A stretch of DNA of 64,000 nt, taken from Rebecca billardiae RCC1528. Taxonomy: Eukaryota > Protista > Haptophyta. The stretch is from NCBI GenBank assembly GCA_965240325.2, contig OZ251228.1, positions 1,488,001 through 1,552,000 on the forward strand, given 5' to 3'. A program made the position numbers and the translations under genes. The notes below the pieces were generated by a model. The model ran no database searches and was not told the DNA's origin. It was given only the letters and a program-made list of their open reading frames with translations. Within the stretch, counting starts at the first letter, position 1. The number at the start of each line of letters is the position of its first letter. Shown here in pieces: positions 1 through 64,000 of the stretch.

Positions 1-355
1 GCGCGTGGGCGGCGAGCGGCCGGGCGGGGCGCCGGCGCGCACGTCGGCGGCGGGGCACACGCCGCTCTGGGCAATCGCCGCGGACGCGCGCGATGAGGCC
101 AGCGCGGCCGCGGCCGCGGCCTCGACGCACGCGCGCGCGCCCGCCGACCGCGCTCCGCACAGCATGCAGGAGACTGCCATGCTGCTGCGCTGCCCGCCGG
201 GCGCGTACCTCGACGATGCGCGCGCCGGCAGCGACGGCGGGCGCGACGCGGACGACACGGTGGGCTCGCGCATCTGCAGCGTCGAGCAGGACGACGGAGC
301 TGAGACGCTGGCTGGTGATGAGCTGCATGATGCGGGTGACGTCGGGGCCGCGTGA
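1..355 (+). CDS. 3' end of a hypothetical protein (partial, begins upstream of window)
   Basis: Open frame from the window edge to TGA at 353-355 with GC3-rich codons (..SRICSVEQDDGAETLAGDELHDAGDVGAA*), followed by an AT-rich stretch with AATAAA near 455-460. No recognisable domain. Confidence 0.5.
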   Translation, partial: RVGGERPGGAPARTSAAGHTPLWAIAADARDEASAAAAAASTHARAPADRAPHSMQETAMLLRCPPGAYLDDARAGSDGGRDADDTVGSRICSVEQDDGAETLAGDELHDAGDVGAA

Positions 356-523
356 GAAGGGACCCACGCAAGGATCGCCACGTGACTCGTGATGCGCTCC
401 GAGCGCGCTGTCTGTCGTCGTTCGCCTTCTTCGTCGCCAAAAATATATGCCTAAAATAAATCAAAAGGGAAATGCAGCTGCAGCTTCCTCGATCTCTCGA
501 CCCACGAGCTCTGCACGCACAGG

Positions 524-1927
524 ATGGCGTACTTTCCCGCCGCGCGGCCCGGCGCCTCCGCACCGCCCATCGTTCGTCTGAGTGCGGCGGGGGACGTCGA
601 GCAGCTGGGAGAACTGCTGCGCCAAGGCGCCGTCGCAGACCTGGATGAGCCGCACGAGTTCGGATCGCCCCTGTGCTGGGCTGCTCAACGAGGCCACACG
701 GAGGCGTGCAGGCTGCTCCTGCGGCACGGCGCGGACCCCAAGTACGTCAACGATGCGGGCATGGGGCCGTTGACCTACGCCGTGCTCGGGGAGGGCACGT
801 CCCACAGCGACGTCGTGTCCCTCCTCCTGGAGCACGGAGTGCGTGACGCGCCCGGTGACGATGGCATGACCTGCCTGATGGCGGCCGCAGGCATGGGGGA
901 GCTGGGGGTGGTGCGCATGCTGTGGGAGGGCGGCGATGCGAACCCAAGCGCCACCTGTGACGGGCTGACAGCTCGAGACCTGGCGCGGCACAATGGCCAC
1001 TCGGAGGTGGCCTCGTTCTTGCGCGACGCTGCAGCGGAGCTCGCAGCCGCCCTCCAGCCCCAGGGGCGCGTGCGCGTGGTCGGCCTCGCGCAGCGCAGCG
1101 ATCTGAACGGCCAGACTGGGACGGTGATCTCGACGGCGCCGCCGGGCGGGAGGGTGGCTGTTCGGCTGGAAGGCGGCGAGCAGGTGCGCATCAAGCCCGA
1201 GGCACTTCGCCCGGCGCGGGCGTCCCGTGCCGCGCCGGCTGAGGCCGCCCCTGCTCCCGCGCCCGGAGAGGCGAGGAACAAGTACAGCGTGTGCTGGCTC
1301 AAGCCGGCGCCCAACGGCGAGACCTACCTGCCGACGCTCTTGTCCGCGGTGGGCTCGCAAGCCGTCTTCAAGAAGGCGTCGGAGAGCAAGCTACGCGAGT
1401 TCGTCGATGGGAACGGCATGAGCCAGCGCAAGTGCTTGATTCCCCAGCTCGTGGGCGAGCCCCTCGTGCTGTGGTTGAAGGTGCAACCGCCGCCATTCAA
1501 CGGGCTGGCGACCGCGCTCGCGAGCTACTGGACCGCCGACGGCCCGAAGGGGGTGTGCGGCACGGCACTGCTGGTGCGCAGCACCCGCAGCGACGGCATG
1601 CCCACAGCGGACGTCTTCGGGCAGGACTCGCTCGCACAGCTCGAGCGCATGCTCTTCTTCATCAACGACGCGACGCTGCCGCACTCCTGCATCAGCCTTC
1701 GCGATCGGAGCGTGCGCGACCAGCTTGTGAAGCTGTGGCCAGCGTACGGGGCCGAATGCGACACGCTCGTGGGTGGCGGCCCGGGCGGCCTGGTGAGGAT
1801 CGACAAGTACGTGGGTGGCAACACGTACGACTGTGTCTGTGCCGACGATGTGGCCGAGTATCTTGCCGATCCAACCAAGTGGGTGGCTTCAAGACGCCCT
1901 GCTGATGCCGAGGACTCCGATGATTGA
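524..1927 (+). CDS. Ankyrin-repeat protein with central KOW/SH3-like small beta domain
   Basis: Ankyrin motifs GSPLCWAAQRGHTEACRLLLRHGAD, GPLTYAV, GMTCLMAAAGMG, GLTARDLARHNGHSEVASFL; then RVRVVGLAQRSDLNGQTGTV..GRVAVRL..VRIKPEAL, a module common in algal proteins; unknown C-terminal domain. Confidence 0.85.
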   Translation: MAYFPAARPGASAPPIVRLSAAGDVEQLGELLRQGAVADLDEPHEFGSPLCWAAQRGHTEACRLLLRHGADPKYVNDAGMGPLTYAVLGEGTSHSDVVSLLLEHGVRDAPGDDGMTCLMAAAGMGELGVVRMLWEGGDANPSATCDGLTARDLARHNGHSEVASFLRDAAAELAAALQPQGRVRVVGLAQRSDLNGQTGTVISTAPPGGRVAVRLEGGEQVRIKPEALRPARASRAAPAEAAPAPAPGEARNKYSVCWLKPAPNGETYLPTLLSAVGSQAVFKKASESKLREFVDGNGMSQRKCLIPQLVGEPLVLWLKVQPPPFNGLATALASYWTADGPKGVCGTALLVRSTRSDGMPTADVFGQDSLAQLERMLFFINDATLPHSCISLRDRSVRDQLVKLWPAYGAECDTLVGGGPGGLVRIDKYVGGNTYDCVCADDVAEYLADPTKWVASRRPADAEDSDD

Positions 1928-2233
1928 TTGATGACCGCTGGCGCTGAGACTGCTGCGCAGACTGGTCGGTCCGGCGGCGGCTGAGAATGAGATTCTTCGA
2001 CGTCGAATATTGATGACGAGTGCTCCGCCTTGCAATGGTGCTGACGATGTCTCACGCGCGGATCCGGGATCGCTAACGTAAAGCTAGCCCGGAATCGGAT
2101 GCGCCTACTCGGTACTCTCTCCGGCTGCTGCTGCCTGCTCTAGGCTGGGGCGGCGGGCGGCTGACTTGTCTGATCGACGAAGCCTGCTGCTGGCAACTGA
2201 ATAATGAAAACTTAGCTTACTTGCTTACAGTTA

Positions 2234-2236
<3 letters not shown>

Positions 2237-2274
<38 letters not shown>
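2237..2274. repeat. (TA)n microsatellite
   Basis: Directly visible. Other (TA)n tracts at 6024-6051, 6201-6218 and 21951-21965. Confidence 0.95.
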
Positions 2275-2276
<2 letters not shown>

Positions 2277-3339
2277 GCACATCCGATCGTCACGCTGAGA
2301 ACTAGTTACGGCACCCCGTCACACGTTACTATTCACTGACATGACTCCGCGTGCACTCCGAGACCGAGTGCAGGCACCCGGCGTGGCCGTGCCCCGACTG
2401 ACCGCCAACGGACACGCCACCGAGCAGTAGCCGCTCAATCAGATCCCCGACGGTCGTAAGTATATATATACCTTATAGTACCTACGATCCCCCGCCGACA
2501 CGCCCGGCCCGCCTGCGACGCCCGGCGGCCGGCATCCACGGTCACGGTCACGGAACGGTCACGGACACGGTCACGGACAGACGGTACGTCGCCTACGAAT
2601 AATCGTCGTCGTACTACGTAGCAGTAAGCAGTCTGCAGTAGTAAGCTAGTCGCTAACTACGGCGCCGCAAAAACTTTGTACGTAGTAATAATAAGTGTAT
2701 GCGCCCCGGGCATCGGCACTGTTACGGTGAACCGGGCTGATCAGCCGTGATGGCCGCGCCGCTTCAATCACTCGCCTTCAACTCAGTGACTTGAAGTTCA
2801 ACCAGCAATAACGGGCAATATATCAACGCCAACGGCCCGCGACAGCGCCCTCGATATATATACATATATGTATATATACACATACTCGGAAGTTAATATA
2901 TTAGCCGTTACTGAGTACGCTGTCTACGCAGCACTACTGGTACGGCTCGAATAACGCCGGAATTATAATAAGTTATATATTGCTCGTCACCGGGCATCCG
3001 CCGACGCGACTATCAACATAGCTAGGTGTAGTGACGCCCTCTCATCAGTCTATGACTGTCGTCAGACTGAGAGTATACTCACTCTGACGAATTCGTGACG
3101 GCGAAAATCGTTGTCGAATGTCGCCGTTGACCGCAACCGAAACGGGCGAAAGCGAGCGAAACCGCGACGTGTACCAATGCTGATCGAAGGCAACACGTGA
3201 TCATGCATGAGCTGCAGCCACACCGAGTCGGCATCGCCCACCCATAATGCACGGAGTATGGCCGTCTTGCTCATGCAGTGTGCTGCCAATGCGGTGCCCA
3301 CGTTTGCAGCAGCTGCGCGGAAAAGCGCCAGCTGCAAGC

Positions 3340-4098
3340 TCAAGATGGCGTGGCGTCACACGTGCCGTCGTGGCGGCACACGTCCCATTCCGTGTTGGAC
3401 ATGCCACACTCGACGTAGCAGTGGCAGCACGCGCACCACAGGCTCTTCAGCTGGGACTTTGTCTTGCAGCCCGGCTTGCCAAGGGCTCTGGCACAGATGA
3501 AGCCTCGGCCGTCATGGCTATCGTCGTGGCCGCTGTGACCCTCCTTGCCCACGCAATAATCGTTCGAGATGTACTTGAAGGGCTTGCTGTAGTCCAGCTT
3601 GTGCGGCACCTCCACCTCTGGCTCGTCCACCTTCGGCTTCGCAGGCGCGGCGACCGTCGCGTTCGGGGAAGGCGGCGGGGCAGCGGGGGCAGAGACAGCG
3701 ACGGGCTGGGGCGCCGTCTTGCCGTGTGCACACGCGTCAATGTCGATCTGCATGCGGTCGTAGGCCGCCGCCTTGCAGGCCGACTCGACCTTCTTACACG
3801 TCTGCCTGCACGCCCCGCCCCTCTGCCCTTGGCACGAGTTCGTCAGGCACGCCTTCATCGCGTCCGCGCACGCTTTTTGATAGTCGTTGCGCGTCGTCCG
3901 CGCCCGAGACTCGCATTGGCGCTGCTCAGCCGTCTTGATGAAGCTGGCGGGTGCGAAAGGGCGGTCGCCCAGCGTGAGCGCCACGAATACGACGGCCGCC
4001 ATGGCCATCGACACCACCATCGCCGCGCGCACGACGCGCCGGCGGCTGGGAGCCGCCGGCAGGCTCGGCTCCTGCTGGCTCGTCATCGCCGCCGACAT
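3340..4098 (-). CDS. Hypothetical Cys-rich protein with N-terminal signal anchor
   Basis: 252-aa ORF: basic patch then hydrophobic AAMVVSMAMAAVVFVALTLG, an 8-Cys helical region, a Pro/Ala linker and a second Cys-rich domain (WCACCHCYVECG). Confidence 0.7.
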   Translation of the reverse strand: MSAAMTSQQEPSLPAAPSRRRVVRAAMVVSMAMAAVVFVALTLGDRPFAPASFIKTAEQRQCESRARTTRNDYQKACADAMKACLTNSCQGQRGGACRQTCKKVESACKAAAYDRMQIDIDACAHGKTAPQPVAVSAPAAPPPSPNATVAAPAKPKVDEPEVEVPHKLDYSKPFKYISNDYCVGKEGHSGHDDSHDGRGFICARALGKPGCKTKSQLKSLWCACCHCYVECGMSNTEWDVCRHDGTCDATPS

Positions 4099-4436
4099 GA
4101 GTTGAAAGCAGCGCCACCAGCCCCCGTGCTCGTGTTTTTGTTTCGCTGGTGCCAGAGAGGTTCTCAGATTCCCGCCGCCGCCGCCCAGCCCGGGCCGGCG
4201 AGTTCTTCACGAGCTTCCGGCGCTTTGGAGGAGTCCGGTACAGACCGCGCACGCACGCCGGACCGCGCACGCACGCCGGACCATTTCTTTGCTATCTCAG
4301 CCCGGGCTGATTTAGCGCTGCCGGCCGCCGCCCGGCGCTCAGGGAAAGCCCCACGGCCAAGTGTGATCACGCCGGCTGCACCACGCGGCCGGGCGACGCG
4401 CGCGCCAGCCGGTGCGCCACGCACAAGCTGGCCGGC

Positions 4437-5711
4437 ATGGTTGACGTGAAGAGCCCCAAGTGTGATCACACCGGCTGCACCAAGCAGCCTGTATTCGGCA
4501 TGACGGGCGACGCGCGCGCCAGCCGGTGCGCCACGCACAAGCTGGCCGGCATGGTCGACGTGAGGAGCCCCAAGTGTGATCACGCGAGCTGCACCAAGGT
4601 GCCTTCATTCGGCAAGCCGGGCGACGCGCGCGCCAGCCGGTGCGCCACGCACAAGCTGGCCGGCATGGTTGACGTGAGGAGCCCCAAGTGTGATCACACC
4701 GGCTGCACCAAGCAGCCTGTATTCGGCATGCCGGGCGACGCGCGCGCCAGCCGGTGCGCTGCACACAAGCTGGCCGGCATGGTTGACGTGAAGAACCCCA
4801 AGTGTGATCACGTGGGCTGCACCAAGGTGCCTTCATTCGGCATGCCGGGCGACGCGCGTGCCAGCCGGTGCGCCACGCACAAGCTGGCCAGCATGGTTGA
4901 CGTGAGGAGCCCCAAGTGTGATCATGTTGGCTGCACCAAGCAGCCTTCATTCGGCAAGCCGGGTGACTCGCGCGCCAGCCGGTGCGCCACGCACAAGCTG
5001 GCCGGCATGGTTGACGTGAGGAGCCCCAAGTGTGATCACACCGGCTGCACCACACGGCCTTCGTACGGCATGCCGGGCGACGCGCGCCACAGCCGGTGCG
5101 CTGCGCACAAGCTGGCCGGCATGGTTGACGTGAGGAGCCCCAAGTGTGATCACACCGGCTGCACCACACGGCCTTCGTACGGCATGCCGGGCGATGCGCG
5201 CGCCAGCCGGTGCGCTGCGCACAAGCTGGCCGGCATGGTTGACGTGAGGAGCCCCAAGTGTGATCACACCGGCTGCACCAAGCAGCCTGTATTCGGCATG
5301 CCGGGCGACGCGCGCGCCAGCCGGTGCGCTGCACACAAGCTGGCCGGCATGGTTGACGTGAAGAACCCCAAGTGTGATCACGTGGGCTGCACCAAGATGC
5401 CTTCATTGGGCATGCCGGGCGACGCGCGCGCCAGCCGGTGCGCCACGCACAAGCTGGCTGGCATGAAGCGCCTCAGGAGTGGTGCGCACAAGCGTGGGCT
5501 GGAGCAAGCCATGAGCATCAAAGAAGTGAGCGCCGCCAAGCGACAGCGGAAGCGCACCAGCAGCACAGCCACTGCGTCGGACGTCGCAGCGCGGCCGCGA
5601 TCGCAGCAGCTGCCGCCGCCGCTGGTCACAGCCAGCGTCGTAACGACGCCGTCGCATGTGCGACCTGTGGTGATGGCCAGGCGGGTACGGGCGTCGGGCG
5701 GCCAGCGCTGA
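4437..5711 (+). CDS. EsV-1-7 cysteine-rich repeat protein (9 tandem 38-aa repeats)
   Basis: Repeat MVDVRSPKCDHTGCTKQPVFGMPGDARASRCATHKLAG fits the C-X4-C-X16-C-X2-H-X12 spacing of the EsV-1-7 family. The 114-bp DNA unit occurs 9 times (4437-5462), followed by a basic tail with KRQRKR. Confidence 0.88.
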   Translation: MVDVKSPKCDHTGCTKQPVFGMTGDARASRCATHKLAGMVDVRSPKCDHASCTKVPSFGKPGDARASRCATHKLAGMVDVRSPKCDHTGCTKQPVFGMPGDARASRCAAHKLAGMVDVKNPKCDHVGCTKVPSFGMPGDARASRCATHKLASMVDVRSPKCDHVGCTKQPSFGKPGDSRASRCATHKLAGMVDVRSPKCDHTGCTTRPSYGMPGDARHSRCAAHKLAGMVDVRSPKCDHTGCTTRPSYGMPGDARASRCAAHKLAGMVDVRSPKCDHTGCTKQPVFGMPGDARASRCAAHKLAGMVDVKNPKCDHVGCTKMPSLGMPGDARASRCATHKLAGMKRLRSGAHKRGLEQAMSIKEVSAAKRQRKRTSSTATASDVAARPRSQQLPPPLVTASVVTTPSHVRPVVMARRVRASGGQR

Positions 5712-6562
5712 GGGTTTGCCTGTGCCACTAGGCAGACTCCTAGTGCGGGCTGTCTGCGCCCGCACGGCCAGTACGCGCAGTTCGATCATCAGCAGACGAT
5801 ATTCCGCGACTCACGGCCTGCGCGCCAGTCTGCGGCGCGCGGCCGCCGGCCCGCACGCGGCGCGGTCGGCCGGCGAGTCGCCCGGTCGGCCGCGCCACGC
5901 GCCTGGGCCACGTGACAGTCGTGCCACGTTGCTCGAGTGACGAGTGTCAAATGTTGACGAGTCATTATACGTCGGACCGAGCAGCGCTACTGTAGCATAG
6001 TTATAGAGTGAGTCGTCCTGATGATATATATATATATATATATATATATATCGGACTGCGAGTTCTAACGGCCGTGAGGCCGTCCGCCTAGTCGTACCGC
6101 GGGGCCTTACGTCTTACGAGTGATGACGCCTGACGGCCCCAGACGGGCTTATACGGCCTTATTTCGTAGTCGGACGCACTGATGATGACGCTATAGTGAC
6201 TATATATATATATATATACTTATTAGACTTTTAGAGTGATAGACCGCCGGTATACGAGTCGGAGCCTGAGCAACGTAGTCGGAGCGCAGCCATTTCATTC
6301 AGATAGTTCGGATCGACATGGAGCAGTGCACGCGTGCGGCGGACCAGGCTCCGGAGCCCCGCCACCCGCATGCTCGACACGGCCAGCCAGGCCCAGGACA
6401 ACGCCACTACTGGGACCATTGCCCAAATCCGCCAGGCTCAGAGTCAGGGGCAAGCCAGCTTGCGCCCGCAGACATTCGACCCACCCCAGCGCGACGTGTG
6501 AGCCGTCGACGGAGCCGCGCACCGCGGCCACGCCGCACGCGCCCACCGTTGGGGCGCGCCCC

Positions 6563-8767
6563 TCAGCCGCGCTGCTGCACAACCGACACCGGCACGAAAA
6601 TGTCTCGGCCGTGGCGCACGCGCAGGAGCAGCACCGCCTCCGCGGCGATGTCTGCGCCCTTCGCCGAGGCGGCGCCGGCCTGCGAACCGCCCGCCGCCGC
6701 GGGCAGGGCTCCGACGAGCCGCGCGTGCAGCACCACCTCTTGACCCGGCTGCACCGCCGCCCCTGCGGGCTCCACGACCAGCCACGGCGGGAACGGCGGC
6801 GCACCGCCCTCCGTGTCCACGTCCGGCGCGGGCGGCGCTCTGAAGGCGAACGAAGCGAGCGTCGGCCCGGTGTTCCGCACGCGAAGCTCCGCGGACGCCG
6901 CAGCCAGCGGCACCGGCGGCGCCGCCGCGCCGCCCTCGCCGCCCGTCGGCGCGCTCGGCGCGGGCGGGCGCAGCACGAGCTCTCGGGGCCTCAGCTCGAG
7001 CGAGGGAATCCTAGATTCCTCCCACTCGTCCAGCGCGCGGTGCAGCTGCGCGCGCTTCGCCGCCGATGCCACCTCGAGCGGCACGCGCAGGAGCGAGACA
7101 ACGGGGCGGTGGTCGGACAGCCTCACCTCGCGCCGAGAGTAGACAAGGGAGCGGACGCGCCGCGTCGCGTACGCACCGCCGCCGCCGCCGCCGCTCTGCG
7201 CGGCCGGGCGGTCGACGGCGGGCGCGGCCGAGGGCGCGGGCGGGCTGACTGGCAGCGGCGGCACCCTCGCATCGCGCCAGAGCACGCGGTCGGTCCATGC
7301 CGGCGGGCGCTGCTTCTCCGAGGTGTCGTATTGGCTGGAGCCTGCATCACGAGTCGGACGACGACGTCGGGCAGCGCCACGAGGCGGCCAGACACGGCGC
7401 GGCGCGGCGCGGCGCGGCACAGCGTGGGCGTCAGGGTGGCGCGCGGGGCGTGCTCGGCAGAGCTCGGCTGCGCCGGGCGGTGGGCGCCGCGCCGCGCGGC
7501 GGTGCGCACCCTTGTCGTACTTGTACGTCGGGCCGAACATGATGGGCGCCTCCTCGTACGCGTCCCACGCGGTCCCCGCCGCGCGCGCGCGCAGCAGCTG
7601 GTCCAGCTGCAGCACCGGCCGCAGTCCGGCCCTCGAATCCTGGACCATCGCGCGCGCCTGCGCCGCACTCACCCCTGCCAGCCGGTAGTTCAGGTCGCCG
7701 AGCCAGACGGTGACGTCGTGGTGGCGCAGGCGGAGGCGGACGGTGGCGTCGTCCGAGGGCGGAGCGAGCGTGGCGAGCGGGACGGCGGCGGAGAGCGCCG
7801 CCGCGCCGCCATCCTCTGCGCCGCCGGCGCCACCGCCGCCGCTCGCGTCCGCAGCCCAGGATGCGTCGCGCGAGGAAGCCTCCTGCACCGCCGCCGCCGA
7901 GAGCGCGTGCTCGCTCGCCACGTCGCGCGGCAGGGCGAAGCTGAGGCGTGACTCGATGAAGCGCCACTCGGCGTCGCGCGCGTCCGCCGCCGAAGTGTGC
8001 GCGCTCAGGTGCGCGCACACGAGCGCCAGTGTCGTGTGGTGCAGCTGCAGCCGCACGGCCGCCGCGCCCTTGTTGCCGAGGAACCCCAGCGCACCCGTGC
8101 CGAGTGCGGCGGCGCGCACGTTTGAGACGGCCGGGAGGAGGTCGCGGCGCACGAAGACGAGGAGCAGCACGCCGACAAGCTGCTGGCTCGCGAGGATCTC
8201 GTACGGCCCTGGGCCCGTGCCCGCCGCCGCCGCCGCTGCCGGCGCGGCTGCGGCCGCGGCTGGCCTCGCGCCAAACGGGCGTCGCGGCGGCGGCGTCGGC
8301 GCGGCGGCAGCGGGCTTTGGCTGCGGCCAGCGCGCGAGCTCGGCGGCGACGAGCTCAAGCCAGCGCTCCGCGCTGCTCGAATCTGTGAGGAGCACCTCCT
8401 TCGCGTTCAGGTCGACCACTTCCTGCAGGCCGACCGCGACGATGGCTGGCAGCTCGCCCGCGGGCGACGCGGCCGGCGGAGCGCTGCCGAGCGCGTCGCG
8501 AACGGCGTCGGCGGAGGGCGGCTGGCCGGCGACGTTCCAGGTGAGTGACATGACCGTGCACTCGCTCGGCTCGGTCAGTGAGCCGTTCCGCTGGTGCGCG
8601 AGCACCTGCCGCCGGCGCAGCAGCGCGAATGCAGCGGGATCATAATCTTCGCCGGCGGCGCGGATGCCAATGTCCTCGATGCGAGGCTCGGCGGCCGACT
8701 GAGCGCCACCGGACATGAGCAGCTGACCGAGCCCGCCGAGCAGCGAGGTCCCGCGCGGCTGCGCCAT
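6563..8767 (-). CDS. Inositol polyphosphate 5-phosphatase, OCRL/INPP5B-like; exons 8767-7510 and 7341-6563
   Basis: Motifs TWNVAG, VGLQEVVDL, GNKGA, CAHLSAH, WLGDLNYR, PTYKYD, PAWTDRVLW and SDHRPV. A 168-nt GT..AG intron (7342-7509) separates PTYKYDKG from SSQYDTSEKQRPPAW. C-terminal ASH/Ig-like segment (LRVRNTG...PWLVVEP). Start Met uncertain. Confidence 0.9.
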   Translation of the reverse strand: MAQPRGTSLLGGLGQLLMSGGAQSAAEPRIEDIGIRAAGEDYDPAAFALLRRRQVLAHQRNGSLTEPSECTVMSLTWNVAGQPPSADAVRDALGSAPPAASPAGELPAIVAVGLQEVVDLNAKEVLLTDSSSAERWLELVAAELARWPQPKPAAAAPTPPPRRPFGARPAAAAAAPAAAAAAGTGPGPYEILASQQLVGVLLLVFVRRDLLPAVSNVRAAALGTGALGFLGNKGAAAVRLQLHHTTLALVCAHLSAHTSAADARDAEWRFIESRLSFALPRDVASEHALSAAAVQEASSRDASWAADASGGGGAGGAEDGGAAALSAAVPLATLAPPSDDATVRLRLRHHDVTVWLGDLNYRLAGVSAAQARAMVQDSRAGLRPVLQLDQLLRARAAGTAWDAYEEAPIMFGPTYKYDKGAHRRAARRPPPGAAELCRARPARHPDAHAVPRRAAPRRVWPPRGAARRRRPTRDAGSSQYDTSEKQRPPAWTDRVLWRDARVPPLPVSPPAPSAAPAVDRPAAQSGGGGGGAYATRRVRSLVYSRREVRLSDHRPVVSLLRVPLEVASAAKRAQLHRALDEWEESRIPSLELRPRELVLRPPAPSAPTGGEGGAAAPPVPLAAASAELRVRNTGPTLASFAFRAPPAPDVDTEGGAPPFPPWLVVEPAGAAVQPGQEVVLHARLVGALPAAAGGSQAGAASAKGADIAAEAVLLLRVRHGRDIFVPVSVVQQRG

Positions 8768-8995
8768 CGGCGCTCGCTGCACGGGCACTCGCTGCGCTCG
8801 AACGGCAGGCAGCTGCTGGCGAGCAGCTCCTTGCCTCCACAGCCGCTCGCAAGCCGCTTTGTGCTGGAGTTTCAGGAGTCCGGTGCTACTAGCGAGAGCG
8901 GCCGATCGACACGGGTCCGGACCGATCTTTCGCGACATCGTGGGAGCTCGAGCTCGCCAGGTGCCACGGGCTCATCACTTGGACGTCGTGGTGAC

Positions 8996-9988
8996 ATGCG
9001 CGCGACGGCCCTGCTCGTGCTCGCCGCGGCGAACGCCGCGCTGGCGTACGTGCCGACGCCGCGGGCGGGTGGGCTCGCCTGCGGCTCGCTGCGGTCCGCC
9101 GTGGCCGTGCAGCCGGCGTCGTCCGTCGAGATGATGGTGCGCGCCTCGGGCCTCGCGCCAGCCGCGGCTTGATTGCGCGCTCGCGCCGCACGCAGGCTGC
9201 GCTCAAGCGCGCCGTGAAGGCCTCGCGCGAGCGGCTGCCGGCCGCACTCGGTCCTCGTCGACCCTTGCTCTGCTCCTCACCCGCCGCGCGTCCCGCTCGG
9301 CGCCCCAACCGCGCCGCGCGCGCGCGCTCTCGCAGCGGCACGGCGTGCGGGGGCGGCGCCTCGGACGCGCTGCAGACCAGCGCAAGGCGCTGCTGCGCGC
9401 GCTGACGACGGAGGTGCTCCGGCACGGGCAGATCACCACGACGCTGACCAAGTGCAAGGAGGTGCGCAAGTCCGTGGACAAGATGATCGGCCTCGCCAAG
9501 GACGGCTCGCTGCACGCGCGCCGCCAGGCCATTGGCTATATGTACGACAAGCAGCTCGTGCACTCGCTCTTCGAGGCGGTGCGTGCCGCGCGCGGCTGGA
9601 GCCGGGGAGCGAGCGGGGCGGGGCGAGAGTGTGGGCGGAGGGGGCCTCTTCGAGGCGGTGCGTGTGTGCGCGCGCGGCGGAGGCGCGGGAGAGCGAGCGA
9701 GCGGGCCGGCGCGAGAGCGTGGGCGTAGAGGCGGCGTGGGGAGGGGCGGGGCAGGGGCGCACCCACGCGGCCTCGGCGCGCGCCGCCCGACCCACCAGCC
9801 CCACGCCGCTGCCGCCCACAATTTCCTCGGCCGCTGAACACCGCCTCTTGTTCTCGCCACGTGCGCCCGCTGCGCGCGCGCAGGTGCCGGACCGGTACGG
9901 CGAGCGGGAAGGCGGGTACACACGCATCACGCGTGGCGAGTTCCGCCGCGGCGACAACACGCAGATGGGGACGATCGAGCTGGTGTAG
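8996..9988 (+). CDS. rpl17: Plastid-targeted 50S ribosomal protein L17; exons 8996-9136, 9336-9578, 9884-9988
   Basis: Spliced product [45 protein letters not shown]...ARRQA...[27 protein letters not shown] is bL17. N-terminal signal peptide (..ALA/YVP) plus transit-like segment. Canonical GT..AG introns. Confidence 0.93.
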
Positions 9989-10623
9989 GCGCGCTCGCGC
10001 GCACCCGTTGCGGAGGGCGGCCGCTCTCATGACAACATGCGTGGGCAGCTTCATTCCTTCTCTGACAAGCCTTCTGACCCCGAGCCGCCCGGAGGCGCGC
10101 TCACCTGATCCTGCCGCGCAGCGATTTGTTCTGCCTCCTCGTCGGCGCGCATCATTATTGAATTGCGAGCCGTGGGCGTGGACGTCGGGCTTGCGAGTCC
10201 GGGCGCGCCACGCAGCGTACGTGCCTGCAAGACACCGGCTGCCAATGAGTGCAATTGGCCAACCGGAGTTCCCGCCGCTTCCGGCCGCGTCATGTGGCGC
10301 GTACCGGGTCTGACGGACTCGCGGACAGTTGGCAACACGGTGCCTCACAATCAGTCCGAGCACGCCAGTGCTGTTATTGGCGCATGGTCGGCTGATCTAA
10401 CTAGTCTTAGCTTCATCTGAGGAGCTAGTGCCTAGTGTCGAGTACAATTTACACACTCGGCGTGTATGCTATCATCCGACTAGTTAATCTCTATGAGCTT
10501 CTAGCTACACTTCAAGTTCAACATTGAACATAGGCTGTGCATCCCTGACTCTACAAGTACGTACACTCATCATGATCAGGCGTGATCAGCGGAGCCAACG
10601 GAAGAAATGGGGATGGATGCACG

Positions 10624-12204
10624 ATGGCGGCCTCGCCTGCTCGCGCGAAGCGATGGCCCCTCGTGCGTCTTGCGGCGCTCGTGTTGGCTTCCGCGCCGGC
10701 TGGCGGCCCTCGTCTCGCCGGCGCGGTGACACGCGGTAGCCCGTGCCGCGGTATGGCGGATCGCATGCCCGCGCAACCGGCGAGCAACGTCAGTGCTGCA
10801 TGGGAGGCGCCGCCGGGCGCCGCGTGGCGCGCCCCGATCGTCGGCACGACTCTCGAGGCTGTGTACGCGCGCGCGCACTACCGGCGCATCGTGCACGTCG
10901 ATCCGCGAGCGGCGGAGTCGTGCTCGAGCGCCAGCGCGCCCGACATCCTCGCCGAGCTCGGCCGCAACGCGTCGACGCGCACGGGCGCGTGGCACGTGGC
11001 TGTCGCGATCGACTCACACTCCATGAACTCACCGCTGATGTACGGGCACGTGTGGGACTACGTGAACGCATACTACTGCGCGCTCGTTCGGCCGCGCGCG
11101 CGCGAGCACCGCCGAGCGCCCGCGCCGCACGCGCCGGTCGCGCGCGTGCTGCTGCCGGCCGGACCGCAGAAGGGCGGGCGCGCGCTCGCTGAGTTGCAGC
11201 AGCTCTTCTCCTCGCCGCTCGAGCTGGGCCTGCAGGCGACGCGCAGGCCGTGGGTGCCGATGTGCGTCGCGACGTGCTGCGTGCAGCACGGCGGCGTGCC
11301 CCTCGCCCTCCGCGGCCGCGTCGACCTCCTCGTCCTCCACGTCGCCGACAGGCTGCCGCTGCCGCCGCGCGTCTCGCGCGCCTTCAGCGCCGATGTGCGC
11401 GCCGCCATCCTCGGCGCGCCGCGCGGCGCGGGCGGCGCGCGGGCACGGCCGGACCTCGTGCTGCTCGTGCACACGACGAACGCGTCGAACGGCCGGCGCA
11501 TCCACCGCGAGCCAGAGCTCGCCGCCGCGCTGCGCGCCTGGGCCGCCGAGTCCGGCCTCGGCTTTGCGCACGACCCGGGCGTGCGCGCCGACTATGCGGA
11601 GGAGGTCCGGCTTTTCTCGCGCGCGGCGGTGCTGGTATCGGTGTTCGGCTCGGCGCTGCACAACTGCCGGTACATGCGCCCCGGCGCGGTGGTGCTCGAG
11701 CTGCACGGCGCGCTCAAGGACGACTTTGGCGGCGGCTGGCAGTACTACCAGCTCTGCGCCCTCGGCCACGGCCTCCGGCATGTGCCGCTGCCTGTGCCGG
11801 GCGCTCTGCCACGCTTCGACGAGGCCAAGGCGGCGCGCGGGGACAAGCGGCCGTGGTCGTACGACGCGCCGGACGCGCGGCGGCACAAGTGGCTGGCGCG
11901 CGTGCAGCCCGGCGCGGTCGTGCACGCGCTACGCCGCGCGCTGCCCGCCGGCCGCGGCAGCGCGCGCCGCGGCGAGTGGGCGCTGCTCCTCGACGAGTAC
12001 GCAACCGCGCTGCGCGAGCGCCCCGACCCGCGCGCCCTGCAGAGCGACCCCAGGCTGCTCGAGACCTGGCGCCGGCCGAAAGACGCGAGTGTGCCGCACG
12101 ACCCCGACGGCGTGCCCAGTCATTATCGAGCGTGCAGCGCGCTCGATGACTGCGAGCAAACGCGCACAAGAGAAGCATCATCATCCCTTACTACGACGAC
12201 GTAG
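10624..12204 (+). CDS. Glycosyltransferase family 61 (DUF563)-like protein
   Basis: N-terminal hydrophobic stretch; C-terminal GRRIHREPEL...EEVRLFSRAAVLVSVFGSALHNCRYMRPGAVVLEL...YYQLC..GLRH resembles the GT61 HGAGLxN..PG..V.E signature. Confidence 0.72.
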   Translation: MAASPARAKRWPLVRLAALVLASAPAGGPRLAGAVTRGSPCRGMADRMPAQPASNVSAAWEAPPGAAWRAPIVGTTLEAVYARAHYRRIVHVDPRAAESCSSASAPDILAELGRNASTRTGAWHVAVAIDSHSMNSPLMYGHVWDYVNAYYCALVRPRAREHRRAPAPHAPVARVLLPAGPQKGGRALAELQQLFSSPLELGLQATRRPWVPMCVATCCVQHGGVPLALRGRVDLLVLHVADRLPLPPRVSRAFSADVRAAILGAPRGAGGARARPDLVLLVHTTNASNGRRIHREPELAAALRAWAAESGLGFAHDPGVRADYAEEVRLFSRAAVLVSVFGSALHNCRYMRPGAVVLELHGALKDDFGGGWQYYQLCALGHGLRHVPLPVPGALPRFDEAKAARGDKRPWSYDAPDARRHKWLARVQPGAVVHALRRALPAGRGSARRGEWALLLDEYATALRERPDPRALQSDPRLLETWRRPKDASVPHDPDGVPSHYRACSALDDCEQTRTREASSSLTTTT

Positions 12205-12761
12205 CAGTGAGCAGCCTAGCTATACTACGCGGTAGTATTGCCAATATTGTCGTCGGCACGCAGTCCGAAGCGCGAATCATTCAGCCTTCAGGGCGACAGG
12301 GTCAGGGCCAGGGCCGCAGGGGGCCGCCTGGCGCGACTACTTGCGGGCCCGCGCGAGCTCTCCGACGATCACGATATCACTACGAGTCAATAATATCCGT
12401 ATACGATTTGATGCTGTAATAATAATCATTAATATCCGTACGATTTGACGAAAGGAGTTTGAAACGACTACTGAAACGACAAGGAGTTCGTCGCGCGCAC
12501 TACTCAGCGCGGATTTAGGCATTTTATAGCGGCGCGGTGATCGAGCGGCGAGACCGGCGACGGTGCAGCCGGCATCGTCATACAACTAGCAGTATTATAT
12601 GATTCTCATCAGCAGCGCTCAGTGTCACTATATCAGACTCAGCGGCGACAGATACAGCTCGTATTCAATGAGCCTGATGACGAATCCCGGACTCCGGCGG
12701 TCGACTCTGGACTCTGGAGGCTCAGCTAGCATAGTCAGCGCCGAGTCAGCGCGCGGCCTGA

Positions 12762-13862
12762 TTAAAGATTGCTCGACGTCGCCACCCCCTCCGATGTCGC
12801 CTGCAACCTCGAGTACGCGGCGCGCAGCTTCATCTGCAGGTACTCGCCGCCCGTGATCTCGTCGTATCTCGGCTTCTCGCCCGGCGGCACGCACTGCGGA
12901 TGGGCGGCGATCAAGGAGTCCTCATCCGGATCCATGAAGCACGCGATGGCGAAGCGTGGCCTCGAGGCCGAGTCGGCATCCGGTACGATCACGCGATGGG
13001 CCGTCGCGCACCACGTGTCGTTCGTCCAGCGCGCGAGCAGCGCGCCCGTGTTGAGAATCGAGCCGGGCACATCTGGCAGCGAGATCTCCCGCCAGTCGCC
13101 ACCCTCGCCGCCCGCCGCGCCCCCGATCTCGCCGCCGGTCACGGCCTGCTTGACCTGCAGCCCGCGCGCGCCGGCTTCGAGGAAGAGCACCGTGTTCATC
13201 CCAAAGTCAGTGTGCTCACCGACACGGATGGCGGAGCTGGGCGCACCGTCGGGGCACTCGAGGCCAAGCGGCGACGATGGTGCCGCGGTGGGCGGATAGT
13301 GCAGGCAGCGCATCATGCACGAATCCATGCGGCCGAAGGCGCGCAGGAAGAAGTGCCGGTCGTCGAGGTCGAGAGCTATCGCGGTGGCGATGCAGTACCG
13401 CCGGAAGAAACGCTCGACCGCTTCGAACAACCGCGGGGCCGCGTCGCGAAACGCCTCTGTGCAGCCGCGGAAATCAGTAAGCCCGAGCGATGGCCACTTG
13501 GTGTTGAAGCACTCCTTGAGATCCGGCGCGCGCCGGATGTTGAGCTGTTCGGCAGCGACGGGGGAGTAGCCGACATTCGTCTGCGCGGAAAGCGGGCAGA
13601 GCTGCTCCAGCTTGTGCGCCTCCGGCAGCGCGAAGAGCTCCTTCGATGCCGCGAACGCGCTCGCAACCAGCGCAGGGTCGACGTGGTTGGTCAGGAAGAG
13701 GAAGCCGGTCTCGCGGCACGCCTGCGCGATCTGGGCGGCCACGCGCAGCTGCGCGCCAGTCGGCTCATCACCCACGCCGGCGCCCTCGTCGGCCATCCAC
13801 GGCGAGAAGTCAATGATCGGGATGTGAAGCATCCCCGGCGCCGAGGCCGAGGGCGTTGCCAT
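12762..13862 (-). CDS. 2-oxoglutarate/Fe(II)-dependent dioxygenase (IPNS-like, DIOX_N + 2OG-FeII_Oxy)
   Basis: IPIIDFSPW, ACRETGFLFLTNH, DLKECF, HYPP, HxD in GEHTDFG, LNTGALLARWTND, ATAHRV, RFAIACF. Start placed at MATPSASAPG. Confidence 0.92.
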   Translation of the reverse strand: MATPSASAPGMLHIPIIDFSPWMADEGAGVGDEPTGAQLRVAAQIAQACRETGFLFLTNHVDPALVASAFAASKELFALPEAHKLEQLCPLSAQTNVGYSPVAAEQLNIRRAPDLKECFNTKWPSLGLTDFRGCTEAFRDAAPRLFEAVERFFRRYCIATAIALDLDDRHFFLRAFGRMDSCMMRCLHYPPTAAPSSPLGLECPDGAPSSAIRVGEHTDFGMNTVLFLEAGARGLQVKQAVTGGEIGGAAGGEGGDWREISLPDVPGSILNTGALLARWTNDTWCATAHRVIVPDADSASRPRFAIACFMDPDEDSLIAAHPQCVPPGEKPRYDEITGGEYLQMKLRAAYSRLQATSEGVATSSNL

Positions 13863-14257
13863 CGCCTGCCCAGGTGCGTTCGCTCGCGCTTGAGGGAGAG
13901 TACGTGCCATATCGGTCCGAACTTTCCAACTTGAAAGAATGAAAGTGGAAACCTGAATGCCGCATGAATGGCGCAGCGGCAGAACGTTCGCGCGCGATCT
14001 TCCTGGCCCAATCACGGTCTGCCAGGTGACTTCATTGGCTGCTGTACGATGCTGGTCAGTCTGCCTGGCGTAGCACGGCATCGGTCCATTGGTGTCACCA
14101 CGGCACACACTGTGACGACGAGGATTCATAAATCACTGTGATGGTAGTATAAGACTGTATCGGCTATCCAGCTTGACGTTGTCAGCATCCTTGTCGGATG
14201 AAGCTTGGCAGATTCTCGCAGGCTGGCGTGGACTGTCATCCACACGCCCGTGCACGT

Positions 14258-14968
14258 TCAGCCGATGATGGCCATCACTGCTGCCTCTGCCTTGCACGCA
14301 GCGATGTCGAGGAGGTAATCGGGATGGGCGCACAAGGGCCCGATCACGCGCGGGATCACCTCGGCGATCCACACGTCCGCAAAGCCCAGCCCACCGCTGC
14401 CACCTCCGCCGCTCTGCACAGAGCGCGCCTCGAGCACACGCCCGACGTGCAGCAGCAGCGGCACGCGCTCGCGGGCCGCCGTCGGGAAAGCGGAGTGCGT
14501 CGACGGGCTCCAGGGAAGGCCATCCGTGGCGACGAGTCGCGCCTTCAGACACTTGCCCTGCTGCGCGCGGGCACGCTCGAGAGCGTCGCCGCGTGCGCGA
14601 GCGCCGCGCGCGAGCTGCTCACACGCGCGCTTGAGCGAGGCACACTCCCAGAGGGCGAGCGGCGGCTCCTGGGCGGCGAGCCGTGCGAACCATGCCTCAA
14701 GATCGGGGTCGGATCGCAGCACGGGGTGGTGCGCGAAGCGCTCGATCGCGCCGTTCGCGATCAGGCAGCGCGCGAGCCGCTCGTCACGCGATCCTGCGAC
14801 CTCACGGATGCATTGCTCGCCCGCGTGCTCGAAGGTGCCGAGCACGCTCGTGAGGATGCTCACGGCGCGCTTTCTGCACGCGCTCGAGGCGTACCCTTCG
14901 TATCGGGATGGCTCGCGGGGCACAGGGCGCTCGCTGAACGCGCTCGCGTCGAGGTCGTCGACCGCCAT
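14258..14968 (-). CDS. Hypothetical protein (236 aa)
   Basis: ORF from GCTATGG (MAVDDLDASAF...) with protein-like composition and GC3 bias; ends WSPSTHSAFPTAARERVPLLLHVG...VWIAEVIPRV. Divergent from the next gene. Confidence 0.65.
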   Translation of the reverse strand: MAVDDLDASAFSERPVPREPSRYEGYASSACRKRAVSILTSVLGTFEHAGEQCIREVAGSRDERLARCLIANGAIERFAHHPVLRSDPDLEAWFARLAAQEPPLALWECASLKRACEQLARGARARGDALERARAQQGKCLKARLVATDGLPWSPSTHSAFPTAARERVPLLLHVGRVLEARSVQSGGGGSGGLGFADVWIAEVIPRVIGPLCAHPDYLLDIAACKAEAAVMAIIG

Positions 14969-15128
14969 AGCGCTTGACGGCCGGGTCCGCGGCGTGAAGA
15001 CAAGTCTCGCCGGGGAGAAGTTGCGGCAGTTCGCCCCCGGACTCGGCCCGCGGGCGCCGCGCGCGCGCAGCAGGGCCGGCCGTCCGCTAGGACTCGGTTT
15101 CGGGCAGCGGTTAGTGTCCGCCGTCAGC

Positions 15129-18100
15129 ATGGGCGGCGTGAGCTCGAGCGCCGCCGCGCAGCCGGGGCGGATTGCCGACGGGCAGCCGCTAGGCGTGCGC
15201 ATCGGCATGCTCCGACGGCTCAAGGCGAAGGCAGACCAGCTGCACAGGCAGCCGGGTCCCCCGATCCCCGTCGGCGGGCGCGACGAGGCGTCGGCTGGCA
15301 CGCAGCAGGCGGGCCGCCGGCGCGTCGCGCGCGCCGCGGACGAGCGGCTCACGCTCGACGACGTGATGGACGAGATCGTGAGGGACGTCGTCGAGAGCGT
15401 CCCTGGCGCTCGCAGCCTCTGCGAGGCGCTCCGGCTCATGCCCCGCCGCAACTCCTCCGCCCGCGAGCTGCACGAGCTCCTCCTCGCCTCCTCGAAGACG
15501 GATGTCGGACCGGCGACAACGGTCGTGTGTGTCTCGGGCTCGACGGGGTTCGCCGAGCTGGTCGACGCGCTCGGCCAGAGCCTCGGCGAGGACGTGCGCG
15601 CCTTCTTCTGCATCCGCCAGCTCTCGGGGCTGCCCGTCAGCGGCACCACCAACGACGGGCTCGTGCAGTCGGTCGGCGCGGCCGTGCTCCACGTCGTCCC
15701 GTACGATGCGCCGCTCGTGCTGGGCGACGCGCGCGCGGTGGCGGACGCGCGCGTCGCAGCGGTGAACAAGCTGTCGCTCCGGTGCGTCGCGATCGCGCCC
15801 GGCGCGACGCCGGCCCATCCGCCGCCCGCGTGACCGCCGCGCGGCCGCCTGCCGCGCTCACGTTGCGCGCCAGCGCCGTGCGCCGCCCCGACGTGCCCTG
15901 CGCGCCCGCCGTGGCTGCGCCGCTCGCAGTATCGCGACCAGCTTCGAAGAGCGGCATCGACTGGTGGCTGCGATCGCGCGCGGCGAGATTGTGCGCCTCG
16001 AGCGCACCTGGCACGCGCTCGTGCTCGGCGCGGACGGCACGCTCGGCGGCGCGGCGACGCGCGGCATCGGCGGCGCGCCTGTGGCTGGTGGCGGCGGGAG
16101 CAAGCTGCGCGCTGCCCTGCGGGAGTGGCTGTTGGCGACGGCGGTGCACGCGCTCCCGGCGGAGTCGCTCGCGGGCGCGCCGTCGGACGCGCGCGCCGCG
16201 CGCGCGCGGCTGCTCCACGAGCACGGCGCGCACGACGTCGCCTTCGCCGACCTTGTGCGCGAGCTGCGCGCGCGCGCCGACGCGTACGGAATGTCTGAGT
16301 CGGGTCGGCACGCGTGCCTCGGCGCGGCCAAGGCGGGGCGGCTCGAGCGCGCGATCGAGGAGGAGCAGGCGAGCGCGCTGCGCGCGCTCGCGAGCGACGT
16401 GCGCGTGCGCACCGTGCAGCTCGACTCGGTCAACGTGCTCGCGATCGCGCACAATCTCGGCGCGGTCGTAAAGGCGCTGGGCGCAGGCGACGCGGCGCTC
16501 AAGCTGTATAGTTGGGCGACCGAGGGGCGCGAGGCCCTGCTCGGGTCGTACCACATCTCCGCGCTCGTGTCGAGGGCGAACCGCGCCGTGCTGGATGACG
16601 ACTTGAGGTTCCGGGACGCGGCGGAGCGGGAGTACCGGACTGTACTCGAGCGGCTGCCGAGGGCGACGGCGGCGGCGGACGAGGCGGCGGCGGCGCGGCG
16701 CGAGGCGCTGCGTACCGCTGGCGTGAGGCCGGACAGCGCGGACGCCGCCGTGATGGAGGAGGCGGAGCGCGCGGCGGGCGACGACTCGGCGCGCGCGCGC
16801 GAGCTCGAGGCGACGTGCTCCGCCGCGCTGGCCACCATCTTGGAGCGGAAGCGGAACGCCGCGAGCGTGGCCGAGGCGGTGGCTCTACGCGAGCGCGTGC
16901 TCGAGGCGCGTATCATGGCCGGCGGCGGCGGCGACGACGGCGAGGCGCGGCCCGTCGCCCTCGACGCTGCGAACCGCCTCGCGCTCTCGCTGCGCCGCGC
17001 AGGGGACGCGCGCGGCGGCGCGGACGCGGAGGCCGTGTACAGGCGCGCGCTCCGGGCGTGCCGCGCGGTCGCGGCGGCGCGCGAGCGCGGCTTTGTGCGG
17101 TGCGAGGGTGGAGCGCTCCCTCTCGAGGCGCGCGCGCTCGACATCGCGTCCAACCTCGCGCAGCTCCTCGGCCGTCGGATCGACCGGGGCGGCGCGCACG
17201 TGACGCCGGCCCTGCTCTCCGAGGTGTGCGCACAGCGCCACCGCAGTGACCCAGCGGCACGCCGCGCGCCGCTCCGTGTGGCCCGCGCCGCCGCGGCCCG
17301 CCCACGCGCCGCCGCGCCCGCGCGCCGCTCGGCCGCCGCGGCGTGCTGATCCTCACGCCAAACTCCGTGCGCACGCTCGCTCACGGCTTGCTGCGCACGC
17401 GCGCCCTCTGCCACGGCCCCATCGCAGGTCGAGGGCCTGCACCGCGCCGCGCTCGAGGGGCGCTCGGCGCTGCTCGGCCTGCGCGCCGAGCCGACCGCGC
17501 GCTCCGCGCGGCTGCTCGCGAATCACCTCGACACGCGCGCGACGGGGCGCGCGCAGGAGGCGGCGGACGCGTACTGGAAAGCGCTCGAGGCGAACAGCGC
17601 CGTCTTTGGGTTCGCAGACCCGCGCGTGCTGCGGATCGCCGCCGCGCTCGCGCGCACGCTGCGCAAGCTCGGCCGCGAGGACGAGGCCGCGGCGGTGGCG
17701 CGCTCGACGCTCGCAGAGCTGCGTGCCGCGCGCTTGGGCGCCGCGGCCAAGCGGGGCGCCGACACTCGTGGCAGCGGCGGGCAGGCAGCCGCGCGCCTCG
17801 AGGCTGCGCTCAACGAGGCTACCGGGCTCACCGCCGACGGCGAGGAGAAGCCCGCCGACGAGAAGGGCGCGGAGAGCGCGCCCTCCCACGTGGAGCGGCT
17901 GCTGGCGCTTGAGAAGGTTCTCAAGCAGTCGGACGCGGCGGGCGGGCCCGGCTCGCCCGAGCGCGCTCCCAGCCGGCTGGCCCTCTCTTCGTCGGAGAAG
18001 CGTGCGGCCGCGGCACGGCACGCCCAGCGGGCACGCGAGGGCGAAGAGAGCGGAGAGCTGCTCGAGCTGCCGGGAGGTGCGCAGACGCCGCCACCCCGCG

Positions 18101-18153
18101 AATCCGCGGCGAACGGGTCACCCGTCGGCAGCGCAATCAGCACCCCGCGCTGA
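15129..18153 (+). CDS. TPR (kinesin-light-chain-like) repeat protein; exons 15129-15781, 15930-17223, 17428-18153
   Basis: Phase-consistent GT..AG introns join three ORFs. KLC-type TPR motifs: VLAIAHNLGAVVKALG..AALKLYSWATEGREALLG, AEAVYRRAL, YWKALEANSAVFGFADPRVLRIAAALARTLRKLGREDEA. The MG start is a possible N-myristoylation site. Confidence 0.75.
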
Positions 18154-18328
18154 GATCAGACGAGATGCGCCGCCGCCTGCGCCATGATAGCGACGACTGA
18201 TGACGTCCGACACTGTCAGACAGCTGCTGCTGATGACCATCAGCATGTACGTATATATACTAAGCTACTCGCGGCCCTCACTCAAGTGTCAGTATTGTCG
18301 TCTTACTAATACTACGACTAGTACGAAT

Positions 18329-18332
<4 letters not shown>

Positions 18333-18421
<89 letters not shown>
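18333..18421. repeat. (CT)n microsatellite
   Basis: About 44 TC units, directly visible. Confidence 0.97.
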
Positions 18422-18423
<2 letters not shown>

Positions 18424-18499
18424 GATTTAAAGACACAGGCACGAGGGCGCAGCTCTCCTGATGATTCGTCGTCTGTCGAAGTACTGAATGGAGTTCTAT

Positions 18500-18863
18500 G
18501 GAGGATGTCGGAGCGCGTTGGCTGCGGGTGAGGGAGTCGTCGTAGCCGATGCTGATCACACGGTCACTGAGGTAGTAGGCGCCCAGGGATGCCGCTGTTT
18601 TTGCAGTCGTCGCCGGCCTTGGTCATCATGTAGTAGTGCCCGCGTCGTCGTCCGAGGCTGTTCAAGTTGATGCCGTAGACGTAGTGCAGGTAGTGGATGT
18701 GGTCGCCCGGGCCGGTGTGCGCGGCCTAGTGGCCTTGCCGAGTTGAGGGAGTAGTCGCCCTTGCCGTTGAGGAAGTCATCGTCCTTGCCGTTGAGGAAGT
18801 CGTCGCCCTGGCCGCAGAGGAAGTCGTCGCCCTTGCCGTTGATTACGGGTAATGTCGTCGCCC
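18500..18863 (-). pseudogene. Decayed fragment with RTX/hemolysin-type-like Gly-Asp repeats
   Basis: Minus strand reads NGKGDDFLCGQGDDFLNGKDDDFLNGKGDYSLN (24-nt unit, 18735-18843), then frameshifted pieces such as GPGDHIHYLHYVYG and GYDDSLT. No intact ORF. Confidence 0.5.
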
Positions 18864-19256
18864 TACTCTAGTATAATGACTAGCGCGCGCGCAGCGATAT
18901 ACTAACTACGAATATATTCCTCTACTGCTGGTCACGGCGGTCACGCCGCACCGGGCCAGGCTGTCTGAGGCACCGGCCGCCGACGGCTCTCTTCCGGTGA
19001 CTTAGTCGACCGTCTCACTCTCGTAGTCAGTCTGTGAGTGTGATGCCATTGCATGGCACTCACTACTCTCTCGTCTCTTTGAAACTCTCTCACTCACTCT
19101 CTCTCACGGTGACACACACTCACACACTCTCTCTCGTCTCTCTCTGGCGGTGACTGCTGACGAATAATGCGGATATATATGCCAATGGATTATTTGGCTG
19201 CCAATGATCGCCACCCAATGCGTCATCGATCATCAGGCCGATGACGGCGACGATTA

Positions 19257-20312
19257 TTATTTGCCGCATCGCGCGCTGACGAAGTGGTCGGTCCAGCGTT
19301 GCGCGAGCGCCAAGGTGATGACACCATCGTCCCGGAAATGATGTCGAAGCTCCTGATTGACCACCACATGGCACTGGGAGAAATGGAGGCACGCCTTGCG
19401 GCTCAGTGTGTCGTACATGGCCCGGTCGCGTCCCATGGGCAGCACCAGGCGGATATCCCTGTGGCTGGAGTATGCCATCGGGAGCGGCCATTTCGCCGCG
19501 GCAACTGCCTGGTCGTCGAAGAGCACGAGCGCCGCGTCGGTCAGCAGTGGGGTGGAGGTCGCCAGCCGCAACGCCAACTCTTCCTTTGGTCCGTCCAGGA
19601 TCACCGCCACGCGTGCAGCGGGGTCTGACGCGCGGACCTCGGCGAGCGCGCGCGGGACGAGGACCATTCCATCGCCATTCAGCATGCGTATCCCCGGCGC
19701 CAGCGCGTGCAGGTCCGCCTCCACGTCCCCCACGGGCAGCAGCTCGATCGAGGTCACATTGTACCCTAGCCTCGCGTAATGCAGCGCACTAATGCCGCCC
19801 ATGCGGCCCGACTCGATGACGTGCGTGATGCCGAGCGCGCGCATAAAGACGATTATGGTGACTAACTTGCTCGGTGGCATGTTGCTCCACAGGCACGGAC
19901 CCGACACGTTGTTCTTGCTGAAGACAATATCTCCTGCGTACGTGCTGCCGCCGCGTTTCCTTGGGACGCATTTGCCCCGGACGCAGCAGCCAGGCAGGCG
20001 GAAAGCGGTCTCGGGCTGCGACTCCGAGGCATAAAAGAGATGCAGCAGATCCGTATTTGTCGGGAGCGAGATGAGTTGTGGCAGCGCGGAGCTCAAACAG
20101 TGCGCGGCGGTCGACGGGGTCGTCCCACTTGATCCCCTGCGCAACACGATGCACGCGTTGACCTGCGTGACGAAGTGGCGCAGCGCCGGGCCGCACGGCG
20201 TGACCGCTACGCCAGACGTGCGGACGGGCTGCTCCCAGAAGGATGTCGGACGCCGTTCCATGCCAACTGCCGTCATCACTAGCGAGGGTAGCATCAGCGC
20301 GATCGCCAACAT
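19257..20312 (-). CDS. Putative secretory-pathway class I SAM-dependent methyltransferase-like protein
   Basis: Signal-like start MLAIALMLPSLVMTAVG. Motif-I-like ITHVIESGRMGGIS, then VTSIEL, LNGDG, VAVILDGPK and LVLFDD follow the Methyltransf_24-like strand order. Confidence 0.65.
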   Translation of the reverse strand: MLAIALMLPSLVMTAVGMERRPTSFWEQPVRTSGVAVTPCGPALRHFVTQVNACIVLRRGSSGTTPSTAAHCLSSALPQLISLPTNTDLLHLFYASESQPETAFRLPGCCVRGKCVPRKRGGSTYAGDIVFSKNNVSGPCLWSNMPPSKLVTIIVFMRALGITHVIESGRMGGISALHYARLGYNVTSIELLPVGDVEADLHALAPGIRMLNGDGMVLVPRALAEVRASDPAARVAVILDGPKEELALRLATSTPLLTDAALVLFDDQAVAAAKWPLPMAYSSHRDIRLVLPMGRDRAMYDTLSRKACLHFSQCHVVVNQELRHHFRDDGVITLALAQRWTDHFVSARCGK

Positions 20313-20664
20313 CTCCGCCGCCCAGCTCTCCAACAGCCTGCGGCCTGCCGCCAGCTGATGCCCGGCGGCGGAGGCCCGGCTGGCTTCTGCGACAGGGACC
20401 CCGCCGTGGACGGAGGAAAGCACTGCTGCCGCGCCGTGCCGAGATTCATCGTCCGATTTAATTCCGATGATCGAGCGAAATCGAATGATGAGATGACAAT
20501 AAAATCCCGGCGGCGGATGATCGCGTGTTATTTTGCGCTCGACCACGATGGCGCTCACGCCCATCGCGCACGTCGGAGGGCTTCAGACGAAGAGTTCAAG
20601 CTGCGAGTCTCGTGGGCTAACTCCATGCCGTTGAGGAGCACGAGCACCATCAAGTTTGTCTCAC

Positions 20665-20666
<2 letters not shown>

Positions 20667-20695
<29 letters not shown>
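20667..20695. repeat. Poly-G tract (29 nt)
   Basis: Directly visible. Confidence 0.95.
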
Positions 20696-20696
<1 letters not shown>

Positions 20697-22277
20697 TTTG
20701 AGACAAACCGCGTGCGCACGCCCGAAGATCTCACCAACTGGGGAGAGCAAGCATCCCATGGGCTCTTGACGCGTATCTGGCGTCCCTACTACCTCCCATG
20801 GCATGGCCAGCCGTCAGGTTGGCGTCCCCTTGCAGTAGTAGACTACCTTGCTCACGTCACTGAAGGGCACCGTGCATCGCGGTTCGCGGGCGTCTCACAG
20901 TGGCGGGGCACGTTCGGCGGCTACGTTTGGTGCGTGCAGGCCAGGCATGGGCAGCGGAGCGGCCGGCAAACGAGCGGAGGTGCCAGGCATGCACCTTGCT
21001 GGGCACCCATGCGACGCGCCTCGACAGACTTGCGTCCACTTCACCGGGCGCTGTAGCGCGTGCGAGGCGGGCGCCATGCACCACGCCCAGTGGGCGCCAC
21101 TGGGCCGCCGCCTTTGTCTCAAAGTGCCCTCACGACCTGTACGCACCTGACAAACACGGCCCTGCTGCTGGCTTGCACCTGCTGAGTCCTGACGGTGAGG
21201 ACGACGACGCCGTTTGGACCCTGATGTCGTAGCTACAAACTGTACGACTGACAATGATTAAGCTACTCTCGGCAAGTATGGGGGTACTGTGCATCATCCT
21301 GACAGCCGAGCAGGCGACACGCGCGCTCGAGCCCTCGTTTGCCTAGGTGTCGGCCTTTCATCCGCCATCGGTGGCGTGCGCCGGTCGACGCGTACACGTC
21401 GGCGTCCGCACCGGCGGCACGGGCAGGTGCGGCGGACCGCGAAGGACGACGTGACCGTGAAGCCGAATTGGGCAGAAACCATTGCGCCTATTGTAAGGCG
21501 CGCGGCCGCAGAGTCTGGCTCCACACCATCACTTCACAACCGCGCCCAAGCACCACGCCGCCTCTTTCTGTACTACTAAGCAAGCGTGGCAGCCACCGCT
21601 CCGAGTCGTGATCCACACGTGTGGCCCCGCCCGTCGCCCCCTACCGCACTGCTCCCGGCGGCCCGCTCCGGGCTGCTCCGGCGCCACGGCCAAACGGCCC
21701 TGGCTGGAAGTCACTCCTCAGTCAGCAGTAGTTAGATAGTCATCAATGGTGTCATTACTCGTTCGGCATACTCCTGCCCGGCCCCGGGCCGGCCGGAAAT
21801 ATCTACTGTAACTAGCTAGCTACTAGATACTGCTAGAAGTTTCAGTCGTGGGCTCGCGGCGGCTGCCGCGCCCGGGAGCGTACGGTAGTGGATCGTCTGG
21901 ATCGAAATTCACATACTGGCGCCCCGCGGTATATCAGTAAATCGGGCCCGATATATATATATATAGTAGTACTCATCGTCCTATACTACTACGACAAGGA
22001 CTGATGATGATGAATAATGGCGGCGCCAATGCTGTGTTATTACTACTGGTGGCGCGCGGTCGGCTGGGACACGGTTTAGCCTCTCGGCCGGGACTACACT
22101 CACACCACGGCACTACGTACGCCATCCGTACGACCGTATCCGATTTCCGTAACCGGGGACTCGCCGTTGTAGTTGCAGTCGATCCGGGACCCGCCCGCAT
22201 CGGGGCCAATGGCGCGTGGGCCGCCGGGGCGCATGCGGCATGGCGCATGCGACGGAGTCCGAGCAGTTGACTCGCGG

Positions 22278-23651
22278 CTATGCGACTGGAGCCAAGCCGA
22301 TCCGAGCATTGCCGACGTCGAAGACGGTGTAGTACTGGCGGATGAAGACATCGCCCAATATCCAGAAGTCAATCGACACCTCAGCCGCCGGCAAAGGAGA
22401 CAAGCCCATGATGCACGTGTCGGGCTGGCCTTTTGCCCCGGGGACCTTCAGAATGTAGGCTTCTGGCTTGAGGGCGAAGGTGTGGCCGGAGAGGGTGATC
22501 TGGATGTCGGGTAGCCCTGCCACGGACGTGCAGTCGACCTCGAGCAGATTGGTGGGGTGCACCATCTTTGCGCGCGTCATGCGCACGACCGCATCGATCG
22601 CGGCCGGCGGGGCTGCGATGAGGCTCGTGCCCGTGTCAATGATGGCGTTCGTGCCCGACGCGATCACCTCCCCTGCCATCGTGACGGAGTCGAGCGGAGT
22701 CTCCCAGTATGCTTCCTTCGTGACTGGCACGTGCCTCAGCGGCGGCACGTAGTGCTTCGGGTCGAGCCCGCCGAGCGTGAGCTCACCCGGCGCGTTGTCG
22801 CCCAAGTAGAAAGCGAACACCGCGTCCTGCAGCGCGCCCTGGTTGACCAGGCTCTGGAACACGGGCGTCGCGCCGTCGGCCGCCATGTTTGGGAAGGCCA
22901 TGCCCATGATGCCGGAGAATTTGGCGACGGCGAGGATGGGAGCGACGTCGTACATCACCTCGAGGCCCTGCTGCTTCGCCTGGAAGCCCGCGACATTGAC
23001 AGTGTCCGTCGCAAACGTGCCGTTGGCGCTGCCCGTACCATACCGGATGGCCACGCGCTTGTGCGTCGGCCTGAACGTGGAAGACTTTGACGGAGAGAAG
23101 GTCTCCTTCGATGTGCAAGCCGAGCCGCACCCGCTGCCCAACGCCCACAGGTCGGACGAGCCTGTATCAAACAGCACCGTCACTTCTTGCGGAGGCGTGC
23201 CAATCGAGATCTCACCGAAATACTCGGCATTGGCGAAGTCGGTGATGACGAGGGAGTGGCCAATCGTGTGGATGGCCATGGGCGTGAGGTGCGCGGAGAG
23301 GTTCTGGCCGCCGGCGTCGCCGCTCATCCGCTGCTGGATCACGCGGTGCGTGAGTGGCATCTTCTTGTGCAGGGGGACGCGCGCGGACGGCAGGCCGTAG
23401 CTCGTCCTCGCCCTTGTCGCTTTTGCCGCCGACCTCGTGTGCTCGGGCGGCTCGGAAGGCGCGGCCATTCTCGTCGTGATGATGACCAATAGCGCGCACA
23501 GCGTCAGGACGACGGCAAGGAAGGCCATCGGCCCGGCCATGCCCGCGCGTCGCGCCATAGGGGGGGTGTTCGGGGCGTACTGTACGCCGGGCGGATTGAC
23601 GGTCACAGCGGCGGGATCAAGACCGGCGGTTCGTCCATCGTCAATCGTCAT
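22278..23651 (-). CDS. Aspartic protease, family A1 (pepsin/cathepsin D-like), with N-terminal signal anchor
   Basis: Catalytic motifs VLFDTGSSDLW and AIIDTGTSLI; EYFGEISIGTPPQ, IRYGTGS flap, WILGDVFIRQYYTVFD. Hydrophobic AFLAVVLTLCALLVIIT. Start may be a downstream Met. Confidence 0.96.
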   Translation of the reverse strand: MTIDDGRTAGLDPAAVTVNPPGVQYAPNTPPMARRAGMAGPMAFLAVVLTLCALLVIITTRMAAPSEPPEHTRSAAKATRARTSYGLPSARVPLHKKMPLTHRVIQQRMSGDAGGQNLSAHLTPMAIHTIGHSLVITDFANAEYFGEISIGTPPQEVTVLFDTGSSDLWALGSGCGSACTSKETFSPSKSSTFRPTHKRVAIRYGTGSANGTFATDTVNVAGFQAKQQGLEVMYDVAPILAVAKFSGIMGMAFPNMAADGATPVFQSLVNQGALQDAVFAFYLGDNAPGELTLGGLDPKHYVPPLRHVPVTKEAYWETPLDSVTMAGEVIASGTNAIIDTGTSLIAAPPAAIDAVVRMTRAKMVHPTNLLEVDCTSVAGLPDIQITLSGHTFALKPEAYILKVPGAKGQPDTCIMGLSPLPAAEVSIDFWILGDVFIRQYYTVFDVGNARIGLAPVA

Positions 23652-23704
23652 TGATCACCACGTGTTGTCTTGCCATGCTTGGCAGTGGGGTGCAGTCTTA
23701 GCTC

Positions 23705-25303
23705 ATGGCGGCGGACGCTTCCGCGGCGGTCAGGCTCCTCTGGCGCAAGTCGGGGCGCGGCGACGCGCGTGCGACGTTCCTTCTGGCGCGGCGGGCGAAG
23801 GATGGCGACGGCATCGCGCAGGACGAGCGTGAAGCCTTCCGCCTGTACAACCTCGCCGCTGAGCGCGGCTTTGCCGAGGCGCAGACGAGAATGGGCGACA
23901 TCTGCCGGACAGGCGAGCTCGGTCAGCCCGTGGACCTCGAGGCAGCCGTGCGCTGGTTCCGGCTGGCGGCCGAGCAGGGCTTTGCCCAAGCGCAGTGCAA
24001 TCTGGGCATGTGCTACGCGCGCAGCACGGGTGTGCAGCAGGATATGGGCGAGGCAGTGCGCTGGTTCCGGCTGGCGGCCGAGCAGGGCTTTGCTCAAGCG
24101 CAGTTCGGTCTGGGCATGTGCTACGAGTACGAGCAAGGCTCGGGTGCGCAGCAGGATATGGACGAGGCGGCGCGCTGGTACCGACTGGGGGCCGAGCAGG
24201 GCGATGCTGAAGCGCAGTGCAATCTGGGCGCGTTCTATGCGCAAGGCACAGGTGTGCAGCAGGATTGGGTCGAGGCAGCGCGCTGGTACCGGCTGGCAGC
24301 CGAGCAGGGCTGTGCTCAAGCGCAGAGCAATCTGGGCGGGTGCTACGCGCAAGGCGATGGTGTGCAGCAGGATTGGGTCGAGGCAGCGCGCTGGTACCGG
24401 TTGGCGGCTGAGCAGGGCGATGCTCAAGCGCAGCGACAGCTGGGCGCGTGCTACAAGCAAGGCAAGGGTGTGCAGCAGGATTGGGGCGAGTCGGCGCGCT
24501 GGTACCGGCTGGCGGCCGAGCAGGGCGATGCTCAAGCGCAGTGCGATTGGGGCTGGTGCTGCGCGCACGGCGAGGGTGGCGTGCAGCAGAATTGGGGCGA
24601 GGCAGTACGCTGGTACCGGCTGGCGGCCGAGCAGGGCTGCGCTGCGGCGCAGAGCCGTCTGGGCGCGTGCTACGCGCAAGGCACGGGTGTGCAGCAGGAC
24701 TTGGGCGAGGCGGCGCGCTGGTTCCGGCTGGCCGCCGAGCAGGGCAATGCTCCAGCGCAGTTTACTCTGGGCTCGAGCTACGAGCACGGCCAGGGTGTGC
24801 AGCAGGACTGGGGCGAGGCGGCGCGCTGGTACCGGCTGGGGGCGGAACAGGGCTTTGCTGAAGCGCAGTTGAACCTGGGCGCGTGCTACGCGCAAGGCGA
24901 GGGTGTGCAGCAGGATTGGGCCCATGCGGCGCGCTGGTACCGCTTGGCTGCTGATGGCGGGAGCGCAACTGCACACATCGCGATGGGACCGCTGACGCTG
25001 CTGGGCGCTGGAGTGGAGCGTGACGTGGAGGAGGGCGCGCGGCTGCTGCGCCGTGCCCAAGAGCTCGATCCCGACCTCAGAGATGCAGCGTGCGATGTGC
25101 TGGCTGGGTTCGCTGGAGTGCGTGAGGTGGTCTCCCAGTGCTGCATCACCTGCGCACAGACAGGCCGTGGTCTGAAGAAGTGCGAGCGGTGCCACGTGGC
25201 AGTCTTCTGCTCGCGTGAGCACCTGCGCAGCTCGTGGAAGGTGCACAAGCCACACTGCATCGAGTGGTGCGCACAGGCAGCAGGTGCGAATGAAGACGGA
25301 TGA
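23705..25303 (+). CDS. Sel1-like repeat protein with C-terminal MYND zinc finger
   Basis: About 11 repeats of ~36 aa (AQxNLGxCYAQGxGVQQDWxEAARWYRLAAEQG); C-terminal CITC...LKKCERCHVAVFCSREHLRSSWKVHKPHC. Confidence 0.93.
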   Translation: MAADASAAVRLLWRKSGRGDARATFLLARRAKDGDGIAQDEREAFRLYNLAAERGFAEAQTRMGDICRTGELGQPVDLEAAVRWFRLAAEQGFAQAQCNLGMCYARSTGVQQDMGEAVRWFRLAAEQGFAQAQFGLGMCYEYEQGSGAQQDMDEAARWYRLGAEQGDAEAQCNLGAFYAQGTGVQQDWVEAARWYRLAAEQGCAQAQSNLGGCYAQGDGVQQDWVEAARWYRLAAEQGDAQAQRQLGACYKQGKGVQQDWGESARWYRLAAEQGDAQAQCDWGWCCAHGEGGVQQNWGEAVRWYRLAAEQGCAAAQSRLGACYAQGTGVQQDLGEAARWFRLAAEQGNAPAQFTLGSSYEHGQGVQQDWGEAARWYRLGAEQGFAEAQLNLGACYAQGEGVQQDWAHAARWYRLAADGGSATAHIAMGPLTLLGAGVERDVEEGARLLRRAQELDPDLRDAACDVLAGFAGVREVVSQCCITCAQTGRGLKKCERCHVAVFCSREHLRSSWKVHKPHCIEWCAQAAGANEDG

Positions 25304-25758
25304 AGGCGATGAAGCCTGACTGAGGATGGAAGGAAGCAGGGGGGACGGTGAGGAGGTTCCTCGTCACTGAGGTATCTGGCTCCGGCTTCGCCCCCCCCCC
25401 AGCCCGGTCACTGGAGCGTTACGTCTTATAGACACTGCAATCGGCGGGATCGCCGCCTCTGACCGTGACGACCTACAAGCCGCGTTATTAACTATACGGC
25501 GTCCGGTACTCGTAACGCGTAGCCGCGTAAGGCGAGTAGCTACTGCGTCAGCACTCACGGCAGCCACTCAGTAGTCAGTGACAGCCGAGAGTGTCACGGA
25601 CCGTGGCGGATTATATATATATCATCAGCGTCAACACTCACGGCAGTACGGTAGTTCACAGTACGGCCGGGAAGCTGATAGCCCAGACGACGAGCTCACC
25701 AACCTACTTGCGAACGACGCCGTAGCTTCAAAGGCGAGCAGACAATGGCGGAGGTGCA

Positions 25759-26445
25759 CTACACGGATGACGAGCCGCCGCGCATCCAGCCAAGCCCAAA
25801 GAGCCCGCCACCTCTGGGCTGCTCCGCCTGCTGGGCCGGTGGCGCCTCGGGAGGCGGCTGCGGCGGTGCAGACGGCGGCTGGCTTCGCCCTGGCACGGGT
25901 CGTGACGCGGCCGGCTCCGAGGGCCTGCTCGTCCTCGAAGCTCGGCCCGGCGGCGACTTGGGCGCTTGCGGTGCTGTCCGGTGCCGTGGCTCGCTTTCCC
26001 GTGCAGGCCGGGCTCCAGGCACGCTCAAGAGCCCACTCGGCCTTGCCGATCGGGCGGTCGTCGACTCAGCAGGCTGCGACGACGAGCACGGCTCGCTTTG
26101 CCGGACCGGCCGCCGCGTGCCCGCGGGCTGTGCACCAGCCTGCGGCGCTAGCGGCGCACCCAAAGCCAGCGGGGACCTTGCACTCGTCGCGCCCGCAGCC
26201 AGCGCGGGCCGCAGCGGGCTGGAGCGGACTGCGGGCGACCGAGCCTGGGGCGGCGTCGCGGAGGTGCGCGCCGAGCGTGATAGGGGCGGCGTCGACGCGG
26301 AAGAGCGCGCGGCCAGGGGCGACATGACCGGCGGCGACGAGTTCGACGTCTGGCCCGAAGCCTGCTGCACCGCAACCGCGCCCGTCATTGGCAAGTCGCC
26401 TCGCACGGGCACGGCTCGGCTGCTGTCAAGGCAGGCCGCTGCCGA

Positions 26446-26476
<31 letters not shown>

Positions 26477-29400
26477 TGCCTCTGCGTGCCCGGCGTGAGC
26501 GATGTGAAGGGCTTGGCCCCCTTGCCCGTGAGCGCACTGAGCACGGACGGCCTGTCGCGCTGGGGCCGCTGCTCGACCCGGACGGGCGCCTCCTCAATGG
26601 AGCCGCTCAGCCGATACGCAGCGGCAGCGCCGTCCTCGTCCTTCTGTGAGTTGGGTGTCGCGCGCGCGCGGGCAGGTGGCGGGTGGCGCGCGTGCGCGGG
26701 GGCGTCAGCGCACGGGGCTCGGCCGCTCATCGCGGAGGTGCACGGTGGTGCCCGCCGTGCGGCCGCACGTGACGCATCGCGCCCGCGGCACGCGCGAGCA
26801 GGACAGCTCCGAGCGGTGCGCCGCGCACCTTGCGATCCCTCGCGTAGCGCACGGCGAGGACGAGGAGCAAAATGCAGCAGCAGCAGCCCACGAGGGCGAT
26901 GAAGGCCACGATCGCCACCTGCAAGGGACGCGCCGCGCAGCCGTGGCGCACGCGCGGCGAAGCCAGCCAGGCGCGCGAGCGTGAGCGGCGCGCACGCCGA
27001 GCGCTCAATGGCGCGCACACGCCCGGCGGGCGGTGCGCGCGCCGCGCGCCGCGCGCCGCGCGCCGCGCGCCGCGCCAACTCTTCCTACCTGGCCTTCAAA
27101 TGACACGGTGCGCGACACGTTCTGGCCGAGCAGGCCCTGGTCGGTCGGCGGCGGAGACGCGGGCTGGGCGGGCGGAGGCGAAGGCGGCGGGGGGTTAGAC
27201 GGGTTTGGCGGCGGCGGCGGGCTCGGCGGTGGGCTCGGCGGGCTTGGGGGCGACGGCGGCGGCGCTGGTGGGGATGGCGGTGAAGGCGGCGACGGCGGCG
27301 GTGATGGCGGCGCCGGCGGCGGAGTTGGTGGGGGCGATGGAATCGATGGCGGCGAGGGAGGCGGCGTCGGCGGTGGTGGGCTTGGCGGGCTCGGTGGCGG
27401 GCGGCTCGGCGGCATCGGCGGCTGCGGCGGCGGCGAGAATAAGTCGCAGCTCCCGTCGTTGTACGTCGCGGTCGGGTTGTAGTTGCGCGCCAGCACCGCC
27501 GTACAGCCACCGAACACACAACTGCCGTCCGACACGGTGGCGATCGGGTCGTAGTTCTCCGCGGCCGGGTCGGTGCAGCCGCGGAAGTTGAACTCGCACG
27601 TGTCGGTCACGGTGGCGGTCGGGTTGTAGTTGCTCGCGGCCGTGTTGGCGCAGCCGACGTACTGGCAGTTGGCCGCCGCGATCACCGCGTCCGAGCGGTA
27701 GTTGACCGCCTCCGTGTCCATGCAGCCAACGACGAGGAAGGTGCATGCAGCGGGCGCGTTGGCGGTCGAGTCGTAATTGGTCGCTGTCGGCTCGAGGCAG
27801 CCGAGGAAGAGGCACTGCGAGAAGTCGAGCTGCGTGACTGACGAGTCGTAGTTGGACGCGCTCAGCACGCTGCACCCGACCACCTCGGGAGTGCACGAGC
27901 CGTTGTCGACAGTCGCGCCCGAGAAGTAGTTCTGCGCGCCCACGTCCGTGCAGCCGGGTACGACGCACGTACCGTCGTCGGCAGTCGCGCTCGAGTCGTA
28001 GTTGTCCGCGCTCGGCGCGGTGCAGCCGAGCACGGGGCACACGCAGCCGCCATCGTTCACCGTCGCCGTCGGATCGAAGTTAGTGCAGCCAGATGTTGTG
28101 CAGCCGAGGTAGGCGCATGAGCCGTCGTCCAGGTTCGCGTCCGAGTCGAAGTTCTGCGCGGCCGGATCGATGCAGCCAGTGACGGGCAGCACGCAGAAGC
28201 CGTCGGGTGCGTTCGCTGTCGAGTCGTAGTTGAACGCGATCGGGTTCATGCAGCCAAAGTAGGCGCAGTTCCCGTCGACGTCAGAGCGCGACTCGTAGTT
28301 GTCAGCGGCGGGGTCGAGGCAGCCCACCACGGCGATGTCCACGCAGTCGTTCGAGTCGACGGTCGCGAGCGAGTTGTAGTTGGCCGCGAGCGAGTTGAGG
28401 CAGCCGGTGACCACGCAGCTGCCGTCGTCCGTCGCGGCGAGGGAGTCGTAGTTGTCCGCGCGCGAGTCGGTGCAGCCGTTGACTAGGAAGACGCATGAGC
28501 CAGCGTCATTCACCGTGGCCGTCGAGTCGTAGTTGGCCGCCACCGTCGAGCGGCAGCCCGCGTACTGGCACGAGCCGTCGTCCGTGTCGGCCGCGGCGGC
28601 GAAGGTGATCGAGGCCGAGTCGGTGCAGCCCAGCTTGGCGTAGACGCAGCTGCCGTCGTTCTGGTTGGCGGTCGAGTCGTAGTTCTTCGCGTCGGTCAGC
28701 GTGCACCCGGGCAGCGCGCAGCTGCCGTCGTCGACCGTCGCGAACGACTCGTAGTTGAGAGCGTCGGTGTGTACGCAGCCGGGGATGGCGCCGGTGCACT
28801 TGCCGTCGTTCACCGTGGCGCGCGAGTCGTAGTTGTCCGCCTGCGGGATCGTGCACCCCTTCACGACGCACGAGCCGTCGTCGATGTTCGCCTGCGCGTC
28901 GAAGTTGTTCGCCGCCGAGTCGGTGCAGCCGTGCACGAGGAACGCGCACGAGCCGTCGTTGAAGGTCGCGGCCGAGTTGAAGTTGTCTGCGGCCGGGTTG
29001 GTGCAGCCTGCGAGCGCGCACGTGCCGTCGTCGAGGACGGCGCACGAGTCGAAGTTGTCGAAGAGAGAATCGGTGCACCCGCTGACCGGCATGATGCAGG
29101 AGCCGTCGTCGGCGTTTGCAGTCAAGTCAAAATTGATGGCGGCCGAGTCGATGCAGCCGAGATGGCGGTACGTGCACGTGCCGTCGTCCTGGTTGGCGTC
29201 GGCGTTGAAGTTGATAGCCAGCGTGTCAGTGCAGCCGGGGACGCTGTACGTGCACACGGTCGAGCCCTGCGAGGTCGCATTCACGTTGTAGTTGGTGGCG
29301 AGCGGGTCCACGCAGCCGATCACGTCAAACTCGCACGAGCCGTCATCCACGTTCGCGCGCGCGAAGAAGTTGGTCGCGTTGGTCTGCGTGCAGCCGAGCG

Positions 29401-32400
29401 TCTGGCAGCTCTGGTCATTCACGGTGGCATCAGAGTCGTAGTTGTCCGCGCTCGCGTCGGTGCAGCCCGGCACGGGGCACGCCGGGATGCCGTAGTGCTC
29501 CTGGAGCTCGTTGGTGGCGCACGCCTGCAGCTGGCGGCCTGGCTCAGCGCGCGCGAGTCCGCGCCGCGCGCGCAAGCCGCTCGCGCCCGGACCCTGCCAC
29601 CTGTCCACGTGTGTCCGCACAGCCACCGCGAGGGTGTTCGCGACAGCCGCGAGCTCCTGCGGACTCGGCCCCGTGCTGACCTGCAGGCCAACCGCGTCAC
29701 GCACCGCGTGGACGACGTCAAGCACGGCGCTCGCGTTCGCAAGGACCGACTCGACCATCTCGCCGCCGCCGGGCGTGGTCAGGCACAGGCTCGTCAGCAT
29801 GTCGAGTGCGCCCTGCTCGCTCGTGCGCAGCGACACGTACGGCCCGAAGAGCTGCACGGCGAGGTCGAGCAGCTCGGCGACCACGACGGATGCGCGTATC
29901 ACGTGCAGCGAGCGCGTGTCACCCGCCACGTACTCGCGCAGCGGGCGGTACCGCAGGATGTCCGTCTCCTCGTAGTAGTCGAAGCAGCGGAAGAGGTTGA
30001 GCTGCGCCTGCTCGTCCGCGACCGCCGTCGGCCAGTTGGGCAGCATGTGCATGTACAGCGTGGTGAGCGGCGACACGACGAGCGCGTTGAGCGGCGCGCG
30101 CATCGAGAAGTGCAGAGACTCGCTGCTGATCGTGTCGCGGCACTGCGTCGACGCTCCCACGTACAGCGTCGCCTCGCGGCTGCGGTAGGAGAGCTCAAAG
30201 CCGCCGCTCACGTCGCTGGTCGCGCGCCCGACGCGCGTGCCGTCCGCCAGCACAGCCTCGACGAGGCACTGCCGGCGCGGCGCGACCGACTGGACCACGG
30301 CGCGCGAGTACTCAAACGAGCACTCCGATGGCGACGGAATGTCCGCCGACGGGTTGTAGTTGATCGCGCTCGACTGCATGCAGCCCTTGTACTTGCACGG
30401 GCTGTACCGCGTCGCGCCGGCCACGTAGTTGGTCGCGAGCGAGTCGCGGCAGCCGTAGATGTGCTCGACGCACGAGCCGTCGTCGAAGGTGGCGAGGTTG
30501 TTGAAGTTACGCGCGTTCGGGTCGGTGCACCCGCCGATGATGCACGTCGAGAGCGCAAACTCGATGTTGGCCGCCGAGTTGTAGTTGGAGGCAGCTGGCT
30601 TGGTGCAGCCGTACACCTTGGCCACGCAGCTGCCGTCGTCCACGTTGGCGGACGCGTCGTAGTTGAGCGAGTTGCGCGCGGTGCACCCAGGGCGAGCAGC
30701 CACGCAGCCGCCGTTGTCCTGCGTCGCGGCCGAGCGGTAGTTGAGCGCACTCGGGTCGGTGCAGCCGAGCACGGGGAAGACGCAGCCGCCGCCGTCGACC
30801 GTCGCGCTCGAGTCGTAGTTGGTCGCACCGGTCGAGAGGCAGCCTGGGTAGTTGTACGTGCACGAGCCGTCGTCCGTGTTGGCGGCGGGCAGGAAGTTGA
30901 GCGCGAGCGAGTCTGTGCAGCCGTCGACGGCGAACGCGCAGCTGCCGTCGTTCACGGTGGCGCTCGAGTCGTAGTTGAGCGCACGCGTCGACATGCAGCC
31001 TAGCACGGCGTACACGCACGCTGCGGCGATGTTTGCATCCGCGCGGAAGTTGATCGCCGCCGAGTCGGGGCAGCCGCGCACGGGGAGCACGCACGAGCCG
31101 GGGAGCAGCGTGTTCGCCAGCGAGTTGTAGTTGAGCGCCGTCGGATCGGTGCAGCCGGTGACGACGACGACGCAGTCGCTCGGCGTGCGCTCCGTGTTGG
31201 CGCGCGAGTCGTAGTTGGTCGCGGCAGGGTCTGTGCAGCCGAGGCGCGCCAGCACACACGGCGTGTCGCCCGTCTGCACGGTGGCCTCCGAGTCGTAGTT
31301 GAGGGCGAGCGGGTTGCGGCAGCCCGCGACGCGTAGCACACACGCCGCGGGGTCGTCGGAGCCCTCCGCGTTGAAGTTGAGCGCGTCCGGGTTGGTGCAG
31401 CCAACGTCGGTGCTGAACGTGCACGAGCCATCGTACACCGTCGCGAGCGAGTTGTAGTTGTCCGCCAGCGTGTGCGTGCAGCCCTCAATCTCGTACAGGC
31501 ACTCGGCGGGCACCACAGCGTCTGAGCGGTAGTTGATCGCAGAGGAGTCGAAGCAGCCGCGCAGCGCAAACGTGCAGTTGCCGTCGTTCGCCGTGGCGTA
31601 CGAGAGGTAGTTGACGGCCGTTGGCACGTTGCACCCGAAGATGACGCACGCGCCGCCGTCCACCGTAGCGAGCGGGTCAAAGTTGGATGCACGAGAGTCG
31701 GTGCAGCCGACGCGCGGGAAGGAGCACGAGCCCGCGAGGAACCGATTTGCGGTGGAGTCGTAGTTGTCCGCGCTCGTCGACGTGCAGCCGTAGTAGAGGC
31801 AGCCGCCGTCGTCCTGCGTCGCGTCCGAGTCGTAGTTGGCCGCGCCGGGCGAGGTGCAGCCGGCGCAGCTCGTGAAGTCGCAGTCGGCCGCGCTGCTCAT
31901 CAGCGTCGCGCTCGGGTCGTAGTTGCACGCGGCCGTGCGCGTGCAGCCAAGCACCTCGTACACGCACGTGCCCTCCTCCGTGTCCGCCGCGCTGTCGAAG
32001 TTGACCGCGCTCGAGTCGGTGCAGCCCAGCTTGTACGGCAGGCACGAATCGTACTCGGTGGCGGTCGAGTCGTAGTCGGCCGCCCACGAGTCGGTGCAGC
32101 CGGAGTAGCCGTACTCGCAGACGACGTCCTCCGGCTGCGTCGTCGCGTCCGGCCGGAAGTTGAGCGCGGTCGAGTCGAGGCAGCCCGGCACCGGGTACAC
32201 GCAGCAGCCCGCCGTGGCACAGCGGAAGGCGAGTGAGTCGTAGTTGGCCGCGACCGGGTCGACGCAGCCGGTGCGAGGTGGGGGCGACGGCGGCGGCATC
32301 GGCGGCGGCGATGGCGACGGCGGTGGGCCCGGTGGCGGGCTCGGCGGTGGTGCTGGTGGCGGGCTCGGCGGTGGCGGCGGGAGCGGGCTCGGAGGGGGTG

Positions 32401-35400
32401 GGCTGGGCGGTGGGCTCGGAGGCGCGCGCGGAGCGCCGAGTGGCAAAGGCGGAGGTGGGCTGGGAGGCGGCGGGCTGGGCGGCGGGCTGGGCGGCGGGCT
32501 GGGCGGCGGTGGTGGCGGTGGGCTCGGCGGAGGGCTGGGCGGGGGGCTGGGCGGCGGGCTGGGCGGCGGGCTGGGCGGCGGGGATGGCGGTGGGCTCGGC
32601 GGAGGGCTCGGCGGAGGGCTGGGCGGCGGGCTGGGCGGCGGGGTGGGCGGCGGGCTGGGCGGCGGGCTCGGTGGCGGGCTGGGCGGCGGGCTCGGCGGTG
32701 GGCTCGGCGGAGGGCTGGGCGGCGAGCTGGGCGGCGGGCTTGGTGGCGGGCTCGGTGGCGGGCTCGGTGGCGGGCTCGGCGGCGGGGTGGGCGGCGGGCT
32801 TGGCGGCGGGCTCGGCGGCGGGCTCGGCGGCGGGCTTGGCGGTGGGCTGGGCGGCGGGCTGGGCGGCGGGCTGGGCGGCGGGCTGGGCGGCGGTGGTGGC
32901 GGCGGGCTCGGAGGCGGGCTGGGCGGCGGGCTGGGCGGCGGGCTGGGCGGCGGGCTCGGCGGCGGGGATGGCGGTGGGCTCGGCGGCGGGCTCGGCGGCG
33001 GGCTGGGCGGCGGGCTGGGCGGCGGGCTGGGCGGCGGGCTCGGAGGCGGGCTCGGCGGTGGGCTGGGTGGCGGGCTGGGCGGCGGGCTGGGCGGCGGGCT
33101 GGGCGGCGGGCTGGGCGGCGGGGATGGCGGTGGGCTCGGCGGCGGGCTCGGCGGCGGGCTGGGCGGCGGGCTGGGCGGCGGGCTGGGCGGCGGGCTCGGC
33201 GGTGGGCTCGGCGGCGGGGATGGCGGTGGGCTCGGCGGCGGGCTCGGCGGCGGGCTGGGCGGCGGGCTGGGCGGCGGGCTGGGCGGCGGGCTCGGAGGCG
33301 GGCTGGGCGGCGGTGGCGGCGGTGGGCTCGGCGGAGGGCTGGGCGGCGGGCTGGGCGGCGGGCTCGGCGGCGGGCTGGGCGGCGGGGATGGCGGCGGGCT
33401 CGGCGGCGGGCTTGGCGGCGGGCTCGGCGGTGGGCTGGGTGGCGGGCTGGGCGGCGGGCTCGGAGGCGGGCTGGGTGGCGGTGGTGGCGGCGGGCTCGGA
33501 GGCGGGCTGGGCGGCGGGCTGGGCGGCGGGCTGGGCGGCGGGCTGGGCGGCGGGGATGGCGGTGGGCTCGGCGGCGGGCTCGGCGGCGGGCTGGGCGGCG
33601 GGCTGGGCGGCGGGCTGGGCGGCGGGCTCGGAGGCGGGCTGGGCGGCGGTGGCGGCGGTGGGCTCGGTGGCGGGCTGGGCGGCGGGCTCGGCGGCGGGAA
33701 TGGCGGTGGGCTCGGCGGCGGGCTGGGCGGCGGGCTTGGTGGCGGTGAGGGCGGCGGCGGTGGCGGCGGTGAGGGTGGTGGCGGCGAGGGCGGTGGAGAG
33801 GGCGGCGGTGGCGGCGGAGGCGAGGGCGGAGGCGGTGAGGGCGGCGGTGAGGGCGGCGGAGGAGGCGGAGGCGACGGCGGCGGTGGCGACGGCGGCGGCG
33901 AGGGCGGCGGCGGCGGCGGTGGCGAGGGCGGTGGTGGCGACGGCGGCGGCGAGGGCGGCGGCGGCGGCGGTGGCGACGGTGGCGGTGGCGAGGGCGGCGG
34001 CGAGGGCGGCGGTGGCGGCGGTGGTGACGGCGGCGGAGGCGACGGCGGCGGCGAGGGCGGTGGCGGCGGCGGTGACGACGGTGGCGGCGGTGAGGGCGGC
34101 GGCGAGGGCGGCGGAGGAGGCGGAGGCGACGGCGGTGGCGGCGACGGTGGCGGCGAGGGCGGCGGCGGCGGCGGTGGCGACGGCGGTGGTGGCGACGGCG
34201 GCGGCGACGGCGGCGGCGGCGGCGGTGGCGACGGTGGCGGCGGTGAGGGCGGCGGCGAGGGCGGCGGAGGAGGCGGAGGCGACGGAGGCGGTGGCGATGG
34301 GGGCGGCGAGGGCGGCGGCGGCGGCGGTGGCGACGGCGGCGGTGGCGACGGCGGCGGCGAGGGCGGCGGCGGCGGCGGTGGCGAGGGCGGTGGTGGCGAC
34401 GGTGGCGGCGAGGGCGGCGGCGGCGGCGGTGGCGACGGCGGTGGTGGCGACGGCGGCGGCGAGGGCGGCGGCGGCGGCGGTGGCGACGGTGGCGGCGGTG
34501 AGGGCGGCGGCGAGGGCGGCGGAGGAGGCGGAGGCGACGGCGGTGGCGGCGACGGTGGCGGCGAGGGCGGCGGCGGCGGCGGTGGCGACGGCGGTGGTGG
34601 CGACGGCGGCGGCGACGGCGGCGGCGGCGGCGGTGGCGACGGCGGCGGCGGTGAGGGCGGCGGCGAGGGCGGCGGCGGCGGCGGTGGCGAGGGCGGTGGT
34701 GGCGACGGTGGCGGCGAGGGCGGCGGCGGCGGCGGTGGCGACGGCGGTGGTGGCGACGGCGGCGGCGAGGGCGGCGGTGGCGGCGGTGGCGACGGTGGCG
34801 GCGGTGAGGGCGGCGGCGAGGGCGGCGGCGGCGGCGGTGGCGACGGCGGTGGTGGCGACGGCGGCGGCGAGGGCGGCGGCGGCGGCGGTGGCGACGGTGG
34901 CGGCGGTGAGGGCGGCGGCGAGGGCGGCGGAGGAGGCGGAGGCGAGGGCGGTGGTGGCGACGGTGGCGGCGAGGGCGGCGGCGGCGGCGGTGGCGACGGC
35001 GGTGGTGGCGACGGCGGCGGCGAGGGCGGCGGCGGCGGCGGTGGCGACGGTGGCGGCGGTGAGGGCGGCGGCGAGGGCGGCGGAGGAGGCGGGGGCGGTG
35101 ACCAGGGCACCGCCACCAGCACGTCGAGGCCAGAGTCATAGGTTATGATGGTGTCCACAAATTTATTGTAGTAGATCTTGTCATAACTGCCGTCGTTGGC
35201 GTAGACCCAATCCCCTGTTACTGGATTGTTGGCTCCCCCACCGTCCCCCTCGACGTGGATAACAGAGCGAGTTGCCTTATAGTCGGCGAAAATTACGTCT
35301 CGGCCAGGCCCACCTGTGCGCGTGCGCGGCGCATGATGTGCCCGACCAAGTGCGTCGCACGTGCAGGGGACACGTGTGCTGGTTAGTCGAGCGCGCGCGC

Positions 35401-36504
35401 GCGCCCGATTCAGCACAATATCAGCGCGCTCTGGCGGGGCGAGGACAGTGTGTTTGAGTGCTCACCGCCAGCCGCGCACCGAAAATGGTGGTATTGCCGG
35501 TCCCCTCAGTCGAGCTGTCCGCATAGCCCTCCTTGATCGTGTCGTCGCCGGCACCGCCTGGCGGCCGAGGAGGGAGGTGCGCAGTCGCGGCGCCGCAACG
35601 CGGGTGGATGAGCTGGCGGAGTGGCGGTGCGAGCGCTGGCGGCGCTGACGTGTGCTGCATGCCTCGCGCTGGCGCATGCGGCAGCAGATCGCCAGACAGA
35701 TGCATGCGCGCGCGCTGTCATGAACCGATGATGGACGACAAGGATGGATGGCAGACATGGCGCGCACCGAAGAGAAAATTCTGCACTTGGTAGATGCCGG
35801 AGTCTGTTGTACTTTGTGCGGCTCCACCTTGGATGACGTCATCGCCGTCGTCACCGTAGAGCCGGTTCACCACCCTGCCCTGCTTGATGGTATTGGACGC
35901 AGGTGTCAGGGAATCCCCGCCAATGATCGTGTCCGCTCCATCGCCGCCGTGGATCAAGTTGAACACAGAGCCTCCCCGGTAAGTATCCACGCCCACTCCG
36001 CTGTCACCGCCGTCCAGCACGTCGTCTCCCCCCAGACCAGCGATGCGGTTGTAGGCGCTGTCGCCGTCAACACCCCACCAGCCGACGTAGGCATCCGAAG
36101 CAGAGGACCCACTGATAGCATCATTCCCCTCCGTGCCGGTTTGGATGTATACACCGTCATCGTATCCAGAAGGCGCGAGCGAGCGCCTGCAGGGGCGCCG
36201 CGCGCACCGGTGCGAGCATGCGCGCACGCACGTGAGAAGGCGCTGCCGGCATGGTCCTCAGTCGCACGCGCCCCGTCAGGCGGGGCGCCCGGGCCGCGAC
36301 GAGCGCGCCGGCGGCGCGATCGCCACCTCACCCATGCGCGCCAGGGTTGTTTGTGTGCTGCAGGAGCGAGCGGTCGTCATCATCCGCTAGCTCCGAATCC
36401 CATGTCGGCTGGTCCCAGATGCGCGTGAATGCGAGCGCGCCCGTCCCCGCGCGTAGCGCCGCCAGCACGAGACAGGTGGCGGCGAGTTCGCCCCGGCGCG
36501 TCAT
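25759..36504 (-). CDS. Giant (~3,289 aa) type I membrane protein: signal peptide, RTX-like head, Ser-Pro rod, ~52 GCTD Cys repeats, TM, Pro/Ser-rich tail; exons 36504-36332, 36186-35768, 35557-35480, 35313-27089, 26918-26829, 26643-25759
   Basis: All five introns are GT..AG and phase-consistent (9,870 nt coding). Signal MTRRGELAATCLVLAALRAGTGALA; RTX-like GTEGNDAI, GLGGDDVLDGG, GGDGADTIIGG, GDDGDDVIQGG, GGAGDDTI, GGPGRDVI; (SPPP)n; repeats GCTDxxAxNY/FDxxAxxDDGSC; TM VAIVAFIALVGCCCCILLLVLAV followed by RYARDRKK. Confidence 0.85.
32275..35102 (-). repeat. Coding minisatellite for an extensin-like Ser-Pro rod
   Basis: Two sub-arrays: a 51-bp unit (SP7SP3SP4) at ~33750-35100 and a 12-bp unit (SPPP) at ~32480-33750. 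Confidence 0.95.
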
Positions 36505-36612
36505 GTCGGCCAACCCAGACGTCGCGCGGACGAAACACGGCTCCGCACTCGCCAAACCACGGCCAGGACTGGGACGTCACGTGGGAGCGCGGTTCACGCA
36601 GAAGCCACAATC

Positions 36613-37075
36613 TCGACTGACCTGAGCGGTATCATAGTACATTCGCGGCTCGTGAGTTGCCGGGCATGAGAATACCCTATAATAGTTTCGTCAGGATGAT
36701 AAAGACGCGGTAAAACGTGTTGAGACGATGTAGACAGGCACCCACCCAGGACCCTGAACCTCCTGCTTATATCCTTATGATAATCAAGGGCGGTACCTCA
36801 ATGCAAGGGGTCTTACAAATACTTGCTTAATGATCGTCCTAAATTGATGACTGCGCAGCGCTAAAATAATATCGACTGACCTGAGCGGTATAAAATTGAC
36901 AGCGCTAAAACTACCGCCAAAATTGACTGCGCAGCCGGAGCCCGTTATAAAGGGGAATTTAAAAGCGCTAAATGTCGATCTCGCCTGCCTGAGCTGTACA
37001 TGTGCGTCTCTTATTCTTAGTAAACTGTAGACCTTGAGCGGTATATCAAATTGACAGCGCTAAAACTACCGCCAC
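36613..37075. repeat. AT-rich decayed repeat element with internal direct duplications
   Basis: TCGACTGACCTGAGCGGTAT at 36613 and 36872; GAGCGGTAT..AAATTGACAGCGCTAAAACTACCGCCA at ~36883 and ~37036; 36981-37029 matches 63570-63615. Confidence 0.7.
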
Positions 37076-38142
37076 AATTTTGATGGAAACCAAAATGGGA
37101 TTGGGGGTAGGGGTGGGACCTGTCGTCGTCGTCGCGTCCTCCGGAGAACGGTCGCGGTCGGGGAGTGAGACTTCGTCGTCTCGACCGGCAGCCAGCTGAC
37201 AAGGCTGGCAGCCCGACAGATGCGTCTAATGTACACGTAGTAGTAGCAGACGATGTTGTGTCGCCTGTCCGCGCGGCATAGCTGAGCATCCTGCGTCGTC
37301 ACGGCCGTTAGTGATGCACCACCGTGAGCAGCATGGTTCGTGGTGGCCATTCTGCCCGCGTGTGCGAACAGTGAATGAATCGGTTGTGCAGCGCGGCCTT
37401 GCGCTCTTCTTGCCAAGGCGGCGCATGCTGTGGACGTCGGACGTGAGGCGCGTGCGCAGCCCGAGTTCGATCCGTCTCACGCGCGACAAGCGTCCCGTGC
37501 TGACTGGTCATCCTTGGCATGAAGGCAAGGCGTTCGAGGGTGTTGCGGGCCACGCGGCGCGCGGCCGGCGACGGTCACGAGCCGTCCTTGCGCGAGTGCT
37601 TCTCGGGCATCCTGCCGCGGTGTCGCGCAAGCTCACGCTCGGCTGTTGGCGCGGCCAATACGCCTGGAGCTCGGCCGGTGGCGGTGTGCTGCTGCGCTTC
37701 CAAGTCGAGTGGCCGGAGGCGGAGTGCCGGTGCGCTGCGGCACGCGCCCCCCGGCCCGTGGGCCTGGCCGGCTGGCCCAGGCGGGCGGGGCGGCGCGCGC
37801 GCGCGCGCGGCTGGTCGGCCCTGGTCCTGCCTGCATGCCCGCACCGTCACGGCAGTGCGCCTGATTGCCGCTACCCACTGTGCCAGTAGACCTGCCCCAT
37901 ATATATATCACCGTAGTAGTGCATGCCCCGCGGCCGCCGCTGTCGGCGCCTGCGCCTGCGGCCTGGCCCTGGGCCGCGCCTGCCACCGTGGTAGTGGCCG
38001 CCTGCTGGCCGGCTGCCGAGAGTGGCGCGCGTCGGCCGTCACGGTCACGGACAGCGGACACGCCCGCGGACACGGTCGTCAGTCGCGCGCGACATCCGCG
38101 CCGTATAAATCACCGCCGCTGTATATATATATCGCATCACTG

Positions 38143-38143
<1 letters not shown>

Positions 38144-38232
<89 letters not shown>
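38144..38232. repeat. (TA)n microsatellite
   Basis: About 44 units, directly visible. Confidence 0.97.
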
Positions 38233-38234
<2 letters not shown>

Positions 38235-39328
38235 CTCAGTAGTGAGTGAATGTGGGCCTGTTTTATTTCTACCAGATTCCATTTACTATGTCACGGCGAC
38301 AAACCCGTGCTCGCCAGTGGGAATCGGTGTCACGCTCCGTTGGGTGTACCTCTCACGGCCGATGGCGGCCCCCACGTGCGCAAGGAATGCGATTCGTGCA
38401 CTCCTCGGTGACCGGTGAGTGCACGAATCCAGTTGCGGCGCTCGTCCGCCTCGTCGTTGTCGCACACGAGGTACACCCAACACCATGGGTCGGATCCCAG
38501 AACTCTCCGCGCGCTCGCGCCTGCGCGGCACTGGCAGGCTTGTTCTCATCATCTTGGCCAAGACTGCAGCCTGAAAGATGCGCGAGGGCGCGTGTGCACG
38601 CCTTTCCGCGCGTCATGGGTGCGCGTGGCACGCACCTTGTAATATTATACGCCGAGGAGGCCTGAGCATCCGGCCTACTAACCTTCCGCGATCACGTTCA
38701 AATGCAGGCAGCAAGCTGCAAGCAAGCGCACGCCGAACGGAAGCATCTCAAGCTCGACAAGGTAGTGGCGGCGGAGCGTTTAGAGCTGGTGGCGATTGCA
38801 GTCCATCTGGCTGTGAACTGGTCGCTAACTGACACGGGTGCGACGCAGCAGCCAAGGCAGAGTGCTTGCAGCTTGCAGAGGGCCTCCAGCTGCAGCGCCG
38901 GTTTGCCGCCGCTCGCCGCCGCTGCATCGTGCACACTGCCGTGCACCGCGAGTGACCCCTGTGTCAAGGCGAAGCACCACGGCAAGGCGAATCAGCATGT
39001 CTGACAACACCCTTCGCCACAGCGCAGCGCCTCAACACGAGAATGCGCGAATGACGTGCCATCACTTCTCCGGACTAGCTCCGGGGCCCGCACCAGCGGG
39101 CAAGCCGCCATTGTACCGCGTTTTGGCGAATGTCGCCTTTGGGCTCTCGTAGAAATAAAACAGGCCTGCATGACCTGCCGCCGCCAGTGCGCGGACGAGT
39201 GGCCCGCAAGCGAGTGCTACGGTCTACGGAGTGAGCGTAATTCTACGGTGCCGGTGCCGGTGATGCGGTAGTCAGTAGTGCTCGCAGTGATCGCCGCAAT
39301 CATCACTCATCAGGCGGGATGATGCTAG

Positions 39329-42300
39329 CTAGCTCATGTCGATGAGGCCCTTCGAGTTGCCAATGGCAAAGGCGAGGCGCTCCGAGAGGGTCTCGGCGCG
39401 TGAGTACGGGGGCAGCTTGAGCACGTGGAAGCACGTCGACGCAGACGGCAGCTCGCCGTCCGGCCCGGCGGGGCAGTGCTTGAGGCTCACCTGCGGCGCG
39501 GCGCGCGACGCGCAGGCGCGGGCGGCATCGCGTCAGTGACAGGCGGGCGCGCTGCGGCGGGCGCGCGGCGGCACGTGTCGCACGCACCGAGAGCAGTGGC
39601 TGCAGCGCGCCGAGCCCTGCCGGAGGCAGGTGCGGGCAGCCCGTCGTGAACTGCACAAACGCGCGGCGCTCGGGCTGCTCCATGCGCAGCTGGTGCAAGC
39701 GAGACGCCGCGGCGCGCGCGCGGGCGGCGGGTTCCGTGTGGGTGCGGTGTGGTGCGGGTGGGGAGCGAGCGCGGGTGAGCGGTGCGGCGGGGAAGGCAGG
39801 GCGCGCACGCGGGCGGGCGCGCGGGGCGCGCGCGCACCAGCGTGGCGATGAGCGCGCGGTAGGTGGGCGAGCTGCGCGTGAAGCCCTGCTGCGGGACCAC
39901 GTACTGCAGCAGGCTCGGCTGTGCGCGGCGCGCGGCGCGGGTCGTGTGCCGCGTTGCGAGTGGCGGGGGCGCGCGGCGCGGTGTCGCGCGGTGAACACAC
40001 GGGCCACGCGCGCTGCACGCGCGTGCGGCGCTCGCGCGTGCGCTCGCTCGCGCGTGTGTGCGCGCTCGCTCGCGCGTGTGCGTGCGCGCGCTCGCGCGTG
40101 CGGCGTGTGTTGGGTGCCGCGCGCGTGCGGTGTGTGTTGGGTGCCGCACGTGTGCGGTGTGTGTTGGGTGCCGCACGTGTGCGGTGTGTGTTGGGTGCCG
40201 CACGTGTGCGGTGTGTGTTGGGTGCCGCACGCGTGCGGCGCACCTCGTCCCACTCGATCGAGCGGTCGCCGCACAGCAGTGTCTGCAGCTCGGCAGCGGA
40301 GAGCGCGTGTGCCGCGCGCGCGCTCAGCGTCTCGCGCAGCCCCTCGGAGCACGCCTCCACCTGCCGCGCGATGCCCGCGCCCATCAGCAGCTCGAGCATA
40401 CCCGCGGCGTACTCGCCCGCATTCTCCGCCGTCACGTCGCGCTCGGCGCCACCGGCGCACAGCTCAATGCCCGACTGCGCGTCCGCAAAGACGAGGCCGT
40501 AGTCCTCGACGCTCGCGCCCGAGCGGAGCCGCAGCGCGCGCGCACCCGGCGCGTCGCCCGCGCGCAGCCGCGCGTCGCGCTCGCGAGCGAACTCGGCGAG
40601 CTCGAGGATCGCGGCGCCCTTGCGCCCGTGCACTTCGAGCAGCGCGCGCGCGAGCGGCGAGCGCGCGCGCGCGCCCGCGCCCGCCACGCCAAGAGCGTCT
40701 AAAAGAACCACGCTCCCGCCGCCGCCCGCGCCGCCGCCCGGCGCGCCAGCCGGCGCGGCGGGCGGCTCGTCTGGCAGGCAGCCGTGCGCGACGAGCGCGA
40801 CGAACGGGATCGACAGCGGCAGCGGCAGCACCTGCCCGTCCTTGAGCGCCTTCCCCAGCAGCCGCCCGACCAGCCGGAACCTCTCGAGAAGCTTCTCGAG
40901 AAGGTCCGCGCTCGGGTGCGCGGACGGGTGCTGGGGCGCGGGGAAGAGGCCTGCCGGTGGGTTGAGGTGCGTCGGCCCGGCGGGTGGGTCGGGCGCGAGC
41001 GGCGCGCGGCCGGCGCCGCCGCCGGGGCCACCCTCCTCGTCGTCCAGCCAGAGGGGCAGCGCCGCGTTCGTCGAGCGCTCCTGCAGCGCAAGCGCGACGG
41101 CAGAGTAGAACTCAGCGGTCACGCCCGTGCCCGAGCCCGACTCGCCGGCAAAGGTGACGTCTAGCAGAGCGCCCGAGTTGGCGTGCTGGCGGAGCAGCCG
41201 CTCGGCGGACGCGAGCAGCTGCGAGCGCTGCACCGTCACGCGCTCGCGCCGCAGCGCGCCCAGCCTCGACTGTCGGCTGCCAGCCCCGCTCCCGCTGAGC
41301 CCGACCGACGAGTGCTCCTCATCAGCTAGCCTCTGCACGAGCCGAGGCGCGCCGAGCGCGTGCGTCAGGAAGAAGCGCTCGCGCGCGCCGAGGGGCACGA
41401 GCTGGCGCGCGCCGAGCGCGAGCGCGGCGCACCACGCGGGCGTGCGGCCCGTCACGGCGCACAGCGGCTCGGCCAGCTGCGCCTGCAGCCGCCGGCCGAG
41501 TCGCTCGTGTGCCCAAGGTACGTCACGCGCAGGGCGGCGGCGGCCGCCCGCGGGCGGCGAGGCGGAGGAAGCGGGCGCGCCGCCGCCGGCCGGCGCGAGC
41601 CGTCGCAGCAGCAGCGAGAGCGCGACGAGCGCTCGCAGCGCCGGGCCGAGAGGCTCGAGCTGCGAGCGCGCGCGCCGCAGCCACGCCCACGCTCTGAGCA
41701 GCTCGGCGTCGGCGGCGGGCGCGGCGGCTCGGAGCAGCGCGGCGGCGCGGCGCGGCGCGGGGCTCAGGGCGCCGCCGGCCGCGCCGGCGCTCAGCGGTAC
41801 GTCCACGCCGAGCGCGTCGTGAGCCGTCGCGGCCATCAGCCCCGCCGCCGCCTCGTCCTCGTCGAGGCTCACACTCGGCACGGCCGCGTCCGCAGCGGCC
41901 GCGTCCGCAGCGGCCGCGTCCGAGGTCCGGGCGGAATGTCCGGTGCCGCCAGCGCTCGAGCACGCGGGATCGGCGCCGCCGCCGTGCGCGTCAGCGTTCG
42001 CGCCGCCGCCGTCCGCGCCGGCGTCGTACAGCACCGTGTACACCGGCGTGGCGGAGGCGGCGGCGCCGGCCGACGGCGCGCGGCTGCTGCTGCCGCCGCC
42101 GCCGCCACCGGACTGCGCGCCGCCGTCGCCCTCGGCGCTGCCGGCGCGGCGGCCGCCACCGTCGGCGCCGGCGTTCACCAGTGTGCCAAAATGGCGGTGC
42201 ACGATCTCGAAGATCGTCGCCTCCGGCTCCAGCGGCAGCAGCGCGCCGCGGCCGGCGGCGGCGGCCGCCGCGCCGCCCGCGGCCGGCGGGGCGCGCGACG

Positions 42301-43709
42301 CCGAGCGCTCAACGAACAGCCGAACGGGGCCACGCGCGGCGGCGGGCGGCGGGGCGGCGTGGGCAGCATCTCCGGCGCGCGCCGCGCCGCGCGCGCCGGC
42401 GCCGGAGCGCGCGGGCGGCGGCGCGCCGAGCCCAAGCCCGGCGTGCGCCTGCGCCAGCCGGTCGAGCGTGCGCGCCAGCCGTCGCGCCTCCTCCTCCTCC
42501 TCCTCCTCCTCCTCCTCCTCCTCATCACCTTCGTCGTCCTCGTCCTCCTCGTCGCCCATCGCCTCGCCGCCGTCGTCGTCGGCCTCCGCGTCCGCCACCG
42601 CCCGCACGGCCGCATCCTCCACGTCCGTGCCCGCGGCCGCGGCGGCGCTCATGAGCAGCTCGTCGATGAGGCCGGAGAGAGCCGCCTCCGCCGCCGCCGC
42701 GTCGGCGGCGCCGCCCGCGGCGGCGGCGGCAGCGGCGGCCATGCTGGCGGCGCCCCTGCTGCCTGGCGCGCGCCCAGGCTCGGGCTCGGTGCCGCTGGCG
42801 GCGGCAGCGGCCGCGTCTGCGGCCGCGTCGCCGCCGCCAGCATGGCCGTCGTCAGCATCGCCGCCGTCAGCATGGCCGCCGTCAGCATCGCCGCCGTCAG
42901 CATGGCCGCCAAACGGCTGCCGGCTGCGCCGCCCGAGCCCATACACTCCTGGGCTCTCGGCCTCGGCGCCGTCCTCGGCCTCGGCCTTGGTCGAGGGGAG
43001 CTGCTTCGAGCCGCCGACCACCGAGTCCGTCGCCGTGCCCGCCGTCGCCCCGGAGGACGACGACGCGCCGCGCTCAGCCTCGGGCTGGCGCGGCGAGCCT
43101 GAGGCACCGCCGTCCGCGTCGCGCGCGCCGCGCGCGTACTGCTGCTGCCTCACGAGCTGCGGGCGCGCGCCGTGCGTGCGGATCGAGTTGAACGGGTGGC
43201 TCTCCTCCGCGTGCACGCCCGCGTCGAAGCACACGGCGCACAGGTCAAAGTCGGCGCACGCCGCGCACTTGTACCGCACGCCGATGATCGGGTGCGCGCC
43301 GCAGCCGTCACACGTGACCCCGCGGTGCACGCGTGCGCCGCTGCCCGCGGCGGCCGCGGCCGCGGCCGCCGCGGCGCCGGCGAGCTCGCTCGGCACGCGG
43401 CGCAGAAGCTGCTCCGAGATGAACGTCGCGAGCTGCTCCACCGTCGCCAGCGGCTCGATCGCGACGAGCTGCGGGTGCGGCTCGCCCGTCCCCAGCGCGA
43501 GGCCGAGGTGGGCGGCGAGCGCGCTCCCGACGTCTGAGCCCGCGGCCGCGCTACTGCCCTCGCGTGGTCTCAGGCTGAGGCGGATGGGCGTGGTGAGCGC
43601 GCGCACGCACTCGTCGCCCGCGCTGCTGCTGCCGCGCCGCGCCGCGCCGCCGTCCGCGCGCGCGCCGCCGCCGCCGTCCTCGCCGTCCTCCGCGCCGCCG
43701 CTGCCGGCC

Positions 43710-43748
<39 letters not shown>

Positions 43749-46700
43749 GCCGCGCCGCCGGCCAAACCCGCAGGCCCCAATAACACACTCAGCTGGACTG
43801 GGAGTGCCTGCGACTCGAGCGTGGAGATGTGCGCGTGGAGCACGCGCGCGCTCGTCGCGAGCGACTCGCCGTCCACGCACAGCGCGTCGCGCACCGCGCG
43901 CAGCCGCTCGATCGCTCCGGGCGGCGGCTCGGCCACGCCGCCGCCCGCGCTATCCTCGCACCCCTCGCCCTCCGCGCCTGCGGCGCCCGCGCTCGCGGCG
44001 CCGGCGTCGGCGCCGGCGCCGACGAGCGCGTCGAAGAGCGCGGTGAGCACGCCGGACGCGTGGAGGTCGTGGACGGAGACGGGCGGCGCGGCGCCCGTGC
44101 CCAGCGCCGCGCCGAGCGCGCCCACCGCGCGCGAGAACTCGGCGGGTGGCGCGGTGGGCGTCAGCTGAGAGCGCACCGTCTCCAAGGCAGCCGCGGCCGA
44201 GGGCGTGCCCGAGGCGCCTGCGGCGGCGAGCGCGTCGGCGGCGGCGCCGATGGGCGAGCCCGCGGCCGCGCACGCGTCGGCGACGCGCGCCGCCCACGCG
44301 AGCACGTCGCCGTCGTCCGCGCCGCCCAGCCGCGCCGCCGCACTCACGGGCGACGCGACGCTGTGACCGGGTGCGGGTGGGCTGGGCGCGAGCAGCGCAG
44401 GCGCGCCTGACGACGACGACGGCGGCGCGCCATCGGCGCGGCCGGACTCGGCGTCAGCACCGGACGGCTTGCCCGGCGTGGAAGGCGCGGCGGCGGCGGC
44501 GGGCGCGGCGGGCGCGCTCACGCCGAGCACCGTCGGCGCCGGCTGCGCGCCGCGCGCGCGCGGCAGCGTCATCGGCGGCAGCGCGGGGCGCAGCGGGCTA
44601 GACCCCAGTGCTGCCGGCGAGCCGTGCTGAGCTCCGCTTGCGCTACCGCCGCTGCCGCCGCCGCCGCCGCGCGCGGCGCCGCCGGCGCTGCCGAGGGCGA
44701 GGGGCGAGGGCTGCGGCGAGGAGACGTGCGAGCCGCTGAGCAGGTGCGCCACCGAGTCGACGACGAGGTGCCGCTTCAGCTCGCGCACCGCCGCGCCGCC
44801 GCCGTGCCGCGCGAGCGCCGCGCTCAGCCGCAGCGCGCCCACGGTTGCATGCCTCGAGTCTCGCGCGTTGAGAACATCTGCGACGAAGGCGAAGAGCTGG
44901 AGCGCGGCCTCCTCGCCCGCGTCGTCGTCGAGCTCGGGCTCCGCGTCGGAGCCCTCCGCCCGCCCCTCCTCGCGCAGCGCGAGCGCCGCGCACACCGCCT
45001 CGGGCGCCGCGCTCTCGACGAAAGAGCACAGCGCGCCGAGCACGCGCGGCTGCAGCCGCGGCGTGCCCGACTGATGAGCGTGCACGAGCGCGGGCAGCAG
45101 CGCGCGCAGCACGCCGGGCTGCTCGGCGGCGCACCACTCGCCCGCGCGCGCCGAGCGCGAGCCCGACTCGTCCTCCGCCGGCGCGCCCGCGCCCTCCGAC
45201 CCGCCGCCCGCGCCGCCGCCGCCGCCCGCCGTCTCCGACAAAATCTCGAGCACGAGATCGAAGTTGCCCGCGGCCGGGTGTGCGCCTCGCGCGGCGGAGG
45301 GCGTGGAGACGGGGCCGCCGCCGACGGGCGGCGGCGGGGCGGAGAATGCGGACGGGCGGTCGGCGGCGGGCGCCGCCGCGCGCGCCGCCGCCTCCTGCTC
45401 CGCCGCCGCCTTGCGCGCCGCCGCCTCCTCGGCGGGCGTGCGGCCGCGCCGGTTGCGCGCGCGCGTGTCCGCGCCGTGCTGCAGCAGCACGCGCACCGCG
45501 TCCGCGCGCCCAAAGTAGGCGGCGAAGTGGAGCGCGGTGCCGGTGGAGATGTGCGAGGTGCTGTAGTTGACGCTGCTCGCGTGCTGCGCCAGCGTCTCGA
45601 TCACCTCCACCGACGCCGAGTACACACCCCACATCAGCATCGACTGGTGGCACTGGTCGGTCGCGTCGACGACCGGCTGGCCGCCGAGGTCGATCAGCGC
45701 GCAGACGGAGGGGTGGTCGTCGCGCTTGATCGCGTCGCGGAGGAGCTCGGCGGCCTCGGAGTCCTGCTCCGACGACGAGCCGTACGCGTGCTGCGGGATG
45801 TACTCCTCCACGCGCCGCGCCGCCGCGGCCGCGCCCTCGGCCGCGCCCGCCGAGCCGGGCGGCGGAGCGAACATCAAAGAGCTGAGCGCACGCAGGAAGC
45901 GGAGGAGCTCGCTGGCGGAGGCCTCGACGCCCTTCGAGGGCGAGGCGGTGGTGCACGACTCGCGCAGCATCGCCGCGAGCGCCGGCGCGAGCCCGCGCTG
46001 CAGGCAGCTCCGCAGCACCGCCGGCGCCGCCGAGCACAGACGCCAGAGCACGAGCAGCATGAGTGACAGAGTCGACGGCGCGGCGCGCGGCGCGGAGAGC
46101 ACGCCGATGAGCTCGGCGCTCACGTCGTCGGCGATGTGGTGCAGCGCGGCGGTGTTGCCCGAGACGCTGAGCACGCTCGTCAGCGACGTCATGCCCTGCG
46201 CGCGCGGAGCGGCGGCGCGGCGCGGCGCGCGGCGCGGCGCGCGGGGCCTGTGAGTGACCGGCGGTGGGCGCGTGGCGTGCGCGCGGCGCGAGCGCGCACC
46301 TGCAGGGCCGCGTGCTGCAGCTTGGGCCGGTCGCTGTCGCCGATCAGCCGCGAGAGCACCGGCGCCGCCTCCTCCGCGTGCGTCTCGTCCGCCGGGCACG
46401 CCGCGAGCACGCCGCGGAGCGCGACGAGCGCCGACTCAAGCACGTCCGGGGGATAGAGCGCGTCGCAGACCTCGATGAAGGGGAGGAGCTGGCCGACGGC
46501 GACGTGCGCGCCGCCCGGGACGGCGCGCGCCGCCTGCCGCCCCTCGCGCCGGCACAGCATCTCGAGCACCTTCACCGCGCACTCGGCGAGGTTGAGCGAC
46601 TCCTCAGAAGTGTCCTCGTCCGCGCCCGTGATCGTGAGCGCGTTCAGGCAGAGGGTGGCGACGTTGGAGCGGACGGCGACGCGCGAGAGGCGCGGGTCGA

Positions 46701-46941
46701 GCGAGAGGAAGTGCTTGATCGCGCGGCACGCGAGCACCGGCACCTCGGGGAAGATCTGCAGCTCGCGCCCCATGATGGCCGCCAGCGCGGGGACGTAGGA
46801 GGAGGGGTCGAACACGGCGAGCATGTCGCGGCTCTCGGCCATCGCGAGGACGGAGCAGAGCTGCTCGAGCAGCTCGAGCTGGAAGAGCACGCCCTCGTCG
46901 TCCGTCCGCTGCAGCCCAGACAGGAGCGCCGAGGGCTCCAT
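39329..46941 (-). CDS. HECT E3 ubiquitin ligase (TRIP12/UPL3/HECTD1-like) with ARM region, ankyrin repeats and ZZ zinc finger; exons 46941-46300, 46195-40244, 39918-39838, 39689-39588, 39490-39329 (~2,312 aa)
   Basis: N-terminal LEQLCSVLAMA..VLACRAI..LAECAVKVLEML; ankyrin GTALHFAAYFGRADAVRVLLQHGAD; ZZ HRGVTCDGC..IIGVRYKCAACADFDLCAVCF; HECT FAGESGSGTGVTAEFY, FVQFTTGCPHLP, LPSASTCFHVLKLPPY (catalytic Cys). Introns are phase-consistent. Confidence 0.93.
40099..40240. repeat. Intronic 27-bp tandem repeat (~5 copies)
   Basis: Unit GTGCGGTGTGTGTTGGGTGCCGCACGT inside intron 2 (39919-40243) of the HECT gene. Confidence 0.9.
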
Positions 46942-47289
46942 CGCACTCCGCCTGTTCTGAGCTGCTGCCCGCGTCCGCTCTCGTCCGCTTCTCTCGCGCG
47001 CTAGCACCCACACAGGCGCCCTTGCTGTTCTGCCGCACACCAGCAAGAGACGGCCACCCGACGAGCAAAGGCTGCGACGAAACCGAGCTTCATCGCGCAG
47101 GTGCAGACCTTCTTCGTTCGTGCATCGGATGTCGTCAGCTCCCTTCAAATACCGCTATGCCGTTCACGCGTTTCTCTAAGCTGTTCAGCGGAAGCCTGTT
47201 CTGATCGACGAGTGCGTGCGCAAGGAAAGCTGCCCCGATCTCGCCGGAGCTGACGTCCGTGTGTTCGGCCGGCGCGCGTAAGCACCACC

Positions 47290-49413
47290 ATGCTGAGCCG
47301 GCTGAGAGGCGCGCTGAAGAAGGGCCTCAGCGCGTCGAGGAAGCCCTCGAAGCAGCCCCGCCTCGCCGACATCCTCGCCGACTCTGTCAACCTGCACTTC
47401 TTTGCGCGCTACTGCGCGGCGAAGCAGTCCGCCGACGCGCTCATCGCATGGATCGAGGTGCGCAGCTCGCGCGCGGGGGGGGGCTCTCGCCCGCCACCTG
47501 CGCGTAACCGCTGGGCATCGCGCGCGCGCGCGCACCCACCCTTGCACGCGCGCGCGCGCGCAGATCGAGCAGTACAAGTCCGCGAACGCGCGGCTCTTGC
47601 GCCGGCACCGCGCGCTCAAGCTGGTCAGCGCGTACCTTGAGGACGCGGCGCGCGCGGCCGCGCTGGGCGTGGAGGAGGCGCGCGACGAGATCCTCGAGCG
47701 GTGGGGCCTCGCGCGCTCCGACCCGCCCGCCGACCTCTTCGACCGCATGCAGGCGCTCCTTGAGGCCTCCCTCGAGCGCGCGCTGCTGCCCGGCTTTGTC
47801 GGCTCCACGCACCACAAGCAGATGCTCGCGGCGGCCGGCGACTTCAACGCGGTCCTCTCGGTGAAGCACTTCGACCTGCTCAAGTTCCTCGGGGCCGGGG
47901 GGTACGGGATGGTCCTGCTCGCGCGCCACCGCACCACGCGCCGGCTCTACGCGATGAAGGTGCTGGACAAGCGCCTGCTGATCGCGCGGCGCGCAGTGTT
48001 CTCGGTCTTCCGCGAGAAGGCGACGCTCGCGCACGTGCTGCACCCGTTCGTCGTCTCGCTCAAGTACGCGCTGGAGACGGAGCACCACCTGCTGCTCGTC
48101 ACGGACTACGAGTCCGGCGGCAACATGTACAGCAACCTCGCCCGCCACGGCGCGTACCCGCTCGAGCGCGCGCGGCTGTACGCGGCGCAGATGGTCCTCG
48201 CAATCTCGCAGCTGCACGAGATCGGCGTTTTATATCGGGATATGAAGCCCGACAATATCCTGCTCGACGCGGACGGGCAGTGCAAGCTCGCGGACATGGG
48301 CGCGGCGCGCGGCGAGCTCGCGGGCGGCGAGATCGACGCCTCGCGCGACGGGCGGGACAAGACGCTCCGCGCCTCCGAGCTCCACGCGGCCGTCAGCCTC
48401 GGGCACGCGCTAGACGAGGCCGCGAGGCGCGAGGCGCAGGGCATGACCGGTCGACTCGTGCCCAAGCCGCACTCGTCGCGCATGACGATCAGCGGCACGC
48501 ACGGCTACCGCGCGCCCGAGGTGTACCTGCGCGCGTACGGCCGCCCCGCGGACTGGTGGAACCTCGGGCTACTCATCGTCGAGATGCTCACCGGCAAGGT
48601 GCGCGCGCGCGCGCGCCCTGGGGGGGCGCCGACGCGGCCGGCCGCGGCGGGCGGCGCGCTCGCGCGGCGCGGCGCGACAGCGGTCCGTGGGCGCGGGCCC
48701 ACGCGCGCCGCCGCGCGCCCTGCTTCGCGCCGCGGCCGTCACTTCAGAACCCGTACCGCGGCACCAACCGCGACGAGTCCGAGTACCTCTCGAAGAACGG
48801 CGAGCTCCGCACCGAGCGCTGGTTCGGCAAGGAGACGGACGACCTAGTTCGAGGGCTGCTGAACCGAGACGTGAGTCAGCGGCTCGGCTGCACCGCCGAG
48901 GGCGTCGACGCGATCCTGCGCCACCCCTTCTTCGCGCCCGTCGACTGGGACGACCTGCTCGACCTGGATGAGCACAGGCACGCGTACCCACGATGGCCGC
49001 AGGGCGACGTGCGCGCGCGCGCGCGCGCTCACCCCGCGCCAGCTCGCGCGGCGGGAGCGCGCGCGCGCGAGACACGCCGACCGACTGACCCGGCTGCGAC
49101 CGCCGGCCGCCGCGCCCGGCCGCGCGCCGCGCAGGCATCGGGCATGTCGCTGCGCGTGCTGCAGGCGGTCGAGCCCACGCCCGAGGCGAACCGGCTCGAC
49201 TACTACTGCGAGAGGGTCGACTACCTGCGCAAGTCGATGGCCGCGCGCAAGGCGTGGCCGCTCTCGGCGGAGGACCAGCGCGCGTTCTCCGGGTTTGCGT
49301 TTGGCTCGCTCGAGGCCGTGCGGGAGGACCTGCTGCTCGCGCGGCCGCCGGGCGCGCCGCCGAGCGCGGGCGGCCCGCCGCGCTTCACGCGCGTCGTCGG
49401 GAACTACAAGTAG
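47290..49413 (+). CDS. RGS-domain AGC Ser/Thr kinase (GRK-like architecture); exons 47290-47457, 47564-48598, 48748-49008, 49135-49413 (~580 aa)
   Basis: RGS-like LADILADSVNLHFFARYC...ALIAWIEIEQYK...DLFDRMQ..LERALLPGFVGS; kinase LGAGGYGMV, YAMK, YRDMKPDNILL, DMG, GTHGYRAPE, ADWWNLG, RLG..HPFFAPVDW; hydrophobic motif FSGFAF. Confidence 0.92.
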
Positions 49414-49685
49414 GCGCGCGGCGTGCCGCTCAGTCACGGGAGCCTTGGCGGCTGGCGTGGGCCGCGCTAGACCGTCACAATCATGTCGGGGTCGTGTCGA
49501 CCAATGATGGCGCGCCATGATTATTTTGGCGAATTGGCGGCGCTGCTGGCGCGCATCCGCCATGTTCCATGTATCCTGTGCATCCGGTCCGGCGACCACA
49601 CCGGCTTGCCACCGCTTGTCACGCCCGGGCGCGCCGACTGCTTCGCACTGCCTGGCCCTCCGCCGCCGCACGCAGAAGCATCGGC

Positions 49686-50434
49686 ATGGAGGGCTGGCTG
49701 TACAAGCGCGGCAAGGGCGCCAAGCCCTGGCTGAAGCGCTGGTTCCTGCTCGTCGACGGCCAGATCTCCTACTTCAACTCGCCCGACGACACGGCCAGCC
49801 CGCCCAAGTGGAGCACCTCGCTGTCGCCGCCGATTCACGCCAAGATTGCCGCAGACGACGCTGTGCAGCTGAGCGTGCAGGCGGGCTCAGACATCTACGT
49901 GCTGCGGGCGGAGAGCGCGCGCGACGCGCTGACGTGGTGCGACGCGTTCAACAGCATCAGCACGCACCCGCCGCCGCCCTCGGCTGCGCCGCCGCCGCCG
50001 CCGCCCGGCGCGGCTGCAGCCGCAGCCCGCGCGGCCGATGGCGGCGGCGCGGGCGGCGGCGGCGGCGGCTGCGGCTCGGCCTTCTCCTTCCTGCAGCAGT
50101 CGGCCGCGTCGCCTGGGGCCGGCGGCGCGAGCGGGAGCGAGGCGGGGATCGGCTGCTCGCCCGCGCCGTCCTCCTCGCAGGGGCTCCTCGACCTGCTCGG
50201 CAACGGCGCCAGTCCAATGACGACGACGCCGGCTGCGAGCGCGGCGGCGGGAACGCCTGGCGGTGGCGGCGGCGGCGGCGGCGGCGGCGGGCTGCTCGAT
50301 CTCGAGGGCCTCACGCTCACGTCGGGCGCGGGCCCCGCAATGCAGCCGTCCATCATGGACTCGCTCACCGGCCCCTCCGCAGCCACCGGCGCCGCGGCGC
50401 TCAGCGGTGCGCTCGCGTCCGCCCCTGAGACGCC

Positions 50435-50473
<39 letters not shown>

Positions 50474-53400
50474 AGACTCAGGCGAGAAGAAGAAGAAGAA
50501 GAAGCTGCTCGTGGCGAAGCGGCCCGGCCAGGCGGCTCGGGCGGAGGAGGACGCGTCGGCCAAGCCCGGCGTGCCGCCCGCGCCCGCGCAGCCGAGCCCT
50601 GCGCCCACGAGCGCTGCGGGCACTGTGCCTGCGGCGCCCGCGCACGGCAGTGGCGGCGGCGGTGGCGGCCTGTCAATGTTTGAGGGCATGTCGATCGGGC
50701 TGTCCGCTCCGAGCGTGAGCTCGACGCCCGACATCCCCGCCTCGGGCAGTGGCGCCTCCTTCGACCTCGCCTCGCTCGGCGGCGGCAGCGCGCTGTCAGG
50801 TCGCGGCGGCGGCGGCGCGCCGTCCGTGCACACAGCCTCGCCAGCGCTCACCCACGCGTCCGCAACGTCTGTGCCGCTGTCGACCGGTGGCGGCGGCGTG
50901 GTCGGCGGGGGGCCGAGCGACCTTGACCTGCTCGGCATGCTGGGCCCGGGCCTCACCGCGCACGCGCCCACGCCGCAGCCGCACCTCCCTGAGCCCTCGG
51001 AGCCGCCGCCGCCGCCGCCGCCGCCGCCTCTGACGGCCGTCGCGCCGCCGCCCCCTGCGCCCACCTCCGCGCCGCCGCCGCCGCCAACGGCGGAAGCGGC
51101 GGCAGCGCGCACGCCCGTGGCACTGGCGGCGTCGGCGGGTGGCGCTCACGCCGCGGAGGAGGACTCTGGCTCCAGCCTCACCGCCTCCGACGACGAGCGC
51201 GAGCCGGAGGAAGACTCGCGCGAAGCCACCGCCACCGCCACCGCCACCGCCGCCGCCGCCGCCGCGGCGGGCCGCAGCGGCGGCGGCGGCACGGCTGCCG
51301 CCCACGGCCTTGGCGGCGCGGCCGGGCGGCGCGCGGCGGCGGCGGCGCACGTGTCCGAGCCGGCGCCAGGCCTCGGCAGCAGCGCCTCGCGCGCGGACGC
51401 CGGCGGCGCGCGGGGCACGCCCGCCGAGCCCGCGCCGCCCCCGCCCGACCCCGATGACGGCACCGCCAGCATGCAAGCGGCCCGCGCGCTCAGCGCTCTG
51501 GTCACGGGCGAGCGCTCGACCGTCGGGGCGGTGCAGCAGCTGAGCGCGCGGCAGCACGCGATCGTGGTGCGGCGGCAGGCGCTGCACGCCGAGCTCGACG
51601 CGGCGAAGGGCGCGCGCGACGAGGCCACCGACGCGCAGGCCGCCGCCTCCGCCGCCGAGGATTACGAGCGCGCCGCCACGCTCGGCGCAGCGCTCGAGGA
51701 GCTCAGTGCTAGGATCGGCCGGATCGAGACCGAGCTGAAATCGCTTGACGACGAGTACGGCGCGGCGGAGGAGCGCAAGCTGCGGCTGGCGCGCGCGCAC
51801 GTGCGCGACGCGGGCGCGCGGCGCAGCGCGCTCGAGCGCTGCGCCGCCGAGCGCGCCGCGCAGCGCCAGGCCGCGGAGGCGGCTGCGGCCGCCGCCGAGC
51901 GCGCGGCGGCGGACGCGCTCGGCGGCGCGCGTGACGATGCTGGCGCCAAGCGCGCGGATGTGGAGTCGCGCGCGGCGGACATCGCGGACACGGACGCGCG
52001 GCTGGAGCGGCGGATCGCGGACGAGTCGCGCGCGGACCTGGGCCGGCGCGACGCCCTCGAGGCCGAGCGCGCCGATCTCCGCGCCGAGATCGCCGCCGTC
52101 GAGCTTAGGTTAGCTGAGCTGCGCGCGGCCGAGGCGCGCTGCGGCCGCGACGTCGCCGCGTGCGACGCGGCAGTCGAGGCGGTGCGGATCAAGTACGCGA
52201 GTAAGGTGCGCGCCGAGCGAGCGAGCGAGCGTGCGTGCGTGCGTGCGGGCGGGAGCGCGCGGGAGCCGTGCGTACGCCCGCCAGCGCCTGAAGCGCCACT
52301 CGTCCGCGCGTGCACGCGCGGCGCGTGGCCTCGCGCCGATCGCGCGCGCGCGCTCTGTGTGTGTGTGCCGCTGCGGCGCTGCGGCGCGCTAACCCTAACC
52401 CTAACTCTCTGTGTGTGCGGCTGCGGCGTGTGCCCGCGCGTGCCGCGCGCGCCCCCGCGCGCAGACCCGGCGGCTGGCGGTGAAGCGCGAGGCGCTGGCG
52501 GGCGCCCAGGCCGAGCTGGCGGACGCTGAGGCGGCCATCGGCTCGAGGGAGGCCGAGCTCGAGGCTTTGCGCGCCGCGCACGCCGCCTCGCTCGACGAGC
52601 GCGCGGCGTGGGTGGCGGAGGCGGAGGCGGCATCGCGCGACGCGTCGGCCGCGGCCGCGCGCTGGGCGGCGGTCCTCGCTGCGCTCGAAAAGGTGAGCGC
52701 GGCGCGCGCGCGCGCGCACGCCGCGGCCGCGGGCGACTCCGCCACGCTCGCGGCGCTGCGCGACAAGCTCGGCGGCTCGCGCGCCACACAGAGGGAGGCG
52801 GGAGATCGGGTTCTCGCGCTGCGCTCTGAGAGCGCGCTGCTTCGGAAGCGGGTCGACTCGGCGGAGGCGCAGCTGGTGCGCGCGGCGCGGCGCGGCGCGT
52901 GCTGCGCGGGGCGCGGCGCGCGCGCGCGCGGGGCGGGGCGCTTGCGGCCGATGGCGTGCGCGGAGGGGCGCGGCACCCGCGCGCGCGCGCGGCGCACCGC
53001 ACGCGGTCGACACGCCGAGCCCCGCTCACACGCGCCGCCCACCGCCCGCCCACCGTGCGCGCCGCGGCGCTTCGCGCTTCCGTGCATGCCTCCTCTGCGG
53101 TGTGTTTTCTCCACGTGTGCCCTCGGCCTGCTGCCTGCCGCACTCCTCCCTCAGGTGCGGCTCGAGCTGGACAAGAAGCTGGCCGCGTCCGCGCAGAAGT
53201 TCGCAGACGCGGCGCGGATCTCGGCGGAGGCGAAGGCGGTGGCGAGCGCGATCGCGGACGACAGCGCGACGATGCAGCGCCTCGCGGCGCAGGTCGACGC
53301 GCTCGCAGCGGCGCAGGTGCGCCCGCGCGCGTGTGCGCGCGTGCGCGTGCGCGTGCGCGCGCGGGTGGGGCCATGGGTGTGAGCGCGGCCGCTGAGTGGC

Positions 53401-55769
53401 CGCCTCTCGCGCCGCGGCGCGCCACCCCCACGCACGCACGCGCCCGCGCGCGCGCCCTTCCCACCCGCCCCGCGGGTGCGCCACGCCCCTCGGCCGTCCC
53501 GCGCGCGCCGCGCAGGCGGCCGAGCGCGAGCAGGAGGATGCCCTCGCCGCCGAGCTCAGCCGCGAGATTGAATCTCACGAGCGCGAGGTCGTGCGCGCGC
53601 TCGCGGAGCAGTGCGCCGCCGCGGACGAGCTGCTGCTCGACTCGGAGAGCGCCGCGGTGCTCGACGCCGCCGGCACGCAGGTGTGCGCAGCGGCGGCGGC
53701 GCGCGCGGCTTGCGCGGCTTGCGCGGCTCGCGCGGCGCGCGTGGCGAGGCCGACGCCGGTGGCGGCGGCGCGGGCGCCGAGCCGTGCCGCGTGGCGCGCC
53801 CGTGCCCGCCTGAGCGCGCGCGCCGCGCGCCCCCGCGCGCCCGCGCCCGCAGGCCGCGCTGCTCCGGGCGGAGAAGGACGAGGCGGAGGCGCAAATCGAT
53901 GCCATCTGCGACCGGCACGGCTGGGCGCGCGGCGGCGCGCTCGGCCGCGCGGCCGAGCTGAGCCGCGAGGGTTCAGGGAGCGGCGGCGCGGCTCTGATTG
54001 ACGGGCTGAGCGGAGGCGAGGGCGCGGGCGCCGGCGTGGGCGCGCCGCCGCGTGCGCACGCGCCCGACGCCGCGCCGGAGCTGCCGGAGGGCGGCGCGTC
54101 CGCTCTGCCGACGAGCCAGCCGCCGCCCGGCGCGCCGGTCTCGGCTCGCGGGCCAGGCGCTCCGCTCCCGGCGGGCGGCGGCACACCGCCGGCGCCGCCG
54201 CTCCCACGCACGGCGCCACTGCCGGTTGGTGAGATGTCGGGCTCGGAGCTGACGGACGAGAGCGACGACGGCGACGATCGCACGCGCGGCGGGGTCGGCG
54301 CCGGCGCCGAGGGCGGCGGTGCGCCGCCGCCCGCCGACGGTGATGATGCGCGCGGCGCAGCGGCCGTGGCGGCGGGTGGCGCGGGCGCGGACAGGACGGG
54401 CGCGGCCTTGCACCTCGACGGCACGCTGCCGGCTGAGAGCAAGAGCGCGTGTGCGGCGCTCGACGGCGTGGGCGGTACACACGAGGACGAGGGCAGCGTG
54501 GGCCCCGTGTCGCTCGTCGAGAGCTCAGCCGACGCTGACGCCGAGCTGCGCGCACACCTCAGCGCGGCAGCCGCCGAGCCAGCGAGCCACGCGCCGCCGC
54601 CCGCGCTGCCGCCTGAGCTGGAGCCGCCGCCTGACCTGCCGGGGGGTCAGCACGGCGGCCATGCTGACCTGCCGGGGGGTCAGCATGGCGGCCATGGCGG
54701 CGGCGGCGCTGCCTCCGCCGAGGCGGAGCTCACGCCCAACGGCGCCGGCGACGCCACTCTCGGCGCGCACGCACTCGCCTCCGACGTGGCACCCCTGAGC
54801 CCGTCGCCACCGAGCAGCGCCACCCAGGGACAGCCTGGACAGGCCGCGCCGCCGGAGCCACCCGCGCCGCCGGCCGCGCGGCCCGCGGGGGTTGAGGGCT
54901 CGGACGACAGCGAGGACAGTGCGGCGGACACCGAGGACGGCGACGACCCGGCGGGGCGCGCGGCGGCCGCGGCGCTGGATGAGGCGCGCGGCGCGGCGGC
55001 CGCGCCGCAGCGCACCGCGGCCGAGGGCACGCCGAGCGCGAGCGCCGCCGGTGCCGGCGGAAGCGCAGACACGCATCAGGCGGACACGCGCGCTACCGGC
55101 TCTGCTGCCGACGTTGGGGGCGACGCCGGCGCGGTCGCTGCGGCTGCGGCTGAGGATGGCGCGCACGACGGCGACAGGGGCGAGGGCGAGGGCGCACACG
55201 CCGTCGAGCACGACAGCGGCATGCCTGGCCAACCCCACGCGCTCGACCAGCCATCGGCCACCGAGGCTGCCGCGGTGGCGCGCGAGCACGGCGCGGTCGC
55301 GGCCGACGCGGAGCACGCGGCACCCGGCTCCCCGCCTCGGCATCCGCCGCCCTCGGCACCCGTGCCCTCGGCCGTTGCCGTGCAGCCTGCCGAGCGCGCC
55401 GCGTGTGCGGATGTGCGCTCAGAAGCGACGGTGCCTTCCGCGCCCGCGCCCGCGCAGCCGCCCGACGACGACGCGAGCGCAGCGGTGGCAGCATCCGAGG
55501 CGCGCGCCGAGTCGCCACAGGCCCAGCCGCATGCGTCCGTGCCCACGACCTACTCCGCACCGGAGGAGCACCTGGAGGGCTCGGCCGTCGAGCTGGCCGC
55601 CGACCCGACACCGCCAGAGGCGGACGCGGACCCGGCCACGGACCTGCGCGCGCAGATCGAGGCGCTCGAGGACGAGATGCAGGACAGGGTGGACGCGGAC
55701 GATCTTGAGGGCGCCGCGCTCATCGACGAGCAGCTCGAGGGGCTGCGAGCTCAGCTCGACGCGCTCTGA
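49686..55769 (+). CDS. PH-domain, low-complexity and coiled-coil protein with UVR-like motifs; exons 49686-52205, 52465-52875, 53155-53316, 53516-53680, 53853-55769 (~1,724 aa)
   Basis: PH: MEGWLYKRG..PWLKRWFLL..ISYF...YVLRAES..DALTWCDAF. UVR-like AASAAEDYERAATL, KKLAASAQKFADAARISAEAK and C-terminal EMQDRVDADDLEGAALIDEQL. Four phase-0 GT..AG introns. Confidence 0.85.
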
Positions 55770-55785
55770 TGACGATAGAGATAGA

Positions 55786-55845
55786 TCTCTCTCGATCTCT
55801 CGATCTCTCTCTCTCTCATCTCTCTCTCTCTCTCTCTCTCTAGAT

Positions 55846-55892
<47 letters not shown>
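55786..55892. repeat. (CT)n followed by (GA)n compound microsatellite
   Basis: Directly visible; the two halves are mutually complementary. Confidence 0.9.
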
Positions 55893-55896
<4 letters not shown>

Positions 55897-56563
55897 TCGC
55901 GCGCATATATCATCGTCAGATGACGACGACGACGTCAGATGACGACACCAGCACTGATGCTGAGGATGATATAGCAGCGCTACTCTGGGAGCAGAGCCTT
56001 ATCGTCCCCTGACGAGAAGGTTACATCCGCACACCTACTAGACGCTGATAGTAACACCTAGTACGACGCGGAGGATGATCAGATTCGTCACTGGAGACAA
56101 CGAAACATCCGAAGGCCTCAAACCACACACACACAAATATATATATAATTTAATGTCAAAATATATAGAACACAAAATTAAAAACCAAAATAAAATTCAC
56201 GCACCATTTACGCATGCCAACGGCATCATGATCATTTTTATTACTATCTAAATTTTATTTTGATAGTAACATTGTTATTACTAACTAGTATAATGACGTT
56301 GTTACTGCTATAGTTAGTAGCATTGGTAGCTATCTCGGTAGTGACACTGTCACTACTAAGCTAGATCTATACTTCAATCTATACTTGCTATAATACTATA
56401 CTTCAATCCCGGTCAGTCATCTCAGACATTGATAGATAGATATCCGACTCGAGTCGTCTCGGCGTCTGTCATTCTCTTGAAAGTTATTCTGGCGTCCGCC
56501 GGAACAGTCATCAGCATAGTCTAGCTGCTCTTTCTCTCTGTCTCTAGCTAAGCTGCTACTAGA

Positions 56564-56612
56564 ATCATTATCATCATCATCATCCATCATCATCATCATC
56601 ATCATCATCATC
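56564..56612. repeat. (ATC)n microsatellite
   Basis: Directly visible. Confidence 0.9.
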
Positions 56613-56718
56613 GTCGTCGTCTGAATAGTAAAGCTTGTTACAAAGTACGACTACTAAATATACTAACTTTAGCGTGTATCTGTGAAGTCCTGTCTAACTA
56701 CCCGTTCGACCGCCTATG

Positions 56719-57190
56719 CCCTATCCGGACGGGGCATCGAGCTCGAGCCAGGCCCGCATCCAGACCTGCGTGTAAAGTTGCAAAGTGTAAAGTAGGTCCG
56801 GGAGCCCAGCCGGACTTGTCCGGCCAGTCCGACCGGACGCGTGCCAGCTGCCACCGGGCCCGGCACTCTCCGGCGCCTCCGCCCGGCGCCGGCCGGTCGC
56901 CGGGGCGCCGCGGCCGAGAGGCAGTGCAAAGTTGTAAAGTGTAAATTACATCCGGGAGCCAGGCCGGACCTATCCGGACAGCCGTCCGGCCACGCACGCG
57001 TGCGGGCTGTGCCGACGCGCCGCGCCGGCCGGCTGCCGGGCGCACGAGGGCGTGTATGACAGTGTGAAAAAGTAAATCCGGGCGCCTCCGGACGGGGCAT
57101 CGCGCGCCGCGCAAGCTGCTTGGCCCAGCAACCCCCCGTAAAAGTTGTAAAGTGTAAAGTAAGTCCGGGGCTTTCGCGGGTCCAATCCGG
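56719..57190 (-). repeat. Diverged inverted copies of the 59.3-61.7 kb satellite unit
   Basis: Four TGTAAAGTTGTAAAGTGTAAAGTA..TCCGG-like boxes (~56771, 56924, 57053, 57138) with flanking GC segments reverse-complementary to the main array. Confidence 0.88.
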
Positions 57191-57228
57191 GATCCCGCAG
57201 CCCGAGCGGCGGCGCGATGTTCGCCGCC

Positions 57229-59240
57229 ATGGTCGATGGTGTTCGCAAGCACGTTCAGAAGCCGCCCGCCCTCGACGACGCGATCTGCACGTGCGCGCGT
57301 TGGTCAGAGCACACGCGTGACGTGGGTGAGTCGGGGGACTACCCACTACGAAGCAAAGTAGAGCGTGAAGCAAGGTAGAGTGTGTTTCCGCGTGCGCGCT
57401 CGGGCAGCTCTGCTGTGACCCCTCGGCCACGTCGTGATGTGTGCGTCCGCGCGCACGGCCACGCCAGCGTGGCCAGTGCGCTTCCTCTTCAACGACACCA
57501 ACGAGCTCGCCCTGGCGCACAACGTTGGCAGCAGCGCCGTGACTACACGGCTGCTGGTGGTGCGCGTGTCCGGTTGGCCACACCCTCGTGACTCTGCGGC
57601 TGCGCGCAGAAGCAGCGCCACCGGCGTGCTGCTGCCTGCCGGCATGCTGGTGGCGCCCGCGCCCGCGCCGCCGCCGCCATTTTGTGACCGTCCCACAGTG
57701 CGCCCCGCTGCATGCGCCTTGTGGCGCGCGTCCGGTTGGCCACAGCCTCGTGACTCTGCGGCTCTGCGGCTGCGCGCACAAGCAGCGCCACCGGCGTGCT
57801 GCCGCTGCCGGCATGCTGATGGCGCCCGCGCCCGCGCCGCCGCCGCCATTTTGTGACCTTCCCGCGCCGTGCGCCCCGCTGCATGCGCCGTCTGGGGCGC
57901 GTCCGGCTGACCGCAGCCTCGTGACTCTGCGGCTGCGCGCGCAAGCATCGCCACTGGCGTGCTGCCGCTGCTCGCATGCTGATGGCGCCCGCGCCCGCGC
58001 CGCCGCCGCCATTTTGTGACCTTCCCGCGCGGTGCGCCCCGCTGCATGCGCCGTCTGGGGCGCGTCCAGTTAGCCACAGCCTCGTGACTCTGCGTCTCTG
58101 CGGCTGCACGCGCATCTACCGCGGCGGGCTGCGCCTGCTGTTCACGGCCAAGGCGGACGGCGAACCCCGTACATCCCCGCCGCGGTCGTTGCCACCGCCG
58201 GCGACGGCGTCGTGCGCTGCGAGTGGCTTGCGCGCCTGCCCGCGTGGCACGCCCTCCGCACCCGCACTGTGCCCGCGGCTTGGCCCACACGCGTGCACAA
58301 CGAGGCGGTCGAATGGGCAGCGCGTGCGTAGACGGCACCTGCGCCGTCGGGTCAGCGCCGCCCGTGCGCCGGGCGTGCGCACCTTCCCGCCTCGCCAGCT
58401 GGCGCGCGAACCGCCCTCGCCGCGTGGCTAAACGAGCAGCTCGGCTCGCGCGGCGCGGGCGAGCCGATCAGTGCGCGCCCGGCGGCGCCGGGCGCTGGCC
58501 GCCGATTACGCGCGTGTACGCGGGGCGCTCGCCGGGTCTACTCGCGACGTGCTCGACGGCGAGTCGATGGTGTGACTACAAGCGCAGTGAGCACTGGCGG
58601 CGGATTGTCTTCTACTTCGCCAAGCTAGACGGCATCGACCTCTGCTGCGTGGACGACGCGTGTGTCCACGCGCACGGCCGCGCAGGCGCAGCTGCCGTGC
58701 GCCTTCGTGGCTTCCTTTTGACGGTGCCGACGGGCTCGCCCCCTCACCACGCGTGGCCTGCGCGGCCGTGCAGCGCGGGCACGGTGGTTCGCGCGGCAAG
58801 GCGCCGGTTGCGCGCTCGCAGCAGTTTGCAGCCCTCCGGCGCGCGGCGTTTGCTGCAGCGCCGTGACCACGCGGCTGTGGGCCGCGCCACTGGTGCTGCT
58901 GGCCGCCGCGGCCATGCCGCCGCCGCCATGATACGACCTTTTCGCGCTGTGCGCCCCGCTACACACAGCATGCGTGGACGACCGCGCTGCGCCTCGCGCC
59001 AAATGGCGCCCAGCAATACGGATGCGCACTGCACACTGCGTGCAGCGGGTTGAACGGCCCTGGCTGTGGCGTGCAACGTGCGCCGTAGAGGCGTGACTCG
59101 CCAGCCCGCGGCGGGCGTAGCGCGCGCACGCACGGGCGAGCAGCACTACTGCGTGTTGCTCAGCCGCGCCCGCGCCGCGCCATCGGTAGGTGGTGGCGCC
59201 CTCGACCGGTATCGAATCGCCCTCCCTCACCTACCTCCCT
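57229..59240 (+). pseudogene. Possible cryptic or decaying spliced gene inside the repeat structure
   Basis: GCCGCCATGG start; exon 57229-57325, GTGAGT donor, CAG acceptor at 57467, in-phase exon 57468-57559 (AWPVRFLFNDTNELALAHNVGSSAVTTRLLV), GTGCGC donor. Later protein-like pieces IYRGGLRLLFTAKADG and WCDYKRSEHWRRIVFYFAKLDGIDLCCVDD cannot be cleanly joined. Confidence 0.35.
57562..58112. repeat. ~165-bp tandem repeat (3 copies plus a partial)
   Basis: GCGCCCGCGCCCGCGCCGCCGCCGCCATTTTGTGACC and CCTCGTGACTCTGCG recur at ~163-169-bp spacing. Confidence 0.92.
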
Positions 59241-59306
59241 CGCCCGGGCGGGTCGATCGCGGGCGCCGGCATCGCGATCAAATCGCGTCCGGCCGCGTCG
59301 TCCCGC

Positions 59307-61717
59307 CCGGACTTACTTTACACTTTACAACTTTACAGGCCCTCTCGCGCCCGCGGCCCGGCGGCGGCGCGGCGGCCGGCGGGCCAGCATGCGTCCGGTC
59401 GGACTGGCCGGACATGTCCGGCTGGGCTCCCGGACCTACTTTACACTTTACAACTTTACACGCCGGGCTGGGTGCTGGCCTGGCTCGTGCTCGATGCCCC
59501 GTCCGGACGTGCGCTCCCGGACCTACTTTACACTTTATACAACTTTACAGGCCCTCTCGCGCCCGCGGCCGGCCGGCCGGCGGCGCGGCGGCCAGCATGC
59601 GTCCGGTCGGACTGGCCGGACATGTCCGGCTGGGCTCCCGGACCTACTTTACACTTTACAACTTTACACGCCGGGCTGGGTGCTGGCCTGGCTCGTGCTC
59701 GATGCCCCGTCCGGACGTGCGCTCCCGGACTTACTTTACACTTTACAACTTTACAGGCCCTCTCGGCCTCTCGCGCCCGCGGCCGGCGGCGCGGCGGCCA
59801 GCACGCGTCCGGTCGGACTGGCCGGACATGTCCGGCCGGGCTCCCGGACCTACTTTACACTTTACAACTTTACACGCCGGGCTGGGTGCTGGCCTGGCTC
59901 ATGGTCGATGCCCCGTCCGGACGTGCGCTCCCGGACCTACTTTACACTTTACAACTTTACAGGCCCTCTCGCGCCCGCGGCCGCGGCGGCGCGACGGCCA
60001 GCATGCGTCCGGTCGGACTGGCCGGACATGTCCGGCTGGGCTCCCGGACCTACTTTACACTTTACAACTTTACACGCCGGGCTGGGTGCTGGCCTGGCTC
60101 GTGCTCGATGCCCCGTCCGGACGTGCGCTTCCGGACTTACTTTACACTTTACAACTTTACAGGCCCTCTCGCGCCCGCGGCCGGCGGCGCGGCGGCCACG
60201 GCATGCGTCCGGTCGGACTGGCCGGACATGTCCGGCTGGGCTCCCGGACCTACTTTACACTTTACAACTTTACACGCCGGGCTGGGTGCTGGCCTGGCTC
60301 GTGCTCGATGCCCCGTCCGGACGTGCGCTCCCGGACCTACTTTACACTTTACAACTTTACAGGCCCTCTCGCGCCCGCGGCCGCGGCGGCGCGACGGCCA
60401 GCATGCGTCCGGTCGGACTGGCCGGACATGTCCGGCTGGGCTCCCGGACCTACTTTACACTTTACAACTTTACACGCCGGGCTGGGTGCTGGCCTGGCTC
60501 GTGCTCGATGCCCCGTCCGGACGTGCGCTCCCGGACCTACTTTACACTTTATACAACTTTACAGGCCCTCTCGCGCCCGCGGCCGGCCGGCCGGCGGCGC
60601 GGCGGCCAGCATGCGTCCGGTCGGACTGGCCGGACATGTCCGGCTGGGCTCCCGGACCTACTTTACACTTTACAACTTTACACGCCGGGCTAGGTGCTGG
60701 CCTGGCTCGTGCTCGATGCCCCGTCCGGACGTGCGCTCCCGGACTTACTTTACACTTTACAACTTTACAGGCCCTCTCGCGCCCGCGGCCGGCGGCGCGG
60801 CGGCCAGCACGCGTCCGGTCGGACTGGCCGGACATGTCCGGCTGGGCTCCCGGACCTACTTTACACTTTACAACTTTACACGCCGGGCTGGGTGCTGGCC
60901 TGGCTCGTGCTCGATGCCCCGTCCGGACGTGCGCTCCCGGACCTACTTTACACTTTATACAACTTTACAGGCCCTCTCGCGCCCGCGGCCGGCCGGCCGG
61001 CGGCGCGGCGGCCAGCATGCGTCCGGTCGGACTGGCCGGACATGTCCGGCTGGGCTCCCGGACCTACTTTACACTTTACAACTTTACACGCCGGGCTGGG
61101 TGCTGGCCTGGCTCGTGCTCGATGCCCCGTCCGGACGTGCGCTCCCGGACTTACTTTACACTTTACAACTTTACAGGCCCTCTCGCGCCCGCGGCCGGCG
61201 GCGCGGCGGCCAGCACGCGTCCGGTCGGACTGGCCGGACATGTCCGGCTGGGCTCCCGGACCTACTTTACACTTTACAACGTTACACGCCGGGCTGGGTG
61301 CTGGCCTGGCTCGTGCTCGATGCCCCGTCCGGATCTGCGCTCCCGGACCTACTTTACACTTTACAACTTTACAGGCCCTCTCGCCCCCGCGGCCGGCGGC
61401 GCGGCGGCCAGCATGCGTCCGGTCGGACTGGCCGGACATGTCCGGCTGGGCTCCCGGATCTACTTTACACTTTACAACTTTACACGCCGCGGGCTGGGTG
61501 CTGGCCTGGCTCATGGTCGATGCCCCGTCCGGACGTGCGCTCCCGGACTTACTTTACACTTTACAACTTTACAGGCCCTCTCGCGCCCGCGGCCGGCGGC
61601 GCGGCGGCCAGCATGCGTCCGGTCGGACTGGCCGGACATGTCCGGCTGGGCTCCCGGACCTACTTTACACTTTACAACTTTACACGCCGGGCTGGGTGCT
61701 GGCCTGGCTCATGGTCG
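59307..61717 (+). repeat. Satellite-like tandem array, 12 units of 198-208 bp, each with two ACTTTACACTTTACAACTTTACA boxes
   Basis: Palindrome CCGGACATGTCCGG at 59408, 59616, 59822, 60022, 60222, 60422, 60630, 60828, 61036, 61234, 61432 and 61632; units are near-identical. Confidence 0.97.
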
Positions 61718-62336
61718 CGCCAGCCAGATCAGTCGCGCGCGCGCGGCGGCACTGCGCGCGCGCGGGGCGCGCGTGCCTTTCCTAGAAACTTCCGCAGAGC
61801 CGCGAGAAGGTTACACTTTACATAGTGACAGGGCTGGACCAGGCTTACTAGTTACACATAGGAGACCACGACGTTACATATAGGAGGCATAGGCTACATT
61901 TCTACTATACGGCTTTTCTGGGGGGTGTAACCTTCTCGTGACAGGACCACCACCGAGCAGAGTACTTCTGCGGCCGGGCCTGGCACTGAGCGGCAGCCGG
62001 GGCGCCCTTGCGGCTTGCAGCGGCACGACTGCGGTCGTCCCTTCGCTCTTCACGCCATTCCGCTGAGGAGAATGGGGAGAACAGCAAAGCGTCAGGTGCT
62101 TATGGCTCATGTCACGAGCAGGCGCAGCACGACGATGATGAAAGTAGTTAGTGCCGACGTTGGTCGTTGAACCGCGTAACGTCGTTGTCGGTCATGGCCA
62201 CTTGCGGCGCCGAACTCCTTTCTGGCAGCAATGGTGGCCTTGGGGCGCGCCGAGCAGCGACGCCCGTTTTCCACGTCATCGACCGGCGTCGGCGCCGTTG
62301 CCATCATCATCGCCCGCTCGCAGAGTCGCAGCCTCC

Positions 62337-62930
62337 TCACTCACGGGACGAGGGCCGGGCATGCAGCTCGGCCGTGGCTCGGATGATGGCGTGGCAGAAG
62401 GGCGTGAGGTCAGCGGGCGTGCGCGCGGTTATAAGCGGGTAGTCCACGACCACGGGCTCATCGCACCACGTCGCCCCGGCGTTGATCACGTCGTCCTTGA
62501 TTGCGACGAAAGACGTGACGCGCTTGTTTGAGCAGACTGGCAGGCCGCTGTCTGGCATGCGCGCGGAGCACAGCATCCATGGACCATGGCAGATGCTCGC
62601 AACGGGTCGCCCGAGCTCGATCATGCGCACAATGAAGGCAAGCATGTGTGCATTGCGCCGCATGTAGTCTGGCGCGAAGCCGCCCGGAATCACGAGCGCA
62701 TCGAAAGCGTCCGCCTTCTGCTCAGAGATGGTCGCCGCGCTCACCACGGGGATGCCATACTTGCCCGTGTACTTCTGCCCGGCGGGGTGCGCACCCATAA
62801 GCACCACGTGTGCGCCCTCCTCCTCCAGGCGGCGCTGGGGGTACATGACCTCACTGTCCTCGAAGCTGAAGTCGACGAAGAGGGCAATCTTCCGCCCCAC
62901 AAGCCGCGGCGTGAAGTTGATGCCCGCCAT
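62337..62930 (-). CDS. DJ-1/PfpI family protein (type 1 glutamine amidotransferase-like; protease I/deglycase)
   Basis: KIALFVDFSFEDSE, FDALVIPGGFAPDYMR, nucleophile elbow ASICHGPW, VVVDYPLITARTPADL; intronless. Confidence 0.95.
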   Translation of the reverse strand: MAGINFTPRLVGRKIALFVDFSFEDSEVMYPQRRLEEEGAHVVLMGAHPAGQKYTGKYGIPVVSAATISEQKADAFDALVIPGGFAPDYMRRNAHMLAFIVRMIELGRPVASICHGPWMLCSARMPDSGLPVCSNKRVTSFVAIKDDVINAGATWCDEPVVVDYPLITARTPADLTPFCHAIIRATAELHARPSSRE

Positions 62931-63092
62931 CGTGGTGGCTTCGAGCGCGCGCGGAGCGGCAAACGCGCGCGAAGCAAGGGCCGCGAAGGAGGTATATCGA
63001 TCGTCTGTATGGATAAGTAAAGGGCGGTCATTTCACTATTATAAACTGTCAGGCAGCCGCCATCGTGCGACGACGTGCCACGGCCCCGTGCG

Positions 63093-63241
63093 CGAATTTG
63101 TGCGACGGCGGCAGCGACGAGGTCGCGGTCCCCGGCCGCTCCGACGCGCTCTTTACATCCGCGTGGGCCGTGCGGGTGTAAAGAACCCATCCTACTCGTC
63201 GACAGTGCCGACCTCGCCGCTAGCGGCGTCGCACAAATTTG
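63093..63241. repeat. Long imperfect ungapped palindrome (~150 bp) centred at 63167
   Basis: 63095-63107 AATTTGTGCGACG pairs with 63227-63239, and 63151-63162 CTTTACATCCGC pairs with 63172-63183, on the same symmetry axis. Confidence 0.85.
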
Positions 63242-63569
63242 ATGATTGGTACCTCGGGCATGGCCCGTGGCCCGCACGCTAGGTCCGCGCGGCGCTCTGT
63301 GGGCAAGCGAGCCAAGGGGCGCAGCGAGTCCGGTGCGGCTGTCGTACGGGTCCATCGCGAGCGCCGAGTCGCAGCCGCGCGCGCGCCGCGCCGCTGGCGC
63401 CGGGTCGCCCGGGGGAGAAGGCGCAGCTGCAGTGCTCCTCCGCCACCACGCGATCCGCCGGCAGAAAGACCTGCTGACTTTGCGCCCGCCAGTTTTGACC
63501 AAAACGATGATGTTTTTTTAATTATCGGCGGGTGTGCTTGTGTGGACGCCTCTAATTAATCTTCTACTG

Positions 63570-63615
63570 TCGCCTGCCTGAGCTGTGTGCGTCTCTTAAT
63601 TCTTAGTAAACTGTA
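63570..63615 (+). repeat. Dispersed repeat shared with 36981-37029
   Basis: TCGCCTGCCTGAGCTGT(ACAT)GTGCGTCTCTTA(A)TTCTTAGTAAACTGTA at both loci. Confidence 0.85.
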
Positions 63616-64000
63616 TCTACAATAGCTATGTGCCGTACCCGGATGAAACCAGATCTAACGAATCCGGCGGTGCGGGCGGCGCTATTTTAGTATTTTCGTC
63701 GGATCTGCTGCTATTCATCAACGGAACGTCCAATAATAATAATAGAGCCGGCGAGAGTGGGAGCTGCGCATCCGGACTCACAGAACGCCAACTTGCTGGC
63801 AACGTTGGCACCGAGCCTTGCCTACCTCGGCCGCGGGCTGGGGGCGTGGCGCCATGGCGGGTGCTGGCTCGCGGGGCCGCTCACCGCCCAAGCAGGGCGG
63901 CTCGCCGCTGCACATGGCGCTGGCCGTGCCCGATATACCCCTGCCGCCCCTCGGCTCCCCCTCGCTCGGACGCCAGATGCGCGTGACGCGAGCGCCCGAG

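What the first reader, a model, noticed from the sequence alone, without database searches (positions are those of the whole stretch)
25759..36504. Giant eukaryotic surface protein assembled from bacterial adhesin-type modules
Seen: the spliced model gives signal peptide, RTX-like beta-roll head, ~940-aa Ser-Pro rod, 25 GCTD repeats, a ~270-aa globular domain, 27 GCTD repeats, a Pro-rich stalk, TM with CCCC and a ~300-aa cytoplasmic tail. The ORF track splits it into five or more unrelated ORFs. Established: GGxGxD repeats bind Ca2+ in bacterial T1SS substrates; SPn rods are hydroxyproline-glycosylated in algal walls. From recall, GCTDxxAxNY..DDGSC repeats are typical of large marine bacterial and archaeal surface proteins. 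Inference: a very long Ca-dependent adhesin or filament receptor (prey capture, haptonema/scale attachment or cell covering) whose architecture I do not recognise as described.
Basis: partly seen in the sequence, partly recalled or inferred. Interest (0 to 1): 0.85.

Follow-up and report, generated by a model that had tools for sequence, protein, structure and literature searches.

The report
Giant haptophyte surface protein, bacterial-type modules
This alga has one six-exon gene for a roughly 3,290-residue membrane-anchored surface fibre that combines a calcium-binding head known from bacteria, a long proline rod, and 52 copies of a small cysteine repeat that is abundant in marine Flavobacteria but that I found in no Pfam family or solved structure.

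Summary
There is a signal-peptide exon and an RTX block (Pfam PF00353, 37 bits). A 942-residue Ser-Pro rod follows. Then come 25 GCTD repeats, a 283-residue globular insert and 27 more GCTD repeats. The protein ends with a proline stalk, a transmembrane helix containing CCCC, and a 294-residue tail.

All five introns are GT-AG and in phase. The large ORF has no Met before residue 1040, so it needs the upstream exons. The motif 'hydrophobic-aromatic-GGxGxD' recurs across two exon junctions. No RNA run was listed, so splicing is inferred, not shown.

The GCTD repeat matched more than 7,257 proteins. Of the 120 best, 84 carry the type IX secretion (T9SS) sorting domain, which points to marine Flavobacteriales. 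In those proteins the array lies between a variable head and the anchor. It has no Pfam family, and its confident model (pLDDT 94) has no PDB match.

Eukaryote-type contigs without introns show the same order: array, globular domain, array, stalk, TM, tail.

Best reading: a display scaffold that holds a calcium-stabilised head far from the cell. Its function is untested.

The scan's first readers noted five more GCTD proteins elsewhere in this genome; none of those notes has been checked. I found no published description.

The parts
36332..36504 (-). Exon 1: ATG at 36504 and a signal-peptide-like N-terminus (57 codons plus 2 nt).
   Evidence: Hydrophobic core with a maximum 11-residue Kyte-Doolittle score of 2.58, followed by A-L-A. 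The donor is GTGAGG at 36331.
36187..36331 (-). Intron 1 (145 nt), GT..AG.
   Evidence: The phase fits: 2 nt from exon 1 plus 1 nt from exon 2.
35768..36186 (-). Exon 2: RTX calcium-binding repeat block (139 whole codons).
   Evidence: PF00353 at 37.3 bits, E = 2.5e-9, four stretches. Four GxxGxDxUx nonapeptides. The nearest Atlas clusters are bacterial RTX.
35558..35767 (-). Intron 2 (210 nt), GTGCGCGC..CAG, phase 1.
35480..35557 (-). Exon 3: one more RTX turn (GGAGDDTIK).
   Evidence: The first Gly codon is split by the intron.
35314..35479 (-). Intron 3 (166 nt), GTGCGCGG..CAG, phase 1.
27089..35313 (-). Exon 4 (8,225 nt): end of the head, rod, both GCTD arrays, globular insert and stalk.
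   Evidence: It lies inside the uninterrupted ORF 27005-35416. The first Met of that ORF is at residue 1040.
35111..35313 (-). Last RTX nonapeptide (GGPGRDVIF) and the C-terminal part of the head.
   Evidence: GC3 is 0.63, like exon 2 and unlike the GCTD arrays at 0.93.
32276..35101 (-). Ser-Pro rod, 942 residues: a 17-residue unit repeated about 26 times, then about 109 copies of SPPP.
   Evidence: Tandem arrays at 33741-35097 (period 51 and its multiples) and 32466-33769 (period 12). Variation between units is synonymous only.
30317..32272 (-). GCTD array 1: 25 repeats.
   Evidence: No Pfam or NCBIfam family.
29468..30316 (-). Globular insert (the 'SPLTTL' domain): a beta-sandwich plus a helical bundle, ending in a basic RARRGL...GRQL stretch.
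   Evidence: AF2 mean pLDDT 65. Relatives are P0124, P0130 and a bacterial group. No convincing PDB match.
27434..29467 (-). GCTD array 2: 27 repeats, mostly alternating 26 and 24 residues.
   Evidence: This was the query that found more than 7,257 relatives.
27146..27433 (-). Proline-rich stalk of about 96 residues.
26919..27088 (-). Intron 4 (170 nt), GTAGGA..TTGCAG, phase 0.
26829..26918 (-). Exon 5: transmembrane helix with CCCC, then RYARDRK.
   Evidence: Maximum 19-residue Kyte-Doolittle score 3.2. GC3 is 0.93.
26644..26828 (-). Intron 5 (185 nt), GTGCGCGG..CACAG, phase 0.
25759..26643 (-). Exon 6: low-complexity tail of 294 residues rich in P, A, S and R, plus the stop codon. This is the least certain exon.
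   Evidence: Codon periodicity is weak (GC by position 0.72/0.74/0.81). No similarity to the tail of P0124.

Best explanation
This is one six-exon gene (36504 down to 25759, minus strand). It encodes a type I membrane glycoprotein of about 3,289 residues that works as a display scaffold.

From the membrane outwards the order is:
- a disordered cytoplasmic tail;
- a TM helix with four adjacent cysteines (candidate palmitoylation sites);
- a proline stalk;
- 27 GCTD modules;
- a beta-sandwich/helical domain;
- 25 GCTD modules;
- a 942-residue Ser-Pro rod;
- at the tip, an RTX beta-roll head with six nonapeptides.

Inferred steps:
- The rod is hydroxylated and O-glycosylated into a stiff polyproline-II rod. 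At 0.31 nm per residue that is about 290 nm.
- Each GCTD module is stapled by its own C2-C21 disulfide. The arrays form a protease-resistant stalk, as they appear to do in Flavobacterial T9SS cargo.
- The head folds only outside the cell, in calcium-rich sea water, and is the ligand-binding part.
- Relatives keep the scaffold but carry other heads. The family would therefore be a set of surface receptors or adhesins with different specificities.
For: Gene model:
- All five introns are GT-AG with matching phases.
- Three donors share the sequence GTGCGCG.
- The big ORF has no Met before residue 1040.
- The pattern [LI]-[HYF]-GGxGxD occurs twice inside exon 2 and twice across the exon 2/3 and 3/4 junctions.
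- The head part inside exon 4 shares the low GC3 of exon 2 (0.63 against 0.68). That ties the RTX exons to the ORF that holds the rod.
- The flanking genes are separate: Sel1 + zf-MYND, convergent, and Ank-ZZ-HECT upstream.

Translation of the rod: variation between units is only synonymous.

Scaffold idea:
- In 100 of the 120 best bacterial hits the GCTD array follows at least 250 N-terminal residues and ends within 200 residues of the C-terminus. The median is 127 residues, about the size of the T9SS sorting domain and its linker.
- Eukaryote-type relatives P0121/P0124, P0130 and P0028 carry array, globular domain, array, stalk, TM and tail, or parts of that order, in single ORFs on contigs without introns.
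- The E. huxleyi locus has a proline rod followed by GCTD arrays and a different Cys-rich head.

Module fold and pairing:
- AF2 of four repeats gives pLDDT 94.3.
- Isolated single repeats in bacterial relatives keep both cysteines, which favours pairing within a repeat.

Glycosylation: two haptophytes are reported to have GT47 sequences closest to the extensin arabinosyltransferase ExAD (PMC5371791).
Against: - No RNA run was listed, so no junction was seen in reads.
- I found no relative with the RTX head attached. The only support for such a relative is an unchecked first-reader note.
- The head's codon usage differs sharply from the rest of the gene.
- Exon 6 has weak coding periodicity and no similarity to other tails. 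If intron 5 is retained, the tail is only about 40 residues.
- Calcium binding, glycosylation, surface location and any ligand are all untested.
- The RTX block is short and interrupted, and I did not fold it.
Confidence: 0.6

Rival explanations
1. The gene model is the same, but the protein is a structural part of the cell covering rather than a receptor. It would be a spacer or cross-linker that tethers organic scales or forms a glycocalyx. The RTX head would act as a calcium-dependent cross-link or folding cap, not as a specific binding site.
For: Most of the protein is rod and stalk: 942 rod residues plus 52 repeats. Ser-Pro rods are classic wall components (established knowledge; PMC12223506). 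The scan's first readers noted several further GCTD proteins in this genome, which would fit a bulk structural role (unchecked).
Against: The rod contains no tyrosine, so there are no extensin-type Tyr cross-link motifs. Heads differ among relatives while the scaffold is kept, which suits varied recognition better than a uniform matrix. A TM anchor plus a long cytoplasmic tail suggests coupling to the cell interior.
Confidence: 0.25
2. The exons belong to more than one gene. The RTX exons would encode a small secreted protein, and the rod/GCTD ORF would be a separate gene with a start or exons that I did not find.
For: There is no transcript evidence. GC3 is 0.63-0.68 in the head against 0.91-0.94 in the arrays. 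High GC content yields long ORFs in many frames.
Against: The low-GC3 head composition continues 67 codons into the same uninterrupted ORF as the rod. That ORF has no Met for 1,039 codons. All junctions are canonical and in phase, and they continue the RTX periodicity. Exon 2 is open at both ends and has no stop of its own at the donor.
Confidence: 0.07
3. The protein is a recognition or agglutination molecule that is cut after synthesis, like Chlamydomonas SAG1. Cleavage at the conserved basic motif after the globular domain would free an N-terminal fibre of about 1,970 residues, held on a membrane stub.
For: A G-R-R-[LA] type motif follows the insert or lies between arrays in the window, P0124, P0130, P0108, P0028 and E. 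huxleyi P0005. It lies in a low-confidence, probably exposed stretch of the model, residues 233-256. SAG1 is a 340-kDa precursor cut into an agglutinin and an integral membrane piece (PMC4362204). Agglutinin canes point their heads outward (PMC2113723).
Against: Short basic motifs are common in Arg-rich, high-GC proteomes, and I did not test enrichment. No protease or cleavage data exist. No homology to SAG1 was tested.
Confidence: 0.08

Closest known systems
Chlamydomonas sexual agglutinins SAG1/SAD1 (fibrous hydroxyproline-rich glycoproteins)
   Same: They are giant proteins of about 340 kDa, with a proline-rich shaft carrying a globular head that points away from the membrane and is needed for adhesion. 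SAG1 also has a C-terminal integral membrane piece (PMC2113723, PMC4362204).
   Different: They come from another lineage (green algae). No RTX head or GCTD arrays are reported for them. Sequence homology was not tested here.
Uncharacterised T9SS cargo proteins of marine Flavobacteriales with GCTD arrays (for example the MAG protein KDC12_05890, P0019)
   Same: They carry the same 24-26-residue repeat. Its consensus is nearly identical, and its identity to the window's repeats (50%) equals the identity among the window's own repeats (51%). The array sits between a variable head and the surface anchor.
   Different: They are anchored by the T9SS sorting domain PF18962, not by a TM helix. They have no Ser-Pro rod and no introns, their arrays are about 15 repeats long, and their DNA has 30-35% GC.
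Bacterial RTX adhesins and RTX proteins (LapA, MpIBP, FrhA and others)
   Same: They have GGxGxDxUx calcium-binding nonapeptides and belong to very long, repetitive surface adhesins whose ligand-binding parts sit at the distal end (PMC3034196, PMC10523503).
   Different: In bacteria the RTX block is C-terminal and belongs to a type I secretion signal. Here it is N-terminal, behind a eukaryotic signal peptide, and split by introns. The extender modules are also different.
Plant extensins and algal wall HRGPs (for example GP1)
   Same: They contain long Ser-Pro(3-7) tracts expected to form glycosylated polyproline-II rods (PMC5371791, PMC11785195).
   Different: This rod has no Tyr cross-link motifs. 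The protein is membrane-anchored, and the rod is only one module among several.
Emiliania huxleyi hypothetical protein EMIHUDRAFT_225855 (P0005)
   Same: It is the closest named relative: 35% identity over 99% of array 2. Its locus has a proline rod, two GCTD arrays around a non-repeat insert, and hydrophobic C-terminal segments.
   Different: Its rod unit is different (FPPGKAPTPPP type) and its head is a different Cys-rich region. The locus is full of assembly gaps, so the gene model there is a fragment.

Membership tests
RTX calcium-binding repeat proteins (Pfam PF00353 HemolysinCabind) | Tandem GGxGxDxUx nonapeptides that score above the family's cut-off. | tested here: met
   37.3 bits against a cut-off of 23, E = 2.5e-9, four stretches. 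There are four nonapeptides in exon 2 and two more at the start of exons 3 and 4.
RTX calcium-binding repeat proteins (Pfam PF00353 HemolysinCabind) | Export by type I secretion with a C-terminal signal, with the RTX block near the C-terminus. | tested here: not met
   The block is N-terminal, behind a signal-peptide-like exon, in a eukaryotic gene with introns.
RTX calcium-binding repeat proteins (Pfam PF00353 HemolysinCabind) | Calcium-dependent folding into a beta-roll. | not testable with these tools
   The head spans three exons.
Extensins / hydroxyproline-rich glycoproteins | Repeated Ser-Pro(3 or more) motifs. | tested here: met
   The rod has 740 Pro and 189 Ser in 942 residues, as SPPP and a 17-residue unit.
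Extensins / hydroxyproline-rich glycoproteins | Tyr-containing cross-link motifs (YxY, VYK). | tested here: not met
   The rod contains no tyrosine.
Extensins / hydroxyproline-rich glycoproteins | Prolyl hydroxylation and O-arabinosylation or O-galactosylation. | not testable with these tools
   Only indirect support: two haptophytes are reported to have ExAD-like GT47 sequences (PMC5371791).
Bacteroidota T9SS cargo with GCTD arrays | Arrays of the 24-26-residue GC...N[YF]...A...DDGSC repeat. | tested here: met
   52 repeats. The best hit has E = 6.5e-146, and more than 7,257 hits were found. Invariant positions are G1, C2, N9 and C21.
Bacteroidota T9SS cargo with GCTD arrays | C-terminal sorting domain (PF18962 or PF13585). 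| tested here: not met
   No such hit in array 1, the insert, array 2, the head pieces or the tail exon; the rod, stalk and TM exon were not scanned. The C-terminal anchor is a TM helix instead.
Haptophyte-type GCTD surface proteins (family not described, defined here) | Two GCTD arrays flanking the SPLTT-type globular domain. | tested here: met
   Seen in the window, in P0121/P0124 (BLASTP E = 8e-12) and in P0130.
Haptophyte-type GCTD surface proteins (family not described, defined here) | Proline stalk, single TM helix and cytoplasmic tail after the arrays. | tested here: met
   Seen in the window through two predicted introns. Seen in P0121/P0124 and P0028 within one ORF.
Chlamydomonas agglutinin-type HRGPs | Sequence homology to SAG1/SAD1. 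| not tested
   No SAG1/SAD1 sequence was fetched. The resemblance is architectural only (PMC2113723, PMC4362204).

The most novel reading that the evidence does not exclude
The GCTD array is a shared attachment code between haptophytes and the Flavobacteria that live on them. The module passed between the two lineages by gene transfer. Bacterial T9SS GCTD proteins and algal GCTD proteins would bind each other, or a common calcium-bridged ligand, and that would set which bacteria settle on which alga. Separately, the module would be a new disulfide-stapled fold.
Probability: 0.08. Interest if true: 0.85.

Novelty: new variant of a known kind. Interest (0 to 1): 0.6.

Why it matters
Little is known at the molecular level about what haptophyte cell surfaces are made of. 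Yet these algae are major bloom formers and calcifiers, and their surfaces are where viruses, grazers and bacteria make contact.

This gene and its relatives point to a family of very long, membrane-anchored fibres with exchangeable tips. That gives concrete candidates for surface recognition.

The GCTD repeat also matters in its own right. It matched thousands of marine proteins, it has no Pfam or NCBIfam family and no solved structure, and a confident model has no PDB match. Defining it would annotate many ocean metagenome proteins at once.

That haptophytes and Flavobacterial secretion cargo share the repeat raises a testable question: gene transfer, or a common use, in the zone around algal cells.

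Tried and rejected
- RNA evidence: the look-up of sequencing runs listed no run for 25700-31700, so read laying could not be used.
- Homologue search limited to the globular insert, with the whole ORF setting the length range: nothing found.
- Exhaustive HMMER search with the insert: only 3 hits among 1.8 billion representatives. A profile search added only close kin of one bacterial group.
- PDB by sequence: nothing for array 2 or for exon 2.
- PDB by fold for the GCTD model: Foldseek best E = 2.5; VIA-align 2 wide search found no chain with Z of 2 or more.
- PDB by fold for the insert: best Z = 6.4 (PgcA non-heme domain). The beta-sandwich gave Z 4-5.7 against transthyretin-like, MG and NTE domains. 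All are below the noise level the tool states.
- Pfam on the heads of relatives (P0124 residues 1-210, the E. huxleyi head) and on the domain before the TM helix in P0028 and P0124: nothing significant. My first impression that P0124 has a lamin-tail head is therefore not supported.
- Metagenome scan with the RTX exon: only generic bacterial RTX proteins at 32-48% identity, and no algal orthologue.
- Genome scan with array 2: only two loci, both Flavobacteriales, because the patterns were exact 8-mers. This says little about taxonomic range.
- Viral contigs: more than 500 hits. All five sampled proteins look bacterial: four carry the T9SS domain, one has an SprB repeat, and the DNA has 30-35% GC. 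I rejected a viral carrier.
- Tail compared with the tail of P0124: no similarity.
- Bacterial contamination: rejected because of the introns, the Ser-Pro rod, GC3 of 0.93 and the eukaryotic neighbour genes.
- Literature searches for the motif and for the architecture found no description.


Full report
**The observation.** The finding lies on the minus strand.
- One ORF runs from 35416 to 27005 (2803 codons).
- Its translation holds a 942-residue tract that is 79% Pro and 20% Ser.
- After the tract come 25 repeats of 23-29 residues that start with GC and carry N[YF] and a second Cys. A non-repeat insert of about 283 residues follows, then 27 more repeats and a proline-rich stalk of about 100 residues.
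- Upstream, the minus frames show an ATG at 36504 with a signal-like hydrophobic segment, and a Gly/Asp-rich ORF.
- Downstream there is a hydrophobic segment containing CCCC followed by basic residues, then a long frame rich in P, A, S and R that ends at 25759.
- Pfam places the Gly/Asp-rich part in PF00353 (RTX repeat) at 37.3 bits against a cut-off of 23.
- A strict repeat pattern hits 49 times in this one frame and never in the other five frames of the window.

**The gene model.** I read the junctions base by base.

| Exon | Coordinates (minus strand) |
|---|---|
| 1 | 36504-36332 |
| 2 | 36186-35768 |
| 3 | 35557-35480 |
| 4 | 35313-27089 |
| 5 | 26918-26829 |
| 6 | 26643-25759 |

- All five introns (145-210 nt) begin with GT and end with AG. 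All phases match. The sum is 9,870 nt, or 3,289 residues.
- Three donors share GTGCGCG.

Four further observations tie the parts together.
- The big ORF has no Met before residue 1040, so it cannot start on its own.
- Inside exon 2 the motif 'Leu/Ile, aromatic, GGxGxD' occurs twice. The same motif is formed across the exon 2/3 and exon 3/4 junctions, where exons 2 and 3 end in LF and IF plus the first base of a Gly codon.
- The first 67 codons of exon 4, which complete the head, have GC3 of 0.63, like exon 2 (0.68). They are physically continuous with the rod and arrays in one ORF.
- The neighbours are separate genes. A Sel1 + zf-MYND gene on the plus strand ends at 25303, convergent with this gene. 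An ankyrin-ZZ-HECT ligase gene lies upstream from 39.5 kb.

No transcript test was possible, because no RNA run was listed. Exon 6 is the weakest part. Its codon periodicity is poor and its sequence matches nothing. If intron 5 were retained, the tail would stop after about 40 residues.

**The rod is translated and constrained.** Tandem Repeats Finder shows two arrays. One has a 51-nt unit (17 residues) with about 26 copies. The other has a 12-nt unit (SPPP) with about 109 copies, at 85-91% nucleotide matches. Among 25 units of the first array, all 88 minor variants are at codon position 3 of the Ser/Pro frame. In the SPPP array the changes at positions 1 and 2 come in equal numbers (33 and 33), which I attribute to switches between AGC and TCG, both serine codons. 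This argues against a collapsed or meaningless repeat, and for selection on the Ser-Pro reading. The rod has no tyrosine.

**The GCTD repeat.**
- It has no Pfam or NCBIfam family and no PDB relative by sequence.
- A search with array 2 gave more than 7,257 proteins at E of 0.001 or better among 8,000 scored. Of the 120 best, 84 carry PF18962, the T9SS sorting domain, and one carries PF13585. The named ones come from Flavobacteriales.
- The two genome hits are both Flavobacteriales.
- In 100 of the 120, the longest array lies behind at least 250 N-terminal residues and within 200 residues of the C-terminus. In those bacteria the array is therefore a spacer between a variable head and the anchor.
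- Repeat cores in the window are as similar to bacterial cores (50%) as to each other (51%).
- A 108-row alignment of four-repeat blocks has invariant G1, C2, N9 and C21. It gave an AF2 model with mean pLDDT 94.3, mostly irregular with short bridges.
- That model has no PDB match by Foldseek or by an exhaustive aligner.
- In the ESM Atlas it matches unnamed bacterial clusters, T9SS proteins, and one Thermoplasmatota cupredoxin protein, the only hint of archaea.
- Among eukaryotes, the nearest Atlas clusters by sequence features are labelled Haptophyta.
- Hits in 'viral' contigs look like Flavobacterial DNA. Four of the five sampled proteins carry PF18962, one has an SprB repeat, and GC is 30-35%.

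**The globular insert.** Only three representatives among 1.8 billion matched it.
- Two are eukaryote-type proteins in which the domain again sits between two GCTD arrays. P0121/P0124 come from Logan contigs of 4.6 and 5.3 kb that are one ORF from end to end. P0130 comes from a JGI contig.
- P0124 continues through a proline stalk, another domain, a TM helix and a tail.
- P0028 shows arrays, stalk, a domain, a TM helix and a tail.
- These intron-free contigs look like transcripts, but I could not confirm that.
- The third relative belongs to a bacterial group with an Ig-like surface domain, on contigs that also encode Laminin_G_3 and TSP3-like proteins. It shares the SPLTT core.
- The AF2 model is moderate (pLDDT 65): a beta-sandwich (residues 1-75) followed by helices. 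PDB matches stay below the noise level the tool states.

**The E. huxleyi locus.** The locus of EMIHUDRAFT_225855 shows a different proline rod, GCTD arrays around an insert, and a different Cys-rich head. It is broken by assembly gaps.

**How it most likely works.**

Shown:
- the module order;
- the RTX family match;
- the repeat family and where it sits in the bacterial proteins;
- the conserved scaffold in eukaryote-type relatives.

Inferred:
- The protein enters the secretory pathway and sits in the plasma membrane with its N-terminus outside.
- The rod is hydroxylated and glycosylated. Two haptophytes are reported to have ExAD-like GT47 sequences (PMC5371791).
- A polyproline-II rise of 0.31 nm per residue gives about 290 nm for the rod alone.
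- The GCTD units are stapled within each unit, because isolated single units in bacterial proteins keep both cysteines.
- The RTX head folds in calcium-rich sea water and is the binding tip.
- Because relatives keep the scaffold and change the head, I read the family as a display scaffold for surface recognition.

Rivals are a structural cell-coat role, a processed agglutinin-like role, and separate genes. They are set out in their own sections.

**Comparison with known systems and novelty.**
- In function and shape the closest known system is the Chlamydomonas agglutinins: heads point outward on a proline-rich shaft, and a 340-kDa precursor carries a membrane piece (PMC2113723, PMC4362204).
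- It is not a bacterial RTX adhesin. The RTX block is N-terminal and there is no type I secretion signal (PMC3034196).
- It is not T9SS cargo, because it has no sorting domain.
- It is not a classical extensin, because it has no Tyr motifs.
- I found no paper that describes the repeat or the architecture.
- I rate it a new variant of a known kind, namely giant modular surface fibres. It contains a repeat family that I found in no Pfam or NCBIfam family and no paper.
- The scan's first readers noted five more GCTD proteins and one RTX-bearing giant elsewhere in this genome. Those notes are unchecked and I used them only as leads.

Noticed in passing
window 35111-36186 versus 27434-32272 (minus strand): There is a sharp codon-usage break inside one gene. 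GC3 is 0.63-0.68 in the RTX head, including its last 67 codons inside exon 4. GC3 is 0.91-0.94 in the GCTD arrays, the insert and the TM exon. Neighbouring genes have 0.78 and 0.90. The head may be a later addition, but this is unexplained.
   Followed up: partly
window about 29540-29600 (minus strand; ORF residues about 1940-1960); also P0124, P0130, P0108, P0028, P0005: A basic motif of the G-R-R-[LA] type follows the globular insert, or lies between arrays, in the window and in five eukaryote-type relatives. It sits in a low-confidence stretch of the model. It is a possible processing site. I did not test whether it is enriched over chance.
   Followed up: partly
window 27434-29467 (minus strand): In array 2 the repeat lengths alternate between 26 and 24 residues over about 17 units, so the real unit there is a 50-residue pair. 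Array 1 is mostly 26-28 residues.
   Followed up: no
P0017, P0055; L003 9535-9955: The Pfam model PsaN (PF05479, photosystem I subunit N) hits GCTD repeats in bacterial relatives (E = 4e-13 for P0017). A faint precomputed PsaN hit lies on an E. huxleyi gene at L003 9535-9955, where my ORF translation shows GCTD repeats. It does not hit the window's arrays. The model may share a local Cys motif with the repeat.
   Followed up: no
L073-L152 (IMG/VR contigs): More than 500 'viral' contigs encode GCTD arrays. Of the five sampled proteins, four carry the T9SS sorting domain and one has an SprB repeat, and the DNA has 30-35% GC. These contigs look like Flavobacterial chromosome pieces or prophage flanks.
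   Followed up: partly
window 23705-25303 (+): A single-ORF gene with 11 Sel1 repeats and a C-terminal zf-MYND finger, convergent with the finding's gene.
   Followed up: partly
window 39533-46399 (-): A 2,288-codon ORF encodes an ankyrin, ZZ-finger and HECT ubiquitin ligase. The HECT match stops at model position 202 of 306, so further exons probably lie downstream of 39533. A repeated 'TRAAPNTHR' tract follows.
   Followed up: no
window about 38170-38260: A long (TA)n microsatellite lies in the intergenic stretch upstream of the gene.
   Followed up: no
L003 2909-9541: In the E. huxleyi CCMP1516 assembly, the proline-rod/first-GCTD segment appears twice around a 3.3-kb gap. This is either a real tandem duplication or an assembly artefact. 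The deposited gene model starts in the middle of a repeat.
   Followed up: no
window 25759-25775 (minus strand): The predicted protein ends in S-S-V, which fits the class I PDZ-ligand pattern. With a low-complexity tail this may well be chance.
   Followed up: no

Follow-up and report, generated by a model that had tools for sequence, protein, structure and literature searches.

We identified positions 55997-61954 of the 64,000-nucleotide stretch of DNA that was analysed (the window) as, most probably, one copy of a young, non-autonomous, foldback-like DNA transposon family in a GC-rich haptophyte-type alga. As a further part of this reading, we infer that the family branched off from primase-carrying repeats of this genome and then decayed, because the gene whose remnant it carries is still intact at at least 19 sister loci there. 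Comparison by blastn with the other copies in the genome gave an element of 5,958 bp, whose true ends lie 15-16 bp outside a 14-bp inverted pair. The original prediction, which had placed the element at 56012-61939, was therefore right about a real bounded element but not about its ends. The features it had listed were all found, far above chance. The organization of the element is as follows.

55989-55996, no strand: left target-site duplication (TSD) GAGCAGAG, identical to 61955-61962
55997-56025, plus strand: left terminal inverted repeat (TIR), 29 bp, imperfect, with the perfect core ACGAGAAGGTTACA on its inner side (14 bp, 56012-56025) (start of copy homology, core search)
56026-56722, plus strand: left flanking domain, AT-rich (30-45% GC), with an (ATC)n microsatellite at 56564-56612 and without a counterpart at the right end
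56723-57227, minus strand: left arm, about 2.5 degenerate satellite dimers, inverted (complementarity to the right arm, box search)
57228-59305, plus strand: middle domain, about 2.1 kb, 99-100% identical among copies
57592-58111, plus strand: 163-bp tandem repeat, 3.1 copies (tandem repeat search), with a further diverged copy at about 58900-58975
about 58092-58840, plus strand: gene remnant broken by a frameshift, probably from a PrimPol/UL52-type primase (C-terminal part; tblastn)
59306-61717, plus strand: right arm, a satellite of 24 boxes (tandem repeat and box searches)
61718-61925, plus strand: right flanking domain, in which the TIR core recurs at 61802-61815 with 1 mismatch, in left-end orientation and fused to the box-like TTACACTTTACA (motif search)
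61926-61954, minus strand: right TIR, the 14-bp core (61926-61939) plus 15 outer bp, with the terminus ...CCACCACC (end of copy homology)
61955-61962, no strand: right TSD GAGCAGAG, identical to 55989-55996

The genome-wide BLASTN search that had been proposed together with the prediction, for further copies and their TSDs, found both. The 72-Mb genome carried 10 full and three truncated copies, with 12 left and 10 right family ends when these were counted genome-wide. Homology between copies began exactly at 55997 and stopped at 61954 in every copy, and the flanks were unique, GC-rich and mutually unrelated, which gives no support to the other possibility raised at the outset, a chromosomal structural locus. 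All eight copies with both flanks readable (on C11, C37, C33, C19 and C27, two on C22 and one on C5) were bracketed by a perfect 8-bp TSD, different at each site, and the TSDs enclosed whole units of 5.3-11.9 kb. The family is thus inserted into unrelated sites as a complete unit, with a TSD of 8 bp each time. Moreover, the non-satellite DNA (3.29 kb) was 99.76-100% identical among five copies and 99.2% identical to a sixth, and the central region was 99-100% identical across 11 copies, showing that the family spread recently. A discrete repeated unit, a TSD of constant length and terminal inverted repeats, by which Class II TIR elements are recognized, were all present.

The satellite arms were analysed by a search for a 22-nt box with up to 3 mismatches, for which 0 sites were expected by chance. 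In the right arm, 21 boxes were recovered at this threshold and three more carried a 2-nt insertion, in agreement with the 24 plus-strand boxes that had been predicted. The four diverged minus-strand boxes expected in the left arm were found as well, three of them within 3 mismatches (56771-56792, 56925-56946 and 57138-57159) and a strongly diverged fourth at about 57060-57080. The period of the right array was 200 bp with 11.9 repeats or 406 bp with 5.9 repeats, 406 bp being a higher-order period. The unit of about 200 bp is divided into two subunits, which measure about 100 bp and have both a triple CTTTACA box and a GC-rich linker; the linker includes the palindrome CCGGACATGTCCGG. The polarity of TTTACA was absolute, as all 69 plus-strand occurrences lay in the right arm and all six minus-strand occurrences in the left. 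The arms were strongly unequal, the left being 0.5 kb and degenerate and the right 2.4 kb and homogeneous; 56723-56852 was 91-93% complementary to right-arm units, and the whole left arm about 68-70%. All 128 genome matches of the satellite unit fell within family copies or family fragments, and the genome-wide unit search found no free satellite arrays outside family copies in the assembly. The number of boxes in six copies was 18, 20, 20, 24, 32 and 42, indicating that the right array grows and shrinks faster than point mutations accumulate. The proposal that this is a non-autonomous element of an undescribed kind, in which the right subterminal region has been amplified into a satellite, is supported by the TSDs at eight of eight sites, the lack of coding signal, the confinement of the satellite to the family and the varying array length.

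At the termini, the predicted perfect 14-bp inverted pair was confirmed, with ACGAGAAGGTTACA perfect on the plus strand at the left and on the minus strand at the right. The core sits 15 bp from each end; the TIRs were complementary at 21/29 positions, the outer 15 bp agreed at 7/15, and the outermost bases, in the termini CCTTATC... and ...CCACCACC, were not complementary. The third TIR-like copy that had been reported at 61803-61816 is present, but lies at 61802-61815 on the plus strand and has one mismatch. Three core sites were found in this search versus 0.05 expected. Across the genome the 14-mer occurred only at family ends and in one fragment on C21, and one-mismatch matches of the 14-mer or 12-mer outside the family were at chance level (29 vs 22 in the control). 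The same 14-mer and 12-mer searches found the core in nothing else in the assembly, and the autonomous, transposase-coding partner with the same ends that had been suggested as a check was not found there. The two flanking domains were unequal (697 bp at the left vs 208 bp at the right) and unrelated apart from the 29-bp imperfect TIR. The right one carries GTTACA at 61810, 61851 and 61873, and 7/9 GTTACA sites of the window lie within the element, including both TIR cores and these three. The segment 61801-61940 is able to pair as a 14-19-bp stem (z = -2.0). Other copies carried nested insertions at positions equivalent to 56376 and 56660.

We then compared the family with known systems, among which Tetris and further Drosophila foldback (FB-like) elements are the closest. 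In Tetris, the TIRs contain 220-bp tandem repeats, the middle domain does not code, and the TSDs are 8-9 bp long (Dias et al. 2014; PMC4079207). The present family shares with them the modular order of a flanking domain, inverted tandem repeats of about 200-220 bp and a non-coding middle domain, and it is likewise apparently non-autonomous, with a TSD of 8 bp vs 8-9 bp. As in those elements, the repeat number varies among near-identical copies and a satellite has been born within the element. However, the arms are very unequal here (0.5 vs 2.4 kb), the flanking domains share nothing beyond the imperfect TIR, the satellite has not escaped to free arrays, the middle domain holds a gene remnant, and the host is a haptophyte-type alga; the likeness is one of architecture, and none would be expected in sequence. 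Of the two features by which foldback elements are known, inverted tandem-repeat arms around a non-coding middle were present. Near-equal, highly similar arms were not, given the difference in length and a complementarity of 91-93% over one unit and 68-70% overall.

Two transposons of the haptophyte Tisochrysis lutea were also considered (PMC10138859): Ace (hAT), with 8-bp TSDs and many non-autonomous derivatives, and Shanks (hATv), with non-identical 26-bp TIRs and a 7-bp TSD. Both were recently active, and their non-autonomous forms measure 0.2-3 kb and are not reported to have satellite arms (PMC10138859). Our family has the TSD length of Ace and, like Shanks, non-identical TIRs, but Shanks makes a 7-bp TSD, and the Ace and Shanks ends (CAGTG.../TAGGG...) are unlike CCTTATC... 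and ...CCACCACC. A Shanks-like (hATv-like) end, TAGGGGGGCCAAAC, does occur in the present genome, as a separate insertion inside copy C5b.

The middle domain contains an internal, diverged direct duplication (57419-57840 vs 58640-59178), and the central tandem repeat that had been noticed there is real but has a period of 163 bp, not 165, which is not divisible by 3. On Logan contig L060, a similar repeat motif, judged by eye and not by alignment, stands beside a related remnant. None of the element's ORFs of at least 90 aa gave a match to a Pfam domain. Nor was there a codon-phase signal, the GC phase spread being at most 0.18 in the element vs 0.34-0.46 for the real exons that the window contains. 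Neither an intact gene nor a known protein domain was thus found in the element. The 'cryptic gene' proposed for its centre does belong with a multi-copy gene family, but as a frameshifted remnant.

The remnant was delineated by tblastn with two proteins. P0003 comes from another sample, is 281 aa long and shows the zinc-finger pattern C-x6-H...C-x4-C; its match to the remnant is split between two frames (E 3e-19 and 3e-11) and includes a stop. P0004 matched the remnant with E 2e-12. The remnant has a motif-III-like stretch at about 58120-58180, in a frame that differs from that of the zinc-finger part, and a zinc-finger pattern C-x6-H...CC-x-D-x2-C at about 58560-58680. In the alignment of the remnant, P0003 and P0004 (A1), the CHC2 columns C206, H213, C230/C231, D233 and C236 were invariant. 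Its relatives in the same genome occupy no fewer than 19 sister loci, whose open frames are intact and span 479-603 aa; at the DNA level, the identity of these loci is only 67-69% over about 600 bp. About 150 residues upstream of the Cys/His pattern, P0003 reads D-x2-IY-x3-LRL-x2-TSK, a stretch which we take to resemble AEP motif III, with a spacing to the zinc finger presumably as in PrimPol; a CHC2 pattern downstream of AEP motif III is assumed here to define PrimPol, UL52 and AEP primases. The Atlas language-model neighbours of P0003 were the PF03121 and PF23162 clusters (UL52/AEP, PrimPol and giant-virus-type primases), with a score of 0.95 and low recognition value, and the window's own remnant piece was not recognized by Atlas. 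These patterns suggest that the remnant is probably a PrimPol/giant-virus-type primase. Its likeness to the PrimPol, herpes UL52 and NCLDV C962R primases consists in the C-x6-H...C-x4-C pattern common to the remnant, P0003 and P0004; it differs from them in having no profile HMM match and in being frameshifted in the window. Pfam searches of the window ORFs, P0001, P0003 and P0004 with E up to 10 gave no match, including to PF03121 and PF23162, and none of the PF03121 genome matches coincided with the sister loci. The AlphaFold2 model of P0003 (pLDDT 36) was unusable. Upstream of the remnant, the window showed no N-terminal homology either to P0003 or to a Pfam family.

We propose that the element may be moved in trans by a DDE-type transposase that would make 8-bp staggered target cuts and would recognize the putative binding site in the GGTTACA-containing TIR core. 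CACTA (En/Spm) and Ac/Ds elements carry short subterminal transposase-binding motifs in a fixed orientation to each end, and CACTA elements make 3-bp TSDs and have CACTA ends. By analogy with these oriented motifs, the TTACA-type boxes, which point in the same direction relative to each end, could be additional transposase-binding sites. Unlike CACTA, our family has neither a 3-bp TSD nor CACTA ends, and its motif-bearing region is a 2.4-kb satellite. The satellite would have been born by tandem duplication of the putative subterminal binding region and might change its length through slippage or unequal exchange, and the middle domain would descend from the primase gene of the sister loci and would then have decayed by frameshift. 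As for the source of the transposase, the 8-bp TSD agrees with hAT but is not exclusive to it, as it also occurs in P, Merlin, Zisupton, Novosib and some MULEs. The termini are unlike those of hAT, whose very ends are of the YARNG type, and no hAT transposase with the present ends was found; the sole PF05699 match in the genome (C17:765118) contains a stop and is unlinked. The MULE domain PF10551 had two genome matches, at C23:328244 (in a 1051-aa frame) and C10:1918801, with no TIR core nearby. The TSD of MULEs is usually 9-11 bp and rarely 8.

We considered whether the primase itself could account for the mobility. The family might be a decayed yet still mobile member of undescribed eukaryotic selfish elements whose intact members would have nothing but a PrimPol/giant-virus-type primase between their inverted iteron arrays, although we think this improbable. 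Such a class of mobile elements, whose autonomous members would depend for their movement on this machinery, is likewise an unlikely alternative; an excised or copied intermediate could be replicated by primase priming and inserted by some unknown integrating activity, with no classical transposase of a known superfamily. It is consistent with the presence at the element's centre of the remnant of a gene intact (479-603 aa) at the sister loci, with an assembly that holds no classical transposase with matching ends, with GTTACA and TTTACA as the core and subterminal motifs, and with the mobility of the family, which the TSDs prove. However, a duplication whose length is constant at 8 bp is the hallmark of an integrase or transposase, and we know of no strand-transfer activity in AEP primases. 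Moreover, no profile supports the primase identity, and the DNA identity of the sister loci is low over the region compared. The element might instead be autonomous, its centre encoding an unrecognized mover protein, for example in a 321-codon open frame at 58088-59050; this frame is kept in 8/11 copies, with 310-335 codons in the remaining three, and a 246-aa protein was called from it in a Logan assembly. Its retention is uninformative since the copies are too young. The frame is mostly Arg/Ala-rich wrong-frame text across which the P0003 homology changes frame and meets a stop, and it shows neither a codon-phase GC signal nor a domain, so that we consider autonomy very unlikely.

The two explanations that deny a single mobile unit fared worse still. 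It seems scarcely credible that an independent small MITE (61802-61939) and an independent satellite are chance neighbours that only resemble a 5.9-kb element. The right end does have a MITE-like, stem-capable inverted core pair 110 bp apart. However, the internal copy GCGAGAAGGTTACA was found genome-wide only within family right ends, no solo 138-bp unit (61802-61939) was found in the genome, every satellite match lay inside a family copy, and the TSDs flank the whole units. The scenario that had been named as refuting the element, with the 14-mers belonging to independent MITEs and the satellite occurring elsewhere, therefore fails, as the 14-mer is confined to family ends and the satellite to the copies, with neither a solo MITE nor an element-free satellite in the assembly. 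It is equally hard to credit that a structural locus, such as a centromere-associated repeat, gave rise to the copies through segmental duplication or gene conversion instead of transposition. Six of 12 family loci do lie at 0.40-0.52 of their contig's length, an observation made post hoc, but in every copy homology breaks off at one and the same base at either end and gives way to unrelated, unique, GC-rich flanks, and each copy has its own perfect 8-bp direct repeat.

Few transposon families have been characterized in haptophytes, and the present one comes with exact ends, TSDs and 13 mapped copies, so that it can directly serve those who annotate genomes and can mark recent activity. The family also provides a clean, young case of a satellite that was born and resized within a transposon, with 18-42 boxes despite 99.2-100% identity elsewhere. 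If the remnant is indeed a primase, the primase-only repeats of the same genome would be tied to a proven transposition signature, and their movement would become testable. Should the improbable primase-dependent alternative be true, the 8-bp TSDs would be the first proof of transposition for a primase-only class and would mean that there is either a novel mechanism of integration or a novel partnership, in which a primase-bearing replicon is joined with an integrase of the host or of a transposable element.

Searches of the genome assembly (72 Mb in 41 contigs, very GC-rich) with the satellite unit, with either end and with the centre of the element all led to one set of loci. When the window was compared with the retrieved copies by blastn, homology began at 55997 and finished at 61954 in each of them. 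The inverted 14-bp pair by which the original prediction had bounded the structure is present, and the true element ends lie 15-16 bp outside it. The inverted satellite arms were likewise found, with minus-strand boxes on the left and plus-strand boxes on the right.

Features of the element in the window.
55997-61954, whole element, 5,958 bp
56012-56025, plus strand, 14-mer ACGAGAAGGTTACA
56723-57227, left arm, reverse complement of right-arm units
57592-58111, central tandem repeat, 163 bp x 3.1 (TRF)
58088-59050, open frame of 321 aa
58092-58840 (approximate), central remnant
58112-58710, stretch with DNA identity to the sister loci
59306-61717, right arm (satellite array), 200 bp x 11.9 or 406 bp x 5.9 (TRF)
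61802-61815, plus strand, copy of the 14-mer with one mismatch
61926-61939, minus strand, 14-mer ACGAGAAGGTTACA

The search for other copies and target-site duplications (TSDs) that had been proposed along with the prediction returned ten full copies. A perfect 8-bp direct repeat, with a sequence specific to each locus, was present at the junctions in all eight copies whose flanks were both read.

Full copies, by contig (a and b, first and second copy on a contig), with length and TSD.
C19, 5,344 bp, CTGCGCGC
C33, 5,544 bp, GGCCCGCG
C30, 5,552 bp
C11 (window), 5,958 bp, GAGCAGAG
C37, 6,758 bp, AGCAGGCC
C27, 6,887 bp, CGGAATTC
C5a, 8,633 bp
C22a, 8,678 bp, GCGGTCTG
C22b, 9,274 bp, GCTACTGT
C5b, 11,861 bp, GCGCGGAC

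Truncated, incomplete copies were identified on C36, C25 and C17, and short end-like fragments on C21 and C3. The C21 fragment (L055:1501-1700; C21:1124608 onward) is 200 bp long and shares the family's first 40 bases before it diverges; it adjoins a minus-strand gene (L055:1830-3114) whose product, read by eye, resembles a violaxanthin de-epoxidase-type lipocalin. Two CAGAAGGTTACA sites, a variant also present in the C17 fragment, lie on the same strand of C35, 10.5 kb apart (C35:114565 and C35:125124), and a separate match to the right flanking domain was seen at C3:2341758-2341894 (81% identity). These C35 sites and the C3 match may be relatives of the family.

The element starts with CCTTATC and finishes with CCACCACC. 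Its terminal inverted repeat (TIR) is 29 bp long, with 21 of 29 positions matching in an ungapped count, and the 14-mer forms its perfect inner core. With the internal one-mismatch copy, which had been predicted one nucleotide further along at 61803-61816, the core occurs at three sites against 0.05 expected. The arrangement of motifs is strict: reading inward from either end, the core is followed by motifs in the opposite orientation, namely three GTTACA sites and then 69 TTTACA from the right end, and six TTTACA on the other strand from the left end.

At up to three mismatches, the left arm held three copies of the 22-nt triple box, all minus-strand, and the right arm 21, all plus-strand; three more boxes with a 2-nt insertion raise the right-arm count to 24, as had been predicted. 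The left arm was 91-93% complementary to the right-arm units in its first unit and about 68-70% along its whole length. The central tandem repeat is also present, with a period of 163 bp by TRF where 165 bp had been given. Across six copies the right array carried 18, 20, 20, 24, 32 and 42 boxes, while the 3.29 kb to its left was 99.76-100% identical among C11, C33, C19, C27 and C37 (99.2% against C22a) and the element centre was 99-100% identical in 11 copies. Because box counts vary among near-identical copies, array length changes faster than bases do.

The original prediction had left room for a chromosomal structural locus, and had named independent small MITEs next to a free-living satellite as the scenario that would undo it. 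The flanks of the copies were unique and mostly GC-rich, and showed no similarity to each other except for a single 367-bp match shared by two. Since these flanks are mutually unrelated and the junctions carry their own TSDs, both segmental duplication and a structural locus are excluded. The scenario of MITEs plus satellite also failed, because a genome search located no satellite, 14-mer or internal variant of it (GCGAGAAGGTTACA) outside the family copies and their ends. A centromeric or TE-island reading was rejected on account of the unique, GC-rich flanks, and the surroundings of the family loci did not look like repeat islands.

Several further observations concern the setting of these loci. 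Six of the 12 family loci (on C33, C37, C30 and C36, and two on C5) lie at 0.40-0.52 of the length of their contig, a pattern noticed post hoc. An inverted microsatellite pair at 55786-55892, (TC)n directly followed by (GA)n, precedes the insertion site by 100 bp. When metagenomes were scanned with the 22-nt box, four contigs matched, one of them bacterial (with PPDK and MnmE genes), and all were unrelated to the element. Two of the four, related JGI metagenome contigs of 55% GC, carry inverted CTTTACA/TGTAAAG heptads in a short cluster at one end (L058:1400-1626 and L059:1-300), and nothing else in them resembled the element.

We then considered coding capacity. Ten ORFs (129-432 aa) from the non-satellite portion of the element all lacked a Pfam domain, and GC spread among the three codon phases in the element centre was at most 0.18, versus 0.34-0.46 in the real exons of the window. 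The longer copies were considered as hidden autonomous forms and rejected, the extra DNA read in C22b, C27, C22a and C5b consisting of repeats and insertions without a transposase gene. In C22b, a 409-bp x 5 tandem repeat (97% matches; L034:7460-9502, C22:1094459-1096501), without a Pfam domain, sits inside an insertion of roughly 4.7 kb. C27 carries a nested 1,332-bp element (C27:86341-87668; L033/L047) at the position equivalent to window 56376, with a 5-bp TSD (TCTAT) and TIRs that begin TGTCYGAGGGAATGAAG and are followed by an internal palindrome. The nested 508-bp MITE of C22a (C22:80463-80971; L036/L052; equivalent to window 56660) is of the Tc1/mariner type, judging from its TA duplication and TIRs beginning CAGGCAATCGCGGGC. 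An insertion into the satellite of C5b (L039, C5:1800607 onward) begins TAGGGGGGCCAAACCGCCC, and its end, TAGGGGGGCCAAAC, resembles that of Shanks (hATv) of Tisochrysis lutea. With no Pfam domain, a small GC difference between codon phases and no transposase gene in the extra DNA read, the element is non-autonomous on this evidence. Taken with the copies, the TSDs and the family-confined satellite, these coding negatives support the predicted non-autonomous element with an amplified subterminal satellite.

An autonomous partner with the same ends, which the prediction had suggested looking for, did not emerge: whole-genome searches with the left end, the right end, the 14-mer and a 12-mer returned the family and the C21, C17 and C3 fragments only. 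Word-indexed protein searches queried with the 321-aa frame or P0003, an outside relative of the central remnant, returned only self-matches. An 8-bp TSD is compatible with hAT, P, Merlin, Zisupton, Novosib and some MULE elements. The termini are not hAT-like, and the genome held one classical hAT match, broken, at C17:765118, and two MULE domain matches, at C23:328244 and C10:1918801, none linked to the family. A Replitron/HUH reading, considered for the asymmetric ends, was rejected, as Replitrons have direct terminal repeats and lack regular TSDs.

The stretch 58112-58710 of the central remnant shares 67-69% DNA identity with at least 19 other loci (sister loci, for example C7:915954-916537, C10:603428-604011, C10:616934-617517, C14:1057921-1058504, C23:397393-397976, C16:1013623-1014240, C12:91774-92391 and C5:1118901-1119521), which in a protein-level search lay in frames of 479-603 aa uninterrupted by stops and formed several subfamilies. 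By exhaustive phmmer, P0003 (281 aa) and P0004 (114 aa) were identified as outside relatives. P0003 was found in Logan assemblies built from different sequencing runs (L060, SRR24310115; L061, SRR24310122), on contigs of 70% GC. By eye, it is flanked there on both sides by repeats resembling the 163-bp unit of the window, and one contig end carries TCCCCTGACAAGAGG, faintly like the left end of the element. Residues 130-263 of P0003 match 58367-58738 (E 3e-19) and residues 23-227 match 58092-58607 (E 3e-11). Because the alignment of P0003 changes frame and runs through a stop, the window copy is a frameshifted remnant; the predicted cryptic gene is therefore gene-derived sequence, but broken.

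P0003, P0004 and the window piece have in common an invariant C-x6-H...CC-x-D-x2-C pattern, and P0003 carries the stretch D-x2-IY-x3-LRL-x2-TSK about 150 residues N-terminal to it. We take the spacing and wording of these to be those of AEP motif III and a UL52-type zinc finger, as in PrimPol and giant-virus primases. In the Atlas search, based on language-model protein features, the neighbours of P0003 were PF03121 (Herpes_UL52) and PF23162 (AEP_C962R) clusters with a score of 0.95, and nine of the ten top matches agreed; this is only moderate evidence, since the recognition value for P0003 was low. Atlas did not recognise the window's own piece, Pfam matched neither the remnant nor its relatives, PF03121 matches in the genome lay elsewhere than the sister loci, phmmer of P0003 against the PDB found nothing, and the AlphaFold model of P0003 was unusable. 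We consider it likely that the remnant derives from a primase gene, and the sister loci are a multi-copy gene family, probably of PrimPol-type primases.

The element inserts in its entirety, with a target cut staggered by 8 bp, and lacks a gene for its own enzyme. We propose that a DDE-type transposase, supplied in trans, would recognise the GGTTACA-containing core, and that the subterminal TTACA-type motifs may serve as extra transposase-binding sites. The internal core copy at 61802, which is fused to the box-like TTACACTTTACA, suggests tandem duplication of the right subterminal region as the way in which the satellite grew.

In its architecture the element most resembles Tetris and other foldback elements. 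In these, a flanking domain is followed by inverted tandem repeats of ~220 bp around a non-coding middle, the TSDs are 8-9 bp long, and the repeat number varies between near-identical copies (PMC4079207). The element departs from them in that its arms are very unequal, its flanking domains are not related to each other, its satellite has stayed within the element and it contains a gene remnant. The nearest taxonomic comparators are the haptophyte families Ace (hAT, 8-bp TSD) and Shanks (hATv, 7-bp TSD, non-identical 26-bp TIRs) (PMC10138859), but their ends differ from those of the element. Searches of the literature did not reveal a eukaryotic transposon with a PrimPol-type primase as its defining gene. 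We regard it as unlikely that the element is a member of a primase-based mobile-element class, for which it would give the first proof of transposition. The element represents a new transposon family.
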